Part shown: positions 1-64,000 of the stretch, piece after piece | Position numbering within the stretch: position 1 is the first letter of the stretch | How the letters are laid out: each line of letters opens with the position of its first letter | NCBI GenBank assembly: GCA_963771275.1 | Contig: CAVYSW010000009.1 | Location: 396,882-460,881, forward strand | Reading direction: 5' to 3' | DNA from: an uncultured Gemmatimonadales bacterium | Lineage (GTDB): Bacteria > Gemmatimonadota > Gemmatimonadetes > Gemmatimonadales > GWC2-71-9 | DNA length: 64,000 nucleotides | Made by a program: the position numbers and the translations under genes | The notes under the pieces: model-generated | Database searches by the model: none | The model's input: the letters and a program-made list of their open reading frames with translations, nothing else | What the model was told of the DNA's origin: nothing

Positions 1-7
1 GGATCGC

Positions 8-925
8 GTGGACTGGCACGGGTACACCCAGGTGCGCTTCACCGAAGGCAGCGACATCTCGAGCTTCGCGATCCGGCGCGCCAAGCTCTGGATCGAGGGC
101 CCCGTCCCGGTGAGCAAGCACTTCCACTTCAAGGTGCAGGGGCTCTTTCGGCCGGCGAACGCCGGCGCCTTCGTGCTCCAGGACGGCTACGCCGAGTATC
201 GCTGGGAGCTGGGGGCGGTGCGCGCGGGCCAGATGGTGCCCGATTTCGCCCTCGAGCGGCAGCAGCCGGACTACGACATACCGCTGGTGGAGCGCGCGGC
301 GGTCATCAACGTCTTGGTCCCGGCCGCGACGACCATGGCGCGGGACATCGGCGCGCAATTGACCATCGGACCCGCCAACGGACCGTGGCACGCGAGCGTG
401 GGCCTGTTCAACGGGAACGGCGCGAACCACCTGGCCAACGAGGACAAGCGGTTTCTGGCGACCGGCCGGGCGACGTACACCGCCCGCCTCGCGTCCGGTG
501 TCGCCTGGGAAGCGGGCGCCTCCGCTGCGTTCCGCCGGTCCGGCGGCATCGATCTCAGCGGCATGCTGGGTGAGGGCGAGCCATTTGCCGGCACCGATAC
601 CCGTTGGGGCGTCGAGAGTCGGGTGACGGCCCCGCGCTGGCACGTCCAGGGCGAGTATCTCCGAGCCACGCTGGACAGCACGACGGCCTGGGGCTGGTAC
701 GCCCTCGCGGCGTTTGCGGTCACGGCGAGGAACCAGATCGTGGTGTCCACCGAGCAGCTCCAGGTCCCGAATCCGGACATCCCGCGCCGGCCGTGGTACA
801 TCCTCGGCTTCAATCACCACATTGCGCGGGACCAGGCCAAGGTGATGCTCGACGGTCGGGCGCAATTCGAGGACCCGCGCACGAACTGGTCGGCGACGGC
901 GCAGTTCCAGCTGTTCTTCCACTGA
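8..925 (+). CDS. Outer-membrane porin, phosphate-selective porin O/P-like (probably 5'-truncated by the window edge)
   Basis: F-x-IRRAKL, LQDGY and GQM..F..E motifs typical of OprO/OprP-like porins; alternating beta-strand pattern; aromatic C-terminus (QFQLFFH); no signal peptide, so the true start is likely upstream of the window. Confidence 0.7.
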   Translation: MDWHGYTQVRFTEGSDISSFAIRRAKLWIEGPVPVSKHFHFKVQGLFRPANAGAFVLQDGYAEYRWELGAVRAGQMVPDFALERQQPDYDIPLVERAAVINVLVPAATTMARDIGAQLTIGPANGPWHASVGLFNGNGANHLANEDKRFLATGRATYTARLASGVAWEAGASAAFRRSGGIDLSGMLGEGEPFAGTDTRWGVESRVTAPRWHVQGEYLRATLDSTTAWGWYALAAFAVTARNQIVVSTEQLQVPNPDIPRRPWYILGFNHHIARDQAKVMLDGRAQFEDPRTNWSATAQFQLFFH

Positions 926-936
926 GGTGTCGGTAG

Positions 937-1520
937 ATGACACGAATACATAGATCGCCCGGCTGGCATCGCTGGCTCGCAGGCCGTCCCTCGGTTTCGG
1001 TGGAGAGAACCATGGTCGCGATGCTGCTGTCGAGCGTGTTGGCCTCCGCTCCCGTCTCGGCGCAAGCGCCGGGCGCGGCGCCCACCGACTCGACACTGCG
1101 TGCCGCGCCGCCGAGCAGCGACGTGACCCAGGCCAACAAGCTGCTCGGAACGCTCATGAGCCCGTTCTGCCCGGGGCTCACGCTCGCCAACTGTCCCAGC
1201 GTCTACGCCGAGACGCTCCGGGTCTCGGTGCGGGAACGCCTCGACGCCGGCCAGGCGCCGGACTCGATCGTGGAGTCGCTGGTCGCCGCGTTCGGTGAGG
1301 GGATTCGGGGCGCGCCGCGGCCGCAGGGCTGGGGCTCGTCCTGTGGGCGCTCCCCGCCGTCGTGGTGGGTGTCGGCGGAATCGCCGTGCTGTGGTGGTTG
1401 CGAACCCGTGGCGTGCCTGCGGCCACGGTCCCGTCGCAGGGACACAGCGGTGCCGTGGGTTCCCCGGTCACCCCTGGCAACCTCGCCCGGCTGCAGGCCG
1501 AACTCCGGAACTTGGAATGA
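937..1520 (+). CDS. ccmH: CcmH/NrfF-like cytochrome c biogenesis family protein (1-nt frameshift at G4 run 1331-1334)
   Basis: Signal peptide, LMSPFCPGLTLANCPS, then IVESLVAAFGEGIRGAP. Adding one G restores the TM helix GWGLVLWALPAVVVGVGGIAVLWW and a TGA at 1518-1520 that overlaps the next ATG. Alternative start at 1012. Confidence 0.65.
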
Positions 1521-2484
1521 GCGACGCCGTCACGCCTCCGCCCGGGGCGGACGTCCAACGGTCACGTACACGCGACATGCCGGCGCCGCTCGAGACCCGT
1601 CACCCCGAGCCCGACGTCTCGGTCACCCGCCTCCTGATCACGATGGTGCTCAATTTCGCGATCACGATCGCGGAGATCGCCGGCGGCCTGCTGTCGGGCA
1701 GCCTCTCCCTCGTCTCGGACGCCCTGCACAACTTCTCCGACGGTATCGCCATCATCATCACGTATCTGGCGATCCGGCTCAAGCGGCGGGAGAAATCACT
1801 CAAGCACACGTTCGGCCTGAAGCGGGCCGAGATCCTGGCGGCCGTGATCAACGCCGCCGTGCTGCTCACGATCTCGCTCTACCTGTTCGATGAGGCCGCC
1901 CAGCGGCTGATCCCATCCGGCCCCCGTGCAGGGCGGCCTGATGGCGGGGGTGGCCCTGCTCGGCCTGGCGGCCAACGTGGTGGGGACCTTGCTGCTGCGG
2001 CCGGACGCCGCCCACAGCCTGAACGTGCGCTCGGCGTACCTCCATCTCCTCAGCGACGCCGCCTCCTCGGTGGGGGTCGTGCTCGGTGGCCTCGCGGTTG
2101 TCGTCTGGCGCGTCTATTGGGTCGATCCCGATCCTCACACTGCTCATCGGCCTCTACGTGCTGCGAGAGAGCTTCCGAATCCTGTCGCAGGCCGTTCACG
2201 TTCTGATGGAAGGCGCGCCGCCGGGGATCGACCTGCAAGCGCTGCGCGATGCCGTCGAGGCGCTCCCGGAGGTCGACGACATCCATCATCTCCACGTGTG
2301 GACGGTAGGGGAGAACGACATCCATCTGGAGGCCCATCTCAACGTGCAGGACATGCGGATCAGCGAGGGGGGCGAACTCCGCCGGGCCATCGAGATCATG
2401 CTGCGGGCGTCGTTCGGCATCAACCACGTGACCATCCAGCTGGAATGCGGGCAGTGCCGGGAGGTGGGGTTGATCAAGGGATAG
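1517..2484 (+). CDS. czcD: Cation diffusion facilitator (CzcD/ZitB-like Zn/Co/Cd efflux), with two 1-nt frameshifts (CCC at 1912-1914 and 2127-2129)
   Basis: SLSLVSDALHNFSD, TFGLKRAEILAA, LNVRSAYLHLLSD, DPILTLLI, IHHLHVW and FGINHVTIQLE are spread over three frames and rejoin when one C is removed at each site. Confidence 0.85.
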
Positions 2485-2503
2485 CCGCGTCCGCTCCGTG
2501 GCC

Positions 2504-3715
2504 TCAGACCCCCGCCTCACCGCCGGGGTCTCGGAGCGTCGGCGCCGCCGTGGCCGCCCGGTCTGTCGCTGAGGCATCGGTGTTGACGAGCGTGGCACGC
2601 CGCCCGAGCCACGCCAGTACGGTCCCCAGCACGATCCCGACCAGATAGCCGTAGGGGAGCCCCACCGCCGTGAGTCCCACGAGCACCGTCACCGGGAAGT
2701 CGCGGCCAGACGGCGCGACGTCGCGCACGAGCCAGATGAGCCCCAACCCCTCGAACAGGAGCAGAACGCCGAGGACGGGGAGCGGGAAGGCCCGCACGAT
2801 CTGGTCCATGCCTGGCCCGAACAGCACGCCGAGGGTGACGAACACCGAACCGTAGATGACGACGGACCCGCCGGTCCGGCCGCCGAAGGTGTAGTGCCCC
2901 ACCATCCCGCCCGACCCGTGGCACGTCGGCACGCCTCCCAGCCAAGGATTGACGAGGTTCATCACGGCGTAGGTGAGCCCGATCTTGCGGATCGTGATCC
3001 GGCGCTCGGGGAACAGATCCTTGGCCAGCTGGTGGGTGGCGAGCACCGAGTTGCCCAGCGAGAGGGGGATCTGCGGCAGGGCGAGCAGCACGAAGCCGGT
3101 GGCGATGTCGGCGAGCCGAGGGATGTGCGTGGACGGGAGGTGCAGCCCTACACTCGCGGCCACGCTGTCGGGGTCCAACCGGAATGCCGCATACACCAGC
3201 CCGAGCGCCACGACGGGTAGGGCCGCCGGAAGCCGGCGACTTCCCAGCAGCAGCACCACCACAGTGAACGCGGCGCCGGCAAGCCAGTATCCAGATACGC
3301 CCTCCGCCCGCACGTAGTTCTGGAGCGCGATGCCCGCGAGCTGGAGGCCCAGGCCGAACTGAATCCCGCGCACCACGCTCTTGGGGATGACGCGTGCCAG
3401 CCAGGTAAGCAGGCCGGTGGACGCCAGGAGCAGCATGACGACGCCAATGGCGAGCCCGGCGCCGTACAGGACCGGCGCCGGCGTCTGCTGGGCGATGACG
3501 ATGGCGGCCATGGCCTTGAGCGGCTGGACCGGCATGGGCATGCGGTACACCAAGCCGGTCAGGATCTGCATGGCGCCGAACATGATCAGCACGCTGGCGC
3601 CGCCCAGCTGCGCGGCCAGGGCGACGCCGACCAGGAGGGGAACGTCGGTGCCCATGTCACCGAAGGCGCCGGCCAGCTCGTGGCGGTTGAAGCGGATGCG
3701 CGGGGGTGGGATCAT
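2504..3715 (-). CDS. Putative sulfate/molybdate transporter (MOT1 family)
   Basis: ELAGAFGDMGT, PMPVQPLKA and CHGSGGMVGHYTFGGRTG motifs; multiple TM helices; start taken at MIPPPR. Confidence 0.8.
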   Translation of the reverse strand: MIPPPRIRFNRHELAGAFGDMGTDVPLLVGVALAAQLGGASVLIMFGAMQILTGLVYRMPMPVQPLKAMAAIVIAQQTPAPVLYGAGLAIGVVMLLLASTGLLTWLARVIPKSVVRGIQFGLGLQLAGIALQNYVRAEGVSGYWLAGAAFTVVVLLLGSRRLPAALPVVALGLVYAAFRLDPDSVAASVGLHLPSTHIPRLADIATGFVLLALPQIPLSLGNSVLATHQLAKDLFPERRITIRKIGLTYAVMNLVNPWLGGVPTCHGSGGMVGHYTFGGRTGGSVVIYGSVFVTLGVLFGPGMDQIVRAFPLPVLGVLLLFEGLGLIWLVRDVAPSGRDFPVTVLVGLTAVGLPYGYLVGIVLGTVLAWLGRRATLVNTDASATDRAATAAPTLRDPGGEAGV

Positions 3716-3840
3716 GCGGCCAAGGTGCAGCGCCCGTGCCGGAACGTCCAGCACCCCCGTGCCGCGGGGCTCAGGCGCCACGGTGGCCGGGCCGAATGCC
3801 TCACCGCCCTCCGCCAACGGCTCCGCCCGGGGAAAAGGGC

Positions 3841-5628
3841 TCAGGCAGACCGGATCGCGACCTTCCCGTCACCCCCGATCAGCCCCCGCAGCGCCTCCTC
3901 CCCCACCGGCGGCTCGGCCAGCCGCGGCGTCACGTACACCCGTGCGGCGCGGTCGCGCACTGCCGCGATCGGCTCGCGCTCGGCCGCGGCCCGGCGGCGC
4001 AGGAGCCCATCGCGCGGGCCCGCCGCGGCGAGACTGCCGTTGATCACCCAGCCATGCGGCGTAATGCCGGCTCGCTCGAGATCCTCCGCCAGCGCCGCCG
4101 CTTCCAGCACCGGGGTCGTCTCCGCCAGCGTCACCAGCAGGATCTTCGTGTACTCGGCGTCCCGCAGCCGCATGAGCGGCGTCGTGACCCGCAGCGATTT
4201 CTCCTCGGCGTGGCGCAGGACCTCCCGATGGTACGCGCCCGCCGCGTCGAGCAGCAGCAGCGTGTGCCCGGTGGGCGCCGTGTCCATGATCACCACCTCC
4301 CGCGCCGCCGCCGAGACAAGCCGCGAGAAGGCGTGGAACACCGCCACCTCGTCGGTACACGGCGAGCGCAGGTCCTCCTCCAGCAGGGCCCGGCCATCGT
4401 CGTCCAGCGTCGCGCCCACGCGCTCGAGCACCTTGCGGCGATACGCCGCCGCCTCGGCCTCGGGATCGATCCGGCTGATGCGCAACCGCGCCCCGCCGTC
4501 TCCGACGGTCTCCGCCACGTGCGCGGCCGGGTCGGTGGTCGTGAGGTGCACGGCCACGCCCCGGGCCGCCAGCTCCACGGCCAGCGCCGAGGCGATGGTC
4601 GTCTTGCCGACCCCGCCCTTGCCCATCACCATGACCAGCCCGCGCCCGCGCGCCTCGAGCTGCGCGACGAGATCCTCCAGCGCCTCCGTGCCGGCGATCG
4701 CGGTCCCGCCGTCGTCGGACCAGGGCACGACGACTGCCGCGTCGGGCCCGTCGGAGAGGAACGCACGGAGCGCCGGGAGCCCAACCACGTTGTCGGCGCG
4801 AAGCGGGACGTCGGTGCGGGGCAGCGCGGAAAGCTCCTCCGGCATCTGCTCCAAGGCCTCGCGGCCGGACGCCTCGATGGCCACGGCGAGCGGATCGGAC
4901 CGATCCGTGGCCAGGAACACGCCGTTCACCACCAGATGCTGGTTGCTGAGGCCCAGCGCCGCCAACTCGCCGCTGGTGCGCGCGGCCTCGGCCAGCGTCG
5001 CCCGTTCCGGACGGGCCACCAGGATCAGCCGCGTCCGGTTCGCGTCGGCCAGCGCCGCCACCGCCTCGCGGTACCGGTCGCGCTGCATCGTGAGGCCGGA
5101 CGCCGGCCCGAGGCAGGAGGCGCCACGCTCGTTGCTGTCGAGGAAGTCCGTCCACGCCGCGGGGAGCCGCAGCAGGCGCAGCGTATGGCCGGTGGGAGCC
5201 GTGTCGAAGATGACGTGGTCGAACTCGGCGGCGACGTCGCCCGTCAGCAGGCCGGTGAACTCGTCGAACGCCGCCACCTCCACCGTGCACGCGCCCGACA
5301 GCTGCTCCTCCATGCCCGCCACCGCGTCCGCCGGCAGCGTGCCGCGGTACGGGCCCACCACCCGCTCGCGGTACTGCCGCGCCGCCTCCTCGGGGTCGAT
5401 GTTGAGTCCCCAGAGATTCGGCACGCCCGCCACCGCGGTGGGGGCCTGGCCAAGCCGCGTGCCGAGCACATCATCGAGGTTCGAGGCGGGATCGGTGCTC
5501 ACGAGCAGCACCCGCTCACCCTGCCCCGCCAGGCGTACGGCGGTCGCCGACGCCAGCGATGTCTTGCCGACCCCGCCCTTCCCCGTGAAGAAGAGGAATC
5601 GCGGCGCGTCCTCCATGAACGGGGTCAT
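3841..5628 (-). CDS. arsA: Arsenical pump-driving ATPase ArsA
   Basis: Two GKGGVGKT P-loops, two DTAPTGH motifs, metal-site Cys in SGACT, SCLGP and SPCT; ATG overlaps the arsD stop. Confidence 0.95.
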   Translation of the reverse strand: MTPFMEDAPRFLFFTGKGGVGKTSLASATAVRLAGQGERVLLVSTDPASNLDDVLGTRLGQAPTAVAGVPNLWGLNIDPEEAARQYRERVVGPYRGTLPADAVAGMEEQLSGACTVEVAAFDEFTGLLTGDVAAEFDHVIFDTAPTGHTLRLLRLPAAWTDFLDSNERGASCLGPASGLTMQRDRYREAVAALADANRTRLILVARPERATLAEAARTSGELAALGLSNQHLVVNGVFLATDRSDPLAVAIEASGREALEQMPEELSALPRTDVPLRADNVVGLPALRAFLSDGPDAAVVVPWSDDGGTAIAGTEALEDLVAQLEARGRGLVMVMGKGGVGKTTIASALAVELAARGVAVHLTTTDPAAHVAETVGDGGARLRISRIDPEAEAAAYRRKVLERVGATLDDDGRALLEEDLRSPCTDEVAVFHAFSRLVSAAAREVVIMDTAPTGHTLLLLDAAGAYHREVLRHAEEKSLRVTTPLMRLRDAEYTKILLVTLAETTPVLEAAALAEDLERAGITPHGWVINGSLAAAGPRDGLLRRRAAAEREPIAAVRDRAARVYVTPRLAEPPVGEEALRGLIGGDGKVAIRSA

Positions 5629-5972
5629 GCGTGGTCGTGCCCAGCAACCGCCGGCGCCAGGCCCACGAGGGCCGCCAGCGCGGACCGCGCGGGATAGCCG
5701 CCGGACGCCACGACGTCCCCTCGCCAGAGCACGAGCGGCAGGGACGCCGTGCCCTGTTGCTGGAGGGTGCGCCGCACCACCGCGTTGGCGACGAACGCCT
5801 GCGCCTCCTGTGACAGGTTGTAGCGCCGCACGTCCACCCCGCGCGCGCGCAGCCATTCCAGGTCCGCGGCGAACCGCGGCAGCGCCGGATCCACCTCCAC
5901 ACCACAGACGCCGCTGGGGCAGCACATGGGCGGATCGAAGATCTCCAGTCGCTCCGGCTTCATACCTCCCAT
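5625..5972 (-). CDS. arsD: Arsenite metallochaperone ArsD
   Basis: IFDPPMCCPSGVCG, RYNL..E...F..N and GYP motifs; immediately upstream of arsA. Confidence 0.95.
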   Translation of the reverse strand: MGGMKPERLEIFDPPMCCPSGVCGVEVDPALPRFAADLEWLRARGVDVRRYNLSQEAQAFVANAVVRRTLQQQGTASLPLVLWRGDVVASGGYPARSALAALVGLAPAVAGHDHA

Positions 5973-5986
5973 ACGTCCTTCCCTCC

Positions 5987-6751
5987 TCAGCCCGTGCGTC
6001 CCGGCGGCGCACCGCCGGTCCGGAGATAGTCCGCGAACTCATCGGGCAGATCGCTCGCCCGGATCCCCCTCGTCGCCCGCTCGAGGTCGTACTCCACGCG
6101 GACGAGTTCGGGTGTGGCCTTGCCATCCTCGAAATCGAGCAGGACGTATCCGGCCCGCCAATCGCCGTCCTTGGGCCGGCCCACCGAGCCGGTGTTCACG
6201 AAGTGGATCCCCTCGATCTCGCGATGCCAGGGCTTGTGCGTGTGTCCGAACGCGATCACGTCTCCAGGCCTGGCTCCGGCGATGCCCGCCATCCTGAGGC
6301 AGAAGCTGTCCGGCCGATCCTCGGTCCAGTAAACGGTATTGAGCGTGGGCGTACCGTGCACCAGGATCAGCGTGGCTCCCGACTGATGACCGCCCCCCAG
6401 GCGGACGTCCAGCCGGAAGGGGAGCGTCCTGAGGAACCGCTTCGTCTCGGCGTTCACGTGGCGGCGGGTCCAGTCGTAGCTGAGGTGCGACAGCTCCTCC
6501 TGGCGTGGATCCTCGTACTTGCAGCCGCAGTGCTTGTAGTCGGTGGCGACCGTCGAGTCGTAGTTGCCGGCGATCCCGGCAATCCCGGCGTCGCGCAGGA
6601 GGGCCACCGTCTCGTCCGGCCATGGCGCGTAGCCGACCAGATCGCCCAGGTGATAGGTGGCCGTGATGCCGTCCCTGGCCGCGAGGTCCGCGAGCACCGC
6701 CTCGAGCGCCGGGGCGTTGGCGTGGACGTCCGAGATGAGCGCGTACTTCAT
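5987..6751 (-). CDS. Metallophosphoesterase (calcineurin-like) carrying an HCGC motif
   Basis: ISDVHAN, LGDLVGY, GNYD, VHG, FGHTH, NTGSVG motifs; ATG overlaps the acr3 stop. Confidence 0.9.
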   Translation of the reverse strand: MKYALISDVHANAPALEAVLADLAARDGITATYHLGDLVGYAPWPDETVALLRDAGIAGIAGNYDSTVATDYKHCGCKYEDPRQEELSHLSYDWTRRHVNAETKRFLRTLPFRLDVRLGGGHQSGATLILVHGTPTLNTVYWTEDRPDSFCLRMAGIAGARPGDVIAFGHTHKPWHREIEGIHFVNTGSVGRPKDGDWRAGYVLLDFEDGKATPELVRVEYDLERATRGIRASDLPDEFADYLRTGGAPPGRTG

Positions 6752-7821
6752 GCCGTCTGCTCCACGCCGTCGAACCAGTGCCTGGTCGCGACACAGACGT
6801 GGCACACCGACAGCATCACGGGCACCTCCACGAGCACGCCCACCACGGTGGCCAGCGCGGCTCCCGAATCGGCGCCGTACAGGGCGATGGCCGTGGCCAC
6901 GGCCAGCTCGAAGAAGTTGGACGCGCCAATCAAAGCACCCGGGGCGGCGACCGGATACGGCACCTTGAACAGCCGCATCAGCCCGTACGTGAGCGAGGAG
7001 TTGAAGTAGACCTGAATGAGAATCGGAATGGCGATCAACACCACGTGGAACCAGCGCGTCGTGATGTTCTCGGCCTGGAAGGCGAAGATGAGGACGAGCG
7101 TGGTGAGTAGGGCCAGCACCGTGACCGGGGCGAAGAGCGCGACGTACCGGCCGTTGAACCACTCCACGCCCTTGCGGGCGATCAGCGTCCGCCGGCTGAT
7201 CGAGCCCGCCGCGAGCGGGATCACCACGAAGATGATCACGGAATAGAGGAGTACCTCGAACGGCACCTGGAGACCCGAGGCGCCGGACACGAGGAGCTTC
7301 ACGACCGGCGCGAACGCGACCAGCATGATGAGGTCGTTGACCGAGACCTGCACCAGCGTGTAGGCCGGATCGCCATCGGCCAGATACGACCACACGAACA
7401 CCATGGCCGTGCACGGCGCCGCTGCGAGGATGATCACGCCCGCGATGTACTGGCTCGCCAGCTCTTGCCCGATCAGCGGCAGGAACAGGTGGCGGAAGAA
7501 CAGCCAGCCGAAGAACGCCATCGAGAAGGGCTTCACGAGCCAGTTCACGAACACGGTCACGAACAGGCCCCTGGGACGCTTGCCGACGTGCTTGATCGAG
7601 GCGAAGTCGATCTTGAGCATCATGGGGTAGATCATGAGCCAGATCAGGACGGCGATGGGCGCGTTGATGTGGCTCCCCTCCCCGAACTCGAGCCCCCGGA
7701 TCACGCCGACGAACCCGGGGAACGATTTCCCGATCACGACGCCGAGGACCATGCAGAGCGCCACCCAGAGGCTCAGGTAGCGCTCGAACACGTTCATCTG
7801 CTTGGCACCCTGAGCCGTCAT
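6748..7821 (-). CDS. acr3: Acr3-family arsenite efflux transporter
   Basis: FERYLSLWV, NWLVKPFSM, APCTAMV, GASNFFELAVA and GVLVEVPVM motifs. Confidence 0.95.
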   Translation of the reverse strand: MTAQGAKQMNVFERYLSLWVALCMVLGVVIGKSFPGFVGVIRGLEFGEGSHINAPIAVLIWLMIYPMMLKIDFASIKHVGKRPRGLFVTVFVNWLVKPFSMAFFGWLFFRHLFLPLIGQELASQYIAGVIILAAAPCTAMVFVWSYLADGDPAYTLVQVSVNDLIMLVAFAPVVKLLVSGASGLQVPFEVLLYSVIIFVVIPLAAGSISRRTLIARKGVEWFNGRYVALFAPVTVLALLTTLVLIFAFQAENITTRWFHVVLIAIPILIQVYFNSSLTYGLMRLFKVPYPVAAPGALIGASNFFELAVATAIALYGADSGAALATVVGVLVEVPVMLSVCHVCVATRHWFDGVEQTA

Positions 7822-8237
7822 TCTCTGGCTCCCGCGGCATGAAGAATGGGTCGCGTAATGCCCAATTCGGCGAGGTCGAGGTCCAGCCGGCACAACTCGA
7901 CGACATCCACCGCTCGAAGCTGGCGCAGCACCGCCGTGTCAGCGCGGACCATCGGGTCGGCGCGCAGCCTGGACCACACCTGCTCGAGAACCCCGACGGC
8001 GTCGGCTTGGTCACTCAGACGGTAGTGCACCCAACGCCCTTCCTTCCGTTCCGCGATCAGACCTCCGCGCCTGAGCTCAGCCAGGTGGGCTGACACGGTG
8101 GAGGGGGAGAGATCGAGGACCGCGGCAATCTGGCAGCCGCACAGCTCGCCGGGACGGAGCATCGCGAGAACGCGCAGGCGGGCGGGGTGCGCCAGGGCCT
8201 TGAAGGTCTGCACGAGGTCCGAAAGCGAAGCAGCCAC
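7818..8237 (-). CDS. arsR: ArsR/SmtB-family repressor heading the ars operon
   Basis: FKALAHPARLR, ELCGCQI, STVSAHL and RKEGRWVHY; GTG start with GGAG RBS. Confidence 0.9.
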   Translation of the reverse strand: MAASLSDLVQTFKALAHPARLRVLAMLRPGELCGCQIAAVLDLSPSTVSAHLAELRRGGLIAERKEGRWVHYRLSDQADAVGVLEQVWSRLRADPMVRADTAVLRQLRAVDVVELCRLDLDLAELGITRPILHAAGARE

Positions 8238-8273
8238 GATGACTCCATTTCGTTACTTGGCCAACTGACGCAT

Positions 8274-8302
8274 ATTATGGACGCAGGTGAAACGGGAGTC
8301 AA
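8274..8302 (-). promoter_or_regulatory. Sigma70-type promoter of the ars operon
   Basis: Minus strand TTGACT-N17-CATAAT; an imperfect palindrome ATTTCG..CCAACT (~8247-8266) between the promoter and the start may be the ArsR operator. Confidence 0.65.
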
Positions 8303-8599
8303 GGCCCGGCACACCAGCCGGCCACCCGGGCCGCGCCCGGTCCCACCCGTCACCACGGTCATCGCCATGACGCCGTCCGCGGGCAACCGGAAGCTCGCTG
8401 CCGTCCGGAGTCATCAGAGCCAGCGGCATCTCCAGACGGACACGCCCGCATCGCGCGCGCTCATTGTGGAAGCACCGGAACATTTCCACCGCGCGGCGCC
8501 TCGCGCCGACATGCGGACCCTCGAAACCACGCTCGAGGACCTGCTGCCGGCCCTGCGTCAAGCCGCACGTCACGGCCGCAGCCGTCAGGAAGCCCTCCG

Positions 8600-9061
8600 A
8601 TGACGACCCGCTCGTCGGTCGCGCCCTCGGTGGCGGCCCGCCGCTTCGGCGCGCTTGCCGATCCCACCAGACTGCGGATCGTCACCCTCATGGTGCAGGG
8701 GGAATGGTGCGTGTGCGAGCTGGCCTCGGCGGTCGGCCTCGCGCAGCCGCTCGCCTCGTACCACCTGAGGGCGCTGCGACGGGCCGGATTCCTCCACGTC
8801 AGGCGCGAGGGTCGCTGGCACTACTACGCCTTGAACCGGGAGCAGTTCGAGGGGTGCCAGGCGTGGATTCGTAACACACTCGAAGGGATTGACGAATCCG
8901 CTCACCTCGGGCGGCGGTGCTGCAGCACTGGAGCAAGGCCCAACGTGCCTTCGGCACATGCCGAGGCTGTGGCCGACGTGATGCCGTTAGGACGGCGAGT
9001 CCCGACGAGAGACCCCTCCAGGGCACGGCGCCCCGACGCACGCGCCAGCACTGACAGCTAA
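8600..9061 (+). CDS. Second ArsR/SmtB-family regulator
   Basis: FGALADPTRLRI, EWCVCEL, ASYHLRALRRAG, RREGRWHYY and a C-terminal CC pair. Confidence 0.85.
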   Translation: MTTRSSVAPSVAARRFGALADPTRLRIVTLMVQGEWCVCELASAVGLAQPLASYHLRALRRAGFLHVRREGRWHYYALNREQFEGCQAWIRNTLEGIDESAHLGRRCCSTGARPNVPSAHAEAVADVMPLGRRVPTRDPSRARRPDARASTDS

Positions 9062-9069
9062 CTCCCGCC

Positions 9070-9107
9070 GTTACAACCTTGTAACCGGCTCGTGGCCGGC
9101 GCTTGAC
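9070..9107 (+). promoter_or_regulatory. Putative Pho box (11-bp-phased repeats) upstream of the GT4 operon
   Basis: GTTAC 9070, GTAAC 9081, GTGGC 9092, TTGAC 9103. Confidence 0.55.
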
Positions 9108-9129
9108 GAGCCGGGCACAAGCTACATCC

Positions 9130-10281
9130 GTGCACATAGCCCTCGTCACCGACACGTACACCCCCCAGGTGAACGGGGTGACGACCGTCGTGCGCCGCAT
9201 GGCACAGACGATCGCGCGCGCCGGCCATGCGTGCGCGGTGGTAGCGCCGCGTTACCCCGGTGACGGCGTCGCCCCTGCGCTGGAGCTGCGGCTCCCCTCC
9301 ATTCCGTTTCCTCCGTACCCCGCGATCCGCCTCGCGCTGATGGCCGGCGGGCCGGTGAGGCGGTACCTCGATGCCTTCGGTCCGGACATCGTGCACGTGG
9401 CCACCGAGGGACCGCTGGGCCTCGTCGGTCGAGGCTACGCGATCCGCCACAAGCTGCCGCTCGTGACCGCGTTTCACACGGACTTCCCGGGGTACTGCCG
9501 TCACTACCGCGCCCCGGGGCTCGAGCCCGCGGTGTGGCGCTGGCTCCTGTGGTTCCACCGCCCGGCACGCCTCACCCACACGCCCGGCGAGTTCGTGCGG
9601 GACAGGCTCATCGCAAAGGGGATCCACCAGGCCGTGGTATGGGGACGCGGGGTGGACACAGACCACTTCCGGCCCGACCGCGATCGCGCCCCGTGGCGCT
9701 GGCGCCTCGGGCTGCCGGCGGGGGCGGCGCTCGTGCTTCACGTGGGGCGCCTGGCGCCGGAGAAGAATCTCGAGACGCTCTGGGAATCGTGGGCGATCGC
9801 GCACGCGGCGCTCGGCGCGCGCGCGCAGTTCGTCGTGGCGGGCGACGGCCCCACAGCGGCACTCGTCCGCAGCCGGATGCCGTGGGCCACCCACCTCGGC
9901 TTCCTCAACCGCGAGACCCTGGCCGACCTGTACGCCGCCGCCGACCTCTGCGTCCTGCCCTCCGCAACCGAGACCTGCGGCCTCGTGGCGCTCGAGGCCA
10001 TGGCGAGCGGTGTGCCCGTCGTGGCCGCCGACGCGGGCGGCTTTCGCGAGAGCATCCGGCACGGCGTTACGGGCCTGCTCGCGCGGCCCAGGGACCCCGA
10101 GGCGCTCGCCGCCCACGTCATCCACCTCGCCATGGAGCGGGAGCGTCGCCTCGCCCTGGCGGCGGCGGCGCGGCGCTTCGCCCTGTCGCGCAGCGCCGCG
10201 CTCGACGACGCATCCCTGCTGGTGCAGTACCAGACCATCCTCGGGCACGATCTCCCGAAGGGAAGCGAATGCGCCGCGTAG
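9130..10281 (+). CDS. GT4 glycosyltransferase (Agt/MgtA-like glycolipid synthase)
   Basis: IALVTDTYTPQVNGV, DIVHVATEGPLG, VGRLAPEKN and ETCGLVALEAMASGVPV. Confidence 0.85.
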   Translation: MHIALVTDTYTPQVNGVTTVVRRMAQTIARAGHACAVVAPRYPGDGVAPALELRLPSIPFPPYPAIRLALMAGGPVRRYLDAFGPDIVHVATEGPLGLVGRGYAIRHKLPLVTAFHTDFPGYCRHYRAPGLEPAVWRWLLWFHRPARLTHTPGEFVRDRLIAKGIHQAVVWGRGVDTDHFRPDRDRAPWRWRLGLPAGAALVLHVGRLAPEKNLETLWESWAIAHAALGARAQFVVAGDGPTAALVRSRMPWATHLGFLNRETLADLYAAADLCVLPSATETCGLVALEAMASGVPVVAADAGGFRESIRHGVTGLLARPRDPEALAAHVIHLAMERERRLALAAAARRFALSRSAALDDASLLVQYQTILGHDLPKGSECAA

Positions 10282-11099
10282 CCATCGTCCTGGTGGACGG
10301 CCTTCGACCCGACGCGGTCGCGCTCGCCCCGATGCCGGCATTGGACCGGCTCGGCAAGGACCATGTGCGCGCCCTCGGCGCGGCCACCATCCGGCCGAGT
10401 GCCACCGTGGCGGCGCTCGCGACGTTGGCCACCGGCCTGAGCCCCGCCGCTCACGGCCTGATGGAGCCCGGGCTGCACTTCCTCCGACGGCTCGGCGGAC
10501 TCCGGCCCCTTCCCGCCGAGCTGGCGCGGCACGCCCTCCCGACCACCGTCGTCACTACCCGCTTGCCGGGCCCGGCTCTCGCGATCGCGCAGGCACTCAC
10601 CGCATTCGCGGGAATCCGTCACTTCGTCGCTGCTGGCCGGACGGCGCTCGAGACGGCGCTCACCGCCCGGGAGTGCTTCGAACGGATGGACGCCGGGCTG
10701 TTGTTCGTCTATCTCCCGGACTGCGACCGCACCGGCCACCGTGCCGGCTGGATGTCCTCCGCGTACCTGCGGAGCGCCGCCGACGTCGATGGCGCCCTCG
10801 ACCTGTTCACCCAGGGGCTCGGCGACGGGACCGTCTTCGTGCTCGCCGACCACGGCGGTGGCGGCGTGTATCCCCGCGACCACGACCTGCCGCACCCGGC
10901 GAACGACCACATTCCGCTCGTCGTCGCCGGTCGCTCGACCCGCCGGCGCTGCGTGCTCCCCGAGCCGGTGTCCATCCTCGACGTCCCGGCCACCGTGCTC
11001 TGGCACCTCGGCCTCGCCGTCCCGGAGACGTACGAGGGACGCGTGCTGCGCCACGCCTTCCTCGCGACGTCACTCGGGGCAGAGGTAGCCGCGGCATGA
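10269..11099 (+). CDS. Alkaline phosphatase superfamily / nucleotide pyrophosphatase-phosphodiesterase-like enzyme
   Basis: IVLVDGLRPD, PSAT (Thr nucleophile position), DxxGH, ADHGG, IPLVVAG and SILDVPAT; no signal peptide. Confidence 0.8.
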   Translation: MRRVAIVLVDGLRPDAVALAPMPALDRLGKDHVRALGAATIRPSATVAALATLATGLSPAAHGLMEPGLHFLRRLGGLRPLPAELARHALPTTVVTTRLPGPALAIAQALTAFAGIRHFVAAGRTALETALTARECFERMDAGLLFVYLPDCDRTGHRAGWMSSAYLRSAADVDGALDLFTQGLGDGTVFVLADHGGGGVYPRDHDLPHPANDHIPLVVAGRSTRRRCVLPEPVSILDVPATVLWHLGLAVPETYEGRVLRHAFLATSLGAEVAAA

Positions 11100-11524
11100 T
11101 GCGCCTGCTCACGCATCTGGGCGGAGCCCGGACAACGTTGGGGATCGGGCTGGCCCTGGTTCTGCTCGGAGATCGAACGGTCGGGCTCGCGGTCTTGCTC
11201 GCCAACGCGGCGTCGCACGTCGTCGTGCAGCTGCTCAAGCGTCTGGTGGCGCGCCCGCGGCCCTGCGACGGTTTCGGCCGGCCCCTGGCCCTGGTCGCGC
11301 TGCCGGACCCGTTCTCGTTTCCCTCCGGGCACGCCGCCGCGGCCACGGCCGTGGCCGCCACGGTGGCCTTCGCCCATCCACTGCTCGCCCCCGTGGTCCT
11401 CCCCCTCGCCGCGCTCGTCGCCGCGTCCCGGGTCACGCTACGCGTGCATCACGCGGGCGACGTCGTGGCCGGCGCGCTGCTCGGGCTGGCGGGGGCGCTC
11501 CTCGCCATCCGGCTCCTCCTCTAG
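11096..11524 (+). CDS. PAP2-family membrane phosphatase
   Basis: KRLVARPRP, FSFPSGHA and SRVTLRVHHAGDV catalytic motifs; hydrophobic. Confidence 0.9.
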   Translation: MMRLLTHLGGARTTLGIGLALVLLGDRTVGLAVLLANAASHVVVQLLKRLVARPRPCDGFGRPLALVALPDPFSFPSGHAAAATAVAATVAFAHPLLAPVVLPLAALVAASRVTLRVHHAGDVVAGALLGLAGALLAIRLLL

Positions 11525-11564
11525 CTCCGGGAGTCCATCTCTCCACAACCCGGAATGTGGAGTA

Positions 11565-11613
11565 CTGACAGGGTCGTTACGGACTCGCGCTACGCGCGTC
11601 ATGCAATCGTTAC
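11565..11613 (+). promoter_or_regulatory. Putative Pho box upstream of the TonB-dependent receptor
   Basis: CTGAC 11565, GTTAC 11576, GTCAT 11598, GTTAC 11609, all in 11-bp phase. Confidence 0.55.
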
Positions 11614-11715
11614 GGCCGGCACCGAGGCTTCCCTTGCTCGGCCGGCGCGCACGCGTGGGGCCTGCCCGCCGCCGAGCCCGAGATCACCTGCGGGCCCCAG
11701 GGACGCGACACACGT

Positions 11716-14523
11716 ATGGCACGTTCGATCCGCGGCGCGGCACTCGGACTCCTGTTCGCGGCGCTGTTGCTGGAGGGCCTCGCACTCTCGCCGAGGCTGC
11801 TCCTTGCCCAGGCGCAGGTCAGGACCATGGGACGTATCACGGGCCGCGTCATCAGCCAGGAGACGGGTCAGCCTGTCCAACGGGCGGAAGTGCACGTTGC
11901 CGGGACCAGCCTCCAGGCGCTCACCGACCTGAACGGACGGTACTTCGTCCCGAACGTCCCACCGGGCGCTCAGAACATCGAGGTCCGGCAGGTCGGCTTC
12001 ACGTTCAAGACCGTGACCAACGTGCTCATCACGGAGGACGAAACGACCGTGCTCGACGTCGCGCTCTCGTCCGCGACATTCGCCGTGGAAGCGATCACCG
12101 TGACCGCGCAGGTCGAGCGGGGCACGGTCGCCCGCGCGCTCGAAGAACAGCGCACTGCCCTGAACATCGTGAACGCGCTCAGCGCCGAGCAGATCGCGAA
12201 GACCCCCGACGCCGACGCCGCGGAGGCGGTGCGGCGAGTGAGCGGGGTCACGGTGCAGGACGACAAGTACGTGTTCGTGCGCGGCCTGGGCGAGCGCTAC
12301 ACCACCACCTCCCTCAACGGCGCGCGACTCCCCAGCCCCGAGCCGGAGAAGCGGGTGGTCCCGCTCGACCTGTTCCCGTCGAGTCTCCTGGAGTCCATTT
12401 CCACGTCGAAGACCTTCACCCCCGACCAGCCTGGGGACTTCAGCGGGGCGGAGGTGAACCTCCGGACGCGCACGTTCCCCGTGAATCACCTGCTGCAGTT
12501 CTCGCTGTCTGGTGGGTACAACAGCCTGGTGACGGGCCGGGATGTCCCCGCGCCGCCCACGACAGGCCGAGAATGGCTGGCCATGGCGGCCGGGCAGCGC
12601 CAGCTCCCCACGCAGCTCACCGGCATCACGGATTTCTCGCAGCTCACCCAGAACGACATCAACGCCCTGATCCGCACGCTGCCGCGCCGGTGGACGGTCG
12701 ACCAGGGCAGCGGGCCGCCCAATGTCTCGGGGAGCCTCTCGTTCGGGGGCGAGGATCCGGTCCTGGGATTGCATCTCGGCTACGTCGGGTCGCTGTCGTA
12801 CTCCCGGAGCGAGCAGTTGCGCAAAGGGGAGATCCGCGCGCGCGCGGTCCCCCGCGACAGCACGGGCGTTCCCGCGCCCTACAACACGTTCACGGGCAGT
12901 ACGGGACAGAGCAGCGTGCTCTGGGGCGGGCTGCTGAACCTGAGCGCCCTCATCGGGCACGCCACCAAGATCGAGCTGAACAACACGTACGACCGCACGG
13001 CCGACAACTCGGCGCACCAGGACTGGGGCACGCTGGAGGAGTTCCAGCAGGTGGACAGCGTGCGGCGCACCCAGCTGCAGTACGTGGAGCGCTCCGTGCG
13101 GTCCAATCAGCTCCGGGCGACCCACCAGTTGGGCGCTCATAACCTCCTGATGTGGTCGGTGACCTCTTCGGGCGTGACGCGCGCCGAGCCCGATCGCGCC
13201 GACCTGGCCTACGGCTATGAGCTGTCCGCCACCGGAGAGCGACTTCCGCTGGCTTGGTTGGGCTTCATTCCCGAGGCGGCCAAGCGCACCTCGTCCCAGC
13301 TTGCGGAGGACGCGCTGGGCGGCGACCTGGACTACGCGCTCTCCGTCGGCTCGCCCGAGCGGCCGGTGACGTTCAAGGTCGGTGGAGCTTATCGTCACAC
13401 CAAGCGCGACGCCCACTCGGTGTCCTACAACGTGCGCGCGCTTGGCTTGGGCGCCGCCGCTCGCGCCGCCGGGCCGGACTCGCTGTTCTATGGCGCGTTC
13501 ACCAACCCCGACTCCGCGCGCGTCACGCTCGAGCCGAACAATAGCGGCGGCACCTATCAGGCAAGGGACCGGGTATCCGCCGGGTACCTCATGGCGGAAA
13601 TCCCGCTGGGCGGCCGGCTCACCATCATGGGCGGCGCCCGGCTGGAGCGGTGGGCCCTCGACATGGATGCCGAGCCCGTCAGTCGGGGGACGGTCGCCAT
13701 CACGCGCCGGAATACCGACGTGCTGCCGTCGTTGGCCGTGAACGCGAAGCTGAGTCGGGACCAGACGCTGCGGCTGTCCGCCACGCAATCCCTGGCCCGG
13801 CCTGAGTACCGCGAGCTGGCCCCTGTGAGCTACCGCGACATGGTCGGCGAACGCGAGGTGTTCGGCGACTCCAGCCTCGTTCGCACCCTGGTCCAGAACT
13901 ACGACGCACGGTGGGAGTGGTACCCCAATCCGAACGAGGTGGTCAGCGTCGCCGTGTTCGCGAAGCGCTTCGACCATCCGATCGAGCAGATCGACGTCGC
14001 CACCTCGGGCGCATCCCAGCTGAGCTTCATCAACGCCGAGTCGGCGGTCAACTACGGCATCGAGCTAGAGCTCCGCAAGGGACTCGGGTTCCTGGGTCTG
14101 TGGCCGCTCGCCCTCTTCAGCAACGGCACCCTGATGCGGAGCCGCATCAACACCAGCAACAGCAACCTCTCGGCGCTCACGAATGACCAGCGGCCCATGG
14201 TGGGGCAGGCGCCGTACGTGGTGAACGCCGGTCTCTCCTATGAGAGCCTGTCCGGCGCGACCAGCGCCACGCTGCTCTACAACGTCGTGGGGCCGCGCAT
14301 CACCTCGGCCGCCGTCACCCCACTCACCGTCGACACCTACGAGCGGCCCCGTCACGTACTGGACTTCTCGTTCCGCTTCGCCGTCTACGGCGGGATGACC
14401 GCGAAGCTCGACGCCAAGAACCTGCTCGACGCCGCGTACGAAGAACGACAAGGGGACGTCATCCGCTACCGCTACACCACGGGGCGCTCGTTCAGTCTCG
14501 GTGTGAATTGGCGCCTGCAGTAG
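11716..14523 (+). CDS. TonB-dependent receptor with N-terminal carboxypeptidase-regulatory-like domain
   Basis: Signal peptide; ITGRVI...TDLNGRY; plug domain AAEAVRRVSGV..VRGLGERY...LNG; barrel ending GRSFSLGVNWRLQ. Confidence 0.92.
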   Translation: MARSIRGAALGLLFAALLLEGLALSPRLLLAQAQVRTMGRITGRVISQETGQPVQRAEVHVAGTSLQALTDLNGRYFVPNVPPGAQNIEVRQVGFTFKTVTNVLITEDETTVLDVALSSATFAVEAITVTAQVERGTVARALEEQRTALNIVNALSAEQIAKTPDADAAEAVRRVSGVTVQDDKYVFVRGLGERYTTTSLNGARLPSPEPEKRVVPLDLFPSSLLESISTSKTFTPDQPGDFSGAEVNLRTRTFPVNHLLQFSLSGGYNSLVTGRDVPAPPTTGREWLAMAAGQRQLPTQLTGITDFSQLTQNDINALIRTLPRRWTVDQGSGPPNVSGSLSFGGEDPVLGLHLGYVGSLSYSRSEQLRKGEIRARAVPRDSTGVPAPYNTFTGSTGQSSVLWGGLLNLSALIGHATKIELNNTYDRTADNSAHQDWGTLEEFQQVDSVRRTQLQYVERSVRSNQLRATHQLGAHNLLMWSVTSSGVTRAEPDRADLAYGYELSATGERLPLAWLGFIPEAAKRTSSQLAEDALGGDLDYALSVGSPERPVTFKVGGAYRHTKRDAHSVSYNVRALGLGAAARAAGPDSLFYGAFTNPDSARVTLEPNNSGGTYQARDRVSAGYLMAEIPLGGRLTIMGGARLERWALDMDAEPVSRGTVAITRRNTDVLPSLAVNAKLSRDQTLRLSATQSLARPEYRELAPVSYRDMVGEREVFGDSSLVRTLVQNYDARWEWYPNPNEVVSVAVFAKRFDHPIEQIDVATSGASQLSFINAESAVNYGIELELRKGLGFLGLWPLALFSNGTLMRSRINTSNSNLSALTNDQRPMVGQAPYVVNAGLSYESLSGATSATLLYNVVGPRITSAAVTPLTVDTYERPRHVLDFSFRFAVYGGMTAKLDAKNLLDAAYEERQGDVIRYRYTTGRSFSLGVNWRLQ

Positions 14524-14549
14524 GAGGGAGCCGGTCGCTGCGGGTCCCC

Positions 14550-14576
14550 GTCACTCGATTGTTACCGCCACGTGAT
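14550..14576 (+). promoter_or_regulatory. Putative Pho box upstream of the FN3 lipoprotein
   Basis: GTCAC 14550, GTTAC 14561, GTGAT 14572. Confidence 0.5.
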
Positions 14577-14661
14577 CGGGCTCATACGCAGCCGTTCTAG
14601 GCTTTCCTCACTTCACGGACTAGGTGCCCCACACCGCACCGCAACCAGGAGACCCGAACCG

Positions 14662-16353
14662 ATGAGATCGTTCACGCGTAGCCTCCTTGCCCCGGCCGGC
14701 GCCGTTCTGCTCCTGGGCTGGCTGGCGGCCTGCAGCGACACCACCAACCCGGCGTTGACCGCGCCGACCGGCGTGACCGCCGTCGCCACCTCGGCCACGT
14801 CGGTACAGGTGACGTGGAACCAGGTGACCGGCGCCGATAGTTACGCGTTGGACCGGGCGGAAGGCGCCGGCGCTTTCGCCAACGTGGGGACGGGATTGAC
14901 CAGCACGCACTACGACGACACCGGCCTCCAGCCCAGCACGGATTACCGCTACCAGGTGCGCGCCGCGCAGGGCACGACCGAGAGCGCGAGCAGCAGCGAA
15001 GCCTCCGCCACGACTCCCGCGGTGGGCGCCAAGGTGGCCACGGTCACCGGCGTCCCGCTCAGCCGGACGTTCTACGCCGACACCACCTACATCCTCCAGG
15101 GGTACGTGAAGGTGAGCAACGGCGCCACGCTCACCATCCAGGCCGGCACCACGATCGTGGGCGACACCCTCGTCACGGGCAGCTCCCTGTGGATCCTGCG
15201 CGGGTCGAAAATCATGGCCAACGGGACGGTGGATGCGCCGATCGTGTTCACGTCGCAGCGCTCCTCGCCCAACCGCAAGCCGGGGGACTGGGGCGGGCTC
15301 ATCGTTGTGGGGAACGCGCTCATCAACCGGACGGCCAACCCGATCTTCACCGAGGGCCCCGCCGGCGCGGCAGAGAACTACGCCGGCGGCACCGACCCGA
15401 ACGACAACTCCGGCGTCCTCAAGTACGTGCGGGTCGAGTTCGCGGGGTACGATGTCTCGAACGGCGGTGGGCAGGAGCTGAACAGTATCTCCAGCTACGC
15501 CGTGGGACGCGCCACCACGTACGACTACGTGCAATCGATGGCCGGCCTGGACGACGGGTTCGAGTCATTCGGCGGCGGATATGACATGCGCCACATGGTC
15601 TCGTTCGAAGAGGGCGACGACCATTTCGATTGGACGGAAGGCTACCAGGGCCGTGGCCAGTTCCTGATCGCGCTCCAGACCTCGGTGCTCACGCCGCGTC
15701 CCGGGACGGGCACCACGTCGAGCGATCCCCGCGGCTTCGAGGGCGACGGCTGCGAGAGCGACAAGGCGGGATGCACGTTCTCCAACACCCCGTACTCCAT
15801 GCCCGTGTGGGCCAACTTCACCGTGGTGGGGCCGGGCACGGGCGTCTTCTCGACGACCGACGGCAATGGGGCGGTGGTCCGGCGCGGCGCGGCGGCCAAT
15901 TTCGTGAACGGCATCATCGCCCGCTGGCCGGGCGTGGGCATCAGCGTCCGCGACACGGCCAGCAGGAACCGGATGGACCAAGACTCGCTCTACGTCCGCA
16001 ACGTCGTCCTCGCGGAGAACGGGAGCAACTTCGAGCCGGCGGGCCCGAACTTCGGGTCCGTGCTGAGCGACAGCGCCACCGTCTGGGACATCACCACGAG
16101 CACGCTGGCAGCCCTGTTCACCGGCGCGCTTCCCGTCGGCGCCACCACGGTGACCACCGCGAACCTCAACATCGGTCTGGCGGCCGGCGCGGCGGCCAGA
16201 ACGGGCGGGCTCGGCGCGTTCCCCGCCATTCTGTCCGCGCGGGTGCAGAACTTCTTCGGCGGTGCGATGCCGGCCACCGCCTACATCGGCGCGGTCGATC
16301 CGTCGGCGGGCACCCAGTGGTTCGAGGGCTGGACGAACTGGGCACGGAACTAG
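14662..16353 (+). CDS. Lipoprotein with fibronectin type III domain and beta-helix-like C-terminal domain (TonB-receptor partner)
   Basis: Lipobox LAAC; FN3 (APTGVTA..VTW..YDDTGLQPSTDYRYQVRA); PIVFTS, GDWGGLI, NSGVLKYVRVEFAG, DDGFE and W..GWT motifs. Confidence 0.75.
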   Translation: MRSFTRSLLAPAGAVLLLGWLAACSDTTNPALTAPTGVTAVATSATSVQVTWNQVTGADSYALDRAEGAGAFANVGTGLTSTHYDDTGLQPSTDYRYQVRAAQGTTESASSSEASATTPAVGAKVATVTGVPLSRTFYADTTYILQGYVKVSNGATLTIQAGTTIVGDTLVTGSSLWILRGSKIMANGTVDAPIVFTSQRSSPNRKPGDWGGLIVVGNALINRTANPIFTEGPAGAAENYAGGTDPNDNSGVLKYVRVEFAGYDVSNGGGQELNSISSYAVGRATTYDYVQSMAGLDDGFESFGGGYDMRHMVSFEEGDDHFDWTEGYQGRGQFLIALQTSVLTPRPGTGTTSSDPRGFEGDGCESDKAGCTFSNTPYSMPVWANFTVVGPGTGVFSTTDGNGAVVRRGAAANFVNGIIARWPGVGISVRDTASRNRMDQDSLYVRNVVLAENGSNFEPAGPNFGSVLSDSATVWDITTSTLAALFTGALPVGATTVTTANLNIGLAAGAAARTGGLGAFPAILSARVQNFFGGAMPATAYIGAVDPSAGTQWFEGWTNWARN

Positions 16354-16372
16354 CGACGGGTTCGGTCACCGC

Positions 16373-16410
16373 GGACGGCCGGGGCGCAGGACTGCCCCGG
16401 CCGTCCCTTT
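16373..16410 (+). terminator. Rho-independent terminator-like hairpin
   Basis: 13-bp stem GGACGGCCGGGGC / GCCCCGGCCGTCC followed by CTTT. Confidence 0.55.
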
Positions 16411-16440
16411 CCCGCTCGAGGAGACGGGGGTCGGGATAGC

Positions 16441-17024
16441 ATGAGACACCACTGGCTGGCAGCGCTCACCCTTGCGGTGGCATGCAACGCGCATTCCGAG
16501 AACCACGAAACCGTCGCCGGCAACGTGACCGACAGCGTCCTCCCGATGGATGTGATGCTGGACCGCTTTCGGCACGACCTGCCTCGGCCGGCGGAGCTGC
16601 ACGGCGGGCTGGCGAACCGCGACAGCCTCGTCCGCCGCGTGATCGCCGCGCTCGAGACGAGCGACACGCTGGCGTTCGAGCACCTCGCGGTGAACCGGGG
16701 TGAATGGGCGTGGCTGTACTTCCCCAGCAACGTCCTCTCCCGCCCACCGTACGAGCTGCCGCCAGGGCTCGCCTGGTTCCAGCTGCAGGAGACGAACCGG
16801 CAGGGCGTGTTCCGCGCCTTGCGGGAGTTCGGCGGCCACCAACTCGACTACCGCGGGTATCGCTGCAACACCGAGCCCACCATTGAGGATGCAAACCGGA
16901 TCTGGGCCGGCTGTACCGTCACGCTGGGGCGGGACGGCGCCCCCCCGCGCCCGTCCGCCTGTTCGGCGCCGTCCTCGAGCGACGGGGCCGCTTTCTCATT
17001 CTCAGCTACACCAACGACTTCTGA
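16441..17024 (+). CDS. Hypothetical lipoprotein (1-nt frameshift in C7 run 16940-16946)
   Basis: Lipobox AVAC; adding one C gives a protein-like C-terminus APVRLFGAVLERRGRFLILSYTNDF* at 17024 instead of the low-complexity tail of the ORF track. Confidence 0.6.
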
Positions 17025-17085
17025 ACCCGCCGAGCCTTCAACATGTTGCCGAAAGCGTAGTTAGACGGTCGGCGTCCGGGCCAGC

Positions 17086-17123
17086 GTTACCGCCGCGTTA
17101 CAACGCCGTTGCCCTTTCGTGAC
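17086..17123 (+). promoter_or_regulatory. Putative Pho box upstream of pstS1
   Basis: Four repeats, each preceded by C, at exact 11-bp period: GTTAC 17086, GTTAC 17097, GTTGC 17108, GTGAC 17119. Confidence 0.7.
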
Positions 17124-17183
17124 ATGTCACGACGATCGTTATTGGCTGGCGAACTCCTCCCACCGCTGCGCGAGAGTTGCGCG

Positions 17184-18263
17184 ATGATGATGCCCCGAAT
17201 GCGATGGCTCCCGGCCGCGGTCGCGCTGATCGGCACCGCGTGCGGCGGCCGTGGCAAGCCCACTGTCCTCCTCAACGGCGCCGGCGCCACGTTTCCCAAC
17301 ATCATCTACCAGCGCTGGATCACCGACTACAACGCGGCGCACGCCGGCGTCGAGCTCAACTACCAGTCCATCGGGTCGGGCGGCGGAGTGCAGCAGTTCA
17401 TGGACGGCACCGTGGACTTCGGGGCCAGTGACGGCCCGATGGCGGACGAGGAGATCGCGAAGGTCGGCGGCAACGTGCTCCACGTTCCCACGGTGCTGGG
17501 CGGCGTGGTACCGGCCTACAACCTCCCCGGTGTCACCCAGACCATCCGATTCACGCCCGATGTGCTGGCGGACATCTTTCTTGGCGCGATCACCCGGTGG
17601 GACGACGTCCGGATCCGGAGCGCCAACCCCGGCGTTACCCTCCCCAACCGCGCGATCGTCGTGGTCCATCGCTCCGACGGGTCGGGCACGACCTACATCT
17701 GGACGGACTACCTCACTGTGGTCAGCGAGACCTGGGCCGGGCGGGTCGGGCGCGGGCGCGCGGTCAACTGGCCCGTCGGTATCGGCGGCCGCGGCAACGA
17801 GGGCGTCGCCGCCGCCATCACGCAGACCCCGGGCGCGCTGGGCTACGTCGAGCTGGGGTACGCCCTGATCAACAAGATGCCGGTGGGGGCGGTCCGGAAC
17901 CGGTTCGGCAACTTCGTGACGCCCGACTTCTCCACCGTCTCGGCGGCCGCCGCCGGCGTGGTCGATGCCCTCGGCCCGGACACCGATTTCCGCATCAACC
18001 TGATCGACGGCCCGGGGGAGCGGACGTATCCCATCTCGTCTCTCACCTGGCTGCTGGTCAAGCGGGACTACGGAACGGCCGGGGCCAAGGCCCGCGAGCT
18101 GGTGCAGTTCATATCATGGGCCCTCACCGAAGGCCAGGCCACGGCCCCCCAGCTTGGCTACGCGCCGCTCCCGGCCGGGCTCGTGCCGCTGGTCGAGGCG
18201 CGTCTCCGGACGATCACGGCCGGGGGGCAACCGGTGTGGACGGGCCCGGCGGCGGCCAGGTAG
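17184..18263 (+). CDS. pstS: Phosphate ABC transporter substrate-binding protein PstS (lipoprotein form)
   Basis: LNGAGATFP, YQSIGSGGG, VDFGASD, HRSDGSGTT, YPISSLTW; lipobox GTAC. Confidence 0.95.
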   Translation: MMMPRMRWLPAAVALIGTACGGRGKPTVLLNGAGATFPNIIYQRWITDYNAAHAGVELNYQSIGSGGGVQQFMDGTVDFGASDGPMADEEIAKVGGNVLHVPTVLGGVVPAYNLPGVTQTIRFTPDVLADIFLGAITRWDDVRIRSANPGVTLPNRAIVVVHRSDGSGTTYIWTDYLTVVSETWAGRVGRGRAVNWPVGIGGRGNEGVAAAITQTPGALGYVELGYALINKMPVGAVRNRFGNFVTPDFSTVSAAAAGVVDALGPDTDFRINLIDGPGERTYPISSLTWLLVKRDYGTAGAKARELVQFISWALTEGQATAPQLGYAPLPAGLVPLVEARLRTITAGGQPVWTGPAAAR

Positions 18264-19246
18264 CCCCGGCCGCCGTCACCGGAGGTCAGCCGGGGGGGCG
18301 GAGAGCCCGACCGCGCCTCCGCGGGACGGCCCGGAGCGACCGCCTCTTCCGTGGCGCGCTCACGGCGCTCGCCGCCGTGGTGCCGCTCCTGTTCCTGGCG
18401 CTGGCCGGCCTGCTCGCCGTCCTCGCCTGGCCGACGATCCGCGCGTTCGGCTTCCGATTCCTCACGACGTCCACCTGGGACCCGGTGGCCAACGTGTACG
18501 GCGCGGCCCCGATGATCTTCGGGACCTTGCTCTCGTCCTTCGTCGCACTCCTCCTGGCGGTCCCCCTGGCCGTCGGCGTCGCGATCTACCTCACGGAGTT
18601 CGCCCCCGGCTGGCTGCGACGCCCCGTCGGCACCCTCGTCGAGCTCCTCGCCGCCATCCCGAGCGTGGTGTACGGCCTGTGGGGCATCTTCGTGCTGATT
18701 CCCCTGCTCCGCACCTACGTGATCCCGCCGCTCCAGGCGGTCCTCGGCTGGACCCCGTTCTTCTCCGGCACGTTCTACGGCAATTCGATGCTGGCCGGCG
18801 GGGTCATTCTCGCCATCATGATCCTGCCCTACATCAGCTCGGTGAGCCGCGAGGTCCTCGCCGCGGTGCCCCCGTCGCAGCGGGAGGCCGCCCTGGCCCT
18901 CGGCGCCACCCGCTGGGAGGCGGTCTGGTCGGCCGTGCTTCCCTACGCGCGGACCGGGGTCATGGGCGCCGTCGTGCTCGGCCTGGGCCGCGCGCTGGGC
19001 GAGACCATGGCCGTCGTCATGGTGATCGGGAACCGGCACGACCTGAGCGTGTCGCTGGTCGAGCCGGGCTACACCATGGCGGCCATCATCGCCAACGAGT
19101 TCAACGAGGCGGCGGGCCTGCAGCGCGCCGCCCTGTTTGAGATCGGGCTGGTGCTGTTCGGCGTGACCGTCGCCGTCAATGCGCTGGCCCGCCTGCTGGT
19201 GTGGCGCGTGGCACGCGACAGCGCGGTCGGGAGCCGCGCCATATGA
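18236..19246 (+). CDS. pstC: Phosphate ABC transporter permease PstC
   Basis: WDP...[49 protein letters not shown]; start codon uncertain (GTG 18236). Confidence 0.92.
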   Translation: MDGPGGGQVAPAAVTGGQPGGRRARPRLRGTARSDRLFRGALTALAAVVPLLFLALAGLLAVLAWPTIRAFGFRFLTTSTWDPVANVYGAAPMIFGTLLSSFVALLLAVPLAVGVAIYLTEFAPGWLRRPVGTLVELLAAIPSVVYGLWGIFVLIPLLRTYVIPPLQAVLGWTPFFSGTFYGNSMLAGGVILAIMILPYISSVSREVLAAVPPSQREAALALGATRWEAVWSAVLPYARTGVMGAVVLGLGRALGETMAVVMVIGNRHDLSVSLVEPGYTMAAIIANEFNEAAGLQRAALFEIGLVLFGVTVAVNALARLLVWRVARDSAVGSRAI

Positions 19247-20088
19247 TCGCGCGCACCGCCCGCCGCCGGCTGTTCAGCCGGTTCATGACCGGACTCACCG
19301 TGCTGGCGGCGGTGATCGCCCTGGCGCCCCTGTTCGCCATCTTCGCCGATCTCGTGCTGCGCGGCGCCTCGAGCCTCAACGTCGACTTCTTCGTGAAGAA
19401 CCCGGCCGCCGCCGGGCAGACCGGCGGTGGGGTGGCGAACGCCATCGTCGGCACGCTCATTATCGTGGGGCTCGCCGCCGCCATCGGGTTGCCAATCGGG
19501 ATCGGGGGGGGCGTCTACCTCGCGGAATACGGCGGCGGCGGGTTCGGCACGGTCGTGCGGTTTCTCGCCGACGTGCTGAACGGCACGCCGTCGGTCATCG
19601 TTGGGATCTTCGCGTGGACCTGGATCGTGCGCCCGATGGGCCACTTCTCCGCGGTTGCGGGCGCCCTGGCCCTGGCGGTGCTCATCATCCCCATGGTTAC
19701 ACGCACCACCGAGGAGATGGTGCGCCTGGTCCCGCACTCGCTGCGCGAGGCCGCCCTCGCGCTGGGGTTCCCGCGCTGGCGCGCCACGGCGAAGATCATG
19801 GTGCGGGCCGCCTGGCCCGGCATCGTGACCGGGGCGCTCGTCGCCGTCGCCCGCGTCGCCGGCGAGACGGCGCCCTTGTTGTTCACCGCGCTCGGCAATC
19901 TCAACTTCAAGACCGACGTCATGCAGCCGATGCAGACGTTGTCGCTGCAGATCTACGTGTTCGCCACCGGCCCGTTCGAGGAGTGGCACCGCCTCGCCTG
20001 GGGCGCCGCTCTGGTGCTCATGGGAATCGTCTTGCTGGTGGGAATCGCCGCTCGGCTGGCCACGCGCACCCGGTTCCGCGATGGCTGA
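19243..20088 (+). CDS. pstA: Phosphate ABC transporter permease PstA
   Basis: [45 protein letters not shown]. Confidence 0.95.
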
Positions 20089-20848
20089 GCCGGCCGCGCC
20101 GCTCCGCACCGAGCAGATCACCGCCCTGTTCGGCGACAAGGCGGCGGTGAAGGACGTGACGCTCCATTTCCCGGGGAATACGGTGACGGCGATCATCGGG
20201 CCGTCGGGCTGCGGCAAGAGCACCTTCCTGCGCTGCCTCAACCGGCTGCACGAGCTGTCGCGCGGCGGGAGCGTCCGCGGCCAAGTGCTGCTCGACGGCG
20301 AGGACATCTACCACCCGGCGGTGAATCCGGTCGACGTCCGGCGGCGCATCGGGATGGTGTTCCAGCAGCCGAATCCGTTCCCGACGATGTCGATCTACCA
20401 CAACGTGGCGGCGGGGCTCACCGTGAACGGCCGCCGGTCGCGGGCCGAGACCGCCGCCGCCGTGGAGCGTGCACTCAAGAGCGCCGCGCTGTGGGACGAG
20501 GTCAAGGACCGCCTGCGGGCGAGTCCGCTGGCGCTGTCGGGCGGGCAGCAGCAGCGCCTCTGCATCGCTCGGACCATCGCCCCCGAGCCCGAGGTGATCC
20601 TGCTGGACGAGCCGACGTCCGCGCTGGACCCGATCGCGACGCAGTCGATCGAAGAGCTCGTGCAGGAGTTGAAGCGCACCTTCACCGTGGTGATCGTAAC
20701 GCACAACATGCAGCAGGCGGCCCGCGTCTCCGACTACACGGCGTTCCTGTACCTCGGGGAGCTGGTCGAGCGCGGCGACACGACGACCCTGTTCACCGCG
20801 CCCCGCGAGCAGCGCACCGAGGCGTACATCACGGGACGGTTCGGGTGA
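20081..20848 (+). CDS. pstB: Phosphate ABC transporter ATP-binding protein PstB
   Basis: [43 protein letters not shown]. Confidence 0.95.
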
Positions 20849-21600
20849 CGGCGGCCGTCGAGATCCGGGACTTCGGGTTCTGGTACGGCCGCACGCAGGC
20901 GCTCAGGGCGATCTCGCTGGCCGTGGCGCCGGGCCAGATCACGGCGTTCATCGGCCCGTCGGGCTGCGGCAAGAGCACGCTGCTCCGCGCGATCAACCGG
21001 ATGAACGAGCTGCTGCCCGGCACCCGACACGAGGGCGACGTGCAGCTGTTCGGCAAGTCGGTGTACGCGCCGACGGTCGACGTCGTGGGGCTGCGCCGCC
21101 AGATCGGGATGGTATTCCAGAAGCCCAATCCGTTCCCCAAGACGATCTTCGACAACGTGGCGTACGGCCCCAGCGTCAACGCGCTGTGCGGCGCCGCCGA
21201 GCTGCCGGATCGGGTGGAGCACGCCCTCAAGCGCGCCGCGCTGTGGGACGAGGTGGTCGACCGGCTCGACGAGCTCGGCACCGGGCTCTCCGGCGGTCAG
21301 CAGCAGCGGCTCTGCATTGCGCGCGCCCTGGCCAACGATCCAGAGATCCTGCTCCTCGACGAGCCGTGCTCGGCGCTCGACCCGATCGCGACGCAGCGGA
21401 TCGAGGAGCTGCTGGTCGAGCTCAAGCAGGAAGTCACCATCGTCATCGTCACCCACAACCTGCATCAGGCCGCGCGCATCGCGGATGACGCGGCGTTCTT
21501 CTACCTTGGTGAGTTGGTGGAGTTCGGCCGGGCCGAGGACCTCTTTACCCGCCCGCGCGAAAAACGGACGGAAGCCTACGTGACCGGGAGATTCGGATGA
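20845..21600 (+). CDS. pstB: Second PstB ATP-binding protein
   Basis: Same motifs ([41 protein letters not shown]); GTG start overlaps the previous stop. Confidence 0.95.
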
Positions 21601-22274
21601 CGGGCACCCCCCATCGCCATTTCCACGACGAACTGGCCCGCCTCAAGGACCGGCTGCTCCAGATGTCGGCCCAGGCCCAGGACGCGCTCGACCGATCCGT
21701 GCGGGCGGTGCTGCAGCGGGACGCTCCGGCGGCCGACCGCGTGCTGCGGGAGGACCGCCAGATCGACGCCCTCGAAGTCGAGATCGAGGAGATGGTCACC
21801 AACCTCCTGGCGCTGCACCAGCCGATGGCACGGGACCTCCGCCTGATCCTGTCCGCGCTCAAGATCTCCAACGATCTCGAGCGCGTGGGCGACCATGGAG
21901 CCAATATCGCGGGCTGCGCGCAGCGATTGCTCGACCAGCGGCCCATCACGCCGGAGCCCGAGATCGTCGAGATGGGCCGGCTGGCCCGCGGCATGCTGGC
22001 CGACGCGATCGACGCATTCGTGCGGGGCGATGCCGCCCTCGGCCGCGACGTCTGCGGCCGGGACGATCAGGTGGATGCCCTGCACCGCTCGGTCTTCCGC
22101 ATCTTGCTCACCCACATGGCGGAGGACCCGCACACGATCGGGGCCGCCATGGAGCTGTTCCTCGTGAGCCGCAACCTCGAGCGGGTGGCGGACCTCGCCA
22201 CCAACGTCGCCGAAGACGTGGTGTTCCTCGTTGAGGGCAAGAGCATCAAGCACGGCGCCGAGTTGCAGCAGTAG
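21597..22274 (+). CDS. phoU: Phosphate signalling protein PhoU
   Basis: [33 protein letters not shown] repeats. Confidence 0.95.
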
Positions 22275-22286
22275 AACCGGGACGCA

Positions 22287-22309
22287 CCGGGGGGCGGGCA
22301 CCCCCCCGG
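22287..22309 (+). terminator. GC hairpin downstream of phoU
   Basis: CCGGGGGG / CCCCCCGG stem; weak U-tract. Confidence 0.35.
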
Positions 22310-22370
22310 ACCCCCATATACCCCTTTTCCCGGGATTCCTCCGCCCTCCCCCCCCGTACCGGCAGGCGTC

Positions 22371-22408
22371 GATACACGACCGTTACAACGCTGACACGCT
22401 CGCGTTAT
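22371..22408 (+). promoter_or_regulatory. Putative Pho box upstream of porin-pstS2
   Basis: GATAC 22371, GTTAC 22382, GACAC 22393, GTTAT 22404 at 11-bp period. Confidence 0.55.
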
Positions 22409-22487
22409 CGCATCCGGTGAATCTGCTCACTCGGGGTGCGGATCACCGGCCCCTCGACCATCCCCCAACCGAAGGAATCGCCCTGTG

Positions 22488-23510
22488 ATGGACCGGAATC
22501 GACGCTGGATGTTCGCCGGGCTCGGGGCAGTCCTGATGCTCGCCTCCCAGGCAGGACCGGCGGCGGCACAGGGCGTGACCGTGGGCGGGTTGGCCTACGG
22601 CCAGTACCTCTACCAGCTCAAGGACACGGCGGGCCACGCCAACAGCTTCTCCATTCAGCGCGCCTACATCAACGTCGTCGGCAAGTTCAACGACGGGCTG
22701 GTCGCCCGGATCACGCCGGACGTGTACACCCAGACGGACGGCTCCATCGTGCTCCGGCTCAAGTACGCCTACGCCGCCTATACCCCCGGGAACGGTCCCC
22801 TGACCTTCAAGCTCGGCCTGATCCACACGCCGTGGCTCGACTGGGCGGAAGGCGTGTGGGACTACCGGATGCAGGGCACGATGTCTCCCGAGCGGAACGG
22901 CTACATCACCTCGTCGGACCTGGGGTTCGGCGTGGACGGCGCGTGGGGCAAACAGATGGTCAACATGCAGGTCGGCCTCTACAACGGCGAGGGCTACCAC
23001 GGCGGCACCGGCGACAAGCGCAAGGACGTGATGGGGCGCGTTTCGGTGCGGCTGCTCTCCACGGATGACGCGGGCGGCCGCGGTGGACTGCGGCTCACCG
23101 CCTACGGGCAATACGGCAAGCCGACGGGCGGCGGGAAGCGAACGCGCCTGATCGGGATGCTCTCCTACAAGCGCAGTCTCGTCACGCTGGCAGCCGAGGG
23201 CACCATCGCCCAGGACTCCTCCACCACGACACCCTCGCCCGACGTCACCGGCCGCGTGCTGAGCGGCTTCGGGGTCTTCAACATCCCCAATACGAAGGCC
23301 GCCCTCGTCGCCCGGGTGGATCTCGCCGATCCGGACAAGGATGTGACTGGAGATTCACAGACCCGTTTCATCGGCGGCGTTTCGTACATGCCGCACCCGC
23401 ACCTGCGGCTCCTCGCCAACCTGGACTACCTGCACTACCAGGGGACGCCCACGCCGGCTCAGGAAGCGGGCCGGGCGCAGGCGCTGTTCCAGATGGAATT
23501 CACGTTCTGA
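22488..23510 (+). CDS. Outer-membrane beta-barrel porin (phosphate porin-like)
   Basis: Signal peptide ending AAA-Q; FSIQRAYIN, RLKYAY, YNGEGY; C-terminal F; directly upstream of pstS2. Confidence 0.7.
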   Translation: MDRNRRWMFAGLGAVLMLASQAGPAAAQGVTVGGLAYGQYLYQLKDTAGHANSFSIQRAYINVVGKFNDGLVARITPDVYTQTDGSIVLRLKYAYAAYTPGNGPLTFKLGLIHTPWLDWAEGVWDYRMQGTMSPERNGYITSSDLGFGVDGAWGKQMVNMQVGLYNGEGYHGGTGDKRKDVMGRVSVRLLSTDDAGGRGGLRLTAYGQYGKPTGGGKRTRLIGMLSYKRSLVTLAAEGTIAQDSSTTTPSPDVTGRVLSGFGVFNIPNTKAALVARVDLADPDKDVTGDSQTRFIGGVSYMPHPHLRLLANLDYLHYQGTPTPAQEAGRAQALFQMEFTF

Positions 23511-23529
23511 CCCACGCGGGAGGACTTCT

Positions 23530-24579
23530 ATGAGACTGACACGGCTGATCCCCGCCATCGCGGCGGCCTGCGTTGCATCGCCCGCGGCGGCTCAGGTGCT
23601 GCTGAATGGTGCCGGCGCGACGTTTCCCAACATCATCTACCAGGACTGGATCATCGCCTACAACAAGGCGACGGCGGGCGTCGAGCTGAACTACCAGTCG
23701 ATCGGCTCGGGCGGCGGCATCCAGCAGTTCACGGCCGGCACGGTGGACTTCGGCGCGAGCGACGCCCCGATGTCCGACCAGGAAATCGCGGCCGTGAGCG
23801 GCAACGTGATCCACATCCCGACCGTGCTCGGCGCGGTGCTGCCGACGTACAACCTGCCGGGGGTTGCCGGAGCCCTGAAGTTCAGCCCGGCGGTGCTGGC
23901 CGACATCTACCTCGGCAAGATCACGAAGTGGAACGACCCGCGGCTCGCCGCCCTCAACCCGGGAATGAAGCTCCCGGATCTCGGCATCGCGGTGGCCCAC
24001 CGTTCCGACGGGTCGGGGACCACGTTCATCTTCACCGACTACCTCTCCAAGGTGAGCCCGGAGTGGTCGGCGAAGGTCGGGACGGGCAAGTCGGTGAACT
24101 GGCCCGCGGGAATCGGCGCCAAGGGCAACGAGGGCGTCTCGGCGACGGTGAGCCAGACCCCGGGCGCGATCGGCTACATCGAGCTGGGCTACGCGATGAT
24201 CAACAAGCTCCCCGTGGGCGCCGTGCAGAACAAGTCCGGGAAGTTCATCACACCCACGATCGCGAGCGTGACGGCGGCGGCGGCGGGGGCCATGAAGCAG
24301 ATGGGGCCTGAAACCGATTTCCGCGTGTCGATCGTCAACCCCGACGGCGCGGACGCCTACCCGATCGCGAGCTTCACGTGGCTGTTGCTCCACAAGCAGT
24401 ACGACGACGCCACCAAGGCCGGCGCGCTCGCCAGGTTCGTGTGGTGGGCGGAGACCGACGGCCAGGCCCGCTGCGCCGATCTGGGGTACGCACCGCTGCC
24501 CACGGCGATGCAGCCGTGGATCCAGGCTCGGCTCAAGAGCATCACGGCACAGGGCCGTCCGGTCTGGGCAAGCCGCTAG
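23530..24579 (+). CDS. pstS: Second PstS (soluble periplasmic form)
   Basis: LNGAGATFP, YQSIGSGGG, HRSDGSGTT, YPIASFTW; Sec signal ending PAAA-Q. Confidence 0.95.
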   Translation: MRLTRLIPAIAAACVASPAAAQVLLNGAGATFPNIIYQDWIIAYNKATAGVELNYQSIGSGGGIQQFTAGTVDFGASDAPMSDQEIAAVSGNVIHIPTVLGAVLPTYNLPGVAGALKFSPAVLADIYLGKITKWNDPRLAALNPGMKLPDLGIAVAHRSDGSGTTFIFTDYLSKVSPEWSAKVGTGKSVNWPAGIGAKGNEGVSATVSQTPGAIGYIELGYAMINKLPVGAVQNKSGKFITPTIASVTAAAAGAMKQMGPETDFRVSIVNPDGADAYPIASFTWLLLHKQYDDATKAGALARFVWWAETDGQARCADLGYAPLPTAMQPWIQARLKSITAQGRPVWASR

Positions 24580-24614
24580 ACGCAGCCGGCACCCAGCAGC
24601 CGGTCTGTCACAGG

Positions 24615-24648
24615 ACGGGGGGCGAGCGACACGCCCCCCGTGCGTTTT
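24615..24648 (+). terminator. Rho-independent terminator
   Basis: ACGGGGGGCG / CGCCCCCCGT stem followed by GCGTTTT, between convergent genes. Confidence 0.65.
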
Positions 24649-24652
24649 CAGG

Positions 24653-25399
24653 CTACGCGATCACGGCCACCCGCTGGCGTCGCGCCAGGAACTCCGACCG
24701 CGCGAACAGCTTGATGAGCAGCGCGCCGGCGAAGAACCCGCCAAGGTGGGCCATGAAGGCCACTCCGCCGCCCGAATCCGACCCGCCGAACGCCGGCAGG
24801 GTGCCGAGGAACTGCAGCAGCACCCAGTAGAGCAGCATGATCCACGCCGGAAGGGTGATCCGCGTGATGAAGATGCCAAGGAAGATCAGGGTGTGGACCC
24901 GCACCCGTGGGAACAGCACGAGGTAGGCCCCCATCACGCCGCTGATCGCGCCCGAGGCCCCCACCATCGGAATCGGCGATGCGGGTTGGCTCAGCACCTG
25001 AGCGGCGGCCGCGATCAGCCCGCACAGGAGATAGAAGCCGAGGAACCGCCCGTGACCCATCGAGTCTTCGATGTTGTTGCCGAACACCCAGAAGAACCAC
25101 ATGTTGCCGAGGATGTGAAACCAGCCGCCGTGCATGAACATCGAGGTGAGCGGGCTGAGCCAGGACGCCTGCGCCGCGATGACGCACGCCACCGTGGGCC
25201 CCATCGGGATCTGCGTGCCCGCCGGCACCCGGTGCAGCAGCTCGCCCGGAATCAGCCCCAGCTCGCACACGGACCGCGTGAGCGCCGGCTCGGTCCCGGC
25301 GCCCTGGAGCAGCACCCAGACGAGCGCGTTCAGCCCGATGATCCCGAGCGTGATCACCGGGGTGAGGAAGGTCGGGTTCTCGTCCTTGTACGGGAACAC
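24653..25399 (-). CDS. Rhomboid-family intramembrane serine protease
   Basis: SMFMHGGWFHILGNM, VGASGAISG (catalytic Ser), AHLGGF (catalytic His). Confidence 0.92.
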   Translation of the reverse strand: MFPYKDENPTFLTPVITLGIIGLNALVWVLLQGAGTEPALTRSVCELGLIPGELLHRVPAGTQIPMGPTVACVIAAQASWLSPLTSMFMHGGWFHILGNMWFFWVFGNNIEDSMGHGRFLGFYLLCGLIAAAAQVLSQPASPIPMVGASGAISGVMGAYLVLFPRVRVHTLIFLGIFITRITLPAWIMLLYWVLLQFLGTLPAFGGSDSGGGVAFMAHLGGFFAGALLIKLFARSEFLARRQRVAVIA

Positions 25400-25411
25400 G
25401 GCGCCTTCGGA

Positions 25412-25588
25412 TCAGCTCCCGACCGCCCCGAGCACCTTCTTGCAGTGCGGGCAGCTCATGATGGCGATGTAGCCGACCAGCGCCGGCCCACCCTTCACCT
25501 TGTGCCACGTCATCTCGTTGAGCGTGGCCTTGCAGTGCGGGCACGTGGGTGGAAGCTCACTGCGCTCGAGCTGAATCTTCTCGGTCAT
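25412..25588 (-). CDS. Small 58-aa Zn-ribbon protein (not in the ORF track)
   Basis: Manual translation MTEKIQLERSELPPTCPHCKATLNEMTWHKVKGGPALVGYIAIMSCPHCKKVLGAVGS*; strong RBS GGAGGGAG; two CxxC motifs. Confidence 0.75.
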   Translation of the reverse strand: MTEKIQLERSELPPTCPHCKATLNEMTWHKVKGGPALVGYIAIMSCPHCKKVLGAVGS

Positions 25589-25616
25589 CCGGTGTCTCCC
25601 TCCGCGCGGGCGCCGG

Positions 25617-25826
25617 CTACGGCGCGTGGTGATGCGCGCCGCCCGTCAGACAATCGAGGACGGCGCGACAGCGGTCGCAGGACAGCACGATCGTATACGG
25701 GATCATCGGGCCACCGCGGACCTTGTGCCAGCGAATCCGGGTCACGATCGCCCCGCACCACGGACAGAGCGGCCGGCTCTCGCTCCACGCCAACACCGTC
25801 TTGCCCTGAGTCCTGGTGGAATCCAT
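25617..25826 (-). CDS. Small 69-aa Zn-ribbon protein, paralogue of the neighbouring gene
   Basis: MDSTRTQG...CPWC...WHKVRGGP..Y..VLSCDRCRAVL; RBS GGAGG. Confidence 0.7.
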   Translation of the reverse strand: MDSTRTQGKTVLAWSESRPLCPWCGAIVTRIRWHKVRGGPMIPYTIVLSCDRCRAVLDCLTGGAHHHAP

Positions 25827-25994
25827 CTCCGGCCTCCACACCGCGAGCCGCAAGTCTAGATCAACCGACTCGCCACCACAAGCTCAGCGACTGCCTGCCA
25901 GAAGCCCTCTATGTCGTACACATGTAAACAATTATATCACAATTACTTATCAAGTTCTGACATCGTCACGCCATGCCATTTTGGCACCAAAACC

Positions 25995-26010
25995 CGGTAC
26001 GTCCCTTGCT
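25995..26010 (+). promoter_or_regulatory. Sigma54 (-24/-12) promoter of dnaK
   Basis: CGGTAC-N5-TTGCT has the invariant GG-N10-GC spacing; AT-rich tract and IHF-like TATCAAGTTCTGA at ~25948-25960. Confidence 0.55.
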
Positions 26011-26069
26011 CCCCAGCCCAGCGACGCACTTCGCTCGTCAAGCATCCATATTCAGGCTGAGAGGGCAAC

Positions 26070-27983
26070 ATGGCGCAGAAAGTGATCGGGATCGACCTGG
26101 GCACCACCAACTCGGTGGTCGCCGTGATGGAAGGCGGCGACCCGGTCGTGATCCCGAACTCGGAAGGCGGCCGCACGACGCCGTCGGTAGTCGCGTTCAC
26201 CAAGGACGGCGAGCGGCTCGTGGGGCAGGTCGCCAAGCGGCAGGCGGTGACCAACCCGCGGAACACCGTGTTCTCGATCAAGCGCTTTATGGGCCGCCGC
26301 ATGCCGGAGATCACCGTCGAGAAGGCGCGCGTGCCGTACACCGTGTCGGCCGGTCGCAACGATCTCGCATCGGTCGACATCCAGGGCAAGCAGTACACGC
26401 CGCCCGAGATCTCCGCCATGATCCTCCAGAAGATGCGCCAGACGGCGGAGGACTACCTCGGGCACAAGGTCGAAAAGGCCGTCGTCACGGTGCCCGCGTA
26501 CTTCAACGACTCGCAGCGCCAGGCCACGAAGGACGCGGGCAAGATCGCGGGGCTCGACGTGCTCCGCATCATCAACGAGCCCACCGCCGCCGCGCTGGCC
26601 TACGGCCTCGACCGCAAGAAGGAGGAGAAGATCGCGGTGTTCGACCTGGGCGGCGGGACGTACGATATTTCCGTGCTCGAGCTGGCCGAGGGCGTCTTCG
26701 AGGTGAAGTCGACCAACGGTGACACGCACCTGGGCGGCGACGACCTCGACGACCGCGTGATCCACTGGCTGGTGGACGAATTCAAGAAGGACCAGGGGAT
26801 CGACCTCTCGAAGGACGCCATGGCCTTGCAGCGCCTCAAGGAAGCGGCCGAGAAGGCCAAGATGGAGCTGTCGACCACGACGCAGACCGAGATCAACCTG
26901 CCGTTCATCACGGCGGACCAGTCGGGGCCGAAGCACCTCAACATGAGCCTCACGCGCGCCAAGTTCGAGCAGCTGGTCGACGACCTGCTGCAGCGCACCC
27001 TCCCGCCGATGGAGCAGGCCCTGAAGGACGCCAGGCTCAAGCCGTCCGAGGTCGACGAGGTCATCCTGGTCGGCGGCTCCACGCGGATCCCGAAGGTCCA
27101 GGAGATCGTCAAGGCCTTTTTCGGCAAAGACCCGCACAAGGGCGTCAACCCGGACGAGGTCGTCGCGATCGGCGCCGCGATTCAGGGCGGCGTGCTGGCG
27201 GGCGAGGTGAAGGACATTCTGCTGCTCGACGTGACCCCGCTGTCGCTCGGCATCGAGACGCTGGGCGGCGTCACCACCGTGCTGATCCCGCGGAACACGA
27301 CGATCCCGACCAAGAAGTCCGAGGTGTTCTCGACGGCGGAAGACACCCAGACGACGGTGGAAATCCACGTGCTGCAGGGTGAGCGCCAGATGGCGGTGGA
27401 CAACCGGACGCTCGGCCGCTTCCAGCTCACCGGCATCCCGCCGGCGCCGCGCGGCATGCCGCAGATCGAGGTGACGTTCGACATCGACGCCAACGGCATC
27501 CTCCACGTCTCGGCCCGGGACAAGGCGACGAACAAGGAGCAGAAGATCCGGATCGAGGGCACGAGCGGGCTGTCCGAGACGGAGGTCGAGAAGATGGTGA
27601 AGCAGGCCGAGGCGCACGCGTCCGAGGACAAGGAGCGGCGCGAGCAGATCGACCGGCGCAACCGGCTCGACGCGATGGTCTACGAGGTGGAGAAGAACTC
27701 CAAGGAGTGGGCCGACCGGCTGGACTCGACGAACAAGGAGCGGCTCGCCAAGGCGGTCGAGGGCGCCAAGGAAGCGCTGCGCACCGGCGCCCCGGACGGC
27801 GTGAAGAGCGCCCTGGACGAGCTGTCGCAGGCCTACTCGGCGGCGGGGACATCGCTATACGAGGCCGCGCAGTCACAGAGCGCGGAGTCCGGCGGTGGCG
27901 CCAGCGAGACCAAGGCGGAGCCGCCCAAGCAGGACGACGTCGTCGAGGCAGACTACGAGGTGGTGGACGACAACAAACCGTGA
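26070..27983 (+). CDS. dnaK: Chaperone DnaK (Hsp70)
   Basis: [56 protein letters not shown]. Confidence 0.98.
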
Positions 27984-27986
27984 AGG

Positions 27987-28042
27987 GTGTAGCGTGCAGC
28001 GTGCAGCGGCGAACTAGGCCCCCTGCACGCTGTACGCTGCAC
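27987..28042. repeat. 20-bp inverted repeat built from a heptamer (AGCGTGC) unit
   Basis: GTGTAGCGTGCAGCGTGCAG ... CTGCACGCTGTACGCTGCAC directly after the dnaK stop. Confidence 0.7.
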
Positions 28043-28112
28043 GACTGTCACGGAACTCCCCCGGCTCCGGGGGTTATCTTTGGAGTACCAGCCTCCAGTA
28101 CTAGGGAAGCCT

Positions 28113-29681
28113 ATGTCACGCACACGAGAGTGGTTGAAGTTCGGCGCCCTCATCGCGGTCACCGCCCTCCTCACGGTCGCGTTCGTAAACACCGTGGATC
28201 GGGCGCCGCGCCCGGCCACCGCGCAACAGTCGACCGCGCTGGCCGCGCTCACCCAACCGCAGCCGGCGCCGATCCAGCCGACCGCCGCGCCGTCGCTCGA
28301 CGCCCTGAGCCAGTCGTTCACGGCGGTCGCGGACCTGATCAAGCCGGCCGTCGTGTTCATCAGGGCGGAGACGATCCAGCAGCCGTCGCGCAACCGGATG
28401 CGGGTGCCGCCCGGCTTCGAGGAGTTCTTCCGCGACCAGGCCCCGCAGATCCGACGCGGTCAGGGCACCGGCTTCATCATCTCCCGTGACGGCTACATCC
28501 TGACGAACAACCACGTCGTGGAGGGCGCCACCACGCTCACGGTGCGCCTGCTGGACCGGCGGGAGTTCAAGGGAGCGCGGGTCGTCGGCCGGGACCCGGC
28601 GACCGACGTGGCGGTCATCAAGATCGACGCCACCAACCTCCCCGTGGCGACGCTGGGCAACTCCGACTCCGTCAAGGTCGGCGAGTGGGTGCTGGCGGTG
28701 GGCAACCCGCTGGGCGAGGAGTTCTCGTTCACGGTCACCGCCGGGATCGTGAGCGCCAAGGGACGGAACCTCAACGGGCTCCCCATCGCGTCGACCTACC
28801 GCATCATGGACTTCATCCAGACCGACGCCGTCATCAATCCCGGCAACTCGGGCGGCCCGCTGGTGAACACGCGCGGGCAGGTGATCGGCATCAACTCGGC
28901 GATCGCGAGCGAGACCGGGACCTATGTGGGCTACGGGTTCGCGATCCCGGCGAACCTGGTGAAGGTCGTCTCGGCGCAGCTGATCGCCGAAGGCCGGGTG
29001 CACCGCGCCATTCTCGGCGTGAGCATTCGCGAAGCGGACGAAAACGACGCCGCCTACGTGGGCCAGAAGGAGATCCGCGGCGTCGTGGTGCAGGACTTCT
29101 CGAGCGCCGACAGCCCGGCGAAGGCGGCGGGGATCGAGCTGGGTGACCTGATCACCGAGCTGGACGGCCAGCCCGTCACGTACGTGGCGCAGCTGCAGCA
29201 GACGGTCGGCTTCCGCAAGCCGGGCGAGACCGTCAAGGTGACGGTGGTCCGCCCCGGCGGGGTGAAGAAGGTCATTCCCGTGCAGCTCGCCGAAGCGCCG
29301 AGCGACGTGCAGCTCGCCTCGCGCCGCCAGGACAGCACCGCGGATACCGAGAACCACCCGCATGCGACCAAGCTGGGCATCGAGCTCGAGTCGCTGGCGC
29401 AGGACGTGGCCGCCCAGGTGGGGGCCGACCACCTCGGCCCGCACGTCACTGGCGTCGAGGTCGACAGCCCCGCGCGCGACCAGCTGATCCCGGCCGGTGG
29501 CAACGGCTTCGGGGACATCATCACCCGCGTGAACGGCACGCGCGTCAGGACGGTGCAGGAGTTCGACGACGCCATCCGCAACATCGGCGCCGGCGAGGTC
29601 GTCTCGCTGCAGGTCTACAACCCGCAGGTGCCGCAGCCGAGTGGCGGGTCGCGGGTGGTCCGGCTCCGGGTGCCGAACTAG
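28113..29681 (+). CDS. degP: DegP/HtrA (Do) serine protease with two PDZ domains
   Basis: GTGFII, LTNNHVV, DVAVIKI, IQTDAVINPGNSGGPL; two PDZ-like repeats; N-terminal signal or anchor. Confidence 0.92.
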   Translation: MSRTREWLKFGALIAVTALLTVAFVNTVDRAPRPATAQQSTALAALTQPQPAPIQPTAAPSLDALSQSFTAVADLIKPAVVFIRAETIQQPSRNRMRVPPGFEEFFRDQAPQIRRGQGTGFIISRDGYILTNNHVVEGATTLTVRLLDRREFKGARVVGRDPATDVAVIKIDATNLPVATLGNSDSVKVGEWVLAVGNPLGEEFSFTVTAGIVSAKGRNLNGLPIASTYRIMDFIQTDAVINPGNSGGPLVNTRGQVIGINSAIASETGTYVGYGFAIPANLVKVVSAQLIAEGRVHRAILGVSIREADENDAAYVGQKEIRGVVVQDFSSADSPAKAAGIELGDLITELDGQPVTYVAQLQQTVGFRKPGETVKVTVVRPGGVKKVIPVQLAEAPSDVQLASRRQDSTADTENHPHATKLGIELESLAQDVAAQVGADHLGPHVTGVEVDSPARDQLIPAGGNGFGDIITRVNGTRVRTVQEFDDAIRNIGAGEVVSLQVYNPQVPQPSGGSRVVRLRVPN

Positions 29682-29711
29682 GCCTGACGCGGAGCCACGG
29701 ACGCAGGAAGG

Positions 29712-29737
29712 CGGCCCCGGGCAGATCCCCGGGGCCG
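29712..29737. terminator. Hairpin between convergent degP and cox operon
   Basis: CGGCCCCGGG / CCCGGGGCCG perfect 10-bp stem. Confidence 0.55.
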
Positions 29738-29804
29738 TTCCGCATTGCAGCCGGACGCGGCGGGTGGTCCGCGGACCGCTGGCCTGGCTGGTGGGAGGGT
29801 TCCG

Positions 29805-30119
29805 CTACAGCACCCGGAACAGGAACATCAGGCTGATGATCACCCCCGCGGCGAACAGCAGCGGCAGCAGAAACACCATGCGGAACAGCTTGTGGTCGAA
29901 CTTGAGATGCATGTAGAACATCACGACCAGGGAGAACTTGGCGGCCGAGAGCGTGAGCAGGCTGGGCACCAGGATCGGCTTGAACTGCGGGATATAGAAC
30001 GCCCCCACCTCGAGGACCGTGAGCACGGTGAGCACCGCGGCGACCGTGAGGTACGTGCCGGTGGTGGCGTGCGCCCGATGCACCGGCACCGCGGCGTCGT
30101 GTTGCTCGTTCATCGTCAC
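29805..30119 (-). CDS. ctaF: Cytochrome c oxidase subunit IV (caa3 type)
   Basis: Y..VAAVLTVLTVLEV and KFSLVVMFYMHLKFD motif; last gene of the operon. Confidence 0.85.
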   Translation of the reverse strand: MTMNEQHDAAVPVHRAHATTGTYLTVAAVLTVLTVLEVGAFYIPQFKPILVPSLLTLSAAKFSLVVMFYMHLKFDHKLFRMVFLLPLLFAAGVIISLMFLFRVL

Positions 30120-30120
30120 C

Positions 30121-30726
30121 TCACCCCTTGGCCAGCGGGGTCGTCTGAATCAGGTAGACGACCGTGAAGATCACGATCCAGACCACGTCCACGAAGTGCC
30201 AGTACAGGCCCGCGATCTCGACGTTGAGCGCCTTCTCGGGCCCGAGCTTGCCCTGCAGCGAGCGCACCAGCAGCGTGGTCAGCCAGACGACGCCGACGAA
30301 CACGTGGCCGCCGTGAAAGCCGGTCAGCGTGAAGAAGCTCGAGCCGAACAGGTTGGTCGTGAAGCCGAGCCCTTCGCGCACGAAATGCGTGAATTCGAAC
30401 GCCTGGAAGCCGAGGAAGACCGCGCCCAGGGTCGCCGTGGCGGCCAGCCACACGCGCGTCCACACCCGGTCACCCCGCTGCACGGCGGCCAGGGCCAGCA
30501 CCATCATCAGCGAGGACATCAGCAGGTCGAACGTACTCACCGACGTGAGCGGGATGTTGAGGATCTGGTGCGTGGTGGGCCCCGAGACGCTCCGCCCCTC
30601 GTAGACCAGGTAGGTGGCGATGAGCGATCCGAACAGCAGGCATTCGGACCCGATGAACGCCCAGAACGCGATCTTGCGGCTGTCGAGCCCCGTGCTGGTG
30701 TAGGGGACGGTGGCGGCGTGGCTCAT
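30121..30726 (-). CDS. ctaE: Cytochrome c oxidase subunit III
   Basis: FIGSECLLFG, FFTLTGFHGGHV, GLYWHFVDVVW. Confidence 0.93.
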   Translation of the reverse strand: MSHAATVPYTSTGLDSRKIAFWAFIGSECLLFGSLIATYLVYEGRSVSGPTTHQILNIPLTSVSTFDLLMSSLMMVLALAAVQRGDRVWTRVWLAATATLGAVFLGFQAFEFTHFVREGLGFTTNLFGSSFFTLTGFHGGHVFVGVVWLTTLLVRSLQGKLGPEKALNVEIAGLYWHFVDVVWIVIFTVVYLIQTTPLAKG

Positions 30727-30727
30727 G

Positions 30728-32578
30728 TCAGACCTCGAAGGGCTCGAACGCCCAGCTGTAGATCCCGTAGACGAGGATCGCCGCGCCGCCGAGCACGGTG
30801 AGCAGGCTCGGCAGGAAGTGATGGTGCATCAGCGCGCCGACGCCCATGACCAGGATTCCCACCGCCGCGATCAGCGGACGGAACGACCCGGGCGGGACGT
30901 GGATCGGGCCCGGCGGCACGTCGGGGATCTCCGAGACGCCGCCCTCCGTCCAGAGCGGCAGCCGGCTCTTCACCGTGGGCGGCACGGAGAAGTTGTAGGC
31001 CGGGGGCGGCGAGGCGATGGCCCATTCGAGCGTCGCGGCGCCCCAGGGGTTCTTGCCCGCGAGCGGCTGCTTCCGGCTCGTCAGCACGTTGTAGAGGAAC
31101 ACGAGCATCGCGACCCCGGTGAGCAGCGCCCCGACGGTCGAGATCAGGTTGAACGTGTTGAGCCCGAGGTCCGGGGCGTAGGTGTAGATGCGGCGCGGCA
31201 TGCCGAGCAGGCCACTGAAGTGCATCGGGAAGAACGTCAGGTTGAGCCCGGCGAACATCAGCCAGAAGTGCAGCTTGCCGATCCGGTCGTTGAGCGCGCG
31301 GCCGAAGATCTTGGGCCACCAGTAGTAGATCCCGGCGAAGATCCCCTGCACCGCCCCGCCGAACAGCACGTAGTGGAAGTGCGCGACCACGAAGTAGGTG
31401 TCGGTCTGCTGCAGGTCGGCCGGCGGAGAGGCGTGCATCACCCCCGAGAGTCCGCCGATGATGAACATCGAGATGAAGCCGACCGCGAACAGCATCGGCG
31501 TCCGAAATTCGAGACGGCCGCCCCACATCGTGGCGATCCAGTTGAAGATCTTCACGCCCGTCGGCACGGCGATCAGCATGGTGGACGCGGAGAACACCGA
31601 GTCGGCCACCGGGCCGAGGCCGGTGGCGAACATGTGGTGCGCCCACACGCCCCAGCCGACGACGCCGATCAGCACCCCGGAGTACACCACGACCGCATAG
31701 CCGAACAGCGGCTTGCGCGAGAACGTGGGCAGCACCTCGGAGACGATCCCCATGGCGGGGAGGATCAGGATGTAGACCTCCGGATGGCCGAACAGCCAGA
31801 ACAGGTGCTGCCACAGCAGCACGTCGCCGCCGGCCCGCACGTTGTAGAAGTTGGTGCCGAACACCCGGTCGAACAGCAGGAACACGAGCCCGATCGTGAT
31901 CACCGGAAACGCCGTGATGATCAGGAACTGGGTGACGAAGCTCATCCAGGTGAACACCGGCAGGCGCATCCACGTCATGCCCGGCGCGCGGAGGTTGATG
32001 ATCGTCGTGATGAAGTTGAACGCCGCCGCGAGCGACGCGACGCCGAGGATCTGGATCCCGAGCACCCAGAAATCGATGTTGGGGCCGGGGGAGTACTGCG
32101 TGGACGTGAGGTTGGCGTAGCCGAACCAGCCGGCGTTGGGCGCCACGCTCAGGTGGCCGGCGCCGAACAGCGGACCCGCCACGAAGCTGGCGTTCATGAA
32201 CAGCCCGCCCAGCAGGAACACCCAGTAGCTGAAGGCGTTGAGACGGGGGAAGGCGACGTCGCGCGCGCCGATCTGCAGCGGGATCACGAAATTGAAGAAC
32301 GCCGCCGACAGCGGCATGATGGCGAGAAACACCATCGTCGTGCCGTGCATCGTGAACAGCTGGTTGTAGAACTCCGCGCTCACCACGTGCTGGTCCGGCC
32401 CCCCGAGCTGGATCCGGATCACCAGGGCTTCGAGGCCGCCGAGCAGGAAGAACAGGAACGCCGTGACGCCGTACAGCACGCCGATGCGCTTGTGGTCGGT
32501 GGTGGTGACCCAGCTCCACACGCCGGTCGGCGCCGCCGGCATCGCGGGACTGGATTGGGGGATCGCGGTCGTCGCCAT
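30728..32578 (-). CDS. ctaD: Cytochrome c oxidase subunit I (A1 type)
   Basis: TTDHKRIG, TMHGTTM, FGHPEVY, WAHHM, VAHFHYV, GMPRR. Confidence 0.97.
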   Translation of the reverse strand: MATTAIPQSSPAMPAAPTGVWSWVTTTDHKRIGVLYGVTAFLFFLLGGLEALVIRIQLGGPDQHVVSAEFYNQLFTMHGTTMVFLAIMPLSAAFFNFVIPLQIGARDVAFPRLNAFSYWVFLLGGLFMNASFVAGPLFGAGHLSVAPNAGWFGYANLTSTQYSPGPNIDFWVLGIQILGVASLAAAFNFITTIINLRAPGMTWMRLPVFTWMSFVTQFLIITAFPVITIGLVFLLFDRVFGTNFYNVRAGGDVLLWQHLFWLFGHPEVYILILPAMGIVSEVLPTFSRKPLFGYAVVVYSGVLIGVVGWGVWAHHMFATGLGPVADSVFSASTMLIAVPTGVKIFNWIATMWGGRLEFRTPMLFAVGFISMFIIGGLSGVMHASPPADLQQTDTYFVVAHFHYVLFGGAVQGIFAGIYYWWPKIFGRALNDRIGKLHFWLMFAGLNLTFFPMHFSGLLGMPRRIYTYAPDLGLNTFNLISTVGALLTGVAMLVFLYNVLTSRKQPLAGKNPWGAATLEWAIASPPPAYNFSVPPTVKSRLPLWTEGGVSEIPDVPPGPIHVPPGSFRPLIAAVGILVMGVGALMHHHFLPSLLTVLGGAAILVYGIYSWAFEPFEV

Positions 32579-32586
32579 GTCGGGTC

Positions 32587-33639
32587 CTATTTCCTGCTGT
32601 GGAGATACGCGGTCAGCGCCGCGATCTCGTCATCCGTCAGGTCAATCTTGGGCATCAGGCTCCCGGGCTTCACCCCCGGCGGGTCATGCAGCCAGCGCGC
32701 GATCCCCGCCGAGTCGCTCGGCACCGTCCCGCCCGCGATCGTGCTGCGGCTGCCGACGTGCGACAGGTTGGGACCGAGCACCCCGCCCGAGATGCCCGCG
32801 ATGGTGTGGCACGCCACACACGAGTGGTTGCCGGGATCCCGGATCTTCCGGAACGCCTCCTCACCCCGGAGCACGAGCGCGTCGCCCGAGTCGACCGGCG
32901 GCGGGGCGGCGCTCTGGCGCGCGGCCCAGTCGGCAAACACCGCCGGGGAATCCACCATGACGCGGAGCCGCATGTTGGCATGCGAGTCGCCGCAGAACTC
33001 CGCGCACTGGCCGAGGAACGTCCCGACCGAGTCCGCCGTGAAGACGAGGCGTGTCGTGCGGCCCGGCATCGCGTCCCGCTTGCCCGACAGGCGCGGCGCC
33101 CAGAACGAGTGGATCACGTCGGCGGAGGTGATCGCGAGGGCCACCGGCTGCCCCAGCGGCACGTGCAGCTCGTTGGCCGTCACCACCCCCAGCCCGGGGT
33201 AGCGGAACTCCCACCACCACTGGTGGCCGGTCACCTCCACCTGCAGCGCCTCGGCGGGCGCGGTCCCGTCGAGCTGGAAGATGGTCCGGATCGTGGGAAC
33301 CGCGATGACCACGAGGATCAACGCCGGCGCCAGGGTCCAGGCGATCTCGACCAGTGTGTGGCCGTGCGTCTGGTGCGGCTCGCCCTGCCCCGGTCGCCGG
33401 CGGTACCGGATCAAGGTCACCACCAGCGCGCTCTGGACCACGACGAAGACGAATACGGCCCACCAGAAGATCTGGCCGTAGAGCCGGTCGATCGCTTCGC
33501 CGGCGTCGGATACCGGGCGGAAGGTCGATTGCGGAAACCGATCACCCGTGCAGCCGGCGACGAGCAGCCCGACCGCCAGGGCGGCGAGCCACGTCCAGGA
33601 GACCGCGGCTGGGTAACGGCGGTGAGATACGGGTGCCAT
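32587..33639 (-). CDS. ctaC: Cytochrome c oxidase subunit II with fused cytochrome c (caa3)
   Basis: Lipobox VAGC; EIAWT, QWWWEFRY, DVIHSFW, CuA site CAEFCGDSHANM; C-terminal CVACH heme motif. Confidence 0.95.
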   Translation of the reverse strand: MAPVSHRRYPAAVSWTWLAALAVGLLVAGCTGDRFPQSTFRPVSDAGEAIDRLYGQIFWWAVFVFVVVQSALVVTLIRYRRRPGQGEPHQTHGHTLVEIAWTLAPALILVVIAVPTIRTIFQLDGTAPAEALQVEVTGHQWWWEFRYPGLGVVTANELHVPLGQPVALAITSADVIHSFWAPRLSGKRDAMPGRTTRLVFTADSVGTFLGQCAEFCGDSHANMRLRVMVDSPAVFADWAARQSAAPPPVDSGDALVLRGEEAFRKIRDPGNHSCVACHTIAGISGGVLGPNLSHVGSRSTIAGGTVPSDSAGIARWLHDPPGVKPGSLMPKIDLTDDEIAALTAYLHSRK

Positions 33640-33707
33640 TGCCCTTCACAGGACGAGGATTGGGACCGGAAAACGAAACGCGCCGGGCTTGGCGGCGCGA
33701 ACGCCGG

Positions 33708-33736
33708 ATTGTAGCACCATCACCATTGCGAGTCAA
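33708..33736 (-). promoter_or_regulatory. Sigma70 promoter of the cox operon
   Basis: Minus strand TTGACT-N17-TACAAT with an extended -10 TG. Confidence 0.65.
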
Positions 33737-33898
33737 CCGCTCCCCAAAGCTCGCATCTTCATGCGGCTCTTCATGATCCGCGCTTCCCGCCACCACGCGG
33801 GAACGGGCGGCGCGGAGCACCCCACCGCTGCTGCGGCACCCGGCTCCGGTGAGCGCTCAACGCTGGACGGACCGCCGGGGTCGGGGTTAGCATACCAG

Positions 33899-34402
33899 AT
33901 GCTCGAGGCCGTGAAGAAGCAGCTCCAGGCCGAAGTCGAGGCGCTGAACCACGAGTTGAGCGTCACGCTGCCGGCCACCCTCAAGCGGGCAATCCAGAAC
34001 GGTGACCTCCGGGAGAACGGAGACTATCACGCCGCGCTGGAACGCCAGGGATTCGTGCAGGCCAGGCTGAGCCAGCTGCGCTCCCGCCTCACGAAGCTCT
34101 CGCACATCGATCTCACCAAGATCCCGACCGGCCGGGTCGGGCTCGGCTCCCGGGTCACCGTCCTGGACATGGCGACCGGTCAGACGGAGGAATGGGAGCT
34201 CGTCATCCCCGACGCCATGGACATCGACCGCGGGCACATCTCGGTCTCCTCGCCGCTCGGCCGCGGTCTGGTCGACAAGGAGGTCGGGGACGTGACCACC
34301 GTGCAGCTCCCCGCCGGCACGCGCAAACTCAAGGTCCTGGCGCTCCGCACGTTGCACGAGCAGGTGGAGTCGGGCCTGGACGAGGATGAGGCCCGCGACT
34401 AG
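33899..34402 (+). CDS. greA: GreA/GreB-family transcription elongation factor
   Basis: GDLRENGDYHAA.ERQ, VGLGSRVTV, ISVSSPLGRGL. Confidence 0.85.
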   Translation: MLEAVKKQLQAEVEALNHELSVTLPATLKRAIQNGDLRENGDYHAALERQGFVQARLSQLRSRLTKLSHIDLTKIPTGRVGLGSRVTVLDMATGQTEEWELVIPDAMDIDRGHISVSSPLGRGLVDKEVGDVTTVQLPAGTRKLKVLALRTLHEQVESGLDEDEARD

Positions 34403-34441
34403 CGAGCGCGCCCCACAGGGTCTTCGACGGGCGATCCCAAC

Positions 34442-35101
34442 GTGCGTGACCACCATCTCCTGATCCACCGCTCGGCCCGGTTTGTGACCCTCGGCCCCAC
34501 CGACGGGTCGGCACGCGAGGTCTGGGTGGTGCTGCACGGCTACGGGCAACTTGCGGCCAAGTTCGCGGAGGCCTTCACCCCGCTGGACGACGGCACGCGA
34601 CTCATCGTGGCACCCGAGGGGCTGTCCCGCTTCTACCTGGACTCAAGCGGCGGGCGGGTGGGGGCCTCATGGATGACCCGCGAGGACCGCGACGTCGAGA
34701 TCGACGACTACGTGCGCTACCTCGATGCCGTGGCCGAAGCCGTGACCACCGGCTTCCCACCCCGGCCGCTGCACCTGCTGGGGTTCTCGCAGGGCTGCGC
34801 GACGGCCTGTCGCTGGGTCGAGCGGGGTCAGGTGCAGCCGGCCCGCCTGATCGTGTGGGGCGGCGAGATCCCCCCGGACCTCGACTGGAGCCGGGCCCGC
34901 CCCCGCTTCGCGCGGGTACCCACCGTCCTGGTTGCCGGAACGGAGGACCGCTACGTCCCCCCGGAGGCGCTGACCCAGTTCGGGGCGCAGCTCGCGCTGA
35001 ACGGTGTGCGTCACGCGGTCGTCCGGTTTCCCGGCGGCCATGAAATCCACCCTCCGACGCTGTGCGAGCTGGCCGGCCGCCCTGACCAGGGAGTCTTGTG
35101 A
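34442..35101 (+). CDS. Phospholipase/carboxylesterase-like alpha/beta hydrolase
   Basis: LHGYGQ, GFSQG nucleophile elbow, GTED, GGHEI. Confidence 0.85.
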   Translation: MRDHHLLIHRSARFVTLGPTDGSAREVWVVLHGYGQLAAKFAEAFTPLDDGTRLIVAPEGLSRFYLDSSGGRVGASWMTREDRDVEIDDYVRYLDAVAEAVTTGFPPRPLHLLGFSQGCATACRWVERGQVQPARLIVWGGEIPPDLDWSRARPRFARVPTVLVAGTEDRYVPPEALTQFGAQLALNGVRHAVVRFPGGHEIHPPTLCELAGRPDQGVL

Positions 35102-35102
35102 T

Positions 35103-35158
35103 CTGACCACGAGTCAGCTATTATGTGACCAGCAGTCACTAAACTGACCGGCGATCAC
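35103..35158. promoter_or_regulatory. Three palindromic operator sites TGAC-N5-GTCA upstream of tetR
   Basis: TGACcacgaGTCA 35104-35116, TGACcagcaGTCA 35126-35138, TGACcggcgATCA 35145-35157. Confidence 0.65.
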
Positions 35159-35159
35159 G

Positions 35160-35813
35160 ATGGCTCTGGGACAGCGGGCGCGTTCAGCGGAAGCGAAAGC
35201 CGAGCGACGGGACGTCATGCTCGCGGCAGCGCGGGACCGCATCGCGAGCGGGCATCCGGCGGACATCTCCATGGCTCAGGTCGCCGCCGCCGCGGGCGTC
35301 GCGAAGGGCACCCTGTACCTCTACTTCAAGACCAAGGAAGAGCTGTTTCTGGCGCTGCTCGAGCAGGACTTCGACGCCTGGTTCGACGCGCTCGATTCCG
35401 CCCTCGGTTACGGAGCCGGGCGCCTCCAGGCGACGGCGCTGTCGGACGTGCTGGTGGGGTCGCTGGCGGAGCGACCGGCCCTGCGGCGTCTGCTGGCCCT
35501 GCTGGGACCGGTCATCGAGCAGAACGTCGAATACGACCGCGCGCTCCGCTTCAAGTGGCGGCTTGCCGCGCGCATGACGGCCACGGGCGCGCTGCTCGAG
35601 CGGCGTACGGTGTTCCTCCGGCCCGGGGACGGCGTGCGGCTGCTGCAGCAGCTCCACGCGCTCGCGGCGGGGCTACAGCAGCTGGCGGAGCCTGCGCCCG
35701 TGATGCGACGCATCCTCGAGGCGCCGGGGATGGAGGTGCTCCGCGTGGATTTCGAGCGCGAGCTGCGCGCGGCCGTGCGGGCGCTGCTCACGGGCCTGGA
35801 GCGGACCAACTGA
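35160..35813 (+). CDS. TetR-family transcriptional regulator
   Basis: HTH motif VAAAAGVAKGTLYLYFKTKEELF. Confidence 0.92.
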   Translation: MALGQRARSAEAKAERRDVMLAAARDRIASGHPADISMAQVAAAAGVAKGTLYLYFKTKEELFLALLEQDFDAWFDALDSALGYGAGRLQATALSDVLVGSLAERPALRRLLALLGPVIEQNVEYDRALRFKWRLAARMTATGALLERRTVFLRPGDGVRLLQQLHALAAGLQQLAEPAPVMRRILEAPGMEVLRVDFERELRAAVRALLTGLERTN

Positions 35814-35832
35814 CGACCGCGAGCGCACGACC

Positions 35833-36612
35833 ATGACCACCGCTCTCATCACCGGGGCGTCCGGCGGGATCGGCCTCGAGCTTGCGCGGCGGTTTGGGCG
35901 CGGCGGGCACGACCTGATTCTCGTGGCGCGCCGCGCGGAGCGGCTGGCCGAGCTGGCGGACGGGCTGCGGCGCGATGCCGGCGTCTCCGTGACCCCGCTT
36001 CCGGCGGATCTCGCCGATCCGGGCGCCCCGCGGCTGCTCGCCGAAGCGCTCGCCGGCCGGGGTCTCGTCGTGGACGTCCTGATCAACAACGCCGGCGTCG
36101 GCCTGTTCGGTCCGTTCGCGCGCACGGCACTCGACGCCGAGCTCGCGATGATCCGGCTCAACCTCACGAACCTGGTGTCCCTGACCAAGCTGCTGCTGCC
36201 GGGGATGCTGGCGCGGGGTCACGGCCGGATCGTGAACGTGGCCTCGACGGCGGGATTCCAGCCGGGGCCCCTGATGAGCGTCTACTACGCGACCAAGGCG
36301 TTCGTGATCTCGTTTTCGGAGGCGCTGGCGGAGGAGCTGGCAGGCTCCGGCATCACGGTGACCGCGGCCTGCCCCGGACCGACGCGGACGGGCTTCCAGG
36401 CCGCCGCGGGGCTGACCGGCCAGCGCGTGCTGCAGCGCGGCATCGTGATGGACGCAGGCGCGGTGGCGGAGGCGATCTACCGCGGCGCAATCGCCGGGCG
36501 GCGGCTGGTGATCCCGGGGCTGCTCAACCGGGTGCACCTCCAGGTGCTGCGCCTCGCCCCGCGGCGAGTGGTGACGCGCTTCGTGCGGCTCGTCAACAGC
36601 ACGTTCACCTAG
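35833..36612 (+). CDS. Short-chain dehydrogenase/reductase
   Basis: TGASGGIG, NNAG, YxxxK (YYATK). Confidence 0.92.
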   Translation: MTTALITGASGGIGLELARRFGRGGHDLILVARRAERLAELADGLRRDAGVSVTPLPADLADPGAPRLLAEALAGRGLVVDVLINNAGVGLFGPFARTALDAELAMIRLNLTNLVSLTKLLLPGMLARGHGRIVNVASTAGFQPGPLMSVYYATKAFVISFSEALAEELAGSGITVTAACPGPTRTGFQAAAGLTGQRVLQRGIVMDAGAVAEAIYRGAIAGRRLVIPGLLNRVHLQVLRLAPRRVVTRFVRLVNSTFT

Positions 36613-36622
36613 ACCCTGAGGG

Positions 36623-37231
36623 CTAGCCGGAGGCCTTCCCGAGGTACAGCACGATCCGCTGCATCTCATCCTGGCTCAGCACCGAGCCGAGCATCTTCTC
36701 CATGTGCACGTTCATCCGCCGCACGACGGCCACCCAATCTTGGGCCGAGTGCTGCTTGGGATCCGGCAGCCCATGGCACTGGCTGCACGTGGCGACGAAG
36801 CGGTCCTTCCCGGGCGCGTCGGGCAGGACCCCGGACGTGACCTGGAGCGCGTGCGCGAGCAGGTACTCCAGGATCACCGTGCGCTCGGCGTCGTCCGGGA
36901 CCGCGACGTGATACGTCGTGTCGATCTTCCCCATCCGCAGCCACATGCGCCGCAGCACCACCGGCCAGTCGGTCTGCGCGTGAGAGGACGGCGCCGGGGT
37001 GCCGTGGCAGCCCTGCCCGCAGTACTTGGCGACGAGCTCGGCGCCTTTGCTCTGGGGGTCCGGCAGATCCGCGGCGGCAACGCCGGGCGGCAGGGCCACC
37101 GTGGCGGCGGCGAGCAGCAGATTGCGGGTTGCCGCCGAGCCCTGCTGCTCCACCGGAGGCGCCGCCGAGCGCGAGCACCCGATCAGCCCCGCGATGCACA
37201 TCCCCCCAAGCACCCACGAACGTCCCGCCAT
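36623..37231 (-). CDS. Diheme cytochrome c lipoprotein (internal duplication; CX3CH and CXXCH motifs)
   Basis: Lipobox LIGC; repeats CGQGCH..P..H...DW..V.RRM and CSQCH..P..H...DW..VVRRM. Confidence 0.75.
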   Translation of the reverse strand: MAGRSWVLGGMCIAGLIGCSRSAAPPVEQQGSAATRNLLLAAATVALPPGVAAADLPDPQSKGAELVAKYCGQGCHGTPAPSSHAQTDWPVVLRRMWLRMGKIDTTYHVAVPDDAERTVILEYLLAHALQVTSGVLPDAPGKDRFVATCSQCHGLPDPKQHSAQDWVAVVRRMNVHMEKMLGSVLSQDEMQRIVLYLGKASG

Positions 37232-37338
37232 GGCGCATCCCCTCATGTCGTGTGTCGAGTGTCCGGTCCGGACCCGCCGCGCCGCGCCGCGCTTTGTAAG
37301 AGATGATGGCGGGGGCCGGAACGCAACCGCCTGGCGCC

Positions 37339-38010
37339 TCACGTCGGCTTCCGGGGCTCGACGCGCGCCAGCCGCTGGAGGTTCTTGTCGAACCGGGCCG
37401 CCAGGGAGACGAACATCGCCGCGCTGACCGCGATGAACACCCAGTTCGCGATCTCCTCCACCGCGCCCGGCGCGACCCCTTTCCACACCGCGGCGGTGTA
37501 CAGGCCCGCGTTGGCGAGGAACAACAGGATGCGCACCTCGGTCGGTCCGAAGATCCCGTAGGAGATCTCGAACACCCCGAAGACCGACGATTCCAGGTAG
37601 ACGTTGATCGACAGGATCAAGTAGACGATCACCAGCAACATGGCGAGCGGCAGGTCCACGTACGGGGACAGCCCGATGCCTACCCCGATCATCGTCGTGT
37701 TGATCGCATCCACCCAGTGGTCGATATAGTAGCCGTACTTGGGACGCTCGATCTTGCGCACCCGAGCGAGCGTTCCGTCGAGGCTGTCACCCACCCAGTT
37801 GAGGAACAGCCCGCCGTTGGCGAGCCAGAGCCACCCCGGATGGCGGGCGCTGAGCGCGTACCCCGCGCCGACGCAGATCGCGCCCACCATGCCCAGGGCG
37901 GTGAGGTGATCCGGCAGCCAGCTGGCCGGCAGCCGGGCCGCGATCCATCTCAGCAACCGGCGCTCGGGCTCGCCGAGCAGGAACGTCATTTCGCGCTTGG
38001 CCGTTTCCAT
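37339..38010 (-). CDS. CDP-alcohol phosphatidyltransferase family protein
   Basis: PDHLT and DSLDGTLAR...GYYIDHWVD signature. Confidence 0.88.
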   Translation of the reverse strand: METAKREMTFLLGEPERRLLRWIAARLPASWLPDHLTALGMVGAICVGAGYALSARHPGWLWLANGGLFLNWVGDSLDGTLARVRKIERPKYGYYIDHWVDAINTTMIGVGIGLSPYVDLPLAMLLVIVYLILSINVYLESSVFGVFEISYGIFGPTEVRILLFLANAGLYTAAVWKGVAPGAVEEIANWVFIAVSAAMFVSLAARFDKNLQRLARVEPRKPT

Positions 38011-38501
38011 AGCAACCTCACCGAGGGGAGCAGCATCACGGCGAACACCGCCACGAGGATCCACGTCGGGATCCGCACGATGATCCCGAGCCACGCCAAC
38101 AGGACATAGCGCGGAAACCGCCCGACGGCCACCGCCAGCAGATAGCGGCCCAGCGGGTAGGCCTCGGCGAACGCCATCGCCTTGAACGGGAAGAACGGCA
38201 GGGGCGAGACCCCCGAGAGCATGAGGACCAGGAATGGCCAGCGCGAAAACCGCGCGCGCAGCCAGCCCACGGTGCCGGCGGCAAAGAACGGCTTGTCCTG
38301 GACCCGCTCGATCAGCGGGACGAACACCCGGTGGTCCACCCATCCGGCGGCGACCGTCCCCGCCGTGGCGATCACCGCGGTGGCCCAGATGCCGTACGCG
38401 CCGCCGAACCAGATCACGATGGGCTCGTGCGGGACGACGGCCAGGGCCACGTTGGAGACGAACGCGTACGCAAACAGCGTCGCGACAAGGGCAAGCGGCA
38501 T
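37986..38501 (-). CDS. DedA/VTT (SNARE-associated) membrane protein
   Basis: Hydrophobic; VPHEP, SPLPFFPFK and GRFPRY motifs typical of YqaA/VTT proteins. Confidence 0.7.
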   Translation of the reverse strand: MPLALVATLFAYAFVSNVALAVVPHEPIVIWFGGAYGIWATAVIATAGTVAAGWVDHRVFVPLIERVQDKPFFAAGTVGWLRARFSRWPFLVLMLSGVSPLPFFPFKAMAFAEAYPLGRYLLAVAVGRFPRYVLLAWLGIIVRIPTWILVAVFAVMLLPSVRLLWKRPSAK

Positions 38502-38540
38502 CGTGGCCCTCCCCGGGGCGACTGGGTAGATTGGCCGCTC

Positions 38541-40025
38541 GTGAGCCTGCTGCGGCTGGAAGATATCACCAAGCGGTATCCCGGGGTCACCGCGCTCGAC
38601 GCCGTCGGGCTGGAGCTCGCGGCGGGCTCGGTGCACGCGCTGATCGGCGAGAACGGCGCCGGCAAGTCCACGCTCCTCAAGATCCTCGCCGGCGCCGAGC
38701 GGCCGGACGCGGGCCGCGTGCTGCTGGACGGCGAGCCCCTCGCGCTCACCGCACCGCGCCAGGCCCTGGACCGCGGCATCACGGTCATCTACCAGGAGCT
38801 GACGCTCGTGCCGGAGCTGGGGGCCGACGCCAACGTGTTCCTCGGCATGGAGCCCGTGCGCGGGCTCGCGCTCGACCGCCGGGCCATGCGGGAGCGCGCC
38901 GGCGCGACGCTGGCGAGCCTGGGTCTCCCGCTCCCGGATCCCGGCATTCCGGTCAAGCGGCTCTCGATCGCGCAGCGGCAGCTGGTGGAGCTGGCCCGCG
39001 CCTTGGTGCGCCGGGCGCGGGTGATCGCGCTGGACGAGCCGACCGCGACGCTCACGCAGACCGAGGTCACCCATCTCTTCGGGCAGATCGCGCGGCTGCG
39101 CGAGCGCGGGGCCGGGATCATCTTCGTGTCGCACCGGCTGGACGAGGTCCGGCAGATCGCCGACGAGATCACGGTGCTGCGCGACGGCGCGGCCGTGTGG
39201 CACGGACCGGCGCGCGAGGTCGACGACGCGGGGCTCATTCGCCTCATGGTGGGACGCGACGTCGAGTACCTGCGCCAGCCGCCGGCCGGTCCGCCGGCGC
39301 CGACCCCCCGGCTGGAGGTCATGGGGCTCACGCGCGAGCCGGGGTTCCGGGATGTGAGCTTCACGGTACGGCCGGGCGAGATCGTGGCGCTCGCGGGGCT
39401 GGTGGGGGCCGGACGGACGGAGGTGGCGCGCTGCCTCGCCGGCGCCGACCGGTGGACCGGGGGCCGCGTGCGCCTCGCCGGCCGGGACTACCACCCGCGC
39501 GGCCCGCGCGACGGGATTCGCCGGGGTCTGGTGTACCTCCCCGAGGACCGCAAGCGCGACGGGTTGATTCTGGGGTTCACGGTCGGCGCCAACACGACGC
39601 TCCCGGTGCTGCGCCGCTTCGCGCGGCTGGGCATCGTGCGCGGACCCGCCGAGCGCCACGCGGCCGAGGAGGTGGTCGAGCGCATTCAGCTGCGCCCGCC
39701 CGACGTGGATCGCGTGACGCGCACGCTCTCGGGGGGTAACCAGCAGAAGGTCGTGCTGGCCAAGTGGCTCCTGGCCGACGCGGAGGTCCTGATCGTGGAC
39801 GAGCCGACCCGCGGCGTGGACGTGGGGGCGAAGATCGAGCTGCACCGGCAGATCCGGGGGTTGGCGAATCTCGGGAAGGCGGTGCTGGTCATCTCCTCCG
39901 AGATGCCCGAGGTGCTGGCCCTGGCCGATCGCGTCGTCGTGATGCGCGAGGGCCGGGTGGCCGGCGAGCTGGCGGCGGCGGACGCGACGGCGGAGCGGAT
40001 CATGGCTTTGGCGGTGGCGGCATGA
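38541..40025 (+). CDS. Monosaccharide ABC transporter ATP-binding protein (RbsA-like)
   Basis: GENGAGKST, LDEPTATL, VSHRL, PEDRK..GL, LSGGNQQK, DEPTRGVDVGAK. Confidence 0.93.
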   Translation: MSLLRLEDITKRYPGVTALDAVGLELAAGSVHALIGENGAGKSTLLKILAGAERPDAGRVLLDGEPLALTAPRQALDRGITVIYQELTLVPELGADANVFLGMEPVRGLALDRRAMRERAGATLASLGLPLPDPGIPVKRLSIAQRQLVELARALVRRARVIALDEPTATLTQTEVTHLFGQIARLRERGAGIIFVSHRLDEVRQIADEITVLRDGAAVWHGPAREVDDAGLIRLMVGRDVEYLRQPPAGPPAPTPRLEVMGLTREPGFRDVSFTVRPGEIVALAGLVGAGRTEVARCLAGADRWTGGRVRLAGRDYHPRGPRDGIRRGLVYLPEDRKRDGLILGFTVGANTTLPVLRRFARLGIVRGPAERHAAEEVVERIQLRPPDVDRVTRTLSGGNQQKVVLAKWLLADAEVLIVDEPTRGVDVGAKIELHRQIRGLANLGKAVLVISSEMPEVLALADRVVVMREGRVAGELAAADATAERIMALAVAA

Positions 40026-41041
40026 GATCGTGGATCGGGCGGTACGGCGTCGGCCTGGCGCTCCTGCTGCTCACGGCGATCGCGGCGGTGACGGTGCCGG
40101 GCTTCTTCACGCGCGAGAACCTCACGATCGTGCTGCTCCACGTGTCGATCAACGCGATCCTGGCACTGGGCATGACGTTCGTGATCGTGGCGGCCGGCAT
40201 CGACCTCTCCGTCGGATCGGTGCTCGGGCTGGCGGGCGTCCTGGCGGCGGCGACGCTCACGAGCGGTCCGCTGCTACAGGCGGTGGGTGTGGGTGGTGCC
40301 GTCGCGGCCGCGCTCATCGTGGGGCTCGGCACCGGCGTCGGCGTGGGGGCGGTGAATGGCGCCGTGACCGCCTGGTTCGGCGTGGCGCCCTTCATGGTGA
40401 CGCTCGCCGCGATGACGATCGCGCGCGGGGCCGCCCGGCTGTTCACCGGCGGCGTGCCGATCGGCTTCCCGGCCATCGGCGATCCGCAGTTCGCCGCCAA
40501 GGTGGCCGCCCTCGACGCGCTGCACGAGCTGGGCGGCGGCCGGCTGCCCGTCCCCGGGCTGCCACGCGGCTTTCCCGTGCCCGCCCTGGTGATGCTGCTG
40601 CTCGCGGTGCTCGCGGCGTTCGTGCTCACCCGCACGCGGTTCGGCCGCTACGTCTACGCCGTGGGGGGCAACGAGGAGGCCGCCCGCCTTGCCGGCGTGC
40701 CGATCCGGGCGGTGAAGCTCGCGGTCTACGCCATCGCGGGCGCCTGCGCCGGGCTGGCGGGCATCCTGCTGGTGGGTCAGCTCCGCTCGGGCGGGCCGGA
40801 CGCCGGACTGCTGTACGAGCTCAATGCCATCGCCGCGGCCGTGATCGGCGGCGCCTCGCTGTTCGGCGGCATTGGCACCGCCTGGGGCGCGCTGGTGGGC
40901 GCGCTGATGATCGGCGTGCTCAACAACGCGCTCGATCTGCTCGGCGTGCAGTCCTTCTGGCAGGAGATTGTGAAGGGCGGCATCATCCTCCTCGCGGTAC
41001 TGTTCGACGTCTGGACCAAACGTGGAGCGCAGCGTGCGTAG
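40022..41041 (+). CDS. Monosaccharide ABC transporter permease (RbsC-like)
   Basis: GIDLSVGS, TRFGRYVYAVGGNEEAARLAGV, YELNAIAAAVIGGASL.GG. Confidence 0.93.
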   Translation: MRSWIGRYGVGLALLLLTAIAAVTVPGFFTRENLTIVLLHVSINAILALGMTFVIVAAGIDLSVGSVLGLAGVLAAATLTSGPLLQAVGVGGAVAAALIVGLGTGVGVGAVNGAVTAWFGVAPFMVTLAAMTIARGAARLFTGGVPIGFPAIGDPQFAAKVAALDALHELGGGRLPVPGLPRGFPVPALVMLLLAVLAAFVLTRTRFGRYVYAVGGNEEAARLAGVPIRAVKLAVYAIAGACAGLAGILLVGQLRSGGPDAGLLYELNAIAAAVIGGASLFGGIGTAWGALVGALMIGVLNNALDLLGVQSFWQEIVKGGIILLAVLFDVWTKRGAQRA

Positions 41042-44000
41042 GACGTTCCTGTTGCTCGCCGTCGCGGCGGCTGGACTCACCCCCCGGGCTCAGGCCCAGG
41101 ATCGCCTGATCAGCGACTGGCTGATTCGGGCGCCGATCCCGGCGGACCAGGGCGATGCCGGTGTCCTCAAGGACTACCTCGGCAACGAAGCGACCGTGCT
41201 GCCGGCACCGGGGGACACGGCCGCAGGCGGGCCGTTCCGGCTGATCCACGCGGATTCGCTGGGGCGCGTGAATCTCACCGCGCTCGCGGGGCCGTCCGAC
41301 TGGAGTGTGGCCTACGCGCACACCTACGTGCTCGCGCCCACGGAGCGCACCATCCTGCTCGTGATGGACAGCGATGATGACATCGTGGCCCGGGTGAACG
41401 GCCAGCGCGTGTGGGTGCACGTCGTTCCCCGTGGCATCGGCCCCGGGCGCGACACGGTGCGCGTGCGGCTGGCCGCCGGCTGGAACAGCGTGCTGCTCAA
41501 GGTCGTGAACCGGACCGGCGGGTTCGACCTGCTCGGCAGGCTGGCCGACGCACCGGGGGGCGGCAGCGTGGGCGACCTCACGCTCTCCACCGACCGCCCA
41601 CCGGGCATGACGGCGCACCGCTACCCGGCCGCCACGGTGGAGCTCGGGCCGCTCACCGTGAGCGGAACGGCGCGGTGGAAGCGCGGCGACCTGCTGGTGA
41701 GCGCAGCAGTGGCGGTGACCGCCTGGGGAGCCGACACGATCCGCGACGCCCGGGTCACGGTGTCGGGCGCGCGGCAGACCCTGATCGACCGGACGGTCGC
41801 GGCTCTGGCGCCCGGAGAGCCGCTGCCGATCGACCTCCCGGCCCGGTTCGACGATCTCAAGGACGCGGCGGCGGGCCGGCGGCCGCTCACGGCGACCGCG
41901 CGCACCGGCGGCGGCGCGCGACGCACCGCGCTGTTCGTCGATCCCGAGCCGCTCCTCAGGCTGCAGGGGGGGCCCCTCGACGTGTTCGACCCCGTGGCCG
42001 ATACCTCGCCGCCGGTGGCGCCGTTCCGGACGACCCTGGTAGTGCCACCCGCCTACGGCGGCCTGACCCTCGACCTGCTCACGCTCGGCATGGGGCGCGG
42101 GGCGCGCTACGTGGTGAACGGCGCGGCACGCTCCTGGGACGCGGGCCGCATCCCGCTGTGCGGGCCGTGCCGGGTCGGGGAGACGCTCGCGCTCGCGATC
42201 ACGCCGGACCCCGCGCGCCCACTGTGGTTCGCGCCGCGGGCGCAGGTGCGTGAGGCCGGGTTCGCCGAGTACGCCGACGGCTACCGCTACGCCCAGGCAC
42301 TCGAGGGCGCGGCGCCGGCCATCACGCGCCCCGATCCCGCCGCGTGGCTGGCGGCGCTCGGCACGCCGGCCGACGCGGCGCTGCGCGAGCGGTACCGCGC
42401 AGCGTACGCCCCGCTCGCGCAGCGCATCCGGCAGGACACGCTGCTCCTGATCGGGAACTCGCACATCGACGCCGCGTGGCTGTGGCGCTGGCGCGAGACG
42501 ATCGACGTGATCCGCAATACCTGGCGCACGTCGCTCAAGCTCGCCGACATCTTTCCCGGGTACGTGTTCGCGGGGAGCAGCGCCGCGTTCTACGACGCGA
42601 TGGACCGGCTGGAGCCCGGGCTCGCGGACTCGCTGCGCGCGGCGACCCGCGCCGGAGCGTGGGCGCCGGTGGGCGGGTGGTGGGTCGAGTCGGACATGAA
42701 CAACGCGTCGGGGGAATCGCTCATCCGGCAGGGGCTGTACGGCCAGCGCTACTTTCAGCGCCGCTTCGGCATGCGCTCCACGGTCGCGTGGACGCCCGAC
42801 ACGTTCGGCTACCCGTGGACCGTGCCGCAGATCCTCAAGGGCACGGGGTTCGACTATTTCGTCACCCAGAAGATCCGCTGGAACGACTCGACGGAGTTCC
42901 CGTACAACGCGTTCATCTGGGAGGGCCGGGACGGCAGCCGGATCTTCGCCTACAACCCCTACGGCTACACGCACGACCTAGCCCCCGCCGACCTGATCCG
43001 CGAGCGGGTCGAGGATCGGGCGCGCACGGGCAATCACCACCAGATCGTGCTGTACGGCGTGGGCGACCACGGCGGCGGGCCGACGATCGAGATGCTGGAG
43101 CGGGCCGAGCGCCTGCGCCGGGTGCCGACGTTTCCGGTGATGCGCTACGCCGGCCCCGAGGAGGCGCTCCCCGCGGTGGCGCACGACACGCCGGCGGCGG
43201 GCTTCCCGGTGTGGCGGGACGAGATGTACCTCGAGTACCACCGCGGCACCTACACCACCCAGGCGGCGATGAAGCGGCGCAACCGGGAGAGCGAAATCCG
43301 GCTGCAGACGGCGGAAGCGCTCGCGACCGTCGACCCGGGGGCGTACCCCCATGCGCAGCTCGAGAGCGCGTGGCGCCGGGTGCTGTTCAACGAGTTCCAC
43401 GACATCCTGCCCGGGTCGGGCATCGACAGCGTCTATCTCGACGCCAACGCCAACTACGACAGCGCGTGGGCGACGCTCGACACGGTGACCGCGTCGGCAT
43501 TCGAGCTGCTGCGCGCCCGCATGGACACGCGGGGCCGCGGCACGCCGGTCGTCGTGTTCAACGCGTTGTCGTGGGCCCGGGGCGGCCGGGTACCGGTGGC
43601 GGGCCCGGCAGGCGACACAACTTGGCTCGTCGTGGACTCGGTGCCGCCGCTCGGCGCGCGTGTGGCGCATCTCCCCGGCGGCGCGCGGCCGGCCTCGTTC
43701 GCCAGGCTGCCGGCGCCCAGCGCCGGCGCGGGCTGGATCGAGAACGCGTTTCTCCGGGTGGAGATCGACACGCTCACGGGGACGGTCACCCGGATTCGCG
43801 ACAAGCGCCATGGGCGGGAGGTGCTCGCCCAAGGGGGCCGCGCCAACGTGCTCCAGGTGCTCGACGACCGGCCAGCCCAGTGGGATGCGTGGGACATCAT
43901 GCCCAATCCCGAGACTTGGGAAGTGACGGCGGTACGGCAGACCGGCGGTACGGCGGACCGCGACGCCGCGCGGTTCACGGTCGAGCGTAGCTGGGGGACC

Positions 44001-44777
44001 TCCGTATTCCGGCAGGCACTCGTGCTGAGGCGGGATGCGCCGTACCTCGAGGTGGAGAACGACGTGGACTGGCACGAGCGGCGTAAGCTGCTCAAGGTGG
44101 GATTCGCGCTGGCCGTGGCGCCGGACTCGGCGACCTACGAGATCCCCTACGGGACGATCGGCCGGTCGGGCCGGCCGCGCACGCAGGCGGAGCGCGCCAA
44201 GTACGAGGTGCCGGGGCAGCGCTGGGCCGACGTGTCGGCGGGGGATTACGGCGTCGCGATCCTCAACGATTCCAAGGACGGGTGGGACTACCAGGCCGGC
44301 CCCGCGGGCAGCGTGTTGCGGCTCTCCTTGCTCAAGGCCCCGATCTGGCCGGACTCCACGGCCGACCGCGGGCGGCAGCGGTTCCGGTTCGCGGTCTACC
44401 CGCACGCCGGCGACTGGCGTGCCGCCGGGATCGACCGCCGGGCCGCGGAGTACAACATCCCGCTGCTCGCCGGGACCGAGCCGTCGCACGCAGGTCCGCT
44501 CGGCGGAGCGGTGTCGTTCGCGGGGGTCGAGCCGGGCGACGTTCAGCTCACCTGGCTCAAGCGCGCCGAGGACGGAGACCGCTGGGTGCTCCGACTGGTG
44601 GAATGGCACGGTCGGGCGACCGAGGCGACCGTGACGCTGCGCTGCGCGGGCGCGCGTGCCTGGCGCGCCAACCTGCTCGAGGACGTCGGCGCGCCCGTGG
44701 CGGTCGAGGCGGGCCGGATTCGGATGCCGCTCCGGCCGTTCGAGATCACTACCTTGCTCGTGGAGTGCACGCCATGA
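41034..44777 (+). CDS. Secreted GH38 alpha-mannosidase with long N-terminal extension
   Basis: SHIDAAWLW, GGWWVESD, GESLIRQ, WTPDTFG (nucleophile), GDHGGGP, YLEYHRGTYT, FHDILPGS; signal peptide ending AQA. Confidence 0.9.
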   Translation: MRRTFLLLAVAAAGLTPRAQAQDRLISDWLIRAPIPADQGDAGVLKDYLGNEATVLPAPGDTAAGGPFRLIHADSLGRVNLTALAGPSDWSVAYAHTYVLAPTERTILLVMDSDDDIVARVNGQRVWVHVVPRGIGPGRDTVRVRLAAGWNSVLLKVVNRTGGFDLLGRLADAPGGGSVGDLTLSTDRPPGMTAHRYPAATVELGPLTVSGTARWKRGDLLVSAAVAVTAWGADTIRDARVTVSGARQTLIDRTVAALAPGEPLPIDLPARFDDLKDAAAGRRPLTATARTGGGARRTALFVDPEPLLRLQGGPLDVFDPVADTSPPVAPFRTTLVVPPAYGGLTLDLLTLGMGRGARYVVNGAARSWDAGRIPLCGPCRVGETLALAITPDPARPLWFAPRAQVREAGFAEYADGYRYAQALEGAAPAITRPDPAAWLAALGTPADAALRERYRAAYAPLAQRIRQDTLLLIGNSHIDAAWLWRWRETIDVIRNTWRTSLKLADIFPGYVFAGSSAAFYDAMDRLEPGLADSLRAATRAGAWAPVGGWWVESDMNNASGESLIRQGLYGQRYFQRRFGMRSTVAWTPDTFGYPWTVPQILKGTGFDYFVTQKIRWNDSTEFPYNAFIWEGRDGSRIFAYNPYGYTHDLAPADLIRERVEDRARTGNHHQIVLYGVGDHGGGPTIEMLERAERLRRVPTFPVMRYAGPEEALPAVAHDTPAAGFPVWRDEMYLEYHRGTYTTQAAMKRRNRESEIRLQTAEALATVDPGAYPHAQLESAWRRVLFNEFHDILPGSGIDSVYLDANANYDSAWATLDTVTASAFELLRARMDTRGRGTPVVVFNALSWARGGRVPVAGPAGDTTWLVVDSVPPLGARVAHLPGGARPASFARLPAPSAGAGWIENAFLRVEIDTLTGTVTRIRDKRHGREVLAQGGRANVLQVLDDRPAQWDAWDIMPNPETWEVTAVRQTGGTADRDAARFTVERSWGTSVFRQALVLRRDAPYLEVENDVDWHERRKLLKVGFALAVAPDSATYEIPYGTIGRSGRPRTQAERAKYEVPGQRWADVSAGDYGVAILNDSKDGWDYQAGPAGSVLRLSLLKAPIWPDSTADRGRQRFRFAVYPHAGDWRAAGIDRRAAEYNIPLLAGTEPSHAGPLGGAVSFAGVEPGDVQLTWLKRAEDGDRWVLRLVEWHGRATEATVTLRCAGARAWRANLLEDVGAPVAVEAGRIRMPLRPFEITTLLVECTP

Positions 44778-45688
44778 CGCACGCTCGTCGCGTTCTGCCC
44801 GCGCTGCTGCTGCCGCTGGTCGCCTGCGCGGGCGGCCGGAAGCAGGGGCGCCCGCAGGTGGGGGTCACGCTGCTCACCGAAGCCCACGTGTTCTACCAGG
44901 ACCTGAAGCGCGGCATGCAGCAGGCGGCGGACAGCCTGGGCATCGACCTGCACATCGTGGCGGGCGAGTGGGACCTCGCGCGGCAGACGGCGCAGGTGCA
45001 GGGGTTCGTGACGCAGAAGATGAACGCCGTGATCATCGCCCCGGTCAACTCGAGCGGCATCGTGAGCGCGGTGGAGGAGGCGCGAGCCGCCGGCATCCCG
45101 GTGTTCACCGCGGACATCGCCGCCGACGGGGGCGGCGTGGTGTCGCACATCGCCAGCGACAACCGGCAGGGCGGCCGCCTGCTCGGCGAGTACCTCGCGG
45201 CGCGGCTCAACGGCAAGGGCGCCATCGCGATCCTCGATCAGCCGACCGTGCGGAGCGTGCAGGACCGCGTGGCGGGCTTTCGCGAGGCGATCGCGGCGTA
45301 TCCGGGCATGACGGTGGTCGCCGATCCCGCCGTGGAGCGCGGGCTGCGCGACGTGGCCAAGCAGAAGGCCGACAATCTGCTGGCGGGCGGCCGCCGGATC
45401 GACGCGATCTTCGGCAGCAACGACGATTGCGCGCTGGGCGCGCTGGCCGCGGTGCAGGCCGCCGGCCGCAACGACATCCTGATCGTGGGCTACGATGCGA
45501 CGCCCGAGGCCCGCACCGCGATCGCCGGCGGGACGGCGCTCGCGGCGGACGCCGTGCAGCACCCCGAGGTGATCGGGCGCCGGGCGGTGGAGACGGTCGC
45601 GGCGTATCTCAAGGGCGAGCACGTGCCGGAGCGCATCGCCGTGCCGGTGAGCCTCGTGGACCGCGACTCCCTGCGGACGGGACGCTGA
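44774..45688 (+). CDS. Sugar ABC transporter substrate-binding lipoprotein (RbsB-like)
   Basis: Lipobox LVAC; GIPVFTAD, IASDNRQGG, NDDCALGA, IVGYD. Confidence 0.9.
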   Translation: MTHARRVLPALLLPLVACAGGRKQGRPQVGVTLLTEAHVFYQDLKRGMQQAADSLGIDLHIVAGEWDLARQTAQVQGFVTQKMNAVIIAPVNSSGIVSAVEEARAAGIPVFTADIAADGGGVVSHIASDNRQGGRLLGEYLAARLNGKGAIAILDQPTVRSVQDRVAGFREAIAAYPGMTVVADPAVERGLRDVAKQKADNLLAGGRRIDAIFGSNDDCALGALAAVQAAGRNDILIVGYDATPEARTAIAGGTALAADAVQHPEVIGRRAVETVAAYLKGEHVPERIAVPVSLVDRDSLRTGR

Positions 45689-45698
45689 GGAGCCGATC

Positions 45699-46547
45699 AT
45701 GCTGATGCTCGACGGGATCGCGGTCGATGTCGCGGGGCGGACCGACATCGGCAAGGTGCGCGCGGTGAACGAAGACCAGTTCCTGATCGCGGCCCTGCAC
45801 AAGCTGATCGATATCCACGACACCAGCCTGCCCGACCGGTACCGCACGCGGATCCACTCGGGCGCGCGGGCGGTGGTCCTGCTGGTGGCGGACGGCGTGG
45901 GCGGCGCGCCCGCGGGCGAGCGCGCCAGCTCGATCACCTTGGACGCGATCATGAACTACGTGACCCATTCGATGCGCTGCTTCTACGCGCTCGACCAGCA
46001 GGCGGCCCCCGATCTGCTCCACGAGCTGGCCGGCTCGGTCCGGCGGAGTCACGAGGCCGTCCTCGCCCAGGGAGCGGAGTCGCCCGAGCACGCCGGCATG
46101 GCGACCACGCTCACCATGGCGCACGTGCTGTGGCCGCGCGCCTACGTCGTCCACATCGGCGACAGCCGCTGCTACCGCCTGCGCGGCGATCAGCTCGAGC
46201 TGGTGACCCGGGATCAGACCCTGAGCCAGGCGCTCGTGGAGAGCGGCGAGATCTCGCAAGAGCAGGCGCAGCGCTCGCCGTTTGCGCACGTGCTGTTGCA
46301 GGCGATCGGTGGGCCGCAGGACATCGAACCGGCGGTTTCCCAGATCGACCTCGAGCCGGGCGACACGCTGCTGCTGTGTACGGACGGCCTCACCAAGCAC
46401 GTGGCACGGAACGAGATGGCGGCGCTGCTCACCGGCGCGGCGAGCGCCGCCGACGCGGCGCGCGCCCTGATCGACACCGCGCTCGCGGGCGGCGGCAGCG
46501 ACAACGTCACCGCCGTCGTCGCGCGGCTCACCCGGCCGGCGGCGTGA
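45699..46547 (+). CDS. PP2C-family Ser/Thr protein phosphatase
   Basis: TDIGKVR..NED, VADGVGG, HIGDSR.Y, LLLCTDGL, GGSDNVT. Confidence 0.92.
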   Translation: MLMLDGIAVDVAGRTDIGKVRAVNEDQFLIAALHKLIDIHDTSLPDRYRTRIHSGARAVVLLVADGVGGAPAGERASSITLDAIMNYVTHSMRCFYALDQQAAPDLLHELAGSVRRSHEAVLAQGAESPEHAGMATTLTMAHVLWPRAYVVHIGDSRCYRLRGDQLELVTRDQTLSQALVESGEISQEQAQRSPFAHVLLQAIGGPQDIEPAVSQIDLEPGDTLLLCTDGLTKHVARNEMAALLTGAASAADAARALIDTALAGGGSDNVTAVVARLTRPAA

Positions 46548-47389
46548 CCCGCCGTACACTGCTCGGCCTGCTGGCGGCGCTCGCCGCCGGCGCGACCGCG
46601 TGCACCGAGAGCCCGCCACTCCGCGTGATGACCTTCAACATTCGCTACGGCACCGCGTCGGACGGCGAGAACGCCTGGGCCCAACGGAGCGGTCGCCTGT
46701 TCAACGTCGTCGCGGCCGAGCGGCCGGACGTGCTGGGCGTGCAGGAGGCGCTGCGGTTCCAGCTCGACGAGCTGCACGATCGGTTTCCGGAGTTCGCGGA
46801 GATCGGTGTGGGCCGCGACGACGGCAAGACCGCCGGCGAGTACGCCGCGATTTTCTACCGCACCGACCGACTTGCCGTGGACACCAGCGGCACGTTCTGG
46901 CTGTCGGACACGCCCGAGGTGCCTGGCTCGGTCTCGTGGGGCAATCACGTCACGCGGATCTGCACCTGGGCCCTGCTCACGGACCGGCGGACGGGGACAC
47001 GACTCGCGGCGTTCAATCTCCATCTGGACCACGAGTCCCAGCCGGCCCGCGAGCGGGGCGCGGAACTGGTGATGCGCCGCATGCCGGCCATCGCGGGTGA
47101 CCTGCCGACGATCCTCACCGGCGATTTCAACGCGGGGGAGGACAACCCGGCGGTCGCGACGGTGCTCCACGCCGGGATGCGTGACACGTTTCGCGCGCTC
47201 CACCCGGACGCCCGCTGGGTGGGCACGTTCAACGGCTTCACCGGCGACAGCACGGGCCCCAAGATCGATTACGTGTTCGTGGGCCCCACGTGGGAGATCC
47301 TCGACGCCGCGATTGGCCGATCACGTCCGGGCGGGCGGGACGCCTCGGACCACTTCCCGGTCACGGCTGCCATGCGGCTCGCCCGCTAG
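46544..47389 (+). CDS. Endonuclease/exonuclease/phosphatase-family lipoprotein
   Basis: VMTFNIR, LGVQE, NLHLD, TGDFN, IDYVF, SDHFPV; lipobox ATAC. Confidence 0.88.
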   Translation: MTRRTLLGLLAALAAGATACTESPPLRVMTFNIRYGTASDGENAWAQRSGRLFNVVAAERPDVLGVQEALRFQLDELHDRFPEFAEIGVGRDDGKTAGEYAAIFYRTDRLAVDTSGTFWLSDTPEVPGSVSWGNHVTRICTWALLTDRRTGTRLAAFNLHLDHESQPARERGAELVMRRMPAIAGDLPTILTGDFNAGEDNPAVATVLHAGMRDTFRALHPDARWVGTFNGFTGDSTGPKIDYVFVGPTWEILDAAIGRSRPGGRDASDHFPVTAAMRLAR

Positions 47390-47416
47390 CGTCGTTCCGG
47401 CTGTCGCCGGCCAAGG

Positions 47417-47899
47417 CTACGGCGGCAGGATCTCGTACGATCCCGCCGGCAGCCGGTCGGTCCACCACCCATCGGGACCGCCCTGGAGCCTGGCTGCAAA
47501 GTAGTACGTGCCTTGCCCCGACATCTGGAGAATGTCGGAGTATGGTATGACGGTCGTGCCGAACGCCTGGCTCCCTCGGGGCGGGATGTTCACCCCCATC
47601 TCAAGTCCCGCCGTACACCGATGATCGAAGTCCTGACTCCAGGCCGGAGATCCCGTCCGTTGCAGGTCGCGGTACGCGCTGAATTCCCAGCCACACCCAT
47701 CCGCCGTTCCGACCAACGGCAGATCTCCGAAGTTGACCGCGGTGAGACTGGCGTAGAGGACACGCCCACGTTGGGTCAGTCCCAGCTCGTAGTCCACCAC
47801 CAGGATGATGCTCCCGGTCCAGGGAGTCACGTCCCCGCAGCCAGGGCCCGCAAGGGCGAGCGCCGCCAGGGTCGCCGAAACACGAACGTTTGATATCAT
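47417..47899 (-). CDS. Hypothetical exported protein / lipoprotein
   Basis: Signal peptide with GPGC; Ig-like beta pattern; two further Cys; visibly less GC-biased codon usage than the flanking genes. Confidence 0.5.
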   Translation of the reverse strand: MISNVRVSATLAALALAGPGCGDVTPWTGSIILVVDYELGLTQRGRVLYASLTAVNFGDLPLVGTADGCGWEFSAYRDLQRTGSPAWSQDFDHRCTAGLEMGVNIPPRGSQAFGTTVIPYSDILQMSGQGTYYFAARLQGGPDGWWTDRLPAGSYEILPP

Positions 47900-47923
47900 G
47901 GCACACCCCCCAAGCATCCACCG

Positions 47924-48052
47924 TCAGTACGCGATCTGAAGCATCCCCACTATGCTCTCGATCTCGAAACTGACGTAGACCCACGGGCTGAACATTGCGT
48001 TACCCGTCTCGGGATCACGGCCCCAGTGAACGCCCACTAGCTTGATCGGGTT
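47924..48052 (-). pseudogene. Possible 3' remnant of a trypsin-like serine protease gene
   Basis: Manual translation NPIKLVGVHWGRDPETGNAMFSPWVYVSFEIESIVGMLQIAY* resembles the segment after GDSG in S1 proteases; no room for the N-terminal part. Confidence 0.3.
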
Positions 48053-48074
48053 TCTTGAGGCGAGCGCAGGCCCC

Positions 48075-48356
48075 CTACTTCTGTCCCCCCAGCGAGAACG
48101 CCGCGTCGAGATCGCGGCGCGAGTACACGCGGAACGCGATCAGCGTCTCGGCCCCGTTGATGTGCGCCAGCTTGAGCATCCGGCCGGGCACGAGCGTGGC
48201 GAGATCCTCGTTGGAATGCACCCGCACGACGGCCACCAGGTCGAACCGCCCCGCCACCGAGTACACCTCGCTCACGCCCTCGATCTCGGCCAGGGCCTGG
48301 GCGGTCTCGTGGATCCAATCGTGCTCGACGCTGAGCAGGACGACGGCGGATACCAT
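48075..48356 (-). CDS. Stand-alone Lrp/AsnC ligand-binding domain protein
   Basis: LAEIEGVSEVYSVAGRFDLVAVVRV and TLIAFRVYSRRDL; no HTH. Confidence 0.82.
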   Translation of the reverse strand: MVSAVVLLSVEHDWIHETAQALAEIEGVSEVYSVAGRFDLVAVVRVHSNEDLATLVPGRMLKLAHINGAETLIAFRVYSRRDLDAAFSLGGQK

Positions 48357-48394
48357 GACGCGTTCCTTTTGGGGAGTGCGATCGAACTTACGAC

Positions 48395-48793
48395 TCAGCC
48401 CGCCGCCGGGCCAGCCGCGCGGGGCCTGAGCTCGGGCTCCGTGCCCCGGACCCGCGCGCGATCGAGCACGAGCGCCGGCGCCACAGGCGTCCGATCCTCG
48501 TCCAGCGCGCCGAGCGTCGCGTCGGCCGCCTGAAGCAGCGCTTCCACGTCCACGCCGAGATACGCCGGCCGGTAGGCGTCGAGCCGGGCCGCCGCCTTGC
48601 CGAGCTGCGCCCGCACGCCGTGGGCGTTCCCCCGCGCGACGTGGACGAACGCACTGGCGTAGAGGATCAGCCCCTGGTAGAAGTCGCTGCGCCCTTCGCG
48701 CCATGCGCCTTCCAGCTCCTCGTGGCTGTCCCAGTAGTGGGCCGCGTTGAACAGCCGGACGAACCGCTGGAGCGGGACGGGGAAATCAGGCAC
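48395..48793 (-). CDS. DUF309-family protein
   Basis: LFNAAHYWDSHEELEGAW and FYQGLI. Confidence 0.8.
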   Translation of the reverse strand: MPDFPVPLQRFVRLFNAAHYWDSHEELEGAWREGRSDFYQGLILYASAFVHVARGNAHGVRAQLGKAAARLDAYRPAYLGVDVEALLQAADATLGALDEDRTPVAPALVLDRARVRGTEPELRPRAAGPAAG

Positions 48794-48811
48794 GGCGCAG
48801 GGCGACCTGGC

Positions 48812-49018
48812 TCAGCCGAGGGCGATCGTGCCGTCCACCACGTGCCGGGCGCCGATCGCCGGCAGCTCGAGCGTCATCCGCGCGGCCAGCGTCTCGGTGC
48901 CCTTGAGCCGTCCGGCGGCGAGCGCGTCACGCACCGCGACCTCGATGGCCCGCTGCGACGTCACCCCGACCTGTTTCAGGAACTTGCGGAGCTCGAGATT
49001 CAGCGTTTCCTCGTTCAT
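48812..49018 (-). CDS. Small conserved protein (DUF6494-like)
   Basis: MNEETLNLELRKFLKQVGVTSQRAIE...GTIALG. Confidence 0.7.
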   Translation of the reverse strand: MNEETLNLELRKFLKQVGVTSQRAIEVAVRDALAAGRLKGTETLAARMTLELPAIGARHVVDGTIALG

Positions 49019-49091
49019 GTGATCCCCCGTGGGCAGGCGCACCTTGTACTGGTATGATTCGGCCCATGTTCCGGCAAGCCCTCACCCGCCC

Positions 49092-50456
49092 ATGACGACG
49101 CCGCGGCAGATGCTCGCGGACCTGCTGCGCCTGGCCGTCCCGGTGGCCACGGTGCAGGTGGGGCTGATGACCATGGGGGTGGTGGACACGGTGATGGTGG
49201 GCCGCGTGTCCGCCACCGCGCTCGCGGCCGTGGCGCTCGGCAACCTCTACTTCATCAGCATCGCGGTGCTCGGGATCGGCGTGCTGATGGCGCTCGACCC
49301 GGTGATCGCCCAGGGCGTGGGCGCGGGGGACGACGTCGCGGTGGCCCGCGGGCTGCAACGCGGGCTCGTCGTGACGGCCGGCGTGAGCGTCGTGACCGCC
49401 ACCCTGCTCCTCCCCGCCGAGCCGCTGCTCACGCTGCTCCACCAGCCACCCGAGGTCGTGCCCGTTGCCGCGCAGTACGCCCGTGTGCTGATCCCCGGCG
49501 TCGTGCCGTTCTTCGTCTTCGTCGTGTTCCGCCAGACGCTCCAGGCAATGGGGCACGTCCGCCCGCTCGTCGTCACGATCATCGCCGCCAACCTCGCGAA
49601 CGCGCTGCTCAACTGGGCCTTCATCTTCGGCCACCTGGGCTTTCCGGCGCTCGGCGCGGTCGGGGCCGCGTGGGCCACCACCACGAGCCGCTGGCTGATG
49701 ACGCTGGGGCTGCTCGCGGCCGCGTGGCGCGCCCTCCGCCCGCTGATCGCGCCGCTCCACGCCGACGCCCTGGCGCGCGAGCCGCTCGCCCGCCTGCTCC
49801 GGATCGGCGTGCCGATCGCGATGCAGCATGCGCTGGAGTTCAGCGCGTTCGGGCTCATCGCCGTGCTGATGGGGACACTGGGGACGGTCCAGATGGCGGC
49901 CCACCAGGTGGCCATCAACCTCGCGTCGCTCACGTTCATGGTCCCGCTGGGGATCGGCTCCGCCGCCGCGGTGCTGGTGGGCCGCGCCGTGGGACGCGGC
50001 GACCACGCGGACGCGCGCCGGGCCGCCGTGACCGCGCTCGCCACCGGGGTCACGTTCATGAGCGCCAGCGCGGTGATCATGCTCGCGGTGCCGGCGTTCC
50101 TCGCGGCCCTCTACACCAACGACCCCGCCGTGCTCGCGCTCACCGCGGCCTTGATTCCCATCGCCGGCGTGTTCCAGGTGTTCGACGGCACGCAGGTCGT
50201 GGCGATGGGCACGCTGCGCGGCATCGGCGACACGCGGGGCCCGATGCTGATGAGCCTGCTCGGCTTCTGGTGCGTGGGCGTCCCGGTGAGCGTGTTCCTC
50301 GGCTTCCACGCGGGCGCGGGCCCCAAGGGACTGTGGTGGGGGTTCGTGGCCGGGCTCGCGGCGGTGGCGCTGCTCCTGCTGGTCCGGATGCGGCACCGGT
50401 TCCGCGGCGATCTCCGGCGCGTGGTGCTCGACGAGGCGACGGCCCGGGCACCCTGA
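49092..50456 (+). CDS. MATE-family efflux transporter (NorM-like)
   Basis: LAVPV, VDTVMVGR, LGAVGAAWAT, AAHQVA, FQVFDG.Q, LRGIGDT; about 12 TM helices. Confidence 0.92.
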   Translation: MTTPRQMLADLLRLAVPVATVQVGLMTMGVVDTVMVGRVSATALAAVALGNLYFISIAVLGIGVLMALDPVIAQGVGAGDDVAVARGLQRGLVVTAGVSVVTATLLLPAEPLLTLLHQPPEVVPVAAQYARVLIPGVVPFFVFVVFRQTLQAMGHVRPLVVTIIAANLANALLNWAFIFGHLGFPALGAVGAAWATTTSRWLMTLGLLAAAWRALRPLIAPLHADALAREPLARLLRIGVPIAMQHALEFSAFGLIAVLMGTLGTVQMAAHQVAINLASLTFMVPLGIGSAAAVLVGRAVGRGDHADARRAAVTALATGVTFMSASAVIMLAVPAFLAALYTNDPAVLALTAALIPIAGVFQVFDGTQVVAMGTLRGIGDTRGPMLMSLLGFWCVGVPVSVFLGFHAGAGPKGLWWGFVAGLAAVALLLLVRMRHRFRGDLRRVVLDEATARAP

Positions 50457-50490
50457 CCGACAGCGTGACGGTGCCGGCCAAGTCAGGACC

Positions 50491-50573
50491 ACCGCAGAGG
50501 ACGCAGAGACCGCAGAGGTGGAGGCGGTGGTGCACATCCACAACGTCTCTGCGTCCTCTGCGCGCTCTGCGGT
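50491..50573. repeat. REP-like inverted repeat of 3x 9-nt CGCAGAG units
   Basis: ACCGCAGAG-GACGCAGAG-ACCGCAGAG ... CTCTGCGTC-CTCTGCGCG-CTCTGCGGT between convergent genes. Confidence 0.75.
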
Positions 50574-50624
50574 TGACGCGAAGGAACTCACGGCGCTGCC
50601 GCCGGGAGGTCGGGTACCGACGAC

Positions 50625-51440
50625 CTACTCCCCCGTCACCACCAGCACCGCGAGAACCGGCCGATGATCGGACGCCAGCCGCTCGTCCACCACGCGGTAC
50701 TCCAGCAGCCGAAACCGGCCGGCCGGCCGGTACAGCACGAAGTCGATCTCCTGGACGGGCTGGTCGGCGGGGAACGTGCAATGGGCGTCGGGCGGCTTCG
50801 CCGGCATGTACCAGTGGCGACTCAGCAGATCGAGCACGCTCCCGCCGGGCTGGGAATTGAAATCCCCCACGAGCAGGACCGGGGCGGTCTCGTGCGCGAA
50901 GATCTCGACCAGCCGCCTGGCCTGCGCCAGGCGCTCGTCCTCGGTGCGGTACAGGTGAATGCCCACGAACACCATCTCGGGTGCGGTGGGCGTCACGCGA
51001 ATCCGCGCGGCGAGCGCCGAGCGAGGTTCCTCACCCTCGGGCAGGACGTGCGTGGTCGAGTCGAGGATCGGGGCCGTGGACAGCACCGCCATGCCGTACT
51101 GTCCGCCGCGGTAGTCCATGAACCGGCCGAACGCGTGGTACGCGAGCCCGGTGAGCTCGGCGATCGCGCGCGCCTGATCCACCCGGCCCGTCCGCTCGGT
51201 TCCGACGTCGATCTCCTGGAGCAGCACCACGTCGGGCCGCTGCGCCACGATCACCCGGGCGGCGCGGCGGAGATCCACGCGGTCGTCCATCCCGGCGCCG
51301 TGGCGGATGTTGTAGGACAGGACCCGCACCGTGTCCTGCCCAGCGAGCTGGCGGGGCACGACGGCCAGCGCGGTCAGCAGTCCCAACGCGCCCAGCCAAT
51401 GGAGCGCGGCAAGTCGGCGGTGGCGTCGCATCGGTCTCAT
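50625..51440 (-). CDS. Exported endonuclease/exonuclease/phosphatase-family protein
   Basis: LSYNIRHG, DVVLLQEID, VGDFN, IDFV, ASDHRPV; signal peptide. Confidence 0.88.
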   Translation of the reverse strand: MRPMRRHRRLAALHWLGALGLLTALAVVPRQLAGQDTVRVLSYNIRHGAGMDDRVDLRRAARVIVAQRPDVVLLQEIDVGTERTGRVDQARAIAELTGLAYHAFGRFMDYRGGQYGMAVLSTAPILDSTTHVLPEGEEPRSALAARIRVTPTAPEMVFVGIHLYRTEDERLAQARRLVEIFAHETAPVLLVGDFNSQPGGSVLDLLSRHWYMPAKPPDAHCTFPADQPVQEIDFVLYRPAGRFRLLEYRVVDERLASDHRPVLAVLVVTGE

Positions 51441-51702
51441 CCCTGTGTCTGGCTGCGCGGCACATCCGGATCGGGGGGCCGGCTCCAAACCTAGCGCCGA
51501 GTCCGGGGCGCCGGATGCTGAGCCGGTGGGCCGGTACGTCGCCAGCCCGGTCCCGACGGAGCAGCGGCATGGCGGAGGCCGCGACCGGGCTGGCGGCGGT
51601 GGTGTCTCCCCTGTTGATTCGGAGGCGACACCGCTTCGGCGGCGAGCCCCCGTGCCTCGCGCTCGACGGCGTGATGGGCCCGACGCCCCGACCCTCGAGA
51701 CC

Positions 51703-54306
51703 ATGCGACCAAGCCACCATTTCTCGCTCCCGCCCATTCTGCTGCTCATGACGCTCTCCGCCTGCGCGCGGTCCCGCGACGATCTCACGGTCTCCGGCGT
51801 GTCCCAAGCCCTGGCCCGCGCCCGCGCCGACCAACTCGCTGACGTCCGCTACGACCTCGCGTTCACGATCCCGGCGGACGTCGCGCAACCGGTCACGGGG
51901 CTCGCGCGGATCGCCTTTCACCTGGCAAGCACCCACGACCCCGTCGTGCTCGACTTCGTGAACCCGGCGGCGCAGCTGCGCGAGGTGCGGGTGGCGGGAC
52001 AGCCCGTCGCGCCCCGCATGACCGCCGAGCATCTGGAACTCCCGGTACGCGCGCTCGTGGCCGGCGACAACGTGGTGGAGGTCGCGTTCACGGCGGGCGA
52101 CGGGCCGCTGCACCGCAATCCCGAGTTCCTCTACACGCTGTTCGTGCCCGACCGGGCGCGCTTCGCGTTCCCGTGCTTCGACCAGCCCGACCTCAAGGCG
52201 CGGGTCACGCTCGCGTTGACGGTGCCCCAGGGATGGGTAGCGGTGGCGAATGGCGCGGAAGCGGCAGGGGCCGCAGATGACGCAGAAGGAGCAGAAGAGG
52301 GAGCGAGGAGTACGACGTCTCGGTTCGCGGAAACCAAGCCGATTCCGACGTACCTCATTGCGTTCGCGGCGGGGCGGTTCCAGGTGGAAACCGCGGAGCG
52401 CGACGGGCGCCGGCTCCGCATGTTCCACCGCGAGACCGACGCCGCGCGCGTCGCCCGCAACCGGGACGCCGTCTTCGATCTCGAAGCGGCGGCGCTCCGC
52501 TGGCTCGAGGCGTACACCGGCATCCCGTACCCGTTCGACAAGTTCGACCTCGTCGCCGTGCCGGCGTTCCAGTACAGCGGCATGGAGCACCCGGGCGCGG
52601 TGCTCTATCGCGCGAGCAGCCTGTTCCTCGAGCCGACGGCGACCCAGGCCGAGCTCTTGGGTCGCGCCAGCCTGATCGCGCACGAGACGGCGCACATGTG
52701 GTTCGGCGACCTCGTGACCATGCGCTGGTTCGACGACGTCTGGATGAAGGAAGTCTTCGCCAACTTCATGGCGGCGAAGATCGTGAACCCGTCGTTCCCG
52801 GCGCTCAACCACGATCTGCGGTTCCTGCTCACGCACTACCCCTCGGCGTACGCCGTGGACCGCACGGCCGGCGCCAACCCGATCCGGCAGCCGCTCGACA
52901 ACCTGAACGAGGCCGGCTCGCTCTACGGCGCGATCATCTACCAGAAGGCGCCGATCGTGATGCGCCAGCTCGAGCGCCGGGTCGGCGACTCGGCATTCCG
53001 CGACGGGCTCCGGGAATACCTCCATCGCCACGCGTTCGGCAACGCCTCGTGGCCCGATCTCATCGAGCTGCTCGACGTCCGGACGCCCGACGATCTCGCG
53101 GCGTGGAGCCACATGTGGGTGGAAGAGCCCGGCCGGCCGACGATCGCCACGCGCTTCACGCTGCGCGACGCCGGAACGATCGCCGGACTGCGGTTCGCGC
53201 AGGACGACCCCGCCGGCCAGAACCGGCTCTGGCCCCAGCTGCTCCACGCGACACTCGGCGGAGGCACCACCGCGGCGGCGTTCGGCATCGCGCTCGATTC
53301 GGGCACCGTGGACGTTCCGGGGGCCGCGGGGCGCCCGGCGCCGGACTTCGTGCTGGCCAACGGCGACGGCGTGGCGTACGGCGACTTCGTGCCGGACGAC
53401 CGCAGCTTCGCGTGGCTGTCCGAGCATCTGCCGGGGATTCGCGACGAGCTGGTGCGCGGGGTCGCGTGGCTCACGCTGTGGGATGCGGTGCTGGACGGGC
53501 GCCTCCCGCCCGAGCGCCTCCTGGGCCTCGCGCAGCGCACACTACCCGCGGAGAGCGCGGAGCTCAATGCGCAGCGCATGCTGGCCGATCTCGCCGCGCT
53601 CTACTGGCGCTACCTCCCACCGGGGCGGCGCGACAGCGTGGCCCCGGACGTCGAGCGCACCCTGTGGGATGGGCTCCAGGCCGCCGGGACGACCTCGCTC
53701 AAGTCGGCGTACTTCCGGGCCTACCGCAGCGTGGCGCTGACGCCGGGGGCCGTGAAGCGGCTGGAGCGGATCTGGAATGAGCGGGAGCGGGTGAGCGGGC
53801 TCCCGCTCGCCGAGCGGGACTACACGGCGCTCGCGCTGGAGCTTGCGGTCCGCGAGGTGCCGCGCTGGCGCGAGATCCTCGAGACCCAGCTCGCCCGCAT
53901 CACCAATCCCGAGCGCAAGGCGCAGTTCGCGTTCGTGATGCCGGCGCTCTCGGCAGACACGGCGGCGCGCGATGCGTTCTTCGAGTCGCTGCGCGATCCC
54001 GCGAACCGGTCGCACGAGCCCTGGGTCCTGGAGGCGGTGAGCTATCTCCACCACCCGCTGCGCGCGGCGCGGGCGGAGCGTTACATCCGGCCCAGCCTCG
54101 AGTTGCTGGAGGAGATCCAGCGGACCGGGGACATCTTCTTCCCGTTGAGCTGGCTCAACGCCACGCTGGATGGCCACAACACGCCGAGCGCCGCCGGCAT
54201 CGTGCGCGGCTTCCTCGCGGCGCATCCCGACTACCCGCCGCGGCTCCGGGGCAAGATCCTCCAGGCCGCGGACGAGCTGGACCGCAGCGCGCGGATCGTC
54301 AACTGA
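51703..54306 (+). CDS. pepN: M1-family aminopeptidase N lipoprotein with ERAP1-like C-terminal domain
   Basis: Lipobox LSAC; AFPCFDQPDLKA, SGMEH (GAMEN variant), HETAHMWFGDLVT..W.D.W.KE, IIYQK. Confidence 0.92.
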   Translation: MRPSHHFSLPPILLLMTLSACARSRDDLTVSGVSQALARARADQLADVRYDLAFTIPADVAQPVTGLARIAFHLASTHDPVVLDFVNPAAQLREVRVAGQPVAPRMTAEHLELPVRALVAGDNVVEVAFTAGDGPLHRNPEFLYTLFVPDRARFAFPCFDQPDLKARVTLALTVPQGWVAVANGAEAAGAADDAEGAEEGARSTTSRFAETKPIPTYLIAFAAGRFQVETAERDGRRLRMFHRETDAARVARNRDAVFDLEAAALRWLEAYTGIPYPFDKFDLVAVPAFQYSGMEHPGAVLYRASSLFLEPTATQAELLGRASLIAHETAHMWFGDLVTMRWFDDVWMKEVFANFMAAKIVNPSFPALNHDLRFLLTHYPSAYAVDRTAGANPIRQPLDNLNEAGSLYGAIIYQKAPIVMRQLERRVGDSAFRDGLREYLHRHAFGNASWPDLIELLDVRTPDDLAAWSHMWVEEPGRPTIATRFTLRDAGTIAGLRFAQDDPAGQNRLWPQLLHATLGGGTTAAAFGIALDSGTVDVPGAAGRPAPDFVLANGDGVAYGDFVPDDRSFAWLSEHLPGIRDELVRGVAWLTLWDAVLDGRLPPERLLGLAQRTLPAESAELNAQRMLADLAALYWRYLPPGRRDSVAPDVERTLWDGLQAAGTTSLKSAYFRAYRSVALTPGAVKRLERIWNERERVSGLPLAERDYTALALELAVREVPRWREILETQLARITNPERKAQFAFVMPALSADTAARDAFFESLRDPANRSHEPWVLEAVSYLHHPLRAARAERYIRPSLELLEEIQRTGDIFFPLSWLNATLDGHNTPSAAGIVRGFLAAHPDYPPRLRGKILQAADELDRSARIVN

Positions 54307-54429
54307 CCGTGCCGCGTTGTGGCGGCCCGCGGGCGGCGCGGGGCGAGGTCACACGGAGGCCGTCAGATCCTCCTGGAGCGCGCGTTCTTCCCATTCCCTG
54401 ATATGTAACTATATTGGACATATTGATCG

Positions 54430-54442
54430 GACCTATTAGGTC
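54430..54442. promoter_or_regulatory. Palindromic operator upstream of the antitoxin
   Basis: GACCTA-T-TAGGTC perfect palindrome in an AT-rich patch, ending 3 nt before the ATG; ATATGT/ACATAT inverted pair at 54401-54423. Confidence 0.55.
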
Positions 54443-54445
54443 ACA

Positions 54446-54739
54446 ATGAAGCAGACCCGCGTTTCCGAGCTCAAGGCATCGCTCAGCCGCTACCTCGCCC
54501 GCGTGAAGGCTGGTGAGGAGATCCTGGTCACCGAGCACGGGCGGCCGGTGGCGAAGCTCGTACCGGTCGCGGGCGCGGATCAGGCCGACGACGACCGGCT
54601 CGCCGCGCTCGAGCGCGCCGGCGTGATCCGAGTGGCCGACCACGCGCTCCCGGCCGAGTTCTGGCGCCGCGCCCGCCCGGCCGACCCCGAGGCCGCGGCC
54701 CGGGCCGCGCTCATCACGGAGCGCCGGGAAGGTCGATGA
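54446..54739 (+). CDS. Phd/YefM-family antitoxin
   Basis: VSELKASLSRYLARVKAGEEILVTEHGRPVAKLVP. Confidence 0.9.
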   Translation: MKQTRVSELKASLSRYLARVKAGEEILVTEHGRPVAKLVPVAGADQADDDRLAALERAGVIRVADHALPAEFWRRARPADPEAAARAALITERREGR

Positions 54740-55155
54740 GGTTCTGGGACGCGTCGGCCGTCGTCCCGCTGCTGCTCGATGAGCCCGAATCCCCGGGCCT
54801 GCGCCAGCTGTTGCGCGACGACGCGGGTCTGGTCGTGTGGTGGGGGACCCCGGTCGAGTGCGCGTCCGCGATCGCGCGCGTTGCCCGGGACGGTACGCTC
54901 ACCGCGCGGGATGAGACGACCGCCCTCGATCTCCTCCGGATGCTCGAGGGCACTTGGCACGAGATCCTGCCAACCCCCCCGCTCCGCCAGGCCGCCCAAC
55001 GCTTGCTCCGGGTGCACCCGCTGCGCGCCGCCGACGCCTTTCAGCTCGCCGCCGCGCTCGCCTGGGTCGCCGGCGACCCGCGGGGACTCAGCGTGGTCAC
55101 GCGGGACGATCGCCTCGCCGACGCGGCCCGCCGCGAGGGGTTCGACGTGCACTGA
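54736..55155 (+). CDS. vapC: PIN-domain VapC toxin
   Basis: FWDASAVVPL, E..SA, LRAADAFQLAAA, VTRDDRL; ATGA overlap with the antitoxin. Confidence 0.9.
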   Translation: MRFWDASAVVPLLLDEPESPGLRQLLRDDAGLVVWWGTPVECASAIARVARDGTLTARDETTALDLLRMLEGTWHEILPTPPLRQAAQRLLRVHPLRAADAFQLAAALAWVAGDPRGLSVVTRDDRLADAARREGFDVH

Positions 55156-55198
55156 CTCGCGGGATGGGGCTCGAGTCGGGCGCGGCGTGCAGCGGCCG

Positions 55199-55298
55199 AA
55201 TGTCCAATGTCCAATGCCCAATAACCAATGCTGAACGGCTGAAACGGCTATCGGCTATCGGCTATCGGCCATCGGCTATCGGCCATCGGCCATCGGCT
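55199..55298. repeat. Heptamer tandem array (AATGTCC-like units, then ATCGGCY x7)
   Basis: Read directly from the sequence; the last unit overlaps the tricorn stop codon. Confidence 0.85.
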
Positions 55299-58200
55299 AA
55301 CGTCCCGGATACCTCGTCCCTTTCGCCCACGTCGGGAACGGCGGCCGCTGGTACGTCTTGGGCGGGTTCTTGGCCAGTGCCTCCATCACGAGCGCCACCG
55401 CCCGCTCGAGCTGCGGGTCGTGGCCCGCCCGCCAGGCCGCGGGATCGAACTCCACCTCGACGTCGGGCGCGACGCCGACGTTCTCCACCGCGTACTCCCC
55501 TTCCGCGGACCATAGCGCGACGCGCGGCGCGGTGACCGACCCGCCATCCATCAGGCTCGGGTAGCCGCCGATCCCCACCAGCCCGCCCCAGGTTCGCGTC
55601 CCGACCAGCGGTCCCACCTTGAAGCGCCGGAACAGCCACGGCAGCTCGTCGCCGCCCGAGCCCGAGTACTCGTTGATCAGCATCGCCTTGGGGCCGTAGA
55701 TCGCGCCCGCGGGAATCGGCACGTCCTCGCCCCAGCGCGAGGTCACCAGGTTGAACGGCTGCATGCGGCGCAGATACTCGATCATGTAGTCCGCGATGTT
55801 CCCGCCCCCGTTGAACCGCTCGTCCACGATCGCGCCCTGCTTGTCCTGCTGCGCGAAGAAGTAGCGGTTGAACCGGGCATAGCCCTCGTTCGCCGTGTTC
55901 GGCACGTAGATGTACGCCAGCTTGCCGCCGGACAGCCGCTCGACGGTCCGGCGATTGGCGTCGATCCAGGCCAGGTGGCGCAGCATCAGGTCGTTCCGGA
56001 CGGGGACCACTGTCACGTCGCGCGCGCCGTCGCCGTTGGCGTTCGGACCCACGCGCAACACGGTCTGCTTGCCCGCCATCCCTTCGAACGCGTGGTCGAC
56101 GTTCTCGCCCGCGGCCACCTCGCGACCGTTCACCGCGAGGAGGTACTCCCCGGCCTGCACGTTGACGCCGGGCTGCGTGAGCGGCGCCCGGAGGTCCGGG
56201 TTCCAGTTCTCGCCGGCGTACACCCGGGCGAACCGCCACCGGTTGCTCTCGACGGTGTAGTCGGCCCCCAGCAAGCCGTTGGCCGGCGCGCGGCTTGGGC
56301 TCCCGCCGGATGAGAACACGAACAGGTGCCCCACCGTGAGGTTGCCGAACGCTTCCCGGAGCAGGTAGTCGAGATCCAGCCGGTCGCCGAGCCCATCCAG
56401 ATACTTGGCGTAGAACCGCTCGGTCGCCGCGAGGTCGAGCCCGTGGTAGCTGGGATCGTAGAAGTACGCGCGCTGGAGCCGGAACGCCTCGTGGTACATG
56501 TCCTCCCACTCGGCCTTGGGGTCGGTCGCCACCTGGACGTTCCCGGTGCTGAGCGCCCCCTCGCCGGGCTTGATCGGCGCGCCCAACGACGCGATGGCCC
56601 AGGTGCTCTGCTGCTTGTACAGGATCTTCTCGCCGTCGTGCGACACGTCGAGCCCGGACACCTTCTCGAGGAGCTGGTCCGTCTTCCGCTCCTTGAGATC
56701 GAACTTGTAGACCGTGGCGCCGAGGGGCTGGTTCTGTTGATCGACCGGAATCAGCGGCGCTTCGACCAGCAGCACGACGCCTGTCTTGCCGGCGAGGACG
56801 GCCACGTAGTTCCGGGGCGGCGGCAGCAGCGCGATGGTGCGCTGATCGATCGCGTCGAAGTCGATGGTGACGACCGTCGTGTCGGATCCGGGCTTCGGCT
56901 TCCCGGGCGCGGCCTGCGCCTTGGTCGAGTCCTTCGCCGTGCTGTCGCTCTTGGCCTTTTCCTCATCGCTCTCGGGCGCCAGCGGCGAGGGGAGGTCCTT
57001 CCGCAGCACGATGGCGTAGAGGCTCCGCGTGATCGGGTGGTCGTACGTCATCATGCTGAAGTCGGAGGCGGGACCGGCGTCGGTGCTCGCCACGAAGTAC
57101 AGATACTTGCCGCCGGCGTCGAACGCCGGGGCCCGGGCGTCGCTCATCCCGTCGGTCACCTGGGTCGCGGCGGCCTTGGCCACGTCGTAGACGAACACGG
57201 CGCCCAGCCGGTTGGCGATCGCGCGCGGGTAGGCCAGCCATTTCGAATCCGGCGACCAGGCGAGCGGCACGCCGCCCTGATCGCCGAACGGATCCGTGTC
57301 CACCTTCGTGGTCTTGCCGCTCGCGATGTCCGACGTACCAGATCTCGCCGCGCGAGTTGCTGTAGCCCAGCTGCTTCCCGTCCGGCGACCAGCTCGGCGC
57401 GTAGTAGTACGTGTCATCACCGCCGAGCGCGATCGCGCGGGCCTCTCCCATGCCGCTCTGCGCCCGGAGCGCGAGGCGGTAGCCCTTGCCGCCGGCGTCC
57501 GAGAAGTACGCAATGGTCTGGCCGTCGGGCGACCAGGACGGGTAGCGCTCGGTGGCGCCGGTGGTGTTGGTGATGTCGCGGGGATCCCCCTTCTTGGCGG
57601 GCACGGTCACGATCTCGCCCCTGGCCTCGAACACCGCGCGCGCCCCCGTGGGCGAGATGGCCGCGTGCTGCAATTGGTCGCCGACGCTCACGAAGTGCGG
57701 CAGCGTGGCGGACAGCTCGCCGCCCAGGGTGATCGCGACCGCGGCGTCTTTCCCCGTCGTCAGGTCGTACACGTGGAGGGCGCCGAACTGTTCGTAGACG
57801 ATCCCGCCCGGGCCGGCCGAGGCGCTCTTGATGTCGAGCCCGTGGTTCTCGACCCGCCGCGTGACCTGCCTGGTGCGCGTGTCGTAGGCGTAGAGGCTCG
57901 CCGGGCCGTCCCGATCGGAGATGAAGAAGACCGTGTCCGCGACCCACATCGGCGCCTGATCGGTGGAGTTGCTGCGCGGCACCTTCTCGATCGCCGCGCT
58001 CGCCAGGTCCGCGATCCAGATCGGCGTGGTCCGCCCGCCCCGATAGCGCTTCCAGGCCTCGTTCGCCGGCGGGTAGGGCAGATAGGCGAGACGCCTGCCG
58101 TCTGGACTGAACGATCCCTCCCACGCGCCGGGGAGGTCGAGCACCGTCGCGGCCACCTCGCTCACTCCTTGCACGAACAGCCGCGGCGCCCCGTTCTCGA

Positions 58201-58648
58201 CGTGCTGCGCGATGCCCAGGCGGGCCGACTCGAACAGCACCTTCCCGTCCGGGGTCCAGCCCCGCACCACGTCGTCGTCCGGATGCCAGGTGAGCCGCTT
58301 GGGGATCCCACCCGCGGCCGCGATCACATAGACGTCCGGGTTGCCGTTGGTGGTGTTGGTGTAGGCGACCCACTTGCCGTCCGGCGAGAAGGCGCAGCGA
58401 TCGTCGCCGCCAGGAATGCCGCCCGTGAGACGGTGGGCCACGCCACCCGCGCGCGGCGCGAGCCAGATGTCGCCGGCGAACGTGAAGCAGATCTGGCTCG
58501 CGCTCAGGGCCGGGTTCTGGAACAGATAGGGCACCTGTGCCCGAACGGTCCACGGGGCCACGAGCAAGGCGAGCGCGACGATGGCGAGCGCGCGAAGGCG
58601 AGGTTTCCACGCAGCCGCGGCCCGAGCGGTGACGGACGGACGTGACAT
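55297..58648 (-). CDS. tri: Tricorn-type S41 protease (PD40 propellers, PDZ, catalytic domain) with a 1-nt frameshift at 57330-57331
   Basis: N-terminal part: FSPDGKWVAY, WKRYRGG. C-terminal part: DERFNGGG, SGSGGD, GTRTWGG, ENVGVAPD, DPQLERAV. Removing one base joins WYV to DIASGK. Confidence 0.9.
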
Positions 58649-58734
58649 GGCAAGCTCCCACGGAGGAGACGGCATTCACTAACGGCCGGGAGCGGGAATG
58701 TAGGCCTCTCCAGCCGGGGCGACTAGAGGGAGAG

Positions 58735-58846
58735 AGCCGATAGCCGATGGCCGATGGCCGATAGCCGTTGGCCGTTGGCCGCTGGTCGTTAGCCGTTGGC
58801 CGTTGGCCGATAGCCGTTGGCCGATTGCCGAGGGCGGTTAGCGGCT
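58735..58846. repeat. Heptamer tandem array RGCCGWT (13 good plus ~3 degenerate units), reverse complement of the 55250-55298 array
   Basis: AGCCGAT AGCCGAT GGCCGAT GGCCGAT AGCCGTT GGCCGTT ... Confidence 0.85.
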
Positions 58847-59272
58847 AGCGCTAGTGTCGGATCGTGTGACCTGAAGGTGGGCGCGGTAGCCGTCCGGCGG
58901 GATGGGCCGGGTGGAGATGGGTTGGGGGGCGAGCTCGAGCAGAGTCACTCGGTAGCCGCCGAACTCCACGCTCGAAGCAGGATACGAGAGCGTGTGGAGG
59001 GTGAACGGGTGGGTCGGGCCCTCGCCGGCGGAGAGACCGATCTCCACCGCGGCGTCGCCGGCCCAGACGCAGACCACGTCCGTGGGGCAGCGGGAGTCGG
59101 AGGAAACCTCGAGGAACGCCACGCCGAGGATGCCGACCCGGACCTCCTGGCCCGGCGCCAGCACCAGGGTGTCGCCCACGATCTGACTCGCGTCCGGTCC
59201 TCCGGTGGGGTCTACGGCCGCCCGGCACGCGGCCAAGGCGATCAACGACAACCCGACTACGGCGAGCCTCAT
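58838..59272 (-). CDS. Hypothetical lipoprotein with DSRCP..V.CVWAG motif
   Basis: Lipobox LAAC; RBS GAGGTG; disulfide-like motif DSRCPTDVVCVWAG. Confidence 0.7.
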   Translation of the reverse strand: MRLAVVGLSLIALAACRAAVDPTGGPDASQIVGDTLVLAPGQEVRVGILGVAFLEVSSDSRCPTDVVCVWAGDAAVEIGLSAGEGPTHPFTLHTLSYPASSVEFGGYRVTLLELAPQPISTRPIPPDGYRAHLQVTRSDTSASR

Positions 59273-59530
59273 GTCGCACCTCAAGCTGACGGAGGTCCCA
59301 GCTGCGACTCCTCCCTGCCTTCGATACCCGCGCCGGCCTGCCCGGGTCACGCGACGGCCTCCGAGAGCGGTTTCCGGGGCGGGCCGGGAGGCTCGGCGGC
59401 TGGCAACCCCCGGCAATCGGGAGAATCACCATCCGGATTGGCTTGACCGACGCCTGAACTGCCGCTCCCATTGACGGGTACCACCACGTGCGGTGGTTGG
59501 ACTCTGGAGTCTCCCTGCCGGGAGGGCGCT

Positions 59531-60427
59531 ATGCCGCCTCGTCCATCTCTCCTCCTCGGTGCCGTCTGCGTCATCGCGCTGGGCTGCGCCGCACACCTCC
59601 CCTCCTACGAGCAGTCACTCGAGCTGAACGCCTCGGGGAACGATCCCGGGGACGGCGGCGGAACCCGGGATCGGATTGCGGGCGTGCTGGAGGCGCGGCA
59701 TTACACGCTGCGGCCTTTCGAGATGCGGGCCCCGCGCTACGGGTGGCCCCAATTCCTCGGGCACTGGACGCCGTGGGGCATCCGGCTCCGGGCCGACGGC
59801 TGGGACCAGGTGGACGTCATGTGGAGCGGCGAACTGCTGGGGAACCAGACGCCGCCGACTTCCTATCGGTGGATCGTCCGGGCGCGCACGTTCGCCTCGG
59901 AGGGCGCCGAGCGACCGGCCTCGGCGGAAGCCCGGGCCGATGCCGACAGCATCTTGGCGGAGCTCGGCACGGTGGACACGCTGGTGGGTGCTTCCAGCGC
60001 GACGCCGACGGCGCCGGAGTGGTGGCAGGCTGACAGGGAGGCCCGGCGGCGTGCGTGTGCCGGTGGCGTGTACGTGGGCGCGTTCACGGCGTTTCCCCAT
60101 TGGGCTGGCGCGCCCGACAAGGGGACGAACGCGGAGCGCGTCGTCGCGACGCTCGAGGCCGATGGATGGACCATCGCGGAGCCCTTCCCGTACGCGTGGC
60201 CGGGCCGGTTGGTGGCGCGGCGCGCACAGCCGGGCGGCGCGGACGCGGTCACGGTCTACGCCGGCTGGCTGGAGTACCCGTGGCACTACAGCATCCGCAC
60301 GCGGTACCACGTGCGCGCGGCGTCGTGCGACAGCACCGGCCGGCGGGGGCCGCCCCGCGCGGAGGCCCGCGCCGACGCGAACCGGCTGGTGGCGGCGCTG
60401 CGCGACGCGATCGCGGGCGAGCGCTGA
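59531..60427 (+). CDS. Hypothetical lipoprotein with two copies of an unknown domain
   Basis: RBS GGAGG; lipobox ALGC; repeats ending AEARADADSILAEL and AEARADANRLVAAL. Confidence 0.65.
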   Translation: MPPRPSLLLGAVCVIALGCAAHLPSYEQSLELNASGNDPGDGGGTRDRIAGVLEARHYTLRPFEMRAPRYGWPQFLGHWTPWGIRLRADGWDQVDVMWSGELLGNQTPPTSYRWIVRARTFASEGAERPASAEARADADSILAELGTVDTLVGASSATPTAPEWWQADREARRRACAGGVYVGAFTAFPHWAGAPDKGTNAERVVATLEADGWTIAEPFPYAWPGRLVARRAQPGGADAVTVYAGWLEYPWHYSIRTRYHVRAASCDSTGRRGPPRAEARADANRLVAALRDAIAGER

Positions 60428-60464
60428 GCCCGCGAGATCAGCCGTGCTGACGGGGAGGTTCCCG

Positions 60465-60989
60465 ATGCGCACCAGCGTCCTCCTACCCATCGTCGTCGTG
60501 GCGGCCCTTGTCACGGGCTGCGTCACCCACGCCACCCGGTCCGTGATGAGAACGACGGGCGGGGTTGCCCCCCGGACGCACGCGGAGGCAGTGTGCCAGT
60601 CACTCGGCTACGCCCTCGCGCAGCTTCCACCGACCAAGGACGCGATGGCCGCTCGGAACGCGCGGCGCGCGTGGCGCTGGTGGGCCGGAAATGCATCGTC
60701 GGAGGGGAGCGGCTTCGCAGCCTATTCCGTCACGCAGCCCTGGCGAGCGTTCTGGGTTCGTCCCCGCGCCGACGGCGGATGGGATCAACTGGCCATCACC
60801 GAGTTCTGGGCAAACTCCGGGTGGTTTGACGCTACGAGCATCCGAACGTACTGGAGTCGGTGGGTGGTCAATGCCGGCACGTTCGGGCCGGACGGAACAG
60901 AGCGGTGGCCGTCGAGCGAGGTCCGGGCGGACGCGGATAGCCTGATCAGCGTCATTTGGCGGGTCCAGCGCTCCGAGGGCAAGTCCTGA
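60465..60989 (+). CDS. Hypothetical lipoprotein with one copy of the same domain
   Basis: RBS GGGGAGG; lipobox VTGC; RADGGWDQL...RWVVNAGTF..DGTER.PSSEVRADADSLI. Confidence 0.65.
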   Translation: MRTSVLLPIVVVAALVTGCVTHATRSVMRTTGGVAPRTHAEAVCQSLGYALAQLPPTKDAMAARNARRAWRWWAGNASSEGSGFAAYSVTQPWRAFWVRPRADGGWDQLAITEFWANSGWFDATSIRTYWSRWVVNAGTFGPDGTERWPSSEVRADADSLISVIWRVQRSEGKS

Positions 60990-61065
60990 GCGCACGCGAT
61001 GGGAGTGGAGCGTCAAGGTGACGGGGCCGGCACCACTGCCGGCCGCCGTGGAAGCCCGTAACGGG

Positions 61066-62121
61066 TCAGGGGAAGCCCACCAGCCAGAGATTGGGGTCGC
61101 CCCCGTCGCCAATCTCCAGCACGACCTGCCGGCGACCCGGCACCCCCGCGAGCCTGATGGGGGCGGCGAACGTGAAGACATCGTGCTGCGAGCCACCGGC
61201 CGCGAGGTCCGCCCACGCCAGGGCCGGCTGAGGCTCACTCGCGCCGACCTCCAGGAGCATGATCGCGGCCACCACGCTGTCCGCCACGGTCACATCGGTG
61301 AGCTGCAGCAGCACCGCGCCTCCGGCATCAGCGAACCGAACCAGCGGCGCGGGCGCCGAGTCCGGCACCCAGCGGTACACGGCGGTCGGGTCCGAGCCCG
61401 GTACGAAGTACACGCTCCCATCCGCCCCGGGGTCGTACGCCAGCGCGTCCGCGAGCTCCGGGATCGCCGCGGGTGGCGTCGTGTCAGCCGGATCGGCGGC
61501 GATCTCGAAGACCCCCAGCGGCACGAAGCCACCCAGCTCGCCGTTGACCAAGTGTTCGGCGCCCCCCAGGAAGCGGAGCGTGTCGTTGCCGCGCCAGGTG
61601 AGCTTCCGGTAGGCGTTGACCATCGTGCCCGACGGGCTGGCGAACAGCCGCTGGAGCACGACCGCGGCGCTGTCCGGCTGATCGAGGGGCGCCACCACCA
61701 GGGCGCGCTCGTCCGGTGCGCCGCCCAAGGTCGAGCCGCGCTCGCGCACGAAGGCCACGCGGCGGCCGTCGGGCGAGATCGCGGGGTGGAGCCACGCGTC
61801 CCGCGTGCCGTCGGAGGTGTGGCCCCCGGCGCACGCCTCGCCGAGCAGGCGACCGCCCTCAGCCGGGAGGAACGCCAGGCAGCGATCCCCGTCGGGGCGG
61901 TCGGCGTCGCGCCGGGAGAACACCAGCGTGTCGCCGTACACGAACGGCATCTCGTCGCTCAGGGGATTGAACGTGAGCCGGCGCGGCAGCCCGCCCGGGA
62001 ACGGTCCTAACGTGTCCGGCGGCGTGAGCGCGAACGGCTCGGTGTGCGTGCAGGCCCCGGCGGCCACAAGGGTGCCGGCCAACAGCGCGCGAGCCAGTAC
62101 GGCCCGGGCGCTACGGCGCAT
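61066..62121 (-). CDS. TolB-like/PD40 beta-propeller lipoprotein
   Basis: Lipobox [14 protein letters not shown] and [14 protein letters not shown]. Confidence 0.6.
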
Positions 62122-62488
62122 GGGGCAGCGGATGCACGAGGAAGACGTGATCCATCACGGGGCGACCGCCGATCAGGTGCTCCTGGATGATTCGCTCGAG
62201 CACGGGTGGATCGCAAGCGCGGTACCACGTGCCTTCCGGGTACACCACGGCGATCGGCCCCTGCTGGCAGACGCGCAGGCAGTTGGCCTTGGTGCGGTAG
62301 ATGCCGCCCTGCTCCGAGAGGCCGAGCTCCCGGAGGCGCCGCTTGAGGTAGTCCCAGGACGCGAGCCCGCGCTGCTTCTCGCAGCACTTGGGGGTGGTCT
62401 GGTCGCAGCAGAGGAATATGTGGCGCCGGATGGCAGGGATCCCGACGGCGGCGATCCGGACGTCGAGCGGCTCCTGGGGGGCCGTCAT
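62111..62488 (-). CDS. Thioredoxin-like (2Fe-2S) ferredoxin
   Basis: RHIFLCC...[40 protein letters not shown]. Confidence 0.88.
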
Positions 62489-62922
62489 GCGGACACGACC
62501 GTGACTCCCGCCGTTCCCTGGAAGTCCCTGTCGAACGTTGCGACGAGTCCAGGAGGATGGCGCCGGGCGACGGTGACGATGGCGGCGTCGGTGAAGCTCA
62601 GCCGCCCGGCTGACTGACCCCGGAAGGTCACCAGCGTTTCAAGGAACAGGTCCGAGCAGGGGACGAAATCCACCTCACGAGCCTGCAGCAGTCGCGCGGC
62701 GACGTCCGTCGCCACCGCAAGGCCCCGGCGGGCGAGTAACACGGTGACGACCTCGAGGAACACGTACTCCAGAAGCAGTGCCTGCCCCCACTCACCGCCC
62801 AGCAGCCGGAGCATGGCACGTGCCGCGGCCGCGTGATGGACGTCGCGGGTGTTGTGATACGCGACGAGGAAGCTCGAGTCGAGGACGACCACCCGGGGCT
62901 CAGGCGCCGTAGACGATGGCAT
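62485..62922 (-). CDS. vapC: PIN-domain VapC-like toxin
   Basis: [30 protein letters not shown]; start could be GTG 62892. Confidence 0.85.
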
Positions 62923-63133
62923 CAATCTCTTCGCTCAGGCGTTCGGTGCCCTCGGGATACGGCTCGGGGGCAAGGTCGCGAAGACTCCCCTCGGCGGACG
63001 TCACGCTGGGTCGTGCCAGATACGCGCGGATGGCCTCATTGACGGCCTGGCCGACCGTCTTCCCCGTCAGGGCCGCCTGGGCCTTGAGGGCGCGGTAGGC
63101 CTTGGGGTCGAGGTTCCGGATCGTGGTATCCAT
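62900..63133 (-). CDS. Ribbon-helix-helix antitoxin (VapB-like)
   Basis: TTIRNLD...YRALKAQAAL.GKTV..AVNEAIRAYL and [11 protein letters not shown]; upstream of the PIN gene; TACAAT 6 nt before ATG (leaderless); TGTAACACT direct repeats at 63142 and 63155. Confidence 0.8.
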   Translation of the reverse strand: MDTTIRNLDPKAYRALKAQAALTGKTVGQAVNEAIRAYLARPSVTSAEGSLRDLAPEPYPEGTERLSEEIDAIVYGA

Positions 63134-63217
63134 ATGTGCATTGTAACACTGAGGTGTAACACTCGCAACCAAACCTGCCCTGTGCCGAGCGAGGGGAGAG
63201 CCCGGCGCGCGGGCCCC

Positions 63218-63529
63218 TCACTCGGGCCTCCGCGGTGCGGGGGGCGTCGACACCTCGATCGCCTCGCGGAGCGCGCGCAGCTCGGCGGTCTCCTGCTCCA
63301 CCGCCCGCTTCAGCTCCGCCACCTCGCTGCGGAGCTGCGTCATCTCCTCCTGCACCCGGTTCACCTTCGAGCCCACCACCATCCACACAAGCAGGGCGAT
63401 GAGGAGCAGGGTTCCGCAGCCAAGTGTCGCCGGCCGCGCCCCCACCCTCCGGCAGTTGGGGCACACGCCGGTGATGAGGTCGCGGTCGAGGAACGAGACG
63501 TCCCTGCCGCACTGCGGGCACTTGGTCAC
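63218..63529 (-). CDS. Small Zn-ribbon / TM helix / coiled-coil protein
   Basis: CPQC...CPNC, hydrophobic TLLLIALLVWMVVG, heptad-rich C-terminus; GTG start with RBS GGGAG. Confidence 0.6.
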   Translation of the reverse strand: MTKCPQCGRDVSFLDRDLITGVCPNCRRVGARPATLGCGTLLLIALLVWMVVGSKVNRVQEEMTQLRSEVAELKRAVEQETAELRALREAIEVSTPPAPRRPE

Positions 63530-63675
63530 GGCGATTCTCCCGATTCGCGGAATCTCGGCCAGGACAGGTAGCATACCGTCCGCCGAGCGGGAAGTCCAAA
63601 GATCGCGAAGCACCCGGCACGTTCGCGGACGAGCCACAGCGAGACCACCTGGGTTCCCTTAGATTGATCGGGCAA

Positions 63676-63866
63676 GCGACCGTGGCGGACTACAAGCCGC
63701 GAGCGCAGCGAGCGGCGGTGGCTCGTCCAGACGTGGGAGTATGGCGTGACCGTGGCGGACCACAAGCCGCGAGCGCAGCGAGCGGCGGTGGCTCGTCCAG
63801 ACGTGGGAGTATGGCGTGACCGTGGCGGACCACAAGCCGCGAGCGCAGCGAGCGGCGGTGGCTCGC
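63676..63866 (+). repeat. 70-bp tandem repeat (~2.7 copies) starting with the 5' end of tRNA-Leu
   Basis: Units start at 63676, 63746 and 63816 with G(C/T)GACCGTGGCGGA, matching tRNA nt 1-14. Confidence 0.9.
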
Positions 63867-63919
63867 AACGGGCGCGAGCAAGGCGTCAGGGCGGCCTGCC
63901 GCCCAGACGCCGCAGCAAT

Positions 63920-64000
63920 GCGACCGTGGCGGAACTGGCAGACGCGCAGGACTTAGGATCCTGTGGGGTAACCCGTGGGGGTTCGAGTCCCTCCGGTCGC
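63920..64000 (+). tRNA. trnL: tRNA-Leu (anticodon TAG); 3' discriminator/CCA lies beyond the window
   Basis: Acceptor stem GCGACCG/CGGTCGC; D-loop TGGCAGAC; anticodon arm CAGGA-CTTAGGA-TCCTG; long variable arm; T-loop GTTCGAGT. Confidence 0.95.

Follow-up and report, generated by a model that had tools for sequence, protein, structure and literature searches.

The three genes described here, which encode a GT4 glycosyltransferase (GT4), an alkaline phosphatase-superfamily enzyme (AP), and a small PAP2 lipid phosphatase (PAP2), form a real, conserved variant of membrane-lipid remodelling that stands behind a Pho box and includes an uncharacterised enzyme subfamily; its role in lipid metabolism is predicted. 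In Gemmatimonadota genomes PAP2, and not AP, alternates with PlcP as the partner of the same GT4, in numbers that are small and among kin that are not independent. It is quite likely that the minimal module consists of a Pho-controlled PAP2, as the source of diacylglycerol (DAG), and glycolipid synthesis by GT4. That the whole operon is activated by PhoB and exchanges phospholipids for phosphorus-free glycolipids is considered rather probable.

Gene Organization and Pho Box

The window, that is, the whole stretch of 64,000 nucleotides analysed, corresponds to positions 396882-460881 of its contig in a 3.86-Mb genome that is 96.7% complete and has Gemmatimonadales as its relatives. The features are listed in Table 1. 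The first-pass annotation had described three overlapping genes behind a Pho-box-like repeat, and this was borne out: all three are open frames on the same strand, GT4 overlaps AP by 13 nt and AP overlaps PAP2 by 4 nt, and the repeat has four half-sites. The gene names in the last row of the table were assigned from the sequences and are not the result of a family scan.

Table 1. Features of the trio and its surroundings in the window
Feature	Position	Strand	Basis or remark
Pho box array, four half-sites	9069..9108	+	Ortholog-trained matrix, rank 2 of 3453 genes
GT4 glycosyltransferase, Agt/MgtA clade, 383 aa, GTG start	9130..10281	+	Open frame; Pfam PF13439 and PF00534
AP, cap-less NPP-like AP-superfamily enzyme, 276 aa	10269..11099	+	Open frame; Pfam PF01663
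Small PAP2 lipid phosphatase, 142 aa	11096..11524	+	Open frame; Pfam PF01569
TonB-dependent receptor, FN3 lipoprotein, small exported protein	11716..17064	+	Pho-box-like sites precede the receptor and the lipoprotein
pstS-pstC-pstA-pstB-pstB-phoU, porin, second pstS (presumed names)	17184..24579	+	Named from sequence

The phoB-phoR genes are located upstream of the window, and approximately 16.3 kb of metal/arsenic genes lie between them and GT4. In relatives, phoR is the immediate neighbour of the promoter of GT4, and the order phoBR-GT4-AP-PAP2-pst occurs. The block of the TonB receptor, the FN3 lipoprotein, and the small exported protein also adjoins GT4 in several relatives.

The half-sites follow an 11-bp period: GTTAC at 9070, GTAAC at 9081, GTGGC at 9092, and TTGAC at 9103, the last of which occupies the place of a -35 element. 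The GTTAC and array, read by eye, were at -63 to -65 in 28/28 co-oriented ortholog upstream regions examined. A matrix was built from 23 of these 28 regions, with five duplicates removed and the window excluded. When the genes of the genome were ranked with this matrix, pstS came first, the trio GT4 second, the FN3 lipoprotein third, the porin fourth, and phoB fifteenth. The Pho-box match at GT4 is far above chance. This means that the "Pho box upstream" hallmark of PlcP-Agt systems is present at the trio; the box itself is observed, and control by PhoB is predicted from it. The transcript is probably leaderless, because the distance from the box to the start codon is short and fixed. A scan of 8900-11800 for sigma-70 promoters and terminators gave no match.

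Conservation of the Trio

A close AP ortholog was found in 16 of 60 relatives, and GT4 was beside AP in 15 of these 16. Among the matches listed, GT4 was adjacent to AP at 37 and PAP2 at 34 of 40 further AP loci; three of the 40 come from genomes that had been counted before, and the contig stops at one of the loci that lack GT4 and at two of those that lack PAP2. Forty close AP loci among the matches listed comprised 34 titled Gemmatimonadota, five titled "bacterium", and one titled "Alphaproteobacteria". In the ESM Atlas, the matches were from Gemmatimonadota and Bacillota clusters only, under automatic names. Over the phylum, all three genes are present in 54 of the 86 genomes that carry a GT4 ortholog, as would be expected if the module proposed in the first-pass annotation is conserved.

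The gene order varies. In addition to GT4>AP>PAP2, arrangements were observed in which GT4 points away from a row of AP>PAP2>second GT4, or in which PAP2 and AP flank GT4. The linkage survives these rearrangements, which points to a shared function. GT4 and PAP2 also occur as pairs without AP in the fetched stretches of Bacillus mycoides, Acinetobacter baumannii, and Ralstonia wenshanensis. These pairs resemble the trio in that the same PAP2 subfamily (D-x-FSFPSGH) is beside a related GT4, and differ from it in that no AP is present in those stretches. No published characterisation of these three pairs was found.

GT4 Glycosyltransferase

GT4 is predicted to be a DAG glycosyltransferase. It is only 37.6% identical to P. 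aeruginosa Agt2 (192 bits) and 36.4% identical to Agt1 (155 bits), which were recognised by their plcR and plcP neighbours, and scores 233 bits against the PAP2-linked enzyme of B. mycoides. According to the accessible text of PMC8528852, Agt1 and Agt2 make MGDG and GADG. Judging from the clade and the neighbours, the trio GT4 may use a UDP donor and transfer either glucose or glucuronate. In a quick tree, the trio GT4 was placed with the Agt/MgtA-type enzymes, and seven of the eight other GT4s of the genome formed a separate clade with a support of 100; the eighth, on a very long branch, fell at the midpoint root. In this tree, GT4 belongs to the Agt/MgtA group and lies away from those seven, in keeping with the glycolipid role first given to it.

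The top NCBIfam hit of GT4 was the GlcN-PG synthase family NF053787. This hit might mean that the acceptor of GT4 is a phospholipid (PG, PGP, or one derived from phosphatidate) and that phosphate on the glycosylated product is afterwards removed or transferred by AP or PAP2, in a GpgS-like manner; clusters of GT4, a second GT4, and DUF2334 with the same PAP2 in relatives also fit such a role. However, the score of 139.5 bits is far under the cut-off of 480, and Agt2 gives about the same (135 bits). Furthermore, the trio lacks the deacetylase and flippase partners of gpgSDF, as these appear in the accessible part of PMC12713373, and orthologous GT4s stand behind plcP. Glycosylation of a phospholipid is therefore thought improbable, and GT4 continues to be treated as a DAG glycosyltransferase.

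PAP2 Lipid Phosphatase

The C1, C2, and C3 motifs of PAP2 are intact (K48-x6-RP, PSGH, and SR-x5-H-x3-D), and the protein is a predicted phosphatidate phosphatase; phosphatidate is taken as the substrate because PAP2 exchanges with PlcP. In 17/17 GT4-linked PAP2s, the active-site side carries 5-15 Lys and Arg residues, compared with 0-3 on the opposite side. As controls, YbjG gave 1 vs 8, as expected, and PgpB gave 18 vs 6 and failed, probably because the segments counted included its extra N-terminal part. The charge count, with one failed control (PgpB), tentatively suggests that the active site of the trio PAP2 faces the cytoplasm, an orientation that the two-step route would require.

The best NCBIfam hits of PAP2 were undecaprenyl-diphosphatases and LpxE, none of which comes near its cut-off (51.6, 32.7, and 24.6 bits). 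Such hits would be expected if the genes had unrelated envelope functions, as an LPS/EPS glycosyltransferase and a phosphatase of undecaprenyl-PP or lipid A, and owed their place among the Pho genes to co-regulation only. This is very unlikely: with the nine named Agt/MgtA-type references GT4 reaches 142-233 bits, with the other GT4s of its genome no more than 89, seven of these others form the separate clade mentioned above, and PAP2 alternates with PlcP, as described below.

Exchange of PAP2 with PlcP

The same 301 Gemmatimonadota genomes were scanned four times, for AP, PlcP, the GT4 ortholog, and the PAP2 subfamily. AP gave 68 hits, 62 of them close (the remaining six are distant, with E values of 1e-49 to 1e-53, and are left out below), PlcP six, the GT4 ortholog 86, and the PAP2 subfamily 128. 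The cut-off for the GT4 ortholog was E<=1e-133, in a scan whose first look was stricter, and drops two contig-cut or frameshifted genes (G033 and G178). The 86 GT4-ortholog genomes comprised 54 with AP and PAP2, 26 with PAP2 only, three with PlcP and neither AP nor PAP2, one with AP only, in which AP is at a contig edge (G299), and two with GT4 alone.

Two features of this distribution are important. AP is nested within PAP2, since 60 of the 62 AP genomes carry PAP2, and it is not necessary for the GT4 module, being absent from 26 of the 80 genomes that have GT4 and PAP2. PlcP, in contrast, was found with close PAP2 in 0/6 and with AP in 0/6 genomes. The six PlcP genomes belong to four genera, and the three with the GT4 ortholog belong to two. 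Over the 301 genomes, the exclusion gave p = 0.04 for PlcP and PAP2 and p = 0.35, which is not significant, for PlcP and AP; related genomes are not independent in either value. In two sister genomes (G199 and G252), plcP is directly upstream of the orthologous GT4, and AP and close PAP2 are absent from both genomes. It should be mentioned that the three PlcP genomes tested hold distant PAP2s (E values of 1e-19 or weaker), and that the genome of the window has eight PAP2 matches. PAP2 and PlcP thus appear as alternative partners of GT4, which is the pattern that two sources of DAG should give.

No PlcP was detected in the genome of the window (96.7% complete) at E<=0.001 with P. aeruginosa PlcP as the query, and none of its nine PF00149 matches was PlcP-like, the nearest one resembling LpxH. 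In 25 of the 60 relatives the PlcP query had weak hits, at 25-39% identity, which were taken as LpxH-like and not as PlcP. The first-pass annotation had called the module PlcP-independent, which agrees with the absence of PlcP from this genome and from all 62 AP genomes. It had further supposed that AP and PAP2 together replace PlcP, and had named anti-correlation with plcP as a check. It is PAP2 that alternates with PlcP; the replacement of PlcP does not depend on AP, because a good part of the GT4 and PAP2 genomes do without it. The exclusion of PlcP by AP is not significant.

Structure and Possible Substrate of AP

The metal ligands of AP (Asp10, Asp153, His157, Asp194, His195, and His205) and the nucleophile Thr46 are invariant in 66/66 alignment rows. 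The subfamily is marked by Arg154, an invariant GGGG (Gly196-Gly199), His209, and a hydrophobic helix at 99-116. AP begins directly with the first β strand and no full-length ortholog examined has a leader, so the absence of a signal peptide noted at the outset stands.

The predicted model (pLDDT of 89) is a single soluble domain. Its closest folds are Xac NPP (Z of 27.7, rmsd of 2.6, 254 aligned) and human ENPP7 (Z of 26.9, rmsd of 2.7, 254 aligned), which are tied; sulfatases are close behind, and LtaS has a Z of 24.1. Going by this model, AP consists of the NPP core and has no cap. It shares the fold, the six metal ligands, and the Thr nucleophile with the NPP family (Xanthomonas NPP, ENPP7, ENPP6, and autotaxin), and lipid substrates have precedent in ENPP2, ENPP6, and ENPP7. 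AP differs from this family in being cytoplasmic, in its length (276 aa compared with 383, approximately 110 aa shorter, without the cap insert and export leader), in the loss of the Asn111 equivalent, and in the GGGG and the second His, His209. The LtaS, MdoB, and EptA phosphoform transferases consist of an N-terminal membrane domain and an exported catalytic domain; AP, in contrast, has no N-terminal membrane domain.

AP was compared with 94 sister AP-core domains, which were obtained from the 104 full-length ones among the best 150 representatives by removing 10 without the ligands. Residues lost in AP are Asn67 (81% in the sisters), His50 (82%), and Lys98 and Lys100 (69% and 62%). Position 67 is Pro in 67% and Asp in 24% of AP sequences, whereas the equivalent Asn111, which binds a non-bridging oxygen, is kept in Xac NPP; with this Asn lost, the chemistry of AP may differ from that of NPP. 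Arg154 (95% conserved, beside a metal ligand) and His209 are gained. In addition, segment 99-116 has a GRAVY of +1.03 compared with -0.24 in the sisters, and segment 64-120 a net charge of +3.9 compared with +0.5. Lys162 and Arg164 of PafA confer monoester preference, according to the accessible part of bioRxiv 10.1101/2020.11.24.383182. If the Lys-x-Lys of the sisters, which is absent from AP, equals this pair, a match made by position and not by residue-level alignment, AP would lean to diesters at the membrane surface.

Three independent links connect AP with DAG glycosylation: the GT4 operons, a GT4-AP fusion, and GT28 neighbours. The fusion (P0125, 702 aa) has three members on three contigs that are identical at 698-700 of 702 positions and thus represent one lineage; its GT4 part belongs to another lineage than the trio GT4. 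Its DNA context was not recovered from the metagenome contigs. Among longer proteins, no further fusion but three Ig-like-domain proteins were found, which is weak evidence. A GT28 MGDG-synthase-like gene (PF06925) is beside AP in G311, where the genes overlap, and in G215, where PAP2 is also present; the two share only 32% identity. Against these links, no glycosyltransferase is near AP at five loci (G028, L113 and L133, next to que-like genes; G300; and contig C1 of G176).

Whether AP is a phospholipid phosphodiesterase, as predicted, is put at slightly under an even chance. AP might instead act within the same glycolipid module on soluble by-products, such as UDP set free by the glycosyltransferase, or glycerophosphodiesters and head-group phosphates that arise in lipid turnover. 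Pi would thereby be regained and inhibition by the product lessened, and DAG would then come only via PAP2 from new phosphatidate. AP is optional, fusion and linkage to GT4 and GT28 are equally expected of a UDP scavenger, and the best match in both sequence and fold is a nucleotide pyrophosphatase. Distant AP relatives (P0236 and P0202) are fused to a glycerophosphodiesterase, and Arg154 could bind a monoester oxygen. However, the lost Lys-x-Lys and the hydrophobic, cationic helix suit a membrane substrate better, and AP is absent from 3/3 genomes with PlcP and GT4, which would likewise give off UDP and head-group phosphates, a small number. A soluble substrate seems possible and rather unlikely.

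If AP is a phospholipase, the type of cleavage should be considered. ENPP7 acts in the C-type manner on sphingomyelin, and MdoB and LtaS on PG. The chemistry of MdoB on PG also appears in the accessible text of PMC4796936. By analogy with PlcP, Thr46 of AP would take the phospho-head group and DAG would be freed in one step, with PAP2 working in parallel on new phosphatidate. The tie of ENPP7 for the best fold match, the similarity to LtaS, the lack of co-occurrence with PlcP, and the adjacency to DAG glycosyltransferases of two families are consistent with this C-type action. Nevertheless, a genome with such an AP should have no need of PAP2, as seems to be the case with PlcP, yet PAP2 is kept in nearly all AP genomes; C-type action is considered quite unlikely. 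D-type cleavage, in which AP cuts a phospholipid to phosphatidate and the head-group alcohol and PAP2 completes the reaction, is tentatively favoured over it, because AP nearly always accompanies PAP2 and PlcP never does.

Proposed Mechanism

In the proposed mechanism, binding of PhoB to the four-half-site box would lead to transcription of the three genes. PAP2 would dephosphorylate phosphatidic acid to DAG and Pi, and GT4 would transfer a sugar from the UDP donor onto DAG to form glycosyl-DAG. AP would be an add-on, most likely a two-metal phosphodiesterase at the membrane surface that cleaves phospholipids already in place and so supplies the module. This means that with AP old phospholipid would be dismantled, whereas without it only new phosphatidate would be diverted. 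The two-step route of the first-pass annotation, head-group removal by AP followed by dephosphorylation by PAP2, fits the dependence of AP on PAP2; it is unproven and regarded as more doubtful than probable.

In its fullest form, the proposal would make the AP subfamily an undescribed class of cytoplasmic bacterial phospholipases on a minimal alkaline-phosphatase core, which convert PG and PE to phosphatidate and, with the cytoplasm-facing PAP2, replace PlcP and feed GT4 or GT28. This is a speculative possibility. If it is true, the AP and PAP2 route would release phosphorus directly as Pi. Plants use a PLD-PAP route of lipid remodelling, and AP with PAP2 would be its bacterial counterpart, in a fifth of the sampled Gemmatimonadota genomes. 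In AP, the alkaline phosphatase superfamily would moreover have a natural "minimal core" that is small, soluble, and well modelled and whose active site is changed; AP may also be a new type of phospholipase.

Comparison with Known Systems

PlcP-Agt remodelling is described for Phaeobacter MED193, SAR11 HTCC7211, P. aeruginosa (PA3219/PA3218/PA0842), and B. cenocepacia (plcP-agt-dagK) in the accessible parts of PMC4796936, PMC8528852, and PMC13691135. The trio resembles these systems in its Pho-boxed GT4 of the same clade, in the predicted glycosyl-DAG product, and in the GT4 ortholog beside plcP in two sister genomes. It differs in that PlcP is missing and dagK is not in the operon; DAG is predicted to come from the small PAP2, with AP as an add-on. 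The trio is thus predicted to work like PlcP-Agt remodelling and is not a member of it, because PlcP is missing.

In the accessible text of Sebastian et al. (PMC4796936), both DAG routes are named, and phosphatidate phosphatases are proposed for cyanobacteria without PlcP; bacterial PAP enzymes are also found in Streptomyces (accessible part of PMC3599759) and mycobacteria (likewise PMC8225852). The trio PAP2 is like this route in its predicted conversion of phosphatidate to DAG, and unlike it in the operon linkage to an Agt-type GT4, the Pho box, and the AP partner. A PlcP-independent swap, which had been called possibly undescribed, is therefore not new as an idea, whereas no published account of the AP arm was found. 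PAP2 is not mentioned in the accessible parts of PMC13691135 and PMC11828411, and no description of an Agt-linked PAP2, the trio, or this AP subfamily was found in the openly accessible article texts searched.

Bacterial lipid-remodelling surveys take plcP as the marker (accessible text of PMC4796936). Since plcP is in six and the GT4 and PAP2 module in 80 of the 301 genomes, a plcP-based census would miss most Gemmatimonadota as phosphorus-sparing. Gemmatimonadota are a common group in soil and sediment.

A sulfolipid-synthase role was set aside, weakly: the genome of the window has no SqdB-like motif and no PF04185 phospholipase C. The same genome carries PLDc_2 and GDPD matches.

Promoter and predicted transcript start of the GT4 gene

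The fourth Pho half-site, TTGAC, lies at the -35 position and is invariant in the window and 28 orthologs. Downstream of it lies a hexamer resembling a -10 element, which is separated by roughly 6-7 nt from the GTG or ATG start codon; a ribosome-binding site is absent before that codon. Because the hexamer is so close to a start codon without a ribosome-binding site, the GT4 mRNA is probably leaderless, and this sequence arrangement seems to be conserved.

Between phoR and this promoter, which are adjacent in relatives, the source genome carries an island. It contains ArsR regulators, arsenic-resistance-like genes (presumably ArsA/ArsD/Acr3-like), a cation-efflux-like gene, and thioredoxin-like genes; some of its frames appear frameshifted.

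Coordinates of the features described
Feature	Location	Remark
Fourth Pho half-site, -10-like hexamer, start codon	window 9103-9132	also 28 orthologs
PAP2	window 11096-11524	co-oriented layout
Split AP ortholog	L046:8939-9771	genome G026
Solo AP orthologs	L040:4558-5382, L113, L133
plcP, then MJ1255/VC2487-like glycosyltransferase (PF13528)	L053:2222-3304, L152, L153	genomes G024, G217, G159
PAP2-GT4-DUF2334-GT4 clusters	L184:4818-8543, L167:8041-11709
TonB receptor, FN3 lipoprotein, small exported protein	window 11716-17064	Pho-boxed
TonB/ExbD-like genes	G000:C6:106368-107907, C9:268235-268696	high-scoring upstream Pho box
Island, ~16.3 kb	G000:C9:389607-405950 (upstream of window to window 9069)	between phoR and GT4 promoter
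Apparently frameshifted frames	window 900-2650	in island

Variants of PAP2 and AP

PAP2s of the co-oriented layout (142 aa) lack the N-terminal basic helix of about 30 residues found in all other GT4-linked PAP2s compared (about 172 aa). One AP ortholog is split in two by a frameshift; its GT4 and PAP2 are intact. The solo AP orthologs are outside any lipid cluster, upstream of genes that we take to be queC/queE-like. Several metal ligands are substituted in the AP relatives P0147, P0160, and P0164, which are possibly inactive paralogs.

Other glycosyltransferase clusters

In three genomes the gene after plcP encodes an MJ1255/VC2487-like glycosyltransferase, not Agt; at L053, the one locus tested, the TIGR00661 match was under the cut-off. 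The PAP2-GT4-DUF2334-GT4 clusters, possibly a second lipid branch with a deacetylated amino-sugar, adjoin phoBR or the module. A similar set occurs in Ralstonia (L052).

Pho-boxed genes with a possible role in uptake

The TonB receptor, FN3 lipoprotein, and small exported protein, kept beside the module in several genera, might form an uptake system for a phosphorus compound. The TonB/ExbD-like genes, which lie at other places in the genome and whose upstream Pho-box scores ranked 5, 6, and 9 of 3453 in the own-genome scan, might be an energiser for the Pho-boxed receptor.
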